In this document: piece after piece, positions 1 through 64,000 of the stretch | Numbering within the stretch: position 1 is the first letter of the stretch | How the letters are laid out: every line of letters starts with the position of its first letter | Origin: Paraspadella gotoi | Lineage: Eukaryota > Animalia > Chaetognatha | Reading direction: 5' to 3' | Assembly (NCBI GenBank): GCA_051294375.1 | Contig: CM119268.1 | Location: forward strand, 12,841,770 to 12,905,769 | Length of the DNA stretch: 64,000 nt | Program-made: the position numbers and the translations under genes | Notes under the pieces: model-generated | What the model was told of the DNA's origin: nothing | Databases searched by the model: none | What the model saw: only the letters and a program-made list of their open reading frames with translations

Positions 1-1029
1 AAATGTGCGCCTATGCTGGAACCGGAAATGTTCTTAAAGTCCAGGAACTATTGCATATTTGCAGCGAGCACTACGGCGAAAAAACTGGAGGTGACAACAA
101 CAACGAAGATAAAAAAGAGAAAAAAGACGAGGAAAAAAAAGAGGAAAAAGAAAGGGCTGCAGAGATGGGACAACAGCAGGCGGTTGCAGTTTTGGGTATT
201 GCTCTCATCGCGATGGGCGAAGACATTGGATCCGAAATGGCCTTTAGAGCCATGGGGCATCTTCTTCGTTACGGGGAGTTGGTCATTCGCAGAGCAGTTC
301 CACTTGCCCTTGCTTTGCTGTCTCCTTCCAACCCGAAACTCAATATTCTGGACACCCTGTCCAAGTTTTCACATGACAGCGATCCAGAAGTTGCTCACAA
401 TGCAATCTTCGCCATGGGCATTGTAGGCGCGGGAACGAACAATGCCCGGTTGGCGGCAATGTTACGTCAATTGGCGCAGTATCATCAAAAAGACGCCAAT
501 AATCTCTTCATGGTTCGACTCGCGCAGGTAAAAATAAAAGCGCTTGTCATATTTCATGATAAATTAGCTAATTTTTAAAACATTTTCTTAGGGTCTAACT
601 CATTTGGGAAAAGGAACCTTAACGCTTTCGCCATACCACTTCGACCGATCGCTGTTAAGTCCCGTGGCTTTGGCCGGCCTTCTCTCGGTCATGGTATCTT
701 TCCTGGACGTCAAGAATGTAATTCTCGGCAAAAGCCACTATCTTCTATATTGCCTGACCACGGCGATGTATCCGCGAATGCTGGTCACTTTCGACGAAGA
801 GATGCGGCCCGTTCCCGTTACGGTCAGAGTCGGTCAAGCGGTCGATGTCGTTGGCCAAGCCGGAAAGCCAAAGACCATCACTGGTTTTCAGACCCACACA
901 ACTCCCGTCTTGCTGGCGTACGGCGAAAGAGCGGAACTGGCCACTGAGGAATATCTTTCTCTGACGCCAATTATGGAAGGATTTTGCATCCTTCGAAAGA
1001 ACCCTGACTATGAAGCAGAAGTTGCCTAA
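1..1029 (+). CDS. PSMD2: 26S proteasome non-ATPase regulatory subunit 2 (Rpn1), last two exons; 5' part lies outside the window
   Basis: ORFs 3..578 and 604..1029 give [33 protein letters not shown] and [31 protein letters not shown], which is the typical Rpn1 C-terminus. A GT-AG intron lies at ~528-591. Confidence 0.97.
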
Positions 1030-1321
1030 CGTATCTTAACCGATTAGTCTGCTCTCTTTAGACTTTTTCAATCATTATGTTAATGAGATAATTCGTAATT
1101 TCTATTTAAATATTTGCGAACTTATTTTAATAAAAAATGTAAATAACTCCGCAAACACTGAGTGGATATAGTGATCTAGTAAATGTTTTGCTCTGCTTCA
1201 AACATTTTTTTTGTTCATAATTTTAATCTATTCCTAAACAAAAACTCTTTGATAGAACCAAGTTTGTCGAATAACAATAGAACGCTAAAAACTTTTCATT
1301 TATGGGATATAAGCTTGAGAA

Positions 1322-5479
<4,158 letters not shown>

Positions 5480-5919
5480 TTCTGGAAACGACCCATCGAA
5501 TCCTGAAACGGATACTCGCAAAGCCTCCCGCCATATAGAATCCATGGATAGCTTCTGTGATAGCTTCTGTGATAGCTTGCAAACATTCACAATGTACGTT
5601 GTATATATTTCCAATAGGGTGTTATTTGGCTCTCTAGTCGTTAATTTGTAGTTTGATTTTAGTACGAATTCGTTACTGAATCTAATTTTTTTAGGTTCCT
5701 CGGCTTTTCACCTTTGAATTTTTTATACCTAATTTTGCAATCACGGGTCTCTCACGCTATTCAAGCTGTTAATATGTTATATTCACATTAATTTATTTCT
5801 ACTCGGTGGTAATAAAATTTTATGAATTGTTACTGATATTTAAGATATTTTTAGTGTTTTTCAAGATGTATAAAAGATTAAGGAAAAACATTTAATGATT
5901 TTTTTTTTTCGCCCACTTA

Positions 5920-8447
5920 ATGGCTTCAAAAACGGAACAAAGTTATATCCACCAAATAATTTGTCTGAGCGGATTTTTGGATCTGTTCGGCGTTGGTATG
6001 TGTCAGCAGACGTCGATTATATCATTGGTTTTTGTTCTTCACTAAATCACTCACGTATTCACTATTCAGCATTAGTTCTACCCTTTTTACCGACTCATTT
6101 GAAGAGCCTGGCCTTACCTGAATGGCAACGAGGATTCGTTCTCGCAACCTACGGGGCGTCGCAGTTCCTTTCCGGTCCCGTCGTCGGATCTTACAGCGAT
6201 GTCGCTGATCGGAAAACCGTTTTTATTGTCTGCGCATTCTGTTCAGGTTGTGAAGCCGGAGCTATTGCTCGTTTGGCCAGTTCTCTAATGTCGTTACATT
6301 AAACACAGCGATCTCCTATTCCTTCCTTGGCCTTTCCGCTTTTTTCTTGACGGCCTTCTTGGCGCGCCTGCTGACGGGCTTTTTCAAGCACACTCAGACA
6401 ATCTCCAAAGCGATCGTTTACGATTCGCTTGACGGCGACGATCGAAGGCTCTTGGTGGCCCGATTCAACGGAAGCAGTTCTGTCGGTTTCATTCTCGGCC
6501 CTATCGTTGGTAAGGTATGGTGACTTTTTTGTTGTCTTTTTGGTTGATCTGCTTGCCTGATGGCTTGTTTTATGTTTTAAATTTTTATATTATAATTTGT
6601 ATTTTTAATTAATAATGATGCAATGATAAAGTACCTTGTGATATATAATAAATACAAAATTCTTACCCGTTGTTTCGAACCAAGAATCGGCTCCGAATAA
6701 ACTACTAGACCAATATTGATAAAATTTTGCATAAACTAAAAATGTTATTGTTAAAAATGTAAGCATATGACCTAATAAAAACAAATTCGGTATAATTTAT
6801 AAAATACTAAATCATTTTTAAATATTTGGAGAGGTAAAGTATAATTAAACGCTTGTTGTGTATATGTTGAAGTAAATCATTAACCTTAAAACGCTCATTA
6901 TTCATGATTTTATAGGTGATTTGGAGATTGTATGAAATTGGTACAACCAATATAAAAATTATCCATTCATTTAATAAATAAGCTATCTTGCCCCTGACTT
7001 TGGACAGGCTTTGGTGGTTTAAGGCCTCCATCACTCTTACAAGATAATGACATAGCAGGTCCCTGCAAGTTTTCAATCAAGACTCTTTCACAGTCTCGTT
7101 TATTCACTCCCAGATTACCTGGCTTCCCTATCAATGAAGTGGAAAATATTTCAAAGAATGTTTCAATTGTATGAAAAGACCACTCCCTTAAGTATTAGAT
7201 CGGGGAATACTTATTGTACTCCGCACTAGCATCAAAATACAAGGAGCTGAATTTTATGAAATTGGTACAACCAATATAAAAATTATGTATTATGTAATTA
7301 TGTATGTAATAGTCTTGTTTTACATGTATAGAGGTAATGTTTTTAAATATTTGTATTTGCTTTTAATTTTAAGGTGGTCACTTGATGGAGAAATACGGCG
7401 AAAACGGTTTCCTTTTCTCCTGTCTCCTTTCCTCGTTTTTATTCGTCCTTAACTCGACTATGGGATTTCTCCTTCCAAAGAAGCGTCGGCGACGGAGCGA
7501 TGAGTCCGAGGATTTGAACTTGGGGGACACTATTGCCGGGGGAAAGGTTTTTCTGCGAAGACTGATTAATCCTTTTTGCAACGTCAGCCAGCATAACGTC
7601 TGGGATTTGTTTTTTGTCAAATTTTTAGGTAAATCTTTTTCGTTTGCCTTATAATAAGCTTGAAATTTTCATACATAAACAAATTTATGTATTTTGATAC
7701 ACAGGAGGTTGTTCGGTGCTCATTTTTCGATACGATTTAAGCAACAGGTGAAACGGCTATTTGCGATCCTTTTGTGAGAGATGCGTTAATTTCTCATCTT
7801 TACTTGTGAATAGATTAAACGAATTCTATGATGCCTCACCGAAAATCACTGGCTACATAACGTCTTACGGCGCGATTGCAGCTGCTTTCTTTAGCTCATT
7901 TGTAATCGGTATTGCTTCTCGAATATGAGTAGATTTTGTTTTAACAACTCTACTAATGTTGCTTTCTTAGAAAGGATCAGCCCAACTCTGTACCCCGACC
8001 AGAAGTTGACTCTTCTTTACCATACGACGGCGCTCCACGCTTTAGCGCTCTTCCTCCTCTCGACCGCGGCGAATCTTCCGTTCTACGTTTGTTTCGTGAC
8101 GTTGATGAGTTTCACTAACGCCTTGAACCGCGTCAATTTCACCGAAATCACTCTTGACCGTGGAGGCGGTGAAGTTTTCGCGGAGCTTTTGGGTAAATTC
8201 GAAACTTGATGTTCCTATGCATATACTCGATGAATAGCCGTCTAGCCACCCTTTCATTTCTCCGACAGGCCTGTGCCAAAGCGTGATGTCTGTATCGCGT
8301 ATTTTCAGTCCCATCGTGGCGGGATTTGCTCACCAGTTTTTTGGCGCCAACGGGCCGCCTTTTTTGGCCGTTCTCATGGCGGCTCTATCAACCGCATCCA
8401 TTAGGCTTTTTTTATGTCCTAAAGAATATAAAAAAAAGCGGGAATAA
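5920..8447 (+). CDS. MFSD9: Major facilitator superfamily transporter, MFSD9-like (multi-exon)
   Basis: MASKTEQ...CLSGFLDLFGVALVLPFLPTHLKSL...YGASQFLSGPVVGSYSDVADRK, plus later exons ARLLTGFFKHTQ and GFILGPIVGG, match the MFSD9 subfamily pattern. Confidence 0.8.
6930..7290. repeat. Dispersed repeat family C in an MFSD9 intron
   Basis: ~6940-7090 is a near reverse complement of ~50430-50585. A short piece recurs at ~55773-55810. The ~30-nt sequence tatgaaattggtacaaccaatataaaaattat is directly repeated at ~6931 and ~7255. Confidence 0.7.
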
Positions 8448-8660
8448 CTAAGTATTATATGTACTTAAGTTTTAACGTTTTAGACTTCACTCGGGATAAA
8501 ACTTTTAGTCATAAGCTCCGACTGTGATTGTTACGACTTTCTATTATTTTTCTTGTGTGAAATCTGGTCTTCTCTAACCGTATTAAAAATTATAGTGCAG
8601 CTAAATAATTTTATAATCAGCGTACTCTATAATTTTGTAAAGGCCAACCTTGAATTTTTC

Positions 8661-9308
8661 GTCGGATCTGCTTATCGCAGATTCCGACTCGATAATACAC
8701 TTTGTCGGTCCACCCCCACAACAATCTTGTCGGTCATTCGTTAGATCATGTCAGAACATCAAATTATGATAAATTATGCAAAAAAATGATGACTGTCCTT
8801 CCGTCCGTCCCCCCTTAGGAAAAAAATTCAATTACTCAGGATTGGATTGATGGAGTGAGTTGAAATTCTGTGTGTGTGTGTAGGAAACTGTATAATCAAG
8901 CTAGATATAAAGTTTCGATGGAATCGTGCGAGTGGAAATGAGTTTAAATGGAAAAAACAAGTCATATTTACCTGAATTAATATAATTACATTTACTCATA
9001 ATTATTCCAATTATTTATAATTTGATGAATGGATTGAGATGAAACTTTGTGTGTGGGTAGGAAAGTATGTTATTGAGCTGGATATACAGTTTCGATAGAA
9101 TCATACGAGTGGAAAAGTTTAAATATAAAAAACAAAGATCACATTTATAAATTTGAAATCTTTTTAAAGTTTTAAAGTTTCTATCTTTCTCTCATTTTAA
9201 ATGGTTAATTGGCCGATTGATCAGTTGTTTGAATGATTAATTTATAGATTCCTTTGATTTACCGCTAAATTATCGTGAGCAGATTCGACATTGTTTGCTC
9301 AAACTTGT
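8661..9308 (+). mobile_element. Helentron/DINE-1-like non-autonomous element, family A (intergenic)
   Basis: 5' hairpin gtcggatctgc-ttatc-gcagattccgac, an internal (gtcc)n microsatellite and a 3' subterminal repeat/hairpin gagcagattcgacattgtttgctc, flanked by T runs. The same modules occur at ~24856, 36731 and 48470. Confidence 0.7.
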
Positions 9309-9513
9309 TTATATTCTACTTAAAATAAATAAAACACCAATTTTTATTTAAGATTTTGTATTTATTTTCTTTTGCAGAATTGATCTCATTTAGAACTCCG
9401 GGCAGAAAAACATGGAATTAGGTTGTATTATTCCATTTGTATAATCCCTGCTTCTAAAACTAAGAAGTCAAGTGCAATAAAGTTTACACTTGAATCAACG
9501 CGAATTCGAGAAA

Positions 9514-12500
9514 ATGAAGCGAAAATTGCGCCACCTTTTGGACGTGAAACGAACTCTGTTGAGCGCCAGCGTCTTCTTTTTCCTCCTTGGCGCCGCTCAA
9601 ACGACGATTATCCCTTTTTTAATCATCTTTTATCGTCGCCTCGGATTCACGCCTCTTCACGTCGGGACGCTATTTTGTATCAAGTCGTTAGTTGCTGCTT
9701 TTGCTGTTCCCCTCTGGTCGCTTTTTTCTAGGTGAGTCAACCAACTCGCTGAATGTTGTGAAATTAAGTAGTATGTCGACATATTTTTTTCTTTTGCCTT
9801 TTTCATACCGCTATATCACAGAACCTATTCCCGCGTGCGCTTTTCTACGTCGGTTGGCATTTTTTTCTTAATTTTGACTTACCTTTTGGTGACGCTCGTT
9901 CCTCGCGTGGATCATCTCCAATGTCGTCTCGGATTGGGAAACCGAGAGTTTTGTCAAAATTTCTTCTCTAACGATTCGCTAACGAGCGATTCCGTAGACG
10001 CCTCTGGTCACGAATTAAATAACAACAGTGGACTGCTCTTCAACGCTATTCCCCTGGGCATCACTGAAAAGTCAAAGTTAGCTTATGTCTCCAGATCTCG
10101 TCCGGACAGTGTCTTTGAGGCGACGAGTATTGGAACCGCTGTTCCTTCAATTGTTGTCTCCACTGCGGAGTCCTATGCGAGCACAACCCAGTCAAAAAAA
10201 CTGCTTCATCGCGTCGAAAAGAGACCGAATTTTACGAGTAACCTTGCGGTAACAGGGACAACGATTGCAACGGCAGCGACGACAACTACAACGACGACTA
10301 CCAATTCTCCCACTGAGAAATCCACAACCACCTTGGATTATTTCGGAAATATATTGAACCCAGACGTGGACGTGGCTGAATCCGGTTTAACTGACGAAAA
10401 AGCTGGAGTCAGCGATGAACATACGCATCATAAGCTAATGGATAAAACTGGAATCGAATCGAATTTCGATGTTGAAGAAAAAGCGACAAATGTTGAAGAT
10501 GAAGACGGGGGCGTTGCCCAAGAAGGTGAAGAAAAGGATAGCTTCGCGATGTCGTCGTCGTCATCGCTTGAAAAAAACCTCACCGCAGCCATTTTGGATT
10601 TGATCAAAAACACCGAGGATGAGGAAAAGAAAAGCCTTTGGACGAAATTCTTGTCGGAGCCTCTCACACAGAAGAGTGAAGAGAAAGCTTGGGAACTAAT
10701 CCACTTGGAGAAAAGCGAAATGAAGAAGAAAACGAAACTGGTTTCCAATAAAGAAAAAGAAAAAGACGAGGCGGATGAAGAAGACGAGGATGGTTTGCAG
10801 TGGGATTGGTGGAAGGCAACGGGGAGAAAAGAAAAAAGGAAGCACCATCACAATAATCGTCACATGGTAGGTTTACCAATTCGGTCATAGCCGAATATCT
10901 ACTGAATAACCAATCGAATTCAATCCCTAGTCTACTCATACGTTGCGTTCGAAAAAGCGTGGCAGACGCTCCGTCAACGGATCTATCATCTTCATGAACG
11001 AAACGCTTAAGTTTACAACTGTATCGAACGAAAAGAGGTTCGAAAAGCGTTGAATGTAAAATTGTAAATTGAGTTTATTTTTATATTATGTTTCCTGTAC
11101 TTTAAAATTAAGTTCGTCGGATTTGTTGACGATCGAGTGGCGCGAGTGGCGATTGACGGTGAGCGAAAATTTTCTGGCCGTCTTCTTCATCGTCGTCGTC
11201 GGTGAGTTTTTTTCGGCGCATGTCTTTCGTCTCATGGACGACGCCTTGCATTATTCCCTGGACGCCATGGATGATTTGGAAAGGTGACTGACTATATAAA
11301 CATTGTTTATTAAACAGCGATGACAAGCGCCGCACTGAATTTAATGCATTCGTTCTCCTCAATGTACAGATACGGCCGCCATTTTGGATCACACTCTCTC
11401 GGCTCCTCGTTCTTACCGATGGTCGTCTGCCTTATTCACGACGCGACAATCGGTCTCGACATCGGCCATGTCGCCCTCGCCGCCCCCAATGCGCCCGTAC
11501 CGAACGGCACAGCGGTCGTCACCACTTTGGATCACCCGCTCGCTGATGAAGAAATCCCGAGCATCATGCTTCACTTTTCATTTTCCGGGGTCATGTTGGC
11601 GATGGCGTCGGTGTTGGTGCTAACCTCGCAATTCGAAACACACCGCGGAAGCGGTTTGTGGACGCGGACATTCAGGGGCCGCCGTCCCGGATGCTTTTAT
11701 CACTCGAGGTTTCTCTGCAGCGACGTCAGGTGAGCGGAAAGGTTTGATTCGGTTCGTTATAATACTTTGACATTTTAATTATATTCAATCCTTCTCCAGA
11801 ATGGCTGTATACGCGTTCGCTGTTTTTATGATGGGAATTGTGTTTGGCGTTGTCGACACTTTCGTCATGTATAGAATGGTCGAACGAGGCTGTGCAACTG
11901 AAACCCCAATGGGTACCATGATGATGGTTCGATTCCTTATCGACGCTATAATGGTTGTCAGGTAATCGATACAAATCAATTTTTATTTGTACGAAAATTT
12001 TTTTAACCGAATGTAATCACAAAGGAAGGACAAATTGATTCATAAGTATGGAAACCGGCACGTCGTCTTCGTCTCTTTTTCCTTTACTCTTTTGGCTGTG
12101 CAATGCATTTTGTACGCGCTTCTCAAGGTAAATTCGAAAAAAAGTGAAACAAAGATGATCGTATTTGTTATTGATTTGTTTCAATTTCTAGAATCCTTGG
12201 ATGTTTGTTATTCCCGAAGTGCTCCATGGCTTTTCAAGGGTGTTCTTTTGGATCGGCGTTCATTCCCTTGTTGAAAATCTCAGGTTGAACTTATTGATAG
12301 ATTGTGAAACGACTTCGTGCATTCATAGTCCAAAACTTAATGTTTGCTTTTTACTCGCAGTAACGCGGAATCGGAACGAAAAATTAAGCAGATGCTGGAA
12401 GGCTGTCATTTAAGGCTTGGATCCGCCATGGGAGCATTTATCGGTGGTCTTACGTATTTTCTGATTGGGGCCGAAGTCATGTTTTACATAGCAGGTACCG

Positions 12501-12960
12501 CAGACTACCAGTGGTAGTATGATTTTCAAACACTTCTCGTGATAATCCTCCCAACTTCGTAATTGATTCAGCTGCGATTAGTCTCTTGCTTCTCCTCCTC
12601 ATTCCGCTCTGCGACCGCGTCGCTCCAACGTCGATGAAGAAGCAATACTCGGTCGTCCTTCTCGACGACGACGAGTTTCAGCCTCTCAAAGTCAAATCTC
12701 ACTTGTCCGGCTCCGATTTAGACGACGACGACTCGGACGACGAGGAAGAGGATTGGTACAGGTGAAGACGAGAAAGATTCGTTGTCATCGCCCGTCTATC
12801 CTATTTCATCGCTTACTTTCCTCGTAGCCGCGCCGAAAAGGAAGTGGAGAAGGAAATCGACGATCGTCCGATCAGAAAAGTCGCCGGCACTGCGAAGAGA
12901 AAGGCCTTCAGCAAATACGGCGGCTCTTTCAAAAACAACAACGATGGGGAAAGAGATTAA
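9514..12960 (+). CDS. MFSD6/MFSD6L-like transporter (MFS_1_like) with a long acidic/Thr-rich first loop
   Basis: VFFFLLGAAQTTIIPFLIIFYRRLGFTPLHVG, VVGEFFSAHVFRLMDDA...RYGRHF and IPEVLHGFSR are characteristic MFSD6-family segments. Confidence 0.75.
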
Positions 12961-13371
12961 TAAGTGCTTAATCGTTATGACAATTAACTTAGTATTTTTT
13001 TTTTTTTTTTGTGCATTGCAAGATAATTACTTACTTGCGAATTTGATCTGTGTAAAGATTTAGCAATTAATTAAATACCGTTTAATAATATTTTTGATAT
13101 CGCCAATACTAATAGCTTTTCTTGGTTAATGGTGATGGTGCTCACATTTTGCCTTTCTTGTGGCAGGATTATTTTTTGCGGGAATTTTTCTCTTTACACT
13201 CAGTATTGTTCGAAAATGTTAAAAAGGTCTAGTGAACTTATTAATTTTAGGCTATTGGTGACGTTTTTATAGCTTGTTACCATTCAGCAATAAATTGTTA
13301 TTTTACAAAAAATTATCTTTTTTTGAGTCAACATTCCAGAGCCTTTGTTATACACTTTTTTACATTTCTAG

Positions 13372-16302
13372 ATGTCTTTGATACTGAATTTTGTGGAGCA
13401 ATGCTTCACCTTTGCCGGCACACACTGGTTGAGCTTCGCTTTTGCCACTCTCTTGACCATCCTGTTTGTCTTACTTAAACTGAGACGCGATTTGCACAGA
13501 AAAATAAAAAAATTGAAAAATGACGCGACGGAACGAAATGTTTCCCATAATAAATCACGTGAGGTACGCATTCTTATTTCTTGTGAAACCGTTATTTTCA
13601 CATCAGAATAAGATAATTAGATTTTTGTTTTAGGAGACGGATATTGCTCTCAAAAGTTGGAGGCCAACTTCTGTCACAATTATTTTCGGTTCTCAAACCG
13701 GAAAAACGAAAAAGTTCGCAGTCGAACTTGAAAAGAGTCTACGCTCTATTCGAATAGTAACATCTCTCATCGATATGTCCAGCTATGACCCCGAGGTATG
13801 GCACTAAAAAGAAATAACGTCATGTTAAATATTGTTTATTTTGACACATTTTCATCCAACAGGACGGTCTCCGAGATTCTTCTCCCAACGTTCTTTTCGT
13901 CTTCATGGTTTCCACCTTCACCGACGGGTCGTTTCCTGAGTCATGTTCTTGGTTTTCCAAGTGGCTCTCCGAATCAGCCACCGACTTTCGCGTCTCAAAG
14001 ACCACGCTGGCAGGGATTAACTTTGCTGTCTTCGGCTGTGGCAACGCCCTGTACGGTGCCAATTTCAACAAAGCGGCTAAGGTGAGATCTTTAGTTAGTG
14101 ACGAAAAAAGGCTTTGTGGAGTTATGGATTCTAACGTTTCATTATCAGGACCTTCATTGCTGGCTCACCGCCTTGGGAGCAAAACCCGTCTCCGTGATCC
14201 AAAGATCGAAAAGTTCTACGTACGACGACCACAAACCGGCTTTGTTTCTTGCGGACGAAAACGTAGACTCCAGCGTTAACGGCGGATTGGAAGCCGACTT
14301 CCAATTCTGGAAGTCTTTAATGCTGACGGCGTTCAAAGAAAATTCTGTCACACTCAGTTCAACGACTCCAAACTGTTCCAACGGAGACCCTATGACTGCT
14401 CAAAAGACTTGCTGCAAGTCTGGTGGCTCCGTCTTGGAAGACCCTTGCCATTGCCTCTCCGAAGAAAAAGAGATTAACAAAGAAGACGACATAGTCGAGC
14501 TGTACGAGACGACTTCGGAGGAAGAGGAGGAGGTTGGGAGTGAAGGAGAAGACGTCGACGTGGAGGACCTTGGCTCCGTCGTAAATAAAGACAAGGACGA
14601 CGACGACAAAGAAAATGTAAACAAATCGAAGACGAAACGAAGACGCATCATCGGTAAAAAGCCCGAAAAGAAAAATGCAGCTCCTAAAGAGATGATTACG
14701 CCCGCGTTGAGAGCCGCCCTCACCAAGCAGGTCATAGGAGTGTGCAGAAATTTTTTAGTTAAACTTGAACGAAACTGCTACTTTACCGTTTCATTCAAAT
14801 TTAGGGTTATCGATTAGTGGGAAGTCATTCCGGCGTCAAACTATGTCGCTGGACGAAATCCATGCTTCGAGGACGCGGAGGATGTTACAAGCACACGTTC
14901 TATGGAATCGAAAGTCACAGGTTAAACCGTATGAATGTAAGGCTTTAGAGAAATGTTAGGAATTTGCTTTGGTTTATTCAGATGTATGGAAGCGACTCCA
15001 TCTTTGGCTTGCGCTAACAAATGCGTTTTCTGCTGGCGACATCACACTAACCCAGTGGGAACAGGTATGGCGGAGTATAAATCTTGGTTTAGGAGCTATC
15101 CCCGATTACTACAGTCTTTTCTCTCTCATAGAATGGCGTTGGCAAATGGACGATCCTCGAACCGTTCTCAACGGCGCCCTGGAGAATCATACGAATCTCA
15201 TCAAGCAGTTCAAAGGAGTTCCCGGTGTTCGAGCCGAGCGTCTTGCTGAAGGCATGAAACCGCAGCACTGCGCCTTGTCTCTCGTCGGGGAACCAATAAT
15301 GTATCCAGAAATCAACAAATTCGTAGACTACCTGCACGACGAAGGTGATACGGGATTGACATAAGTCTAAGGAATGTTTTTCGGAATTTATATATACCCA
15401 AACGCTCCATTCTGTTTATTTAGGAATATCAACATTTTTGGTGACGAATGCTCAGTTTCCAGACGCCATTCGAAACTTGAAACCCGTCACGCAGTTATAC
15501 GTTTCTGTCGACGCCGCAACAAAGGATAGTCTCAAAAAGATTGATCGTCCGCTCTTTCGGGATTTTTGGGAAAGGTGATCGAAATCTAAATTTCCTTTAA
15601 ACTCGGAACTTTCGATTTGAGCATAGAATATCTCCACTGCGCAGGTTTATCGAAAGTCTTCGAGCTTTGTCGGATAAGGGTCAGAGGACTGTGTATCGTC
15701 TCACTCTTGTCAAGTCTTTCAACGTTGAAGAGTTGGAAAACTACGCGTCTCTGGTCAACGAGGGGAAGCCCGACTTCATTGAAATAAAAGGTCAGGTCGC
15801 CGCGGAGACTAATTTTTGTCATAAGCCAGTTTGACAAAGTGTGCCAACATTTTAAGGAGTGACCTATTGCGGAGAATCGATGGCGTCGACCCTAACGATG
15901 GCAAACGTTCCTTGGCACGAGGAAGTCGTCTCCTTCACCACTCAACTCTGTGATCTCCTTGGCAACGCTTACGAACTCGCAGCCGAGCACGAGCACTCCA
16001 ACTGCATCCTCATCGCTCACAAAAAGTTTAAGGTGAAGTCCAGTTCGCAGTGGATTTTGATGATAAATATTTGTGGAAACTGTGTTATTCAGATTGACGG
16101 GGCTTGGCACACCTGGATCGACTACCCCGAGTTCCATCGACTCTCCAAGAAACATCGCGAGACAGGCGTAGCTTTCCGCTCTTTAGATTACGTGGCCAAG
16201 ACGCCCGCTTGGGCGGTTTTCGGTGCCAGCGAGAGAGGATTCGATCCGGACGAAACAAGATGGAAACGGAAGCAGAAGAATAAGGATATTGGCGGGTGTT
16301 GA
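13372..16302 (+). CDS. TYW1: tRNA wybutosine-synthesizing protein 1 (flavodoxin + radical SAM)
   Basis: N-terminal hydrophobic segment, flavodoxin motifs (IIFGSQTGK; FAVFGCGN), GSHSGVKLCRWTK, radical-SAM CANKCVFC, HCALSLVGEPIMYP and TWIDY...GFDP. Confidence 0.97.
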
Positions 16303-16468
16303 CGATTGAATGTAAAAAAATCCGGACTCGTGTTTTGGTCGTTGTTTTCTCTAAGAGTCTTAGAGGCAAGGTATTGATTGGTTTTCATAGTGCCTTTACT
16401 ACCCGACGTGGAAATGTTTTCTTTTACGAAGTTATTGTTTAATTTATTTGATACTACCAGGCGAGATT

Positions 16469-19400
16469 ATGACAGGGGTGTTAAAAAAAGGGTCAAAAAA
16501 AACCTTTGCCCTTACCCCCAGAAAGAATATTGATAGTTTGACTAAGGAGTGCTCCTATCAAGAGCAAAAACCGTATGTAATCAACATGAACGATGAAATG
16601 CCAAAAAAATATAAAGAATGGAATTTGGAAACGCCTGTTCACAGATTCATTCAGTTGCTACAGGTTAGTACAGGATAAAAATCACTGTTTTATAGCGACT
16701 GACAAGAATGTATTTTAATTTTAATTTAAATTCTAGGAAGTCCTTGAGAAAATTCATAAATTGTCTTCGATTCGTCAAGATTCCGATTTAATGGACATCG
16801 AGAAACAGCTCGCCGACATCCTTCTCGAAATGTCCGCAATCTCTAATGAATCAGCGGATGAGTTGGGTTTCCAATCATCTGTCGATGGCGATCCCAACTT
16901 TTTAGATTTTCAAGTGAAAGAAGAACAAAAAAGCGCCGATTGGGCATCGACGTCAAACACTGAATTCGTCGTGGTTGACCAGTCTTCGATCGGCGATGAG
17001 ATTGTCAATGCACCAATAGAGAAAGACGCTCAAACGCCCGTTAGCCTTATAGACGGTCTCGTTCCGCCCTTGGAAGCTGATACTTCGAAAGGTCAAACGC
17101 CGACCGCAACTTCGTCTTCCTATTCCTGTGACAAATGTGATAGAACCTTCTCGAAGCCTCAATACCTTTCAACTCATTCTCGTAAGATTCACGGTTCCGT
17201 GGTGAAACTCGCTTGTGAAACTTGTGGTAATTCTTTTGCGCGAGTCAAGGATTTAAAAAAACACAAGTCGACCGCTAAATGTCAACCACGCCCAATATTT
17301 TCCTGTCGTCAATGCGGAGAAGCTTTCGCCATTGAGAAATCTTTGGAAGCTCATCGAAAGGTGAGTCGATTCGACGAACACATGAATCTCTCTGAATATG
17401 ATTAGATTGTGATGGTATATTTACACTGCCTCACGTCCAGCATCGTTCAGCCAATCCCATTGGCTCAGAGGGGGAATGCACCATCCCAGGCGTTGCGTTC
17501 CATCCACAGTCCTAACGACGTCCTAGGGTAACCGCGCCAGTGACAGGAGGCGTCACTGAGGGTCGGAAGCCCTCAAAGGCAACAGTGAGATGCCCCATCC
17601 CAATGGCAATGGGCATCACAGGCAACCCGGCTGTTGCCAAAAGATACTTATATTTTCCCTAACGCACTACGAACTTTTCTGTAGCTCTGCAAGGAAGAAT
17701 TTGAAGAAGAATCCGAATCGATAACGGATTCCACTCCACATTGCGAAGCTTCATTTGGCGACATGCAATGCAATGACGCCCTTTCTCTCGCGTTGCAACA
17801 AGCAAATGTAATGCCTGGTCCCTCCACTGCACCGAGCGTCGATTCACCGATTACGGACGTCATGGCTTTATCGGCGATTTCGTCCGGCGAGATTTGGCCA
17901 TTGGCGGTTGGACAGCGTCGTCCCTCCTGCTCCGAGTGTGGGAAGAAGTTTAAAGACGAATCGTCTCTTAACAAGCACAAGGCTTACGTTCACAGCGAGA
18001 AAACCCATTTATGTCCAGGTGAGCGGTCGGGATCTCCATGAATTTTCTTGGTCTTTATGTAAAATATGCTTTTATTAAAATCAGAGTGCGGGAAGCTATT
18101 TAACTTAGAATCAAAAATGCAGCAACATCGCAAAGCTTGTCACGAAAATCAAAAGTTTGCATGTGAGGTGAGTTTTTAGACGAACGTTATGCGACATTTG
18201 AATTAATTCTTACAAAACTGATAACTTAATTTTGTCAGATTTGTGAGAAGGAGTTTTCGACCAAAGTTTATCTTATGAAACATACAAAAGAAGTGCACGA
18301 TGGAAAAAGACCTCGTCACTTATGCACAAGTGAGTTCTCGTATTAAAAAATTTGTCTCAATTTCTTGATTTCTTATATTTATTATATGGATTTAATTATT
18401 AGTATGTGGCAAGGAAGTAATTATTCTGAAATCGCACATGGAATCCGTTCATCTTGGTGTGAAATACCCTTGCGACAAATGTGGAAAGGTAAAACTGTAA
18501 AAAAGAGTCCACCAGTTCTGGTTTTGGTAGGATATTAATGGCAATATTTGGCGTTTTGTCACATATTCAATGAATATGTATATTATTCATCTCATGTAAT
18601 CAATTACAACACAAAGGTCCTAGCGCAAAATAATTAGTTTGTGCCTAATATTTGTAATTTTATATGACCTTTTTAAATTAAAAAGTTTATCAAATAAATC
18701 ATAATTTTAGGAATTTGCTACTCCACCTGGCCTTAAAGTTCATATCTTGACTTTTCATGAAGGGAACAAATATCCGTGTACTCGTAAGTTATTTCATGCT
18801 CTTTTTAGTGAATACGAAATTGGTAATTATAGTTGCTGAAAAATGATTTTACAGTTTGTGGAAAAGTGTTTGGACACAAAGGTTATTTAAAAAATCACGT
18901 TGACATGGTTCACAAAGGGAAAAAGTATCCGTGCAAGGTAGGTTTTTAAAAAAAATGTTGGAAGACTTAGTTTTTAACAGAGAATCTACGACATATGTTC
19001 GCCTCAAGGTGTGTGGAAAAGAATTCAACGACTCTCGATCTCGTCGTCAACACACAGAGCTGACACATCAGGGTAAAAAACATACCTGCAAGCTTTGCAA
19101 CAAAGACTTCACCAGACACGACCACCTTATGCGCCACAAACAAAGCGTTCATGAGGGAAAGAGATTCCCCTGCTCAATTTGCGGCAAAGAATTTTCTCAA
19201 TCGGGTGATTTAAAACGACACGTGGACACTGTACATCAAGGTAGATTCCAGATGTTCAGTAAAATACGATTTATTTTTAGTACTTTCACTTGCGCCTGAC
19301 TCGTTTTTTTTCTCCAGGAAATTCCCGCTCTTCTCATTCTGCCGCACAAACATCTGCCCTGAAGATAACTGAACCATCGGAGCAAGAACCACTGCATAAC

Positions 19401-19700
19401 TCCACACTACCGTCTCTACAGCCTATGCAACTGATTCTGACGCAACCAGAACCGCAGCATCCTCCTAAAGATCTTCTTGCTTCAGCCGCCGCAGTAGCTG
19501 CGGTTGGAATGCCCGAAGATTTTATGATGTCTTCGTTAAATTCGTTTTTGCTACAGCAAAATTCGTTCCTGCAACAAAAAACAATATTAGAACAGAATCA
19601 AGATAATGAATTATTAATGCAGCCTAAAATCGAAGTGACCAGCGCTGTAACTATAGATCATTCAACCAGTCTTCAAACCATTTCGATGACCCAAGTATGA
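16469..19700 (+). CDS. Multi-C2H2 zinc-finger protein (multi-exon)
   Basis: Many CxxC...HxxxxH fingers (CDKCDRTFSKPQYLSTHSRKIH; CSECGKKFKDESSLNKHKAYVH; CSICGKEFSQSGDLKRHVDTVH) and a Q-rich C-terminus. The start codon is inferred. Confidence 0.88.
17407..17639 (+). mobile_element. Structured ~250-nt dispersed element, copy 1, carrying a deletion-truncated twister ribozyme; sense orientation in zinc-finger intron 17361-17684
   Basis: Aligns end to end with the reverse complement of 28536-28789, apart from substitutions, a 27-nt deletion (between 17519 and 17520) and a 6-nt insertion. Confidence 0.85.
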
Positions 19701-20021
19701 GATCAAATAGGAAGATAGACCTAGTCAAGTTTTTGTTATGTTTATTGTTAATTTGAATGAAGTTCCAAAAGTTTTGACGTGATCGAGTAGGAGTACGTCA
19801 CGACATGACTACTGCTTACATAGATAGAAATTTAATTTTTATACCACAACAGATTTTTGAAATTGTTCAAATACCTAAATTATTTTATTTTATAATAATT
19901 ATAATACTATTTTTTGATGTTTTAGAAAAATAGGAATGAAGTTTTCCGGTGTCATTTTTTCCGCGGCGTTCGATCGCCCAAAGGATGAATGAATAGTGGA
20001 AATAGTCGAAACCTTTAAAAA

Positions 20022-23000
20022 ATGTTGGGAGAATCAAGGTTGCTATACTTGATCTATCTCCCTTGCGACGATCTTTCTTCCGAGGAGCAAAACTCGAAAA
20101 CCTCAAGGAGCGACGATGTTCCTCCGAATCGTCCCGACGTCGCGTCGGACGAAACCGAAAGGAATAAGTCGACGCCATCCCCATCACCAGATGGCGAGTC
20201 ACGTGAAACGAGAGCCGGATCGATCGCCGCCACCAGGGAAAATTCGGGAGTTTCCCCCGATGTCCTTCCTTCGTCGACACCGAAGCGACGCGAGAGAAGC
20301 GCATCGCCTTTCAAGAGACAATCGCTGCGGCCGTCCGAGTCGCCCCCCGGAGGATCGCCGAGAATCTCGCCGAAGGCTTCGCCAGAAAGGCCCTCGTTAA
20401 AACCGTCGTCGTCTTCGTCGCCTTTGCTGAGGTGGAAAGCGGAAAGTGACTTTCGAATTCTGGGTTAATCGTAATAACCGACGGGTGATTTCGTTACCAG
20501 AACGAGTCGTTCGAGTGATCAGAGAAGTTCGTCGCCCAAAAAAGTGGAGGAAACTCTAGGAGAAATTTTCATCCCTCCGACCGAAGAGGAACTCAAAGCC
20601 GCCATCGAGACCGGTTAGATTTGGAATTGTTTTTAAATTTGTTGCGACAAAGCGTGTCCATTTTGTTATTTTCAGAGGACGGAAAAAATGAAGCGAGCCC
20701 ATTACCCAAACGCGGAAGCGTTTTAGCCGACAACGTTTTCGAAGAAGCTGAAGTTAATACAGTAACCAAAGATCTCCAAAATACGCAGAGTAATTTCTTT
20801 TAAATATTCCTACTTAAAATTTGGGCTATCTGTTCACGGGAAATGGAATGCTGTCATCTCGATTTAATAATCATTATTAATTATTCTAAATTAAACGATT
20901 TATCTCCTTTTCTTAGCTTCTGGTTTGACGTCATTCGTCAATAAAGTAACAGCCGTCGACGAATTGAAGCAAGTTTTAACCAGTCTGGGCGTGAAGCAGT
21001 CTCATTGGACTACCACGCAGGTTTAACAAAGATTTTATTTGCACACCGTGCTTTTCTGCTCAAATTCTCTCTTTTCCCTCGTTTCTTTTCCTCCCTACCC
21101 TTCGCTACAGGATGACTATCATCAAGTGACCTTCATCGACGATGGCGGGCAACGATGCGAGGAGATCCTGGAGCGGATTTTAGACAGCCGCATCGGAAAT
21201 GATCGGAGGCGAGTCGATCGCTTCGTGTTTTCTCCATTGTTCAATGTTCACCCTCTCTTACTGTCATTATCGGACCCTCAGATCTTCCGTGAGCGTCATG
21301 CCGATCTCGATGCATTTCGAGCTCAAGCCCTCCTCACCGGAACCACTCCCGGATATTCCCGAAGCGCCAGAGACGAAATCATCCGGCAAGGGCCTCACTC
21401 ATTTCGTCAAGTCGGTGAAGTCAAGGCTGATCGTGATGCAGGCGAGTGCCTTTTCTTGATAATTTTTACAATGTCTCTTAAAAACATTTCGAAAATTTTC
21501 TAACGTAGGTGATTGAAGGCGTCAGGGCGAATGCGCGTTTGACTTTCGATTACGTCATGTTGGTGATTCTTGCCAGCTGCCTCGCCGCCTGCGGACTGAT
21601 TGAGGACAGCTCCGGTTAGATGTCAAACGCTATCTCTTTGTTTATCACTTGCTGAGAGTTTCAACTTTCGCCTGTCAGTAATATTGGTGGCGAGCATGTT
21701 GGTTTCGCCACTGATGGGTCCCATACTGGCCGGGGTATTTGGTCACGCCATCACCAACTCGAAACTGAGAAATCTCGGGATCAAATCTGAAATTGTCGGA
21801 CTCGGGATCTGCGTCGGAATCGGCTTCATACTCGGCGTTATTTTCAGGTTAATATTTTTTTTTTTTTTATGAAAGAAACTTGATGCTTAAAAAGGTTATC
21901 ACATAATTATTCTCTATTCATCTGTTTCGTTCCATCGGCTCTAGCTTATCGGGCGTTGAAAACGGGCTTGACTCGTGGCCGACGCACGAAATGAAGTCTC
22001 GGGGTCTATTAAGAAGTTTGTGGATGGGCGTCCTTATCGCCATTCCCTCTGGCGCTGCCGTGGCTCTCTCTATACTCGGTAATTTTACCATTATTATTCG
22101 CTCTGTGGTCGGTAACGTTTGAACTAAATAACTCTTTTCGAGGCGGAAATGTGGGATCCTTGGTGGGCGTCGCTATTTCAGCTTCTCTTCTGCCACCAAT
22201 GGTCAATGGAGGTATTCTCTTAGGGGTCGCCATTGCAGAGGTTAATCATTGCAGGTTCGAAATGGTTTCGGGAGATGGGGGACTTGACTTTAAAGTGTAT
22301 CGTAATCTAACTCATTTTATTTGTCAGCGTTGACGGCAATTGTGCTTCTCTCGACGCATCCCCTTCTCGCAACGCTTCTAAGCTGGAAGTGAACGGAACC
22401 GCCTCTGGGTCCCTCGACTGCCGTTATGGCACCAATCACTACGATCCGGTTTACAGATGTTCTCTGCCGGAAGAAGCCGCCCTGCTCGGCATCGTCTCAA
22501 TAGGATTGACCATTCTCAATATTCTTTGTATCTACATAATGGCCATTATCGTTTTCAAAATCAAAGAAGTGGCTCCAAAGACTGCCTTGTCGCCTGGTAA
22601 CCTATTCTTGCGTCGCTTAATTTTAACTAATTCTTTTACTAATCTTTTTCCCGCGCATCTTGCATATTTTCAGCTGCTAAAACATTTTGGCAAAAGGATG
22701 TTAAAACCTACCGAAATTACTATAAAACAGTCCGTCCCAACACGGACGAGTTCGATTCCATAATGGCGGAGTGGCGCCAGGCTAGAGGAATCGTTGGAGA
22801 TGAGGCCGTTGAAGACGAAGATGAGGCCTCGCAATTGGCTGACATTGTGTCGCAGATGAAAGTTCATCCTCACGTCCAGGTTTTCTTTTAGTTTTATTCA
22901 TAAAGAAAATGTTTTTCAGAGGTCTGTAAGCTTTCTCGTCAGTTATCCTTTTTTCCCCTGGAAAATAAAAACTTTCTCGCTCGTTTTTAGGAAATTTTCA

Positions 23001-24095
23001 ACCGCGCTCCGAAAGGACCGCGCGTTCAAACCGTTTTCGAAGATTTTAATCTCAAGACTCTGTTTTCGCCTGCGACCGCGTCGCCGGAAGACGACGAATT
23101 CGTCTATGAAAACGAGGATGATGACAACAACAACTCGCTGAATGAAGGCGACGTTTTTCTTACAATAACTGCCGATAGCGAAGGGATGCCAAGAGTTCGC
23201 AGACACCGTACAGTCAGCAGTGAAGACGCGGTTGCCGGGTAAACCAGAATACTGCCGGGGGGGATGACTGGCCTCCGAAAAGGGGCATTCTGACCATTTT
23301 TCTCCTTTTAGAACTATAACCTCCAACGCTCGAGTGATGTTGGCGCCGGCGACGATCCATGCTTCGCCGATTTACGAAAGACGCGTCGCGCGCATTCGCT
23401 TTGGGGAGGACGGCGTTCCCCAGCAAGTCAGATCTCCCGGGATCAGACATTCACACGGCCTGCTCAGGCATAGATCTCACCCTCGTCATAGATTTCAGGT
23501 TGTTTTGAAAATTTAGGGGAAAATCTGAAAAAGTGACGTCCCTTCCTTACCTCGCTTTTTTTTCGAAAGGTGTCGAGCTCTACGCCCGTAGGAATTTTTC
23601 AACTGAAGACGCCGAACCCGGAGACGATCAAAGCCAATCGCAGAGCGAAGAAGGAAAAGGCCCGCGATCCGCCCTCCGCTTCTTCCACATCGTCGAGGTT
23701 ATACATTATTGTATAAATAGTTCAAAAAATAAATAGTTCAAACGAAAAGACGACGACGAAGACGACAAGTCCAACGACTCGTATGTGTCAGCAAGAATGA
23801 TCCAGAAACATTCTACCTTGAATGACTTTGTTATGGCTGACCTTTTCAGCCAATGTAGTCGTGGTTGTTAAGTGTATTTGTAGTTGTAGTCGACGTTTTC
23901 GTTTGAACTATTTGAGCTTCAAATAGTTAATCAAGTGAAAACCTTAACTTTTTCCCCGTCTTCAGGTTCCGCGTCATGACCGTCACCTCGCAATTTCGCC
24001 GATCTTTAAGCTCGCGTTCTCGTCAAAGAAGCGAGAGCGAACCCAAGGGAGATGATAAAAACCAGCAAGTATCGGAGCCCAAAGAATCGGCTTAA
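20022..24095 (+). CDS. DUF389-domain membrane protein (multi-exon)
   Basis: FVKSVKSRLIVMQVIEGVRANARLTFDYVML...VILVASMLVSPLMGPILA...GVLIAIPSGAAVALSIL...SLVGVAISASLLPP is the DUF389 signature, flanked by low-complexity termini. Confidence 0.88.
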
Positions 24096-24701
24096 TCGTT
24101 GCCTCTATAGTCTTTATAGACCAAATATTTCAAGAATTTATGCAAAACAATTAATACTCACCTCGAGGGAGATACCCTGTTGTACAGATGTTCAATTGAC
24201 ATCGTACCAATAACATGTATCTCCTTGCGATTATGCGCTTCATTAATGAGACTGCTTCACAGCGTGTGCCTTAAAGCCTGCTTTCACTAATTATCTAAAT
24301 ACTGCTCATAATGGTATTATCTCTTTCTGACCCACCTCGTTAGCTCATTGGAAATACATTATAGCATTCGTTATAAAGACCAGTATATTGCAGAACGACA
24401 CGAATAGTAGAACGGTCGAAACGGGTATTCCTCTATTGCTTTAGTTTAAATCCCGAATTGTTTCTCAACCGCATTTGTATTTTTAAAGGCCAATCATTTT
24501 TGTTCTCTATACTAAATTGGTACTTCCAATGTAAACATTGTACAATGTACACTAGTACATGCATTATTTGCATATCACGGTCATTTTTGTTCTCACAGGT
24601 TTCTTTTTATCTGGTTCTTTTCTCAAAATTATTTTTACTTTTCTAGATTTCATTTCTGAGAAATGTCGTCGTCAAACTTACCCAATACTTCCGACGAATA
24701 A

Positions 24702-26569
24702 ATGGCTTTAATTGCCGGGTTAGGCGTCGGTATTTTCTTTTTGATCTTCGTGTGGGTCTTTGCTCTCATTCTCTTCGGCTCATTGATCCGGAGCTCGCAG
24801 TTGGCGAGGTAAGCGCTTCTGATTGTAATTAAACTCGCTTAGATTTTAATTTTTCGTTGGAACTGCTTATCGCAAATTCCGACGCTATAGTATAGATTAT
24901 AGACTATAGGGTATAGACTATAGAGTCTATACACTTTGTCGGTTCTTATTAGTAAATCATTTAAATTATTTTAAAAAATTAAATTGTTATAAATTATATA
25001 AAAAATATATGTTTGTTCATCCGTCCTTCCTCCCCATCGTTTTTAATTCTATTTACCTGTAATTGTATAAATGGATTGAAAGAAAATTTTGTATGAGTAA
25101 AACAGTATGTGATTGAACTGTATATAAAGTTTTTGTTTATTTTTATTTATTAAGAATGTTAGATCTACGAACAATAATAAAGTGGTTGATTAATCAGTTG
25201 GTTAAATGATTGATAAATTATTTTATTTAATAAAAATATATTATGATTTTTGATGAATATAATATAAAATTTTAATAAACTTAAATTTATATTTTTAATG
25301 GCTGTATAATTGATTGAATGAATGATTGATGTTTTTATTGATAAAACTGTTATGTTATTTTTTTCTCACACTTTTTTTTCTTTATAATGTCAGATCTGTT
25401 CACTTAAAAATATGCCGTGATAAAATGATTGATAGCTGCTTACTGCTGCTAAATTATCGTTAGCATATGCGATATTGCTTGCTCAAAGCTTAATCAGAAT
25501 ACGACAATATGCAAATGAGATTGAGGAACTCGATCTCATTTGACTTAATCCACAAATTAATCTGCTACAGGGTCTGTCCAATTTCTCTCTATTTCTCCCT
25601 CTTTTTCTCCCTTTTAATTATATATCGCTATCTTTTTTTTCCATTCGTCTAAAAACAAGTTCGCTCTGCAGCGGCTGTCCAGCTTCTCTCTATCTTTTCT
25701 CTCTTCTCTCTCTCACTCATACACGCATTTGTTTGTTTTCTTTACGATGAATGACTATCATCGCATCAATGAATGACTATCATCGCATCAATGAATGACT
25801 ATCATCGCATCAATGAATGACTATCATCGCATCAATGAATGACTATCATCGCATCAATGAATGACTATCATCGCATCAATGAATGACTATCATCGCATCA
25901 ATGAATGACTATCATCGCATCAATGAATGACTATCATCGCATCAATGAATGACTATCATCGCATCAATGAATGACTATCATCGCATCAATGAATGACTAT
26001 CATCGCATCAATGAATGACTATCATCGCATCAATGAATGACTATCATCGCATCAATTGAATGACTATCATCTCTATCATCTATGACTATCATCTCATCAA
26101 TGAATGACTATCATCGCATCAATCTTTTGGTTATCTTCTCATCAATCTTTTGGTTATCATCGCATCAATCTTTTGGTTATCATCGCATCAATCTTTTGGT
26201 TATCATCGCATCAATATTTGGTTTTCATCGAATTCGTTGTCGCATCAATTATTCGGTTTTTTTTTTTTTTTTTTTTTTTCATTAATTTTCTTTGATAGTA
26301 ACGTCTGGCGAATCACTATACTTTTAAGATTTTTTCTTACCAGCTTCTTCGTCGTTTTTGCGGCCGTCCTTATCACGATAATCCTGTTCACTCTCCCGAC
26401 GACACCTCCCTCGACACCATCTGCTTCAGTCGTCGAGATCGTCTATGATTACTCCATCCCTCTTCGAATTTCGCTCGTCGTCTTCGTCGCCGTTTTCGCC
26501 CTCATCGGCTTCGTTCTTTTTTTCGTCGACTACGCCTTCTCGCCTCGTGTCGCCGTCGTGCTGAAATGA
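24702..26569 (+). CDS. TMEM218: Transmembrane protein 218 (ciliary transition zone), two exons 24702-24808 and 26344-26569
   Basis: The spliced product MALIAGLGVGIFFLIFVWVFALILFGSLIRSSQLASFFVVFAAVLITIILFTLP...EIVYDYSIPLRISLVVFVAVFALIGFVLFFVDYAFSP follows the three-TM TMEM218 pattern (GxGxGxFIL..., LLxFP, IVD...R, Y..xP). Confidence 0.82.
24856..25492 (+). mobile_element. Helentron/DINE-like family A copy in the TMEM218 intron
   Basis: Degenerate 5' ctgcttatcgcaaattccgac...cactttgtcgg and 3' aaattatcgttagcatatgcgatattgcttgctcaa, homologous to 8661-9308. Confidence 0.6.
25510..26335 (+). mobile_element. Helentron/DINE-like family B copy containing an amplified minisatellite
   Basis: The 3' end tagtaacgtctggcgaatcactatacttttaagattttt is shared with 32066-32105 and 43293-43330. 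The segment before the array is homologous to 2260-2400. The 5' boundary is approximate. Confidence 0.65.
25748..26055. repeat. Perfect 22-bp minisatellite (atgaatgactatcatcgcatca) x ~14
   Basis: Identical head-to-tail units with no spacers, followed by the variant unit atcttttggttatcatcgcatca. Confidence 0.95.
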
Positions 26570-26611
26570 CGCTTTTTTGAGACGATTTAAACTCGAAACC
26601 GCAAATTGATT

Positions 26612-29525
26612 ATGTCGTCGATCGGGTTCATTGCGCTTGGCCTACTACTCTTCGTCCGGTCTTCGTTAACGCAAACGTCCGTGGAACCGACTAGCGGTAG
26701 TGACGCTGTTTCCGTCGAAACGGAAACTACTTCTCAAAATAGCTCCTCCAATCCGGACTTCACCTCAAGTTTGAGGTGAGCGTATTAAGCGTCGCAAAGA
26801 CTTCATAACAAAAGCTGATACGATCTCATTTATTCTGCCCTGCTTTATTTTCTCAACAGACCCACTTCTCCCGATACTGTCGCCGACCTATCCAACACAA
26901 CATCCACAGATGCAGCAACCGTTCTCTCTGTGGCTCCGACCACAGAACCTGAACCAGTTGATGCCTCCGCTGAGACTGAAGCGGGCACATTGGGCGTAAC
27001 TAGTGAAAATCCTTCCTCTGCTTCTAATGTCCAGGAGGTCTCCGATTCTTCTCCCGGCGACACTTCCGTAGTTCCCACCGCCAACAATCCGGTCACTATC
27101 CACCCTACAGACCCGACCGTGGGCCTTTGTACCTGCGACTTGCATTCTTCAACCTGTGATGTTGACTGTTGTTGCGACGCCGATTGCCCTGCTGGCGTCA
27201 AAAGTGACGCCTTTGCAACGTGCCTTGACGTCGTCGCTTCTCACAATGCGAGGCAACAACTCGCTCTGCCTTTTTGTGTCACCGAGGGTGTCGTTTTTAG
27301 AACCAACGATCTTCCCTACAAAACAGAAATCACAAACGACGGGCTCTTTTGCATCAAAGACTGGAATTACGAAGTGAGTGTCCCCTTAGGACTTAGTAAT
27401 ACAGTAGTGACAGTAGTGAGCAGTCAGCACTCATACTAACATTTTATCATTTCCCCAGGAAGAAAAATATTATCCTCAGCGCGATCCATTCTCTACATCT
27501 TCGGATGTGAATGCCGCGATAGAGGCTCAAAGTAAGGGGCGGGACAGCTTTCGAAATCTCCTTTTTTCGACTTCCTCGATCTTCTGGGCGACGAGCAAAG
27601 ACGTTTTAGACCTAAGGTGTTATTCTTCAAGTATGTAAGGCTGCGTCGATGTACTAAGTGACCTTCCTTTTTCATATGAACTCAGCTTAGAAGATGCCAT
27701 CAAAGCTTCAAAGTACAAGACCGACCAACCCATATTGACTCTGGTCAACGCTACTCAGTGCGCCACATTCAACCTTCCTCGGTCGTCGCTGACGTCGAAA
27801 TGCTCGGACGCAGCTCCGTCGCTTTTTCTTCGCGACTACGAAGGTCGCTGTGTGCGAAAGGCCGTGTTGGCAAAAGAATGCAAAACTGGCGGGATCTTTC
27901 ACCCATCCATTTATTACGAAGACCGAAACTTTTTGCCGGGACGTGTCATCAAAAAGTGTGTGGGAGAATGGGGGGGACAAGACTGAACACCTAATGAAAT
28001 GTTAACCTCAACTGCTTATTTTTATAGGAAAAGTAAAAATTATGACGTGACCTCGTGCGCTAAACCTGCCGACTCCGCTGTCGATCCGCCACAAAAAGTT
28101 ATATCAGCGACGGCGAAAAACCCCTGCGACACGAGTTTCGACGCCGGACAAAGAAAATGCGTTGACTCTATCAAGGGCCTCGCTTACACTTTCGTCGTCA
28201 GCCCCACTGGATGGATAGACAAGGTGGGTCATTTTTTAATTTTTCCTCGAAGATGAATCAATGGAGGTTCATGGTTTTGGTCACCAAAAAGGTCGAAGTG
28301 GATTTCGAATGTGGGAACGTCACGGCTGGAAGCGACGGACTCATCGAGCTGGAAATGCGTCATGGAGTTAAATTTATAATCGGTGAAACCAAAGAATCTT
28401 TTCCACGAAGCGGCAATCCTGGCTACATTGCTGGAAAACCCGTTTTAGCCGGACTTTTCAATTCCAGCGGTTCCTCCGCCGATGGTAGTGTGGCAACGGG
28501 AAATATTTTGGTGAGAAAATTTATTTTGTACATTATGGCAACAGCCGGGTTGCCTGTGATGCCCATTGGGATGGGGCATCTCACTGTTGGCTTTGGGGGC
28601 TTCCGACCCTCAGTGACGCCTCCAGTCACTGGCGCGGTTACCCTAGGACGGTCTCGCTTTGCCAACGCAGAGGGAAGTCGTTAGGACTGTGGATGGAACA
28701 CTACGCCTGGGATGGTGTGTTCCCCCTCTGAGCCAATGGATTTGGCTGAACAATGGTGGATGTGAGGCAGTGTGAATATACCACCGCAACATGGTCATGA
28801 AATATCGCACCTCCCTTGCTTTTCATCTCAATTGTTCGTCACTTTGCCAACCCGCCGTACGGGCGTTTTACCCGTCTTTAATTAACATAGGATTAATTTT
28901 AAATTAGATATCCGCGGATCCCACGTCTTGGCTGACGGTACCGCGACCAGGTTATACCGGCACCTGCGACGCTCGACACCCGGTAGCCTTCAACAAAAAC
29001 TTTGCGCAATTGTGTCGAGTGACACCATCGGTTCCGACATGCGATGCCCTGCAAAAAGCTGCACGTGGCGCTGCATTAGGCGTTATCGCCGTCGATCGCG
29101 TCGGCGTCTTTGGCAATGCCGATCCCGGCGTCCTCGGCGACTGGATCCCAATTCGCGAGGAGACGGTGGCGTCATCGTTCTCCTCTTCCGGCGCGTGCGA
29201 GAAAGTCGTCCTAAGCGTCGCCGTCTCCGTACTCTACGCCGACGTGGGTTCCGTGTTCGACCCTCAACCCAAGATCCTCGGTGTCAGACGGCAACTTTTT
29301 ACTGGCTCCGCGGAACCAACGTCGTCGTTCTTCCTTAGCTCAAGCATCGCCTTTTACGACGTCACCCAAGATGCGGAGAACCTTTACAATCCGGCCCCGG
29401 TCGTTTCGGCCACGGTTCCGGCAGACTTTTTCTATCCGCTATTGCGCGGCGGGGGTGGCAAACCGGAATCCTTTCATTTTTGGTTGCTCGTGACGATCGC
29501 ATCTTTTGTGCTGCGAATCCTTTAA
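26612..29525 (+). CDS. TCTN: Tectonic family protein (DUF1619), ciliary transition zone
   Basis: Signal peptide MSSIGFIALGLLLF, a mucin-like S/T tract, CTCDLHSSTCDVDCCCDADC, PRSGNPGYIAGKPVLAG, VGVFGNADP...DWIPI and a C-terminal VPADFFYP followed by a hydrophobic tail. Confidence 0.93.
28536..28789 (-). mobile_element. Structured ~250-nt dispersed element, copy 2 (full length), antisense in tectonic intron 28511-~28907
   Basis: GC-rich island in an AT-rich intron. It is homologous to 17407-17639, consists of a series of hairpins and contains the twister motif. Confidence 0.85.
28586..28666 (-). ncRNA. Type-P5 (circularly permuted) twister ribozyme candidate; predicted cleavage U/A between 28640 and 28639
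   Basis: The minus strand reads GTTGGC AAA GCGA GA CCG TCCTAGGG TAA CCGC GC CAGTGAC TGGAGGC GTCACTG AGG GTCGGAAGC CCCC AAA GCCAAC. This gives P5 GTTGGC/GCCAAC, P2 GCG/CGC, L1 GA + UAA, pseudoknot T1 CCG/CGG, T2 GC/GC, a P3 hairpin and an L4 GU-NNN-AAGC loop. Imperfections are a very short P1 and one A-C mismatch each in P2 and P4. Confidence 0.8.
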
Positions 29526-29702
29526 TGCCGAAACTGTTTTAACATTTGTTTCCGTCCACAGTTTTTAACTTTATACTGTATGCAGGATCTCCGTCCAGAA
29601 TTTTACCTTTTACAATTTTGTTGTAATCTTAAGTACTATTTTCCAAGTTTTTATTCTTATCTGTATTGTGCAGGGGCGTTCAAGGACGCTTAAAACTAGA
29701 CA

Positions 29703-32389
29703 ATGTTGGTGGATTTTGGATACCTTTTACTGTTAGTTCTAATATTAGCTGGATTCATCGACGCGGGAGAACGCTCCGGCGAATATCACCCAGGCAAATT
29801 TTTAGAGCGACCTCGTTCGTGAGATCATTAAAAAACCTAATCCAGTATTTCCACTCATCTTCAATTTCGTATTCTCCTCGTCGCAGGACATGGAAAGCCG
29901 TTCGGCGACCCGGCGGCTAGTCCTCGTCTTCACGTCGTTGAGCGAAAAGGCTTCGTTCCCGTCATCGAATTTTTCAATGACTTTGTCCGAACTTCGACGC
30001 CGGTACTGATGAGGGGGGCGTACAAGGATGCGCCAGCCTTTACTCTTTGGGACGATGACTACTTCAGGCTAGTAATGAAAGTTTTGGTATTAACTTATGA
30101 AGGATTTTTGTATCTTCTTTTCTCAAACGAGTAGGACAGTCCACGAGCCCGAGGAATCAAAGGTCAACGTGGAAACGTCCAAAAAGGAAGACCGGACCCA
30201 GGAGATATTCACGATGCCTTTTAAAAAATTTGTGTCGATTTACATGAACGAATCGGTTTACATGGTTGATCCAGTTCCCAAGCATATTCAACGCGACGCC
30301 TCTGTACCGGGATCTCTTCAAGTAAATAAAGAGTGCTTGTCTGTGATGGTTTGACTCGGATTTATCTGACCATACGAACTCCCTAGTGTCCCTCAATCCT
30401 CCCGCATTTTGTCACAAACATCATGTGGATGTCTTCGGGAGGTACTAAGTCTGTCGTTCACAACGACGACATGGAGAATCTTAACTGTTTGGTTCGTGGA
30501 AAAAAGGAACTCGTCTTTGTGGATCCGAACAAGTAATTTTGAATCGCGGCTTTTGATTAATATTTTACTTGAAAAAACTTATTCTTTTATCTTGTCGGTT
30601 CTTCTCAGGTTCCCCGACACGGTGCCTTTGGATAAATCTCAAGGATCCTTTTCTAGTTTAGACGTCGACTCTGTCGACTACAAGAAATATCCCACAATGG
30701 CGAATGTCGGTTGGCGAATAAGAGATTTTACATAGTCACTACGTTCTTTTAATTTCTCGCGTTAAATTTAAGTTACTTTCTTATGGCCAGGCGAATTCTA
30801 TTTTGCCAACATGTCGAGCGGCGATTGTTTATTCATTCCTTACAAATGGGTACATCAAGTGAGATCGTTTGAGAGAAACATCGCTGTCAACATTTGGTGG
30901 TACAAAGAGGGTTCAAAGCCCATCGATCTTGATGCCTGCAAGGTTGTGCTTGACGTTTTTTTTGTTTTTTTTTTGAAAAATATAAATCTAGTTTCGAATA
31001 ATTTGAATTAAAAAATAGTTTTCTTCTCGCTAGGAATTCGTTCATTTTGATCCTCTATTCACTTTGGCCGACATTCCCTGGAAAGAAGACAAGGAAGAAG
31101 AGCGAGACTTGTCACAAGATATAGAGGCGGAATTGGAAGAAAGTGGCGAGCTGGAGAAGAAATTTTGGTGGACAGTTTTGTCCACGGATGCTTACAGCGA
31201 CACTCCTCTTTTTAGAGGTGAAAAGTAGAAATAGTATTATGGGACGATGGTCCATATAAACGTCGGCGTTGTCGGCGTTGCAAATTAAAGATCGCTTTTT
31301 TATATATTATTTGTAATTGAATGAAGCTGAAAATTTAAAAATATATTCTCACTGACGAGGTTATCAAATGTTGTTTGTTTACATTTTTTATAAACTACGA
31401 ATTTCTACTATTTATATGTCTTAACATCTTATCTTATCATTTTATCTCTGCCTCTTCAAAAATGAGTTGAGCACTTCAGCGGCTGAAATTTTAAATATTA
31501 AGTAAAGTTTGTTATGTATAAAACTTAGTTTTCCTATCTCAAATTTGATTTTTTGAGTATCAAGGTTTGTCATGGATCCAGATTTTTATCTCACCAGACG
31601 GGTGAGATAATCGTTTACTAATGCTTCTTTGTAACGTCATCGTTATCGCCATCATTATCACGCTTTTTAGATAAAAATTATTACGGTTTATATAAAAACT
31701 AGTATAAATTAAGATTTTTTTTATATAAAAACTATTACAAATTATAATTGATTTTTATAAAAATATGCAATCATAAAAAAATAAAAATTAATCATCGTAC
31801 TATTATCACTACAAATTCTCTTTTTATTTCGTTTTTTTTCTTCCCTTTATATTCTTTCATTTTTTATCTTGTTATCTCTCTTACATTTTTTCATTCAATT
31901 TTTTTAATTAAATTAAATTGATTAAATTCGTTCAATTTAATTAATTAAGTTCATATTATTAAATTTATTTATTCAATGCAAATTATTTTTTTATTAAATT
32001 TAAATTTAATTTCACATCAATCATTTGTTGTTTTTTTTCCAGAATTTTTCATAATTTTCTTTGATAGTAACGTCTGGCGAGATCACTATACTTTTAAGAT
32101 TTTTGCTATTTGATTGCGACGATCTTAATGCTTAAAAGATTTTTTACTTGCAGACGCTCCCGAGACGGCGAAACGCGCCAAGCAGATCTACGATAAACTC
32201 TTTGCGTTACTCGACGCCAACGACGACGGTAAACTCTCCCGCGAAGAATACGACGCTCTCGATGAGGAAAAGAGGAAACCAATCGAGAAACAGATGGAAA
32301 ATCTTGACGAGATTTTGGCAGAACGCGGGGCCGCCGAAAGAAAGGCTGCACAAAAGTCAGACCGCGGGTCGGACAAAAGTGAACTTTAG
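29703..32389 (+). CDS. Secretory-pathway JmjC (cupin-8) 2-oxoglutarate oxygenase with EF-hand and KDEL-like tail
   Basis: Signal peptide MLVDFGYLLLLVLILAGFIDA, then HGKPFG, MWMSSGGTKSVVHNDD (HxD), GDCLFIPYKWVHQVRS (distal His), EF-hand DANDDGKLSREEY and a C-terminal KSEL*. Confidence 0.85.
31587..32105 (+). mobile_element. Helentron/DINE-like family B copy in a JmjC-gene intron
   Basis: 5' hairpin tatctcacc-agacg-ggtgagata and 3' end tagtaacgtctggcgagatcactatacttttaagattttt, flanked by T runs. Confidence 0.7.
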
Positions 32390-32851
32390 TTATTCGGAAA
32401 TGACTTTAACCACATTTATTTATGGTCGTTTTGATTCGATTTCACCAAGTACGAACATCCCACCACAGCTTGTTTTACGAAGTCGAAAAATAAGCGTACT
32501 AGAAAAAAAATCATTTAGACCGGACCAATCTAATGAAAGTTATACAATATTTTTACTATTTGGCAATACTTTACTAAGTTACAATTTTACGGTGACGGTT
32601 GTAAATCAAAACTGTTGGAACTTGGAGCGTATTTGATCTCATTATTTATACACTTTAGCTTTCTAATCTGTTAATTTTTGATTTTTGTTGGCACTTTGTA
32701 GGCTTGAAAACTTTCATTCCAACCACTCAAAAAGATGCTCAAAATAAAGCTTTATAGTGGCCAGAATAATGCTTTGAATAAAAACGGGAAGAAAACTATG
32801 CTATGACAAGAATAGTTTATTCTGCCTTAAAAATAAAAACTATCTAGGAAA

Positions 32852-33172
32852 ATGTCATTTATTAATCGAAAAAACAAATACCGTTTCAAAGTTCAATTTA
32901 TCCTGCAAGAGTTAACGGCCGTGCCATATGTTAACAGGTAATCATTAAGCAAACGAAGTTAATGCCTTTTCAGTGCTAACCTAAATTTTGTTTCGTAGCA
33001 TCCTCTTTGCCAAAGTTCGTCTTTTGGATGGAGGCACTTTTAGTGACTTAGCTCCGCAAAGGTCGGTCGTCAACCACTCGGTCAAGTGGGACAAGGACTT
33101 CGAATTCGATTGCAAAATGACGGCGAACTCCAGCACATGCCTTCTTGACGATTGCAGGTTCGTCTGCGTTGG

Positions 33173-33224
<52 letters not shown>

Positions 33225-34741
33225 AAAACTGATTGTCTTAATCTCCATTCCAGATGTCGTGTTTCAATACGAAGCTTGTTGAAGGGCGGTCGCGAAAAAC
33301 AAAAACTGGGTTTCTGCGACGTCAATTTGGCCGAGTACGCTGCGGGCATTTCAGAACCGCAATCGTATTTGCTGCAGGTATGAAATAGTTGTAAAAAAAT
33401 GGTCGGTGTTGTTAAATCGGACTCTTTCCATTGTTCTGATTTATCATGGCAGGGATACAACTCTACCCAACGGTTGAGCAACATCCTGCTTCACGTACGC
33501 GTCTCTCTCGCGCTTCAATCCGAGAACCCCGTCTTTAAAGTTCCCCCTCGCGTTCCTCTGTCGGGAATCGTCCGAGGTACTGAGCCGACCACGTCCGCAA
33601 TTTCGGAGGATTCTTCGACGATTCTCGGGTCAGCCCTCGATACGGGCGATCACGTTGAAGATTGGCGAGGTCGCGATTCGAGCGACCGTCGTAGAAAAAC
33701 TCACGGATTTTTGGATCCGAATCTCGCGGCATTCCCCGGAGGCGAGGTGGTCATGGTGGTCGATTCCCCGGACGCAATGGCGTCAACGCTTGGTGCGGAA
33801 TCGGGCGCCTGCATCAGCGGAGATAGCAGCGAAAGCAACCGCAGCAGCAGCACCACCTTTGCCACAGCGTCTCCGACGCGTCCTTTGTCTTCGACAAATT
33901 CATTGTCGCCGCTCGACTTTGCGTCCTCCGTCGACGATGAGCCGACGGAGACGGCGTTGACGACGACGACGAAAGAGTCTCCAAAAAAACTTGACGTCGT
34001 TCCTGACGAAGACTGCGTCGACGGCGCACAAGACGCACCGAAGGTGGTTTCGTGCAGCGCAGGGAAGGCCTCGGGTCTAGAGAGACCCCTTTCCTGCTTA
34101 TCTACCTCAGATTCTCTTCTAGGACATTCGAGGTTCTAACGGCATTTTCGTTTTATTTTTTATTCTACAATTTTTTTTTGAATGAAGCTAATTTACTTAA
34201 TTCTGTATCACGCAGAAATCCCAGCAACGCCTCAGCCGGATCGGGCTATTCTAGTCTTCACACGGCGTCCCACTCCCGCCAGTCGTCGTACAATACAGAT
34301 TCACTTCAAACCGCCACTAACCCATCCTCTGCTTCCCTCGCCTCTTCTCTCGACCACCGCCGACAACACTCCCAAGGCGGGGCGTCGACGAGATCTGACC
34401 CCGTCGACGAAGGTTTTGGGAACGCCTCGGGGGATCGAGGATCCTCCGTCTCTTACAAACGACTGGTCGACGACCCCGGCGGGACAGCCATCAGCTCTGT
34501 CGACGGCTCGACGCCAGGCCCTGCGAAGCGCGACAAATCGCGCCTTAAGAAGCGCTTGACGCCAGATCCGCCTTCGCCTTTTCCTTCGCCGAATCTGCGG
34601 AGTCAAACGCGAAGCGGAGGCGGCTTGTCGACGTCGTCCTCTTTCCACGGCACCAATTTGCTGGCAGATTCCCGGGTTTCGTCCGACGCCGTCATCGACG
34701 ATTTGTTTTTCGATGCTTCCGACGGAAATTCTCCCGAATGA
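32852..34741 (+). CDS. FAM102A: FAM102/EEIG family protein (N-terminal C2 domain)
   Basis: [57 protein letters not shown]..KGG...KLGFCDVNLAEYA, YLLQGY..RLSNILL, HSRQSS and SRVSSDAVIDDL. Confidence 0.9.
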
Positions 34742-35798
34742 CTTCTCGCCGATTCTTTTTTTTTTTTTTTTTAGACGCTTTTCACATTATTGCTTCGTTC
34801 AAACTGCCTGTTGATCTGATTTATCAGTCGGACGTTTTGTTCGCTTGAACAATGAACATTGTATAAATGTCACTTTTTTATTTTTTAGTCAGGGTCCTTA
34901 CCGATTTTTTTCCAGTTATTAAGTCTACATGCTAGAACGTCGCCTAGTAATTTTTTTTTTTTTTTTTTTTTTTTTGGCCACTCGCTAGTCGTTTAATGGA
35001 GGAGCTAGACATACATTGTATAATGGGCTATTTTTAAACCGCATGAACATTCGTAAAACTTTTGAATTTCGATCTACAATTCTTTATTTAGTTTTCATAT
35101 TGTTCTTGTATTATGGCGAACTATGATAATGCATAAATCTCATTTTGGCAGAATAAATTTGTATCCACTATCCAGTATTTTAAAAGTTTTAAAGTTTTTA
35201 AAACTTCACTCTGTGATGCAACATTGTACTCTGAATTAATAATGCTCGGATTTCTTATATTCACCTTTCTACTTTTTCGATAATCTAACTATGTAAATCT
35301 TCTTCTCTTCACTTTTACATTTTTAAATTAATGTGTTAATAGCAAAAATAATCTGTTATTTTTTTACCGTTTTTGCCTTCACGTTCGTCAAATTTTTATA
35401 CCATTTTTACCTGACATTTTATATTTCAATATTTCAAAGATTAACATGCTAAACCGTTTTAGTGTCTGTATAATATTTTGGAATGTTAAACGAGAAAGTT
35501 ATGATACCCTTAGGTTGTCTTGGGTTATCCAGGTTTGCTTTTCTCGTCTTTTTAAGTTTAATTTAGCAGCGCACGTTTAGTATTTTTCCTTTTAGTACCT
35601 ATATGGTTTAGTAACGTAGCGTTAGATTTAAAATTATCCTGTTTTTTTTTTTTTTTTTTGACTGGCCCCCTGTTTTTTGTCTTAATTTATAGTTCTGCGT
35701 TGAGCTAACGAATTTGATCGAAGCTGCTACCAGTAGTACTAGTACAATTACAAACGCATAATTTTTTTTAGTATAAATGAGCTAAAATCGTCCTCGAA

Positions 35799-38700
35799 AT
35801 GGATTCAACAACTACTGCTCGGCGTTTGATCGATTTTATGGTCAACGACGCAACGTCTTCATCGCACGGCACATCGCCAAGGTTGTTCGACGTTGAGGGC
35901 AACGGAGACGTTGATATGAGACAGGATTCGCCGCCTTCTACCTCCTCTCTCGCGCGTTACCTTGTTTCGCGCTATTCCCGTATAGCCCCTAACAGTCCAC
36001 AGATGGGCACTGAGGCCACGAGTGATCCGAGACGCGGACCGCTGAGCGATTTTTTCAGTCAACTAATGACAAACTACCGTTACACCTCGACCGCGCCCCT
36101 CGATAGCGACGAACTCTTTGCTCCTCGCGCCGATCTCTCCGCCGCAGCAGGCGAAAGCACTTCCGCCTCTGGCGCCGCCCTCAACGACTCAGCTTCCCGG
36201 GCTCCCTTGAATCCTCGCTCAAACACTTCGTCCGACATCCCCGTCGATCTCAGCAGGATCATGAACGAGGATGAGCAAGCTTGGGCCGGACCGCGATTGG
36301 TTGAGGGCTCGATCATTAGCGAGTTGTTGGATAATTTCGCTTGCACCGTCTGTTTCGCAACGGCCGTCAACCCTCGTCTTTGCCCCAAATGTGCTAAGTT
36401 TTTTTGCCGCAACTGTCTTCAGCAAACCTACCGTTCTTCACCCGGGGGTCGGAGGTGTCCTCATTGTCGAGCTAATCTTACATTGGAAGAGGTGTGTTGT
36501 TCGACTTTTTAAAAGCGACTACGTAAAGCTTTGCGCTGCTAATCATTTGTTGTGCGTCGTTGTCTGCTTCGTTGTCGGCGGTCGTCCCTTTTTTTGCACA
36601 TTTCTTCTTCCATATGCAAAATTCGAAAAAAAATTTAATGTCTCCGGGATTTATATTGTGTATCTTGCTTTTGGGACCCAAGGTTCTGGTCTATAACAAA
36701 GGGAAAATTATTAGATGTGTGTAGTTTTTAGTCGGATCTGCTTATAAGCAGATTCCGACTCAATAATCCACTTTGTCGGTCCCTCGGTCCGCGCCTCCCC
36801 CCCCAATATTGTCGGTCATTCACCTAGATCATATCAGAACATCAAATTATGATAAATTATGTGAAAAAATGTTTGTCTGTCTGTCCATCAGTCCCACCCA
36901 TTAGCATTAAACTCCAATTACTCTAGATTGGATGGATGGATTGGAATGAAATTTTGTGTGTGGAAAAGTGTGTGATATAAAGTTTCGATGGAAAAAACAG
37001 AAGTCACATTCACTTGAATCTTTTTACTTATGTGAACTCATAATAATAATTGGATAAATGGATTGAGATAAAATTCTGCGTGTGTGGGAAAGTAAGTTAT
37101 TGATCTGGGTATACGTTAAGGCGGGCCAAAATTGATCACTTTTTATTATTAAGAGTTCTGTAATATAAAATTCATTTGTCTATCATATACTTAATCAATA
37201 TTTAATATAACTTTTTTAACTAGCGAAGCACAGTATAACATTAAAGCATTTAAATATTTATTAATGCATAGGCAATAAAAAAATTTTTATAAATTTTTTT
37301 TTTTTAAGAACGGATTCAGATAGCCCATAAGTATAATGAGTTTTTCAATATTTCGATGATAAGTGGGTCAAATAATGGAAAAACTCTTTAAAATCATCAT
37401 CACCATCGTCGTACCATAATTTTTATAGTTTTTTATTAATTTTAAGCAATAAAACAAAAGAAATTTGAAATCTTGTAGTAATATTTTTTATTTATTTTTT
37501 TAATCTCTACCCGAATCCGTTTTTAATTCTGATTTTGAAAAAAACTTTAAATGCTTCTATCTTATTAACTATATATAAAATCTTAATTTTTTTTTTAATT
37601 TCGTCTTCCCATGGGGATCCTCTAACGTTATTTATTTACAGAACTCTTAGTTTTTACTTTATTCCGCCCTAGTATACGTGGTGGGTCTGGGTATAAAGTT
37701 TAGATGGAATCGTGCGAGTGGAAATGGGTTTTAATGGAAAAAACAATAGTCACATTTACTTAAATGTTTTTATCTCTCTTAACAATCTCAGATCTACCCA
37801 TAACAACTCTCTTTTAAATACTCTCAACGGAAATTTTTTTTCGAATCCGACTATCAAACTTTATATAAACGGCCCTAGGAAAAATTCCGATAAAAAATAG
37901 ATGTAAAAACGCTCGATTCTGATAGCATTGCGTCTGAAAAGCTCGCATTTTTTTTCCTTGTCAAATAATCAACATTTTGATGGCAAACGAGCCAGAAAAA
38001 ATAAACTTCTTCTGGACGAAAACAATTTTTATCTATGATTTTATATATAAATGAAAGGAGTTTTTTCCCTTCAAAACAATATAAACGCGATTGAGGTATG
38101 TTCCAGTTCAAAAAATGACTTCAAATGCAGGAATCCTCTGGCTAATTGTCTGAAGGGCTCGCAATTTTTTTTTTTTTTTTAATTTTATTTAGTTATTTCA
38201 ATATGATATGATCAGGGTAAAGTAAATTAGTCCACTTTGGTGAAATTGAGATCGGAATTCTAAGAGTTTTCAACCAGAAGTCAGATTCCGCAAAAATCTT
38301 TTATGGCGAAAATCTTCCAAAGAAGGGGTAGATTTTCCAAAGATTTTTATTAATGCTTTATATATTCATGGTCGGATTTATTTGAAACGTAACAATAGCT
38401 CTAATTACCATCATTTTACATTGGCCGGTATAAGAATATATTAAAAAACTCCGGCTATTTTAGTCAGAGTTGAGTCCTACCATACAAGTTGAAAAAATGA
38501 TGCAAGTTGAAAAAAATTTTAATTAAAAATTAAGCAAAAATAAACAAAATTTTAAAAAATTATTTTATTGACAAAATAATTTTTAAAATTATGAAATATT
38601 GTCGGAATAACCGTTCAGTTTAATCCCTCGAAAGCGATTTACATGAATTTGCTCAACCACTGGTTGATTGACTGATTTATGAATTGATTTGTTATGTTAT

Positions 38701-40943
38701 GATCTGTTATGATCGATTAATATCACTAATTGAAAGAATTAATGCGACTTATCTGATTAGCTGATTATCACTAAATTATCGTAGGCAGATCCAACATCGT
38801 TTGCTCACTCGTTATATATATATATATTGTTATATGCAAATGAGATTAAGGAATTCTTTTCTTATTTTTCAAATTTTTTTTATTATTTATTTTTTAATAA
38901 ACGCGTCGTAACACCGTGAAATTGCATGTTCTTGTTTTCTCGTTTTTAGTTGCGCCGCGAATCCCTTTTGGGTCGGTCGGTCGGTCTTACTTACGTTTTA
39001 CCTGTCCATAGCTTAGAAAGTTAATGTGCATATGCATCATTTTTGTAAATTCACGTGATCACTTTAGTTGATAATTGGCTGACTCCTAAGTTGTGAGTAA
39101 ATGCTTCTTGTGCCTATCTCTACCGAGAGAATTTTGTTAATTTTGTTTGACCGTTTTACAGTATGTTCGCGTTTCGTGGGCGTCAGAGCTCAGTGGAAAG
39201 CTGGAGTCGGTTCAATCAACCGACAAATGTCCACAGCACGGACAAAAACAACTCTGCAACTTTTGCGTTGACTGCCAGGTTACAATTTGCGTAGATTGTT
39301 GGACGGAAACGCATCAAGATCACAAGATTAGGTTGTTTTTTCTTCTCAAAATCCCCAACATTATTATCCTTCGAGAAGACTAATTATATAAATTTATCGT
39401 AGTCCCTTGGAGGCCGTATACAATCGTGTACATGCAAAAGTGTCTGAAGCAGTGGGCCCTCTTAAGGAGAAGAGGGCCCAACTAGTGACTTTGCTGCAAC
39501 CGCTTCGAACCGATATGAAGCATCTGAATCAGGTCAAGACAGAGGCCGAGCGAATGATGAAAGACATGATGAGAGACATGCACGCGTCTTTCTACAACTC
39601 ATTACACAGCGTCGATATTCCAAAAGTTAGTTCACTGATTTTCACAATTATTTGGTATACAACGGTTTATGAAACTAAGGCGAATTCTATTACTTTCAGG
39701 AGTTTAATTTTTTACGATCCTGTATAGACCGTCTTGATAAAAACATCGACGCCATGAACTCGGCAATTAGTAATAAAGCGATGAACAGAATCGTTGACAA
39801 ACGGGAGGCATTGGAAAATGTTCATGCTCTGTCCGAGGTAAAAATTCATTTAAAACTATAAATTAATGAGTTATGTATATTGTATATCTATCTATCAATG
39901 GTCCATGAATAATGAGTAATGTTGTAAATTTCCATTGTAGACCGAAGAGTCAAATATGGAAAAAATTAAAAACTGCTACAAACCGGCCAAACTCGATCCT
40001 CTGCAATTCCTCAAAGGATGGACTCCTGTTTGGGATATTCGGGAGAAAGTCTTTATACGAGATTGCAAAAGGTGTTTGACATATTTTTATATATTTGTTT
40101 TGAATCATCTTATTATTTTTTTTTTCATACCAATTTATCAGGACGTTCTACGAATCAAAAAAAAGTCGCCCTCGACGAATTGTTGCTAAATTTGAAGTGA
40201 ACGACATTATATGGAGCGTCGGTTGGTCTTTTCATCTTTTTCTGTCTTGTTATTTTTCCTAACATCTGGATAATTTTTTCAGGAACAGTTTCCTTAGAAG
40301 ACGAGGTTGAAATTGAGTTTCCCGACTCCTTAAGAATTTTCGTTGTCATGAACGGTTAGCTTTGATTACTAGAATTCGTTTCTCAATCTTGTCTTTAAGT
40401 TTACCACGAATAAGTTGCTTAGCCAGGTCGTCCGAGTTTGAAGGATTACGAATTTGCGATCGAGTCGTTGCATGAGAGCGACTCGGTCTCCCCACCACGC
40501 CATTCCGTAATTCGTCGGGACTCATTCCAGGAGAACGAGGAGATATTTTTTGCTCTCGAAAACCCGAAGAGGTACAATCACAATGCATTTAGAATGTTGA
40601 TGTTATTAGTGTCCTTCCGACTTTTTTTTATTTAAGCTGGGTGAATGAAAAGCGCGACATGTCCTTCAACGTGATGATTCGTCCTTTGACATATCGTCAA
40701 AAGTCGCTCGACCAGGCAGTGTATATTCAAAAGTTGGTCGACGAAAGGACGGCGAGAAACAACGCCGCCAATCGTGCCGACAACTGCCCCGTTCGAACTT
40801 CATTGTCTGAGAGCCTTGAAGCCGTGTCATCTTCAGCGGGAAATTCCAAATCCGCCCAATCGGGACGGTTGCCTTGGACTGAAAACGAAAAAGAGAAAGT
40901 CGAAACGAGAAGCTTCAGAAGAAAAATAAGGCGTCTTGAATAA
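35799..40943 (+). CDS. TRIM37-like E3 ligase (RING, B-box, coiled coil, degenerate MATH-like region)
   Basis: RING FACTVCF...PRLCPKCAKFFCRNCL...CPHCRANL resembles TRIM37. B-box CPQHGQKQLCNFCVDCQVTICVDC...HQDH. C-terminal IRPLTYRQKSLDQAVYIQKL resembles the TRIM37 post-MATH motif. Confidence 0.75.
36731..38812 (+). mobile_element. Helentron/DINE-like family A copy (expanded by nested insertions) in a TRIM37-like intron
   Basis: 5' gtcggatctgcttataagcagattccgac...cactttgtcgg...tagatcatatcagaacatcaaattatgataaattatg and 3' aaattatcgtaggcagatccaacatcgtttgctc, as in 8661-9308. Confidence 0.75.
37117..37671. mobile_element. hAT-type MITE nested in the family A element
   Basis: Termini taaggcgg...ccgcccta, subterminal inverted taagagttctgtaa/ttacagaactctta and an 8-bp target-site duplication GTATACGT at 37109-37116 and 37672-37679. 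Confidence 0.8.
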
Positions 40944-41291
40944 CTTCGCCCTGTATGTTAACCTAATGCAATTAGTATAAAGTCAAAGTTTTTGATGTTA
41001 GAATATTTTATCAATACTTGATATAGTTTTCAAATAAGTTAAAACGTCATTTTTGTGATAACTTATCCTTTTATAAATAAAATTCCGGTATTCGCTTTTT
41101 TGCTTCGTTTGACCAAAGCCTAGTCGAACCATTTGTGATATTTTAAGACGATCGGGACGAATTGTCTTAATTGTGTCGAGGTTCCCGTTTATGTTTTGTG
41201 AATAAAGCCAATTGATGTAACGACATCGTCATCTTTTTATTTTGATAATATAGTTTAAACTGACTTAATAGAAATACTACTTCTAAAAATT

Positions 41292-42120
41292 ATGACTTCT
41301 CTGGAGCGCGTCGGGGGTGGCTCTCCAGTCTCTCGTTCTTCGTCATCTGGCGTAGACTCTAGCTCCGTCGGCGACATTTTCAAGGCCGCCGGCGTTGCCT
41401 TTCAACGTTTGGGAGAGTTGACCAACTCTTTGCACGACCAGAACGAATCTCGCTCCAACAACAGGTTCCAGCGAAAATAAAGAGGGCGAATTTAAATAAT
41501 TTTAAATATAGCCGTCGTTTTTTTATAATTTTTCTCACCATTCTCCCTGAAGCAAATGGACAGAGACGGAAGTCGCCTTCTTCCGCGCGTCCCTTCATCG
41601 ATTTTCCTCCGATCTGCTCGCGCTCTCATCGCACGTCCGTCGGAAGACGGAGGAGCAGATGAAAGTTTCTTGCAAGCGAAAGGCTTACGAGGTTTCTTTC
41701 TTTTTTTTTTTCAATCTGTCTCTTTCATCTCTATCATCTATGGTTTTATAATATATTATAATATTTTTCGTAACTTGAACAGGATGCTGGCGTTTCCTCG
41801 GAGAAGGCTTGCGCCTATGCCGCCCAAACGGTTAAAGCTAGTTCGAAGCCAGAAAATTTAAGAATCTCCAGCGGCGACTACACGCTCAGTAATTCTATCT
41901 CATGAGGCTTTAGAAAATAAACGCCGCATCTTGAGTTCATTATTTTTCTCGCTTAGTGACGCCTACGAAAAAATCAAAAATCGATGACATGCCCTTGTTA
42001 ATAGACGATAAGCCGGAGCGCGTAAATGTCAGCGAGGATGAATTAGATAGCGCTCCTCATGATGAAGATGTCGAAGACTATCTTGAAGAAAACGGTCTTG
42101 GACCAACGGTTATTCAATAG
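41292..42120 (+). CDS. BAP18: Chromatin complexes subunit BAP18 (C17orf49 homolog)
   Basis: VGDIFKAAGVAFQRLGELTNSLH...KWTETEVAFFRASLHRFSSDL...KRKAYE parallels BAP18 (VGEIFSAAGAAFTKLGELTMQLH...KWTETE). Confidence 0.88.
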
Positions 42121-42282
42121 TTTTTCTATTTTTCTATTTCTGTGCGTGTACCTCCTTTACTTAATTTAATAGATACTTTTAGCTCTTTTTCTGTTGTTTA
42201 TTTAGATTTTTGTTTTTCTTTCTAATAGAATTTATTTCCTCTGCATCGTGAGAAAGATCAATAACGTCTTGGTTACTCCGTC

Positions 42283-44814
42283 ATGTTTGTTCTTGCTCAT
42301 ATGACGGACGTTGTTCGAACTTACCCCAATGACTTTGGGATGAAGCTAAATGACGCCATAACGGACGAATTGAATCGGTAAGAAAAGGAATCGGTCAAAT
42401 TCGAAAACTGATGTCGCCAAAACGATCGTCACTCGTTTTCAATCGATTTTCTTAGGAAACTTGGCAACAAGGTTGTTTATAATGTTGGGCTCTGTTTGCT
42501 TCTTTACGATACGTTGAAAATCGAGGAAAGGTAACGTCGACACTGTGTGGATCATTATTCAATATTCATTGTTTCTTGCCAAATAAACGCAATTGGGTTT
42601 TTTTTCTTATCTCGCCCATCATGGGCGAGATATTAGTTCGCTTCTGCTTCTTTGTGACCGTCATCGTTGCCGTTACGTTTTTTTTATAATTGGATATTGT
42701 AAAAATGTGTAATTAGAGGAAGCTAAAATATAATACTGCAATATGCAAATTAGTATATAGTACTATATTATAATTTGCATAATACATATTGCATTAAGTT
42801 ATAATGAAAAAGAAATTCGTATAAAAAATATTTGAATCAATATGAAACATGTGATTTTATTATCATTAATAATAACATATAAAAATAAATATATTTTCTT
42901 AATTTCGCAATAAAAAGAGATTAAATACAAAATAAAAATGCATATTTTTATAACTTCTAATTGTAAACAATTATAATAATTTTTAATTGTAAATAATTAT
43001 AATATTTTTTTATCTTTTTTTTATTTTTTTTTTTATTTACGATGAATGATTCATCGTGCCGATTAATGATTATAATAGCATAATTTGGTTATCATCGCTT
43101 CAATATTTGGTTATCATTATATTATTTTTTGGTTATCATCGTATCAATTTTTGGTTATCATCGCATCAATATTTGGTTATCATTTCATCAATAATCAATT
43201 ACAATCACATCCATAAATTACTATTATATCAATCAATTATTATTATCGCATCAATCGTTTTGTTTTCCGGATTTTTTCATTAATTTTTTTTATAGTAACG
43301 TCTGGCGAGATCACTATACTTTTAAGAATTTTTTTTTTAGTTTTATCTTTCCAGGGGATGGGTCCAGTCACACCAAAGTCTCTTTTAGATTCATTGTCTT
43401 TCGGCCCTTCATCGACGAGGTTCTCGTGGGCGTCGTTAAATCCTGCAACAGCGAAGGTTTGATTTAAAATAAGTTTGTTTTTTTTTAGTTTGGTTTGATT
43501 TCATATTAAGTATTAACTCTACTTTTAATTTGTTATTGCTGCATTTTAACCCCAAAATTTCACCCGGCATGAAAGCATAATGAAAGTATCCGCAGTATAT
43601 ATATAAGTATATATTATATAAGCTACTATATATATACTATATAAGCTACTACCAGGCCCAAACGATAAAATTGTCGAGTGACTGACAGAATAGTAGATTG
43701 ATAAATGATAAATTGACAGAGACTATCGATAATAACGTGGATGCATACATTTAAATTGATCTGCATTGTACATATCCTGATATGCTTGAAAAGCTGGAAC
43801 CTTCGATCAGAAAAATGAGATAAAAATGTATCAAAGACTTTTACCCCCCTAAAAAAAATTATGCCTCTTATCATCAAAGTCAAAGCTAACTAGAATTCTT
43901 TGCTAGTTACTTGACTCGTACCCTTGCTGTTTATGTAAAAAGATTCGATTAAGATACAGTTAAGTACAAAACTAATGGTCATGATATACAAACATAAAAG
44001 TATAAGAAAATTCTGCCTCCAGCTATTTTTTATCATTAACAGAAGTTTTAACTTATTTAAAGTGAGAAATAACATTTATTAACATATTAAAAATCAACTT
44101 ATTCTTAATATAAAAAAAGTGCTGGACTCCAAACACTGTCACCAAACTTGGTCAAAGCTAAGTATATATTTTTAGCTGCGAATTTTTTTTTAAGCAAAGT
44201 TTCATATTTGAGAAAGATTTATAGTTTAAAAATTAATACCCTGAAATATTCCATATAATTTAATCTATTGTGCACTATTTAAATCTACTTTCGTCAATTA
44301 AAAATTGCCTACTTTTATTCAGTTAACTACTAAGTAAACCAAAAAAATTGTCTATTAGTATTACCTACTTAAGAAAATATCTTTACTTAGGCGTCTTCGT
44401 TTCCATGGACTTTTTTGACGACATCTTTATCCCGGGAAACCGTCTTCAAGCTCCCTCCAAGTTTGACGAAAATGAGCAGCTATGGTTTTGGGAATATGAA
44501 AACGATGAGGGCAAACATCCTCTTTACATGGAACTAGGTGAACGGTCCATCTTTAAGATGAGAAGTTTCTTTTGCCTCGATGTTCCTGGTTTTTGCAACT
44601 TTTGTTTCCGATCGAAGGGGAAAAGATTCGATTTCGAGTCATCTCGGAAACCTTCGTCGACACTTCGCCCACAGGACCAACGGAAACATCGGTTTCTGAA
44701 ACTGCGAGCGACTCCGCTTCCACGGAAGCGAAAAAGGCTGATTGCAAAGTTCCTTACTCTATCACGGCGTCCGTTAGCGAACCCGGGCTCGGTTTATTGT
44801 CGTGGTGGACTTAG
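42283..44814 (+). CDS. POLR3H: DNA-directed RNA polymerase III subunit RPC8/RPC25
   Basis: [12 protein letters not shown]...[49 protein letters not shown] and GLGLLSWW. Confidence 0.96.
42608..43330 (+). mobile_element. Helentron/DINE-like family B copy in a POLR3H intron
   Basis: 5' hairpin tatctcgccca-tca-tgggcgagata, internal ttggttatcatcgcatcaat units and 3' tagtaacgtctggcgagatcactatacttttaagaattt. Confidence 0.75.
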
Positions 44815-45106
44815 TGTCTCTTATTCAAAATTAATGTTATGTTTTTTGATTTTGTTATCTTATTTAGTTTATTTTTTCAGCATATGAATGAAAAATGTTT
44901 TTTGATTGTAAATAAATGGATTTACGCTTTTAACTCGGAATTCGTCCATCACGAACGTACACGTACGTACTAAGTAAAAGCGAGACTGGTCGCTATTGTT
45001 CAAAAACTTTTTCACTTCGTTCGCTCGTCTCATGTTTCTCCGATCAGTCTCGTCCGTATGAGTCGCTTATAATCTAAGATCGTCCGCCGCGACGTCGTCA
45101 ACGAAG

Positions 45107-48100
45107 ATGGACTGCCCTCACATCGAGAAGGCGGCGTTGATCCAGCACCTCCCGGAACCGACATCTACTGGTATTATCGCCGTTCCCGCCGCGGATGACG
45201 TCCCCGACAGCGAGGGACAATCCTCCTCCGAACTTTCGTCCTATGAAGGAAACACTTCGCATCCCGTTTGGCTGTGTAAAACTTGCAGTACCGAGCAGAG
45301 CCCGTGGCTCTGTCTCTCGTGCGGGTCTATTGGATGCGGGCGTTACGTCAAGGCGCACGCCAAGCAACATTTCCACGGTAATTATCCTCGTTTAGGTCAT
45401 TTCTCATCCCTTGGCTTTTTTTTTTTATTTTCCCGGATCTTTTTCCTTTATTCACTTTTTTCTCAACAGAATCGACGTCTCACAGCGTCTGTCTGGAGAT
45501 TCATTCTTTGGCCGCCTTTTGCTACGCGTGCGACGAATTCGTTGCAAACGACTCGCCTGCGCGCCATCTCGAGAGTCTTAGACGACAGATCAGGAGGCGG
45601 GACGGCGAAGCGGACGAGGTGTCCGTCGAGGAGGAATCCCCTTCGGAAGAAATTGCTCGCGGAGGCTCTTTTCCTCCGGGCGAATCGGCCGCCGCCGCCG
45701 CAGCTTCTGAATCATTTTCCTATTTGTCGGCCACACCTGGTGGGTCGACGACGACGCGGCGCCGATCTCACGGCGTTCGCGAAAACGGCGTCACCCTCGG
45801 CGCTTCCTCTCCCGCTGCTCGACGGCGATCCAGTAGAATTTTGGAGAAACTCGGGCCGGAAAAGCGTCGATCGGAAAGGATATGCGAAAGAAACTCGAAG
45901 GGAAAAGCTAAAAATAGGAGGAAAGACGGCGGGAAAAACAAATCCGTTTTATCGAACGAAGGAACGACTACCCCGCGCTCGGAGTTGGCCGGGCGAAAAC
46001 GGGATCGCCGATCGGTTTCTGTCGAGGTTAGATTAAATTCTGAAAAAGTTACATCTTAATTGAAGCTCACTCTTTCTTTACTCACCAGACCAATTTAGAG
46101 CCGAAGAAACCTAAGCGCTTTAACGGCGACTCGCAACGGCGGCGTCGATCCAAAACTCGGGTTAACGACGAAGCGACAGGAAATTCCTCCGTCGGTGCCT
46201 ACGGATTGATTCTCGACTCGAAGACGAAGTCGTCGTCGTCGTCTTCCGCGTCTACGGCTTCGTCGTCATCGTCGTCATCGTCGCTTCGCAACAAGGCTCT
46301 CTCTCAGGCCTCCAACGGGACGTCTTCGCGCTCGTCCACGCCGACGAACAAAGGACACGCCCATCAAAACGGAAACCTGGTCAACATTTCCGGGTTGAGA
46401 AATCTGGGAAACACGTGTTTCATGAACGCTGTCTTGCAATCGCTTAGCAACATTCAACAATTCTGTGGCTATATGAAGGTAAAATACATAAAATATAATA
46501 AAAAAATGTATAGGATGGTGAGGCAAAACGATACTTTTTATGGCTTTTATCTCTTTTATTTTATTTTTTCATTATCGGGAATAATTTTTAGGGTCTCCCC
46601 GAGCTTAGTCTCGCCAAGAAGGTGAACGGAAAAAAGAAACCCGAGGCCGTGACGACTCGTTACACGCAACCTAAGAAGAACGGAGAGCGAGACGGCGACG
46701 ACTTGCTTCTGGCCGAAGAGCTGAGAAAAACTCTCGTAGCTTTGTGGCAGGGCGACAAAACTACCATTTCCCCTCAATCCCTATTTCAGGTGGGGGAAAG
46801 AACTTTGGCTGAGACTGAGGGACGAGAGTTGTTTCAGTCTTTTCAGTATTTTATTTTTCCAGGTGGTATGGCGAGTGGTACCTCAGTTTCGCGGCTACCA
46901 ACAGCAAGACGCCCACGAATTCATGCGGTATCTGCTAGACCGACTTCACTCGGAACTTCTGCAGCGGATACCGTTGCCGTCCACCTACGGCAAGTCAACG
47001 TCGCCGCGAAGGAAAAAAGTAAGCATATAGCTCAAATTCATATGATTCAAGTATGTGATATATCATACTTGACGCTTTTTGTCTATACTTCTCTCCTCAT
47101 TTAAGATGTTGCTTCTAAAGAATTCCTCCTCTTCCTCATCAACCGGCTCGACGGACGCCGACGCAGAGTCGTGGCTTTCGTCGGCCATCAAGTCGCGCTC
47201 GACCGTCGTCTCCCTCGTCTTCGGCGGTGTCCTGCAGAACGAGGTTAACTGCCTCGACTGCGGTCTCGAGTCCAAAAAGCACGACCCTTTTCTCGATCTC
47301 TCCCTCGACATTCCCGCCAAGTTCCTCGCCAAGGTACGCTTTTGCGCGGGTAAGGAAAAAATTGAATGATTTGAAAGTCTTTTTTTTTTCTTTTCAGGGC
47401 TCAAAAACGAACGGGTCGCGAGGAAGCGGAAGGGGTGGTTCGCTGGAGGCTTTGTACAGTGGATCGGCTGAGTCGGCCAATCAAAGAAGGAACGGTCACG
47501 GGGGCGTCGTCGTATCCCGGGAGAAAACGCCCGTACCGAAGTCCGGGGATACGGCGTCTGAAGCGTCCTCCGCGCCCTCTTTGAATGGCGGCGACGCGGC
47601 CTCCGCCAACGCTGACCTTTCTCAATTCGAGTCCGGCCACATGTCCGACTCCTTAGGGTGAATGAATGAAAATGCTTTTTTGTCGTAGTTTACTAATTCA
47701 AGAACGATAATGTTTTTCCCCCCTCCCAGATCGTCGATTCCGAATTTAGTTTCGGATTCCCAATCGTCATTAAATTCCGCTGTAAACGTCTCCTCCCAAA
47801 ATACATCCTCCCACGCCAGCTCCTCCTCTTCCTCCTCCCCTAGAACCTGCACGTTGGCCGACTGCTTTGAGTCCTTCATCGCTCTGGAGCATTTGAGCGA
47901 CTCGGAGCTCTATTTTTGCCCCTCTTGCAAGAAAAGGCAGAGATCTACAAAAAAGTTCTGGGTAATTAGAGGACGAAATACTGGAAAATAAAAAAAAATG
48001 TTTACTATAAAAAAACAATAGAACGAGGTGTAAAAGAAGTGGAAATTTCACCCTCAATAATAACGAATCATAAATAACCTTAATCCCATACATCCCCTAA

Positions 48101-49644
48101 CATCCCTCTCCTCATTACATTATAAAAGAATATAAAGAATATAATTAAATGTAATATATAGTGAAATATATTAAATTTTTATATTTATTTTTAAATTTAA
48201 TCCAATATAGGGTAGTGCGGGGTAATTCAGAACAGGGGTTTTCCGGAACACTGACATATATAATGAAAAAAAATAATTGTGTACTAATCTTTAATAACTT
48301 TTTTTGGTTCATTAAATATTTCACCAACTTGACAGCAGAAATTGCAAAGTTGCTAGTCAAATTTTGTAGTCGTTTTAAAGTAGTCGTTTTAAAGCCTCTG
48401 TCACAGTCATATTTGACGTTATATGATTATGGAATATTATTATATGATAGACGAGACTACTAATTTTTAGTCGGATCTGCTTGTCAGCAGATCCCGACTT
48501 TATAATTCACTTTGTCGATCCTCATTCGCTTACATCATGTCAGAACATCGAATTATGATAAATTATGCAAAAAAACCGATGTCCGTCCGTCTGTCCGTCC
48601 GTCCCACCTTAGCAAAAAAAACCTGTTTCACTAATTGATTATGCTTCTTTTTCTTTTTATATTAAATGTAAATGCAAGATGTAGTAATAAAATCAAATAA
48701 TTAATCAGTTAATTAATCAATTTATTAATAAATAATGAATTAATCGGTCAATTAATAAATCAATTAATTATTCAATCAATCAATTTATTTAGTTATCTAT
48801 TAAGTATTTATTCAATCAATCAATTTATTTATAAATTAATTAATTATTTAATAAAATTATTATATAAAACGGAACACTTCGCAATTTTTAAAAAAAATGC
48901 TACCCCAAGGGGCAGCAGGATAAAAACGAATACATCAATCTGAAGCGGGGACACTTTCCTAGATATATTACCTGAAAATTTTTTTTGTCAAATATATTTA
49001 CTATGCGAAAAACTTGATTACTTACAAAAGTGTTCCGAATTTCCCCGCACTACCCTATTAAAACAAATAATCTTGAAATTTTTCATATGCAAAAGAGGAA
49101 AAAAAACTTGTTTAGGTTCGTCGTGCACCGTCCGTACTTTGTGTACACCTCAAGAGGTTTCGCTGGGCCAATTTCTGTCGACAAAAGATCGACACTTTCG
49201 TGGATTTTCCCATTCGCGTAAGCCTCTCTTAAGAGCGAATAGTAATATTTTTTAACCTTAAATAACAAGGATTCTTTTTTTTTTTTCGGCTAGGGCCTCG
49301 ACCTCAGTGATTACATGTTACATAATTTGCACGGAACGCGAGGATCAGGACGCGATAATGTCTACGATCTCGCCGCTGTTATTGTTCACCACGGGTTAGT
49401 TTTTTTAACGAAAAGAAAAACGAGCTCATGCACGTATATAAATGTTTGTAGATTGTGACTTATGTTTTTTTCGTTAATTATCCAAAGTTCCGGAGTCGGA
49501 TGCGGTCACTACACGGCCTACGCTACGCACGAAGGACGATGGTTCCACTTTAACGATTCCACTGTTTCTCCGACCGACGACGCGACCGTCGCCAAGTGCA
49601 AAGCCTATATCCTCTTTTACATCAAGCGAGAAGAAAAAGATTGA
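45107..49644 (+). CDS. USP3: Ubiquitin carboxyl-terminal hydrolase 3
   Basis: ZnF-UBP (MDCPH; [23 protein letters not shown]), Cys box [45 protein letters not shown] and His box [28 protein letters not shown]. Confidence 0.93.
48210..49055. mobile_element. TA-flanked MITE with ~25-bp TIRs, containing a nested family A fragment (~48470-48620)
   Basis: Left ta|gggtagtgcggggtaattcagaaca matches right tgttccgaatttccccgcactaccc|ta with 2 mismatches. Confidence 0.8.
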
Positions 49645-50276
49645 TGGCAGAATATGATTGATAGTCCGAGCTTTTGCGCGCGTATGTTGAAAAGGGTTTT
49701 GTTGTGGCACCTTACGCCCTTAAAACCCAATTCGTTAACTAGAACTCACAATTAGAAAAAAAAAAGTGGTACCCTTTTAGAAAATAGTGGTACTCTAACA
49801 AAAAAGAGCGAGGTTCACGCCTATTCCGTTGATGTTCAGTTTTTATAAAACTGACTTTTTTACCCGAAAATTTAGATTTTGAAAAAAAATCTAGTATCCT
49901 TTTTTTTTAATGTTTCGTAAAATTAATAAGAGATACATCACATATTAATTTTCAATTTGATTTGAAATTATTAACAGTAGTTAATTTTTAGTTTTATTAA
50001 TTTTTTCAATTATAGTGTAGTCCCGTATTTTTTTTAAATTAATCTTTTTTTTTTAAAACGTAATGTCAATTCATTTTGAAATAAATAAGTTTATATTGAT
50101 ATACAATTATTTGTTAGGGTGGTTGTTCATATAATTTTTTTTTAAGTTGTGGTAAAAACTTTTTTATAATAGGTAAATAGTAAAAAGTTTTTCTATATGA
50201 TTAGCATTCATTTCTTGGGATAAATTAAACTTTCTTTCATGGCTGATTGAAGTATTTTTTAAAAAATAATTAACTA

Positions 50277-51562
50277 CAGTGTGTCCCAATATATAATAAT
50301 GGCTTACTGCTCTTAAACCAGATCGAAAAACTTGAATTAATTATCATGAATAAGCGCGAAAGTATATGGACAATTTTATAAGATACCTAAGGTTTAAAAA
50401 TTGAACAAAAATTTAACAAAGCAAACAGACTGAGAGTTTTGATTGAAAGCTTGCAGGGACCTGCTATGTCATTATCTTGTAAGAGTGATTGAGGCTTTAA
50501 TCCACCAAAGCCTGTCCAAAGTCAGTGCAAGATAGCTTATTTATTAAATGAATAAATAATTTTTTTATTGGTTATACCAATTTTATAAAGTAATTGTTAA
50601 AACAAATTTTCAAAGAATTTTTAATAACACTTTTTAAATTATATATTTTTAATATTTATAAATACTTTTAATAATATTAATTAAATAATTTTTTTAATCG
50701 ATTCTTGAAATGCCCGACAGTAAGAAACAACCTTATAGTTTTAGCTATAGAGCTTTTAAAATGCAGTATTCATTCTTTTAAAAATTATTTATTTACCTTG
50801 TTCATGTTATTTTATTAATCGATTTAATATAAATTTATTAAATATATGGTGTGGCGACTCTTATTTTAGGCAAAAAATAAGAAGACATTTTCGCGATCAA
50901 ATATTTACATGTAATGGTTCAAAAACCATGGCAAACAAATAAAGTAAAAAGCATAACAAAGGAAATATAACAATAACAACAATAACGAATAATTACAGAA
51001 TTAGCGTTTGTAACGCTCAATAGTAGGTAAACGGTTACGTGGGTGAGGAACTTTCCTCCACTAAATGGTTGAGTGGTGAGATTCACCAGTGGTGAATGGT
51101 AAGGTCTCCGTCGTCGGTTTGTCGTCGTCTTTGTCGTCGTCTTCGTCATTTGGGTCGCTACAATCGCTTCTTCTTCACAACTTCAATGGAATTTAAATAA
51201 TAAAATATTTAGTTTTTTATTTATTTTAATTTTTTTAATATATACATATTTTTATGCAATTATTTTATACAAAATTAAAATTTGAATAATTTATATTCTT
51301 TTAAAATATTATATAACATAATATATATTGGTTGTACCAATTTCATAATATATATATTATATATTATGACATAATATTACATAATATTATTTAATAAATG
51401 TTTTTTTTTTAAATAAAAAAATAATCTAAAAAAAAAATGTGAAAAACTAGGATTCATTTAAATTGAATAAAAATTGATAAAAAGATATTCGAAATATAGT
51501 ATCCTAAATGGTAAGAACTTAACAACACAGTTAGTTAAGGGCACTACCATTTGGACACACTG
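50277..51562. mobile_element. Tc1/mariner-type non-autonomous element (intergenic)
   Basis: ta|cagtgtgtcccaat ... atttggacacactg|ta gives CAGT-starting TIRs and a TA duplication. The interior contains family C sequence. Confidence 0.7.
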
Positions 51563-52056
51563 TAATTAATAAAGAATAATATATGCAAAATAATAAAAAT
51601 ATAAATAAATAAAAGATAGTGAAACAAGTAATTTTGCGACTTTGATATGCAAAATTATGTTTAAAACTTGTTTCACCGAAATTTGTATAATAATAATGAT
51701 GAAGGTAAATTAAAAGCTAGTTTTTAATAATTTTATTAAAATTAATAATCTACAAAAATTAACCGACTCCCGAGTTTAATTTGACCGAAGATTTTCTCAT
51801 TAGCAAAACATGTAATGATATTTTCCCAAATACTTTCACGACCCTTCGAATGGCCACCCTATAATATACGTATGCCACTTGCTAAAATAAAAACAATGTC
51901 ATTGTATCAATGATTGAATGTGAACCTGTCTCTAAATTTGTAATTGGTCTCTTGTTACTGAAGCAAACTTCTCCGACGGAACAATAATTGAAATGGAAAA
52001 CTACTGACGGTTGCCGCCAAACGCACTCAGTCCGTGTATCAAAAAGTTATCCTGTC

Positions 52057-53334
52057 ATGATCGGATATTTCTTGTTAGGGGCGGTCCCGATCGCGGCCGT
52101 CTCCGGAATTTACGCTTACCAGTATCGTCCAGAGATGTTTCTCAAAGCGTTCATTCGTTACCAATTCTTTCGTCGCAAGTTCAAGGTACGGAAGATCACG
52201 ACACCCACGAGGACATTTTGCTACGCCCACCGCCCCTCATCTTCGCCGCGTGATGGACGACCTGCCCTCTTGCTGCTGCATGGCTTTTCCGCCAGCAAGG
52301 ACATGTGGCTTTGGGTCCTAAACTTTCTGCCCACCGATATCGAGGTTTTTCGCTTGTGTCCGAAGATTTTCGATCGTTCCTACTCCCATTATTTGACTTC
52401 ACCGTTTTTTTCCAGGTGATCGCTTTAGACCTACCCGGCCACGGCGAGACAACGACATTTCCTAGCGACGACATTGGCATCGAAGCTCAAGCGGATGCTG
52501 TTCACGACTTTGTCACCTATACCGGTGAAAAAAAAAAAGAACCAGAGTAATATTTTTCCTCTCCATTATCTTGTTTTTATAATGACATTCTGGGTCTTGA
52601 CTTAGGGTTCGACAAATTGTCGCTTCACGTTTGCGGTCCAAGCATGGGCGGCACGATTGCCGGAACTTTTGCCAGTAAATACCCGAACTCTGTCTCTCTC
52701 GCGACTTTGATTTGCCCCGCAATGAAGACTCCGCGACCCAGCAGATTCCAGCACGCTATTTTGAATGGGGGCAAAATCGAGGATTGGCTATTACCTCAGA
52801 ATACGGAACAGGTTCATTGTTCCCGTCGTCCGATTCGTATAGTCGCTTCTATTGACAGCTATATTCTGACCCGCGTAACTTTCGCACAGGTCCAAAATAT
52901 GCTAAATGCGGTGACTCTAAAATCGAAAAAGTTGTCGCCGAAAATGCTGCAGGCGATTCTCAACCTTCGTCTCCCTAAAAACGACTTCTACCGCAGATTA
53001 TGGGCTAAAATGTTGGAAACTATGGAGATGCAAGAAGAGCTGCTGGAGAAATTTGGGAAGGTTACCTCGTGAATTTATTTTACTTATCTTTGATGTTATT
53101 TTGAAGTTTTTACTCGTTGACAAGGTCCAAGTCCCCGGGCAGCTGATCTGGGGCGCCGACGACGCCATTGTTGATCCTTCGGGAGTCGAAATCCTCCTTG
53201 GAAACAATCCCAACGTTCGCGTCGATATCGTCGAGAGCGCTGGACACTCCGTAGCGATGGAGCGACCGAGGAAGCTCGCTAACCTTATAGTCGAATTCCA
53301 AAATCAAGTCATGGCCTCTAATAAGGTCGCTTGA
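52057..53334 (+). CDS. ABHD6: Monoacylglycerol lipase ABHD6-like alpha/beta hydrolase
   Basis: N-terminal TM, LLLLHGFSASKDMW, IALDLPGHGET, nucleophile GPSMGG, LIWGADD and AGHSVAMERPRK. Confidence 0.88.
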
Positions 53335-53569
53335 TCTCAACGCGCTTATGAGGCTTATTGGGATTCTGGGATTTGAGAGCCAGCTATAAAAATTTTAAAA
53401 AATTAGCTATTAGTAATTGAACTTTACCATAGTCTAAATTTGTTATATTTTATCGAAATAGAACTAGTACTAGTTAGGATGTCGTACCTTTTATTTTGAT
53501 TACATTCCATGAACCAATCATAATTTATTTCGTTGTTACCGACGTGGTTTTTCTTTTTAGAGAATAGCG

Positions 53570-55469
53570 ATGAAACGTAAAAGAAATACCAAGAAAGAAG
53601 GTTCTCTCGAGGTTGAGAATATTGAGGACGTCAGCGGTGTCAATGACGTCTCTCTGGAGCCCCTAACCAATGTTCCAAAACGCGGAAAAATCGAATTCGA
53701 TCCAGACCCAGGCGAGGGGGCAGAATTAGATGCACCATCGCGTCTCACTAACGCTGAGGCGGCCGCGTTTTGGTCTTCATGGACCGAGGAAAATGTTCAC
53801 GTGTTGAAACTCGTTGACAACGACGTTGTCATTCGAAATCGCGCCGTTAAGAAATTGAAACAATTTCTAAAGAATCGTTCTGCGGACGAAAAGCGGCCCT
53901 TTGACGAAACGGACATGCTCAAGATCTGGAAAGGCCTGCATTACTGCATGTGGCACTCGGACAAACTGTTGGTACGTTTCGCAACACTTTTTACGTTTTA
54001 TTACGGGAGCAGAGGAATTCGGAAATCGGTTTCTTTACAGATACAACAAGAGTTGGCGGGTGTTCTCGCGGATCTCATGGTCTGCTTTCAAACCACGTCT
54101 TCGGCTTTGCTATTTTTCAAGTGCTTTCTCTTAACTATAGTTCGGTATGACTGAATTCGACTAAGAAAAACCTTCATAAAATTATTAAGTTTAAAATTTT
54201 AGATCCTATCGCTTTTGTTTTGCTCTGCAGCGAATGGGACGGCATTGACGCTCACCGACTTAACAAATTTATGACGTTAATCCGCCGCGTCTTCCGTTCC
54301 ACCATCCTATTTATAAAGCGACATCATTGGGACGCAGAATTAATCAGGTTGGATTATTGACAATATTCTTTATCCCTGTTGCCAGTTTAATTGAGGCTTT
54401 GTTCCATTTTCAGATCGGCTTTGGACACAATGCGTCAGACCGTCCTGCGCCCCAACTCCTCGTCGCCTAACGGCTTAACTTTTCACATGATTGACATTTA
54501 CGTAGATGAACTGACCAAAGTCGGCGGCTCAGTTGGCAAGGACGCCGCCAACAGCTCAATGACCCAAGATGCGTTGATAGATTTTATGCGACCCTTTGTC
54601 GTCTTTTGTTTGAAGGAAAAGAACTCGACGCTTCTCAAAGCGGTCGAAAGGTGTGTTACGGTTGTTCTATTGTCAGAAAGGTCTTTTGCTCACGTGATGG
54701 TTCCCCTCTCAAATTTCAGAGACATTTTCGAAGCCCTCATCTCTCAAGTGGAAGAGGACTTCGTCGACGATTTAGTGGAGGAGGGTTTCGAAAAGCGCGG
54801 GAAGATCGACAAAGTTCCGCTGGGCGGTCCGCGAGACCGCGGTGCAGGCAAGTCAACAACTGTTTATCCGAAATAAAGCCTTTCAGGGATAGTTTCATGC
54901 AAATTAGCAAAAACTCCCCGATTTTTAAAGGCCTCGATCAACCTGGCAACCGCCTCCCTGTCGACTTTGGCCGACTCGGCGAATTCCTCCACAAACTGGG
55001 CGGCGGAAAGCGCGTCCCCGCCGCCAACCGAAAGACGCTCTACCGTCTCGCCGCCAAGTTCGTCAATCTCTCCCAGGGCGTTTACCCCTGGGAGGAGATT
55101 CCGGTTGAAGGGGAGGAGGGACGTCGCCAGGATGGAGGAATGTCGAGGAAGGAAATCGAGGCTGCCGTTGGGAGAATTAGGAAGGAGAGAGAGCGGACGG
55201 TCAATGTGAAAGAAGAGAGAAAGAAAAAGAAAAAAAGAAAGGAGGACGAAGAAGAGGAGGACGAAGAAGAGGAGGAAGAGCAGGAAGAAGGACTCGAAGA
55301 CATGGAAATCGAGAAAGACTCCGTCAATACGACTTCGTCAAAACCGAAAAAATCCAGGAAAATGAGAAAACGGGGAAAACCCTCATCCGGAAAAGAGAGA
55401 AAACAAAAGAAAACGCCCGCGAGAAACTCAATTATGTCGCGATCAGGAGAGTGGACCGTCAAAGAATAA
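53570..55469 (+). CDS. RRP1: Ribosomal RNA processing protein 1 (Nop52 domain)
   Basis: [74 protein letters not shown] and a K/E-rich tail. Confidence 0.92.
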
Positions 55470-55611
55470 ATGCGTTTTTTTTTTAGGGCAATTGATTATT
55501 GTGGTCTCTTGGTAATATTTTTGATTGTTACGTTTGTTTTTGGCAATCTCAAGGTCTTATGTAGGAGATGAAATAGAATGAAAAAACTCATATGACTCGG
55601 CGCCAACGGGA

Positions 55612-58600
55612 ATGAGCGAGCCGAGGGCTCACCCGGTTGGAGTGCCCGAAGGGCGGGATGCTGGGCCATTCGAGCCTCAAGGTCTCGAGAATATTGCGGA
55701 AGAAGAGAACCTCGGACGGTAAATATCTCGTAATTATAATTAATGTAAAGGAGTCAAAAATAAAAATTGTCTATTCATTTAATAAATAAGCTATCTTTCC
55801 CCTGACAGGCTATCAAGATAATAAAATAAGAGATTAAAAATTTCAGGCCCGAGGCGATCATCGGCTCTCGACCGACGAGACGGAGATCCTTTCGACGAAA
55901 TTCTTCCTATTTACGCGGAGATAGCAGGAGACGACGGTGAGGAGTAAAAAACGTGACGATATTACTTGAATTTCATTTTACACAGTTTTAATTCGTTTCA
56001 AATTCGTACTTAGGTCGGACCGGAGAGATTCTGATGTCGGTTCTTCTGAGGACGATGAGGCGGGAACCTCCACTCTTTATAAGAATTTCATGAGAGTAAG
56101 AAAGCGGTTTGAAAAATTGACTTTTAAATTTTAAAAAGTCTTTAGAAGTTTGTGTAAATTCTTCAGCCTTTGATTGAGCACGAAAAATCAACACGAGATC
56201 TCGCTGTCAACGGAGCCGTCGAGGTAAACGAGAAATTCTATCATGTCGTTCTTCCCCACCAACAAAGTGAGCATCTGCTCTGCAAACGCGGACATCTCCC
56301 GAGAGAAAAACGAAAGAGGAAACCTCCTCTTCCCGCCTTCTCTTCCCCCTCCCGTACGCTACCTCAGTACGCCGACACGAGACAGAATCACTTCTTCTGT
56401 TCGCGCTTTTGCGCTCAGTCTCCCGGCTTTTTACGAAAATATTTTTTGATTATTTTTTGTTGAATAATTTTGCATATTTTTCGTTCCTTTTTTTTGGAGT
56501 TCAGAATACAGATATTCTTCGACACGTGGCTTTGAAGTTTTCTCTTCACGGCCGCCATCTTTTTTCGTCTTCGTTGTGCTGGCTTCAGAGGGAAGAGCCT
56601 TGACTCGGCCCTTTCGCTTGCCCTCGACGCACCCTGCGCGGCTGCGGAGGGAAGAGCCGCGACTCGGCCCTCTCGTTTGCCCTCGGCGCTTAGTACGGCT
56701 GCAGGGGGAAGAACCTTGTTTTCGGCCCCCTTGTTTGTCCAGTGCTCTCCGTTTTTTGGACTGAGGCGCGTGTTTTTCAACTCGACTACCCTCATGTCTC
56801 TTCCGCCGCCGCCTTCGCCGCCGCCTCCACCATCAGCCATTCCGGGCTTTTCTGGTCAGGCCGAAGTCATGCCCCTTCAGATGGAGGCAGTTCTCCAAAT
56901 TAGAAACGCTTTTTCTAGCGTTCGTCGCGAATTTAAGGGTTTCCCGCTCGTCTCGTTCCGAATTGGAGAGTCTTCGGCGGTGAGTTCTTTCTTTTCGTTT
57001 TTTTTTTCGCCTTTTTTTGGCGTACATTCGGCGTACAGAGGGGTTTTCTCCTGTGCCCCACCTAACTCGACTTTGTTGTTTGTTTTTTGTCGGGCCTTCG
57101 CCTGGTCTTGTTACAGGCTCACTTTGTTGGTGGGGAAGAACGACATGATAGAATTTATGGTTCCAAATGGAACCGGGATTCTTCATGGTTCTTCCCCACC
57201 AACAACCACCCACCGTCCACCCCTGGCACCACCGGTGGTGGAGGGTGGCTCAGGCTCGCTTGTCTTGTTTGGTGGGGTGTTTTTGGGGTTCTTTTTTTGA
57301 GACTGTCATTTTTCAATGATTTCTCTTTTTTTTCCATGTACGTTTTCTTCATGGTTCTTGGACGCCTCTGTTCGCCATTTCGCCGTTCTTCGTCGGTCTT
57401 CGTTGTACGCCAGCGACTTGGAGTCTTCGCGTTCTTTGGCGGCCTCTTCGGCGGCGGATCGGCCTTCACGCTCCGAGCGGGTGACTGCGTCATGCCTTCC
57501 TCGTCGAGCCCCATCTGCGCAAGTCGACGACGACGCCTCCGTTTCCGGATCAGAGGAGGGTTCCTCCTCTGAAGAGTCTGCTGCGGGGTTGGACAACTTC
57601 TTGTCTCGTCGTGCTTCTGTACAGCCTTCGGAGTGGGTCCTACAGCAGTGGAGGGTTTTGCGCAGAGTTGGCCAGGACGACGTCTTTTTACCGTCGTGGG
57701 ACGTACTTTCCGCCTATACGCGTTTCCGGCGCTGGTCGGATGTCTCTTCGCCGGCGGATTTTCGTCCTCCTGCTCAAAAGAGTTGCCTTGCCGCTCAGTT
57801 GACGCCGTTCGGAAGGACTCCAAGACGACGCGCGCTTTCAAGGCTTTTGAGCGCATCATGAGGGACGCCGGAGCGTCCGCTCATGCTGTCCTTCTTGTCG
57901 CTGACGCTCTCCGCCTCATGGTTGAGCCCTTCGCTCGGAGGGGCCCGGTGCAGTGGACGCAGGCCACCTTGACGATCTTGCCAAGCCCCTTAGAGACGCC
58001 TCGTCGGGTTTGGCGGCGATTTTTGGTTCGGCCCTCTCCGAGTCTCGGCGCTTAGTTGTCGACGCTGCCCCTTCGGATTTCAAGACAGTCTGTCCAGTTC
58101 TCCGCCCTCCACGTCGTTCTTTTTCGGAGACCGCTCCCCAGACGTCACTCAAGCGTTCCATTCTTCGCTTCTCCGCTCGGGGCGCCTCACTATTGCGCCT
58201 GTTCTGTTAGCCGCAAGCATGGGCGTGGCAGTCCGCGTAATCCCGCTCGCCGTCCCTACTGGCCTCGCAAGTTTTCGCCGCCTCCCAAGCGTAGGGGCGG
58301 GACTCCAGGGACGTCAAGGACGCCAACTGATCGCCCGACAGCTCTTTCGGCCGTTGCTTCGTCCGGCCGTCAGTTTCTCCAGACCCGGTTTTCGTCCATG
58401 GACTGGTTCTTTTTGCGGTTTCTCATCCCCCCTTCTACGACGTCCGGTCAAGTGGGCGTGGCACATCACGGAAGTCTTCGCGGGATTCCCCCCTCTTGGT
58501 TTGCTTGGTTACGAGTGATTCTGTCTCGTGTCGGCGTACTGAGGTAGCGTACGGGAGGGGGAAGAGAAGGCGGGAAGAGGAGGTTTCCTCTTTCGTTTTT

Positions 58601-61600
58601 CTCTCGGAGATGTCGCGTTTGCAGAGCAGATGCTCACTTTGTTGGTGGGGAAGAACCATGAAGAATCCCGGTTCCATTTGGAACCATAAATTTTTTTTCC
58701 TGTCACGCTGAATGCTGAGATTAGCTAAATGATTTTTTTTGTCCCCCAAAAAAGGAAATTTGGCGAACAGCTCACGGCTCCGGCAGTGGTTTTAGTAAGT
58801 TCGTCAGTTTATCGCAAAGAAGATCCTCCGGCGATGTTCGTCGGCAATACGATTCGTAAGTCCCTTGAAACGTGAAAGATTATTTTTCTGAAGGTCTTAA
58901 AATACGAATAATACTGTACCGCTTTCCCTCAGTCGCTTTGGAAAAACATTCAAAGTCGGTCCTGTTCTGGCGGTTGCCAAAGCAGGTAGAAGGTTCAAGC
59001 AAAACGTTCGCCACCCTCGGTGAGCAAATTATTGTTACGGTGAAATTTGGACGTGCCTCTATTGCCTTTATTCTAATAGTGTCGAACCTCGCGATATATC
59101 CATGACGACCGCCTCGGCTGTCCGAGCCCTAATGTCAACATCTATTTCTCGACCGGCGGTACGACCCGAAGGTCCGATCAAACGCGGTCGTCGTTTCCTC
59201 GATTACTCCATCGCCGAGGAGGTTGACGTCCGCACAGCCCTCGGTACGAACGAAGATTCTTTTTCTAAAGATCTCGTTAAATGTGTTAAATGATCGCCGT
59301 TGTCATTACAGCGAACAACAACTCCGTTGCTAACAAACTCGTCCAAATTCGTCTCCGACGTCAGATTCGAGCGGAGATAGAAGCCGAGCGCGCCGCTCGT
59401 CCGACTCGACGTTCTTCCCTCTCTCGTAGAAAATCGAGCGGCGCCCCTCTCGGTTCCCAATTTGCCGGCCGGCGTCGCTCCGTCGCCTCCAACCAGAAGG
59501 GGGATTCGACCGCGGGAGCCCCTGTACCCCATGACAACGCGGATGATTTCTCGTCTAAGACGGATATTCTGAAGCGAGCCTCCGTGGCGGTTGAAGAACA
59601 GTTCGAGGAAAGAGCGTCGTTTGGCGATGGATATGACGGCGATTCTGATGACGACGAGGAAGACGACGATGTGTTTGTCAAGAGCGGAGATGACGGTTAG
59701 TTTTTAAAATTTGTTGTCTCCCCAGATGGGCCTTTTGCTTCTTAGTGACGTTATCGTAGTCGTCGTTGTTTTCGTTGTCACGCTTTTTACAATTGTTTAA
59801 AAGTTTGCATTTGTAAGAAGTTAAAAATTCATTCATTTCATTCAACTCGTGTCATTCAACTCGTGTCATTAAACTGAATTGAATCAATAATTTGTTATCA
59901 GCGCATCAATAATTTGTTATTCATCAATAATTCGTTATCATCGTATCAATAATTTGTTATCATCGCATCAATAATTCATTATTATTACATGAATAATCAA
60001 TTACTATCACATAAATAATTCGTTATCGCATCAATATGACTTCCTGGCATGGTTTTGCCAAAAAAATCGTAAACCTACCTAATGGCTGAAATGTAAAAGA
60101 TTAAAAGATGCACTAAAAATGTCAGGGTTTTTTTTTTCGTTCCTTTTTTTGTTTCTCCAGCCCGAATATTAAAGGATCGCTTGAAGCGGATATATTCGCG
60201 GCAAGAATTGGTTGACGTCGCCGCTATTCGTTCGTCGAACCAGATCAAAATCTCCGGTGTCGTCAAAGCAACGCGGCCCACGGTTTGCGGGCCACAAATA
60301 AAAGTAAGACTATAATAGATGCAATTTTTTATGCAACTTCGTGTTAAGACGGTTATAAATTTTAGGACGTCCTGCCGGCTTCTCTTCGGGAACAAGCCAA
60401 AGGCGATCGGCTTTTTATTTTGTCTCACGAACTTCAAAGAGGAAAAAAAGCGGCCAGAGGTAGATCGAAAACTTTTCCCATTGAGATATCTACTTCGAAA
60501 ATATTATATGTTGGTGTATTTTATTATCAGGGGGATTTCTTTACACTCATCTTCAATCGGAAGCGTACCGTCCAACCACCGTCGTTAATGGAATCGTAGA
60601 GAACGTAACTGAAATGACTTTGGAGGAAATTCAGCAAAGGCTCGAGCTCGACCCCTGGGCATTTCTCGATTTAGATCAGGTGTTTTTTTTTTAAACTGCT
60701 TTAAAAATATTTCAAAAGTTTTCTTTACTTCATGTTGTTTTATTATTACTCTAAGGTTTATCGAATGGACGGTTTGAATTTTGCCAACAATTGGCAAGAG
60801 CGGGTTATAAAGAGGAAACTTTTGGCGAGGTTGCAGGTAAACTACGGCGGCGTGTCTACCACGTGAGGGTTGCTTTAGATATACGTATTATCGAATATTG
60901 GCTAATGGCCATTGTCAAGTTATTTCTCCTCTAAGACTACCTGTTGCCTCATGCCTTATTTAGAAACACATTCGCGAGGAACGTGCTTCGGAAAGAAAGC
61001 ATGAGATCTCCATAGAAAGAGAAGTCCGTCGTCGAGCGCTCATGTACAGGTACATTCGTATAGCTGAGAGTTTGTCCCCCTCCCCCCCTGGCTCACTTGA
61101 AATCCTGTGTTCTTTGTTTTTCGCGATGGATTACAGTCATCGGAATTGCAACGAGGAAAAAGAAGATGCCAGCGAACAATCCGTCCCGGATGAACTTCCT
61201 GAAGATCTACAAGATTTTATCCAGGGAAAGGAGGAGGATGAAACCTCGGAGATCAAATCTCCCCCAAGTAAATAAATCCTTTTTCGTGTAAATTTTCCTC
61301 AGCTTTTAGGAATGGTAAGTAACGAGCGCCGCTTTTAGGCCCGGTTCGGTCGGACAGTGCGGAGATAATCATCGGTCGCATCGCGGCGGCGAACCGGTTG
61401 TCTGCAGAGTTCGGACCGCGTTAGGGGAGGAGTTCCGCCAGGGTCGCCCGTAGTAAGGTTAATAATTCAGCAACTTCATTTTATTCTCTCGGTGGAGGTT
61501 GATGTTGATCAGTGACACGACGGAGTAATTTTCCATTCAGAAATCAGTGCGTGACGGACGGATCAAAACGGCGCCGCCGCGGTTGCTTCCGACTCACGGT

Positions 61601-63051
61601 CACTCGGTCGCTCCCGCTCGCGCCGTCAGCTCCTCGTCCGCGCGTGGTCAGGGTTCCCGTGGCGCCAGCGCATCCACAACCGCGTCTGGCGGCTCGCGAG
61701 CCGGCACGCTAAAGGAAGATGATGCCCTATCGCAGTTGCATCAAAACGGCTTTGTTCAACAGCTTCGTCCTCAGCTCGCGCTTTTAGCCGACGAAGATAG
61801 CGAAGATTCCGATGCTCGCGATGAGTTGTCACCCGCTTCGAAGAATCGGGTAAAGAAATAGAAATAAATACCAAAAAAAAAACATGTTACAATCTGTTTT
61901 ACGCTGAAGAAGACTATCAACATCTCCGTTTATACGTATCTAATAAACTTTGCCGTTGTTACAACCAAGACAAACGTTTTTCTTACTCGTAAAAAAAATA
62001 AAAAACTGGTTTATTCAGGTCGCCTTGCTTCGACGGTATCAAGCAAAGAACGCTCCTTTCAGACTGATGTCCCTAAAGAAGTTTCAGCGGATGGAACGAA
62101 AAAAGAAAGCCGGTGCCTCCGTCGATGTCAGGAAAAAAATAGAAGACGACGACGATAAAACGATCACCGTAGAAACATTCAAGGAGGCCCCTGATTCCTC
62201 GACCCCGCAACTTCAAGGGGCGCCGTCTTTGACACAAAAGAATACAACTTTAAAAACATCGATCTCAGACGAGTCTAAAAACGGCTCAAGTTCGACTCAC
62301 AAAATGTCTAACCCAAAACCACCTCTTCTTAACTCATCGCCTCCCGGATCGCCTTCAACTGCCGACGAGACACCAACGCGAACCATCTCCTCTGCGCCCG
62401 GTCAATTGAACTCCGCACGAGCTCCCACTAAGCTTCCTCCCGTCATTCCGGAGGGATCTCTGCGAACGTGTCTATCGACGCCGCCTGCCGAGGCGTCGAC
62501 GAAGCCAGGAAAACTCGGTCATTCGCCAGCGACAACGCCGCGTCCTTCTGCACCCTCGATCCCTTTGCCCCCTCGGTCGCCGTCTCGTAATCGCCGTCCC
62601 AAATCGGGGGATGATGCGAACGAGGACGACTCGCCGCCCATCGGTAATCTCAAGATTTCGGGCTCGTCGGCGACGCTTAATCGAGGAGAAAATCTGAGTA
62701 ACGCGTCTTCTGTTGATATTTTCAAGGTGCTTTTCTCTTATTTTTGATTAAATCGATTTTTTCTTCTTATTTATATTCTTTTTTGATTAGCCAATAAACC
62801 TTCGACGTTATATCAAGCGTCATCAAAGTATTCCACCCAAGTGCCGAAAATTCGTTTACATTCCAGCTCCGTCACACGGTTTACAGGTTTGTTTTTCAGT
62901 AATTTTTTCTTTTCTATTGATAACCTTTATACATGTACGTAGTATAATGTCATGTATTTAGGTATTACCCCCGACGATGCTCGAGGCTGAGCTTCTTTCC
63001 GAGCGATTTCCTACCTCTCGTCAGCAGGCGCTGCTGAAAGAGGATATCTGA
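55612..63051 (+). CDS. Uncharacterized multi-exon protein (low complexity, S/P/R-rich), host of the DIRS-like element
   Basis: A chain of GT-AG-bounded GC-rich exons running from MSEPRAHPVG through ANKLVQIRLRRQIRAEIEAE and LEEIQQRLELDPWAFLDLDQ to ...QQALLKEDI*. No recognisable domain. It could be more than one gene. Confidence 0.55.
56233..58692. mobile_element. Non-autonomous DIRS1-like (tyrosine-recombinase class) retroelement in an intron
   Basis: ITRs at 56248-56392 and 58514-58656. The internal complementary region 57117-57205 equals the reverse complement of the joined right and left ends. AAATT occurs at both junctions and, as its complement, at the ICR centre. Confidence 0.88.
57316..58210 (+). 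pseudogene. Frameshifted gag-like ORF remnant of the DIRS-like element
   Basis: Overlapping ORFs 57316..57861, 57633..58055 and 57953..58210 give natural-looking helical segments in successive frames (WVLQQWRVLRR; FERIMRDAGASAHAVLLVADALRL; LDDLAKPLRDASSGLAAIFGSALSESRRLV). The gag assignment is inferred from context only. Confidence 0.4.
59716..60035 (+). mobile_element. Degenerate family B Helentron/DINE-like fragment
   Basis: tgcttcttagtgacgttatcgtagtcgtcgtt and ttatcatcgcatcaataat units, as in the other family B copies. Confidence 0.5.
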
Positions 63052-63328
63052 CGGAGAAAAATAAACAATATCGCACCAAAATTTTACGAAAATTTTTATT
63101 TCTAAATGTTTACACAGCTTTATAACATTATAACAAATACTGCCATAAATTTTACAAAGAGAATTATTATTCTTTGCGACTGCATTTTTACTATGCCCAA
63201 CTGGTGTCCTTGTCGACTTAATATTTGATCACGTTACCTCTTTACTAAATCTACTTATCACTTTTTTCGCGGAAGTTTTAATCGCGTGTTTTCACATAAA
63301 GCCTTTTTCCGAGCCGCCATTTGATAAT

Positions 63329-64000
63329 ATGGCGGGGATTCCACCGACGCCACAACAAAACGACATCAAAGACATTTTTGAGTCTATGGAATACGGGCCG
63401 GCGCCGGAAGCCCAGGATGCCGCCAATCAATGGCTGGAACGCCGCGACCGAAAATTGGGACACTTTATCGATGGAAAATGGGTAGGTTGATGACAAAATT
63501 CCATTTTTCTCTAAATTTTCAACTTTTCGCGATTTCTCAAGGTCACACCCGCGGACCGGAAAACCTACGAGACAAAATGCCCTGCCACCGGAGAGACTTT
63601 AGCCTCCACCCTCCAAGGGTCGTCGGGCGATGTCGATATGGCTGTTGCCGCCGCCCGTCAAGCCTACATCGACTGGAGTCAATTACCTGGTCACGTGCGT
63701 GCTAGGCACATGTACAGTGTTGCCCGACACGTTCAGAAGCATCAACGTCTCCTCAGCGTAATGGAGTCGTTGGACAACGGAAAGTCCATTCGCGAGACGC
63801 GCGATTGCGACGTCCCGCTCGTCGTGCGACACTTTTACCACCACGCCGGGTGGGCGCAACTCATGGATAAAGAAATGGCTGGATGGAAATCGTTAGGTAG
63901 GTTTCCTCGCATAATTGGTCAACGATAACGGAATCAGATGGTGGCTTGCAAGTTATTGTTCACTATTCAAACTACTATTCCAACCTTCATTTAGGAGTTG
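63329..64000 (+). CDS. ALDH16A1: Aldehyde dehydrogenase family 16 member A1, 5' exons
   Basis: IKDIFESMEYGPAPEA...WL...LGHFIDGKW and WSQLPGHVRARHMYSVARHVQKHQRLLSVMESLDNGKSIRETRDCDVPLVVRHFYHHAGWAQL are ALDH16-specific. Confidence 0.92.

Follow-up and report, generated by a model that had tools for sequence, protein, structure and literature searches.

A predicted type-P1 twister ribozyme in candidate solo LTRs of a CsRN1-type, Ty3/gypsy-dependent element of Paraspadella gotoi

The window analysed here, a stretch of 64,000 nucleotides of the Paraspadella gotoi genome, holds two copies of a short repeat. With moderate confidence, we interpret each as a solo LTR left by an abundant element of the CsRN1 type that depends on Ty3/gypsy and has a predicted twister ribozyme in its LTR. 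The parent form is likely a short, non-coding retrozyme of the LTR class, which would spread via circular RNA. The original prediction had been of a mobile, retrozyme-like family that is non-coding, bears a ribozyme, and has fixed ends. This description stands and the twister is probably right, but the class has to be changed, since the copies are solo LTRs and not animal-type non-LTR retrozymes. We infer cleavage, the circular RNA, and the non-autonomy of the element from these data.

The copies lie around 11 kb apart on opposite strands, as originally reported, and are identical at 212 of 228 aligned positions, apart from one indel of 27 nt and one of 6 nt. A search with nhmmer found no third copy in the window. 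The endpoints common to both copies were also correct, and could be refined to 17408-17641 on the forward strand for copy 1 (234 nt) and 28788-28534 on the reverse strand for copy 2 (255 nt, 57% GC). The limits of copy 2 follow from the aligned ends and from a step in depth at both ends in public runs. In copy 1, 27 nt are missing upstream of the twister, and 6 nt are duplicated in the loop of a rival hairpin (see below). Target-site duplications (TSD) had been thought absent, yet an exact one of 4 bp flanks each copy: AGAT at 17404-17407 and 17642-17645 (forward strand) for copy 1, and ATGT, read on the element strand, at 28789-28792 (5') and 28530-28533 (3', both reverse strand) for copy 2. 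Given the flank composition, the chance of such a duplication is about 0.004 per copy if the end positions are fixed beforehand, a value made less striking because the ends were placed while inspecting the sequence.

The termini are TGT...AAA in copy 1 and TGC...ATA in copy 2, the latter one change from TGT, and the LTR starts with TGT in public run X12 and in the loose ends of X8/X1. Where no terminal inverted repeat (TIR) had been seen, there are short imperfect inverted termini of the LTR type. A MITE or other DNA transposon was considered and rejected, since no TIR extends beyond about 8 imperfect nt and there is a PBS (primer binding site). The hexamer TGTTGC, earlier taken for a terminal redundancy, does not have this meaning: its 5' occurrence at 28791 is made of the last letters of the TSD and the start of the LTR, copy 1 has it at the 3' end only, and 17 different 6-mers are repeated within 321 nt around copy 2. 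AATAAA was found on neither strand of either LTR copy, and copy 2 also lacks ATTAAA on both strands, whereas AATAAA is present in all six animal Metaviridae LTR models (PMC3601003).

Public runs, which consist of assembled contigs, show that the element is abundant. The LTR matches 7,469 contigs in X8 and 2,657 in X1. The depth summed over the LTR in X8 is 1.5-2.1e6, compared with 267-307 in the flanks, with a sharp fall at the 3' end. Because summed contig depth is not copy number (in their summed-depth ratios, X8 and X1 are about five-fold apart), we used the junction counts alone, as a floor. Contigs with long unrelated flanks at 28532-28534 number 237 in X8 and 188 in X1, which places the distinct insertion junctions in the hundreds. 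Solo copies predominate in these runs. An exact-pattern scan for the element gave 0 matches in viral contigs and 0 in metagenome contigs. Runs X13 and X14, with 0 matching contigs, were uninformative. Of two protein searches bearing on the host taxon, one gave no match and the other 10 relatives at 84-88%.

Signals of a full element were found in loose ends of X10 (organism B) and X12 (a biofilm metagenome), read to 30 letters on each side of the LTR. In these two runs, from two studies, the LTR is followed by 2 nt and then by the identical sequence TGGTGAGCCC. In a eukaryote-type tRNA-Trp (ARAGORN, locus L066, which may differ from the tRNA-Trp of the host itself), the 3' end and the T arm match this sequence, with a score reached by none of 20,000 shuffles. 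The 14-nt part matching the T arm is not by itself specific to Trp (15 viral loci include 2 Trp and 2 Gly), and we assigned the PBS to tRNA-Trp because the match to the acceptor end makes it so. On the other side of the LTR, and three nt 5' of it, X12 has a short tract of five purines, GGGGA. X12 is a single 506-nt contig of even depth 12.8, made of 240 nt, the whole LTR, and 20 nt. Its length would agree with a unit of about 0.48 kb, provided that the contig represents a collapsed unit. Within the window, the PBS has 2 one-mismatch matches compared with 2.4 expected by chance, no tRNA gene was found, and no reverse transcriptase or integrase motif was recognised. These cis-signals resemble those described for CsRN1-like elements, PwRn1 and AgCR among them, i.e., TGT...AAA or TGT...ATA termini, a 4-bp TSD, and the tRNA-Trp PBS TGGTGA(G/C)CCC (PMC2582038). 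Here the PBS extends with the second, 14-nt match to the T arm, and neither AATAAA nor gag-pol is seen; the portion of that report available to us describes no ribozyme.

To judge from its sequence, the LTR element probably carries a type-P1 twister ribozyme. By descriptor search and numbering, it is predicted at 28573-28643 (reverse strand) in copy 2, with a cut between 28640 and 28639, and at 17526-17596 (forward strand) in copy 1, with the same core and a cut between 17529 and 17530. A twister-like core in the middle of the unit, as originally proposed, is thus predicted in both copies. It would comprise a P1 of 3 bp, UAA, P2, a 7-bp P3, a 3-bp P4, and the tertiary contacts T1 (one G-C and one G.U wobble) and T2 (two G-C pairs). 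P2 could pair at three of four positions, with a C9.A44 mismatch and a G.U. The cut site U6-A7-A8 and the residues G13, C14, G30, C31, G45, A46, and G48 occur in the right order and spacing. Both copies keep G13, G30, A46, and G48, which are the four positions where the Osa-1-4 twister tolerates no change. Mismatches in the helices, in contrast, are frequently withstood by twisters: activity stayed above 0.8 in 33 of 69 single mutants (PMC5113685).

The descriptor, which was composed after inspection of the sequence, matches only the two copies in the window; copy 2 shuffled 20,000 times gave no match, nor did 20 shuffles of the remaining window. A gapped version of the pattern hit two loci elsewhere, both rejected as chance matches within unrelated sequence. 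The match of copy 2 to Rfam RF03160 is partial (15.2 bits against a gathering score of 67.2, E 0.48-4.5, model positions 11-56 of 68). Rfam scans gave no twister match in copy 1, no hammerhead in the LTR, and nothing at gathering score in the window. Among the 19 variable places of the LTR in X8, 15 are in the 5' half and none in the twister core, where no change reaches 3%. The core is not alone in varying little, as 28534-28594 likewise lacks variable places in X8. The X12 variant differs within the core in the P3 loop alone, and the outer G of P1 is altered in one X11 contig of depth 2.

Some other structures of the LTR are predicted to compete with this fold. Of the hairpins originally listed, AGCCAA/TTGGCT, GATGCCC/GGGCATC, and GGCAAC/GTTGCC are found in both copies, whereas CAGAGGG/CCCTCTG is restricted to copy 2. 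The change from GGAATGC/GCGTTCC to GGAACAC/GTGTTCC is real: both sides of one pair are altered, and in another pair G-C becomes G-U. Compared with shuffled sequences, the copies fold modestly better (z -2.64, 4/200; z -1.74, 8/200). The rival hairpin GATGCCC/GGGCATC (28558-28580, reverse strand; pair probabilities 0.46-1.0 in the whole-LTR ensemble) is predicted to sequester G45-A46, T1, and the 3' strand of P1. On the whole LTR, ViennaRNA, which cannot score pseudoknots, puts near-zero weight on P1, P2, and P4, and favours rival helices. The 3'-terminal hairpin GGCAAC/GTTGCC (28537-28554, reverse strand) adjoins the LTR end, with the PBS next to it in the full copies of X10 and X12.

Antisense to the twister, 33 nt at 28680-28712 (forward strand) weakly resemble positions ~71-101 of 5S rRNA (intermediate element/box C). 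Between 0 and 35 of 3,000 shuffles were equally good, and there is no Rfam 5S match; the pattern itself matched 84 loci, and all 14 that were scanned are 5S rRNA. The conserved box A, intermediate element, and box C of TRIMp3 (Cassandra/Ajax) do not occur together here: the part resembling the intermediate element and box C stands alone and antisense. A 5S-derived Pol III promoter was rejected, as the likeness was chosen post hoc, is antisense, and is not kept in the X11/X12 variant (5 places changed in X12).

Both copies are in introns of host genes, with GT..AG ends and flanking exons in frame. Copy 1 lies in sense in a 324-nt intron of a C2H2 zinc-finger gene (17361-17684, forward strand), and its predicted twister is on the strand of the host pre-mRNA. 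Copy 2 lies antisense in a 397-nt intron of a tectonic gene (28511-28907, forward strand). Public run X9 covers the tectonic exons without the intron flanks and resembles RNA; its summed depth is higher on the 3' part of the LTR, with a step away from the predicted cut. Given the place of this step, and since neither RNA level nor RNA ends can be read from contigs, we did not use this depth as evidence.

The life cycle that we propose starts with a full element, LTR-internal-LTR, which would be transcribed across both LTRs. The twister of each LTR would cut at U/A (28640/28639 in copy 2), probably co-transcriptionally, at a time when the downstream rival hairpin has yet to form. This would release a unit-length RNA of ~0.48 kb with a 5'-OH, a 2',3'-cyclic phosphate, and no R repeat, which a host ligase could close into a circle in which the rival hairpins would hold the re-formed ribozyme inactive. 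A reverse transcriptase of the CsRN1 clade of gypsy elements, primed by tRNA-Trp at the PBS, would then copy over the ligation junction, so that strand transfer would not be needed, and the gypsy integrase would insert the cDNA, giving the 4-bp TSD. Solo LTRs may arise by recombination between LTRs or directly from cDNA of LTR length.

These data bear differently on three other explanations. The original prediction invoked a terminally redundant monomer circle of ~248 nt, which an enzyme of a LINE or Penelope element would insert at a fixed breakpoint. The fixed ends, the ribozyme in mid-unit, and the predominance of solo copies agree with it. However, the TSD accounts for the redundancy, which copy 1 lacks, while the 4-bp TSDs, the CsRN1-type termini, the tRNA-Trp PBS, and the short purine tract point to an integrase. 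No go-back joint occurs in the public runs among the 15 joints listed out of 67. Animal non-LTR retrozymes are described as tandem hammerhead repeats without LTR, PBS, or polypurine tract (PPT) (PMC7761336), whereas we find dispersed solo copies with LTR ends and a PBS. This model is already largely refuted, and we regard it as very improbable. Because the copies are solo LTRs with a 4-bp TSD, CsRN1-type termini, and a PBS, we predict that a Ty3/gypsy element acts as helper, and not RTE or Penelope. The RNA unit would consist of the LTR plus the internal region instead of 248 nt, with a length of ~0.48 kb should the 506-nt contig represent a collapsed unit.

Alternatively, the solo LTRs could derive from an autonomous CsRN1-clade gypsy element whose twister trims RNA ends or aids translation, like the T-variant twisters of the Perere-3 LINE, where cleavage is reported to be sufficient for downstream translation (PMC8501958). 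Every cis-signal is of the CsRN1 type, the internal region was read to 30 letters per side, and the 506-nt contig could be a fragment of a long autonomous element. Yet this contig holds the LTR with both internal flanks at even depth and none longer was matched, the LTR has 57% GC and no AATAAA, and cuts in both LTRs would strip cap, tail, and R repeat. We consider such an origin unlikely. The same applies to an ordinary terminal-repeat retrotransposon in miniature (TRIM) that transposes via a normal linear RNA with R repeats, the twister-like sequence being an inert relic. Known animal TRIMs include ones with 4-bp TSDs, numerous solo LTRs, and a PBS of the gypsy type, tRNA-Trp among them (PMC10886601), and the deviations in the core, the sub-threshold Rfam score, and the rival folds would suit a relic. 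A relic accords less well with the retention of all mutation-intolerant positions in both copies, with the scarcity of core changes in X8 relative to the 5' half, and with the tolerance of twisters to helix mismatches. Our preferred reading remains a twister-bearing LTR retrozyme.

The closest known systems are the LTR retrozymes of plants (PMC4918200; Cervera, Urbina, de la Pena 2016), which agree with the predicted architecture in a ribozyme within a highly structured non-coding LTR, a 4-bp TSD, a Ty3/gypsy-type PBS, and many solo LTRs; their PPT may correspond to the short purine tract of X12. They differ by a type III hammerhead, a tRNA-Met PBS, and LTRs of 300-400 nt, as opposed to an animal host, a twister, tRNA-Trp, and ~250 nt here. 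In our best reading of the sequence, tRNA-Trp and twister would replace their tRNA-Met and hammerhead. Cleavage and circles were demonstrated in plants, whereas here they are predicted from sequence. The animal TRIMs Helenus and Ajax (Kojima 2024, PMC10886601) are likewise short, gypsy-dependent, non-autonomous LTR elements of invertebrates, with a 4-bp TSD (Helenus), an excess of solo LTRs, and a captured structured-RNA module in the LTR. Instead of a ribozyme, their module is described as a Pol III promoter derived from tRNA or 5S, and the 5S-like stretch of the present LTR is partial, lies antisense, and lacks conservation. The T-variant twisters of Perere-3, an RTE LINE of Schistosoma mansoni (PMC8501958), are, like the one predicted here, type-P1 twisters with P3 in an animal retroelement, in the same order P1, UAA, P2, GC, P3, P4, L4. 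There the cut sets the 5' end of a non-LTR element beside the TSD, whereas here it would fall 149 nt within the LTR. Animal non-LTR retrozymes (PMC7761336; bioRxiv 10.64898/2026.07.22.740005) are, like this family, small non-coding ribozyme-bearing repeats, but are described as tandem, Penelope-linked type I hammerhead units.

Our literature searches returned no twister inside an LTR. The accounts cited here describe LTR retrozymes from plants, with hammerheads (PMC4918200), animal retrozymes as Penelope-linked tandem hammerhead repeats (PMC7761336), and one retroelement role for twister, at the 5' end of a LINE (PMC8501958). Tentatively, and with less confidence than for the interpretation given at the outset, this would be the first LTR retrozyme of an animal, and no earlier LTR element would have been built around a twister: a viroid-like circle of ~0.48 kb, excised by twister, masked by rival hairpins, primed by tRNA-Trp via a two-part PBS, and integrated by CsRN1 gypsy with such efficiency that LTR-length cDNAs seeded thousands of solo LTRs. 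The predicted variant twister, in hundreds to thousands of copies, was missed by the Rfam threshold. If a twister in an animal gypsy-type LTR is true, both pairings are broken and the class of ribozyme is interchangeable. Plants and animals would then have separately invented a circular-RNA parasite of gypsy elements with different ribozymes, and this element would provide a high-copy system for testing circular templates without strand transfer in LTR reverse transcriptases and the direct insertion of solo LTRs.

The window consists of short-intron animal DNA with exons of zinc-finger, tectonic, Nop52, USP-type and hydrolase genes, and holds two copies of the repeat, as originally predicted, with no third copy within it. 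They are identical at 212 of 228 aligned positions and have indels of 27 nt and 6 nt. The zinc-finger gene carries copy 1 in a 324-nt intron (17361-17684), in sense, and the tectonic gene carries copy 2 in a 397-nt intron, in antisense; in each case the flanking exons join in frame. When the termini are aligned, copy 1 spans 17408-17641 (+) with AGAT at either side, and copy 2 spans 28788-28534 (-) with ATGT at either side. The original prediction had misread these ends, taking the unit to be terminally redundant and free of obvious target-site duplications (TSDs). At the 5' end of copy 2, TGTTGC arises where the TSD runs into the opening letters of the element, and copy 1 has this hexamer at its 3' end only. 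The termini read TGT...AAA (copy 1) and TGC...ATA (copy 2). CsRN1-like Ty3/gypsy elements are described as having TSDs of 4 bp, modified LTR ends (TGT...AAA or TGT...ATA) and a primer-binding site (PBS) for tRNA-Trp, TGGTGA(G/C)CCCG(T/A) (PMC2582038). Both copies are very probably solo LTRs with CsRN1-type signals. The LTR has a GC content of 57% and lacks, on either strand, the AATAAA carried by all six animal Metaviridae LTR models, CsRN1 among them (PMC3601003).

A search of public sequencing runs listed 14, nine of them from organism A, and we compared eight of the 14 with the window; one run, X1, may be where the window itself comes from and is not independent. The contigs aligned to the element numbered 7,469 in run X8, 2,657 in X1 and 412 in X9. 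Summed contig depth in X8, which is not a copy number, was 1.5-2.1 million on the element versus 267-307 in the flanks. At the 3' end (28532-28534), at least 237 contigs in X8 and at least 188 in X1 give way to long flanking sequence that is AT-rich and unrelated (agreement 0.40-0.44), and two classes of 5' end leave the element into flanks in at least 61 and at least 64 contigs; these counts cover the best-supported loose ends, with 610 others outside them. Hence, solo insertions of the LTR number at least hundreds, and likely thousands.

Sequence beyond the LTR came from two further runs, X10 (organism B) and X12 (a biofilm metagenome), both from other studies. The single X10 contig (276 nt) matches 28533-28724 of copy 2 with one difference in 192 nt and extends past the LTR end into the PBS; nothing in X10 aligned to the host exons, and the contig may stem from contamination, from a close relative or from horizontal transfer. 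In both runs the LTR end is followed by two nucleotides and then TGGTGAGCCC. Compared with the eukaryote-type tRNA-Trp of locus L066 (an ARAGORN call, not the host's own tRNA-Trp), the X10 motif matches 14 nt of the T arm and, at the end of the gene, the final seven bases (plus CCA), a score equalled by none of 20,000 shuffles. The PBS is thus in two parts separated by a middle that differs: about 10 nt correspond to the 3' end of the tRNA and 14 nt to its T arm. The single X12 contig (506 nt) carries, on its other side, 240 nt: what remains of the LTR start (TGT), and a further 233 nt that close with a short purine tract, GGGGA, and then three nt. A single LTR preceded by a flank on the polypurine-tract side and followed by a PBS is the expected assembly product of an LTR-internal-LTR arrangement. 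An assembler's closed unit usually carries a 30-nt overlap; if the X12 contig is one, the whole unit measures about 476 nt and its internal region about 224 nt. It may instead be a break within a longer element; loose ends beyond the LTR were read for 30 letters each.

Each LTR contains a predicted twister ribozyme (copy 1, 17526-17596 (+), cut 17529/17530; copy 2, 28573-28643 (-), cut 28640/28639). No Rfam model matched the window at its gathering threshold; twister-P1 matched copy 2 partially (15.2 bits versus a threshold of 67.2) and copy 1 not at all. Arranged by hand, the core reads 3-bp P1, UAA, P2, GC, 7-bp P3, 3-bp P4, L4, P2', GA, T1', P1', in agreement with the S. mansoni twister table (PMC8501958). 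A descriptor composed after the sequence was seen matched both copies only, and shuffling gave no match, either in 20,000 shuffles of copy 2 or in 20 of the window outside the copies. In Osa-1-4, only G13, G30, A46 and G48 are reported as intolerant to every substitution (PMC5113685); all four are kept here. The general base G45 is kept too, along with U6, A7 and A8 (PMC6154101), and position 40 carries A rather than the deleterious C. X8 varies at 3% or more in 19 places: 15 in the 5' half, two in the P3 loop, two just outside P1/P4 and none in the core. The only change within the twister region in X12 is a shortened P3 loop. Invariance is not peculiar to the core, however: the next 60 nt on its 3' side vary as little. 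The core is very probably twister-derived.

A 33-nt likeness to the 5S rRNA intermediate element/box C (28680-28712 (+), 17484-17516 (-)), on the strand opposite the twister, was equalled by 0-35 of 3,000 shuffles in 12 comparisons and brought Ajax and Cassandra to mind (PMC10886601). We discounted it: it is antisense, lacks a box A, was picked post hoc and is changed at five places in X12, and the stretch is not conserved in the X11/X12 variant. Of the 84 loci matched by pattern scan (L003-L086), the 14 scanned further were all 5S rRNA, in eukaryote-type rDNA arrays within bacterial MAG records (host contamination); in L066 the tRNA-Trp gene is linked to 5S.

The window carries other repeats. 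A GC-rich element of about 2.5 kb (56227-58692) has a 94-nt perfect inverted repeat (56299-56392/58514-58607) and its two termini are each complementary to a stretch in its interior (57117-57205), a layout that we take to resemble DIRS-type elements; the two long ORFs tested in it had no Pfam match. Dispersed 22-23-nt minisatellite arrays (2357-2839, 25681-26224, 43059-43266, 59878-60035), with unique flanks in common at 26262, 32031 and 43259, are possibly Helitron- or MITE-borne. Further dispersed repeats (8651-9301, 36722-38807, 48461-48606) and a pair of roughly 100-nt inverted repeats (2002-2104/3229-3329) bracketing the first minisatellite suggest non-autonomous DNA transposons.

We slightly favour a full retrozyme mechanism. 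On the plant retrozyme model, twister cleavage in both LTRs would free a unit RNA without an R repeat, which a host ligase would circularise; in the Tornado system, RtcB reportedly joins twister ends. The reverse transcriptase of a CsRN1 helper, primed by tRNA-Trp, would copy across the ligation junction, and integrase would insert full, multimeric or solo-LTR cDNA. Since a rival hairpin is complete only about 20 nt after the core, it might, we conjecture, permit cutting during transcription yet block it in the finished circle.

The CsRN1-type signals would also suit an autonomous CsRN1 element whose LTR bears a twister, of which the X12 contig could be a broken piece; we consider it unlikely. 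A TRIM with an inert twister relic is likewise doubtful. Beside the kept core stand pairing flaws (C.A and G.U in P2, G.U in T1), a P1 altered in one X11 contig of depth 2, and a predicted ensemble, in which pseudoknots cannot be scored, that gives P1, P2 and P4 probabilities near zero and lets the GATGCCC/GGGCATC hairpin occupy the twister's 3' strand. We consider it somewhat more likely than not that the twister is active in the parent element. Of the four hairpins given as examples in the original prediction, three are common to both copies, with CAGAGGG/CCCTCTG confined to copy 2; the compensatory stem change is as described, and folding is modestly better than in dinucleotide shuffles (4 and 8 of 200 as good). 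With the TSDs in place, the non-LTR monomer of 248 nt first proposed is highly improbable.

The retrozyme reading has the anatomy of plant retrozymes, namely a ribozyme in the LTR (here a predicted one), 4-bp TSDs, a gypsy PBS, a polypurine tract (here a short candidate) and solo LTRs (PMC4918200). LTR retrozymes are described as occurring mainly in plants and carrying type III hammerheads, and animal retrozymes as lacking LTR, PBS and polypurine tract (PMC7761336; bioRxiv 10.64898/2026.07.22.740005; PMC5680766, PMC6765202, PMC9695139). Of T-variant twisters, 1.6% have LTR-type reverse transcriptase domains within 10 kb downstream, noted without description (PMC8501958). Full-text searches of mainly non-subscription papers found neither a twister in an LTR nor an animal LTR retrozyme; the family could be catalogued in Repbase/Dfam, or in paper supplements, as an unnamed LTR. 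In copy 1 the twister core is intact and in sense orientation within the short zinc-finger intron (17361-17684) and, if active, it would cut the host zinc-finger pre-mRNA.
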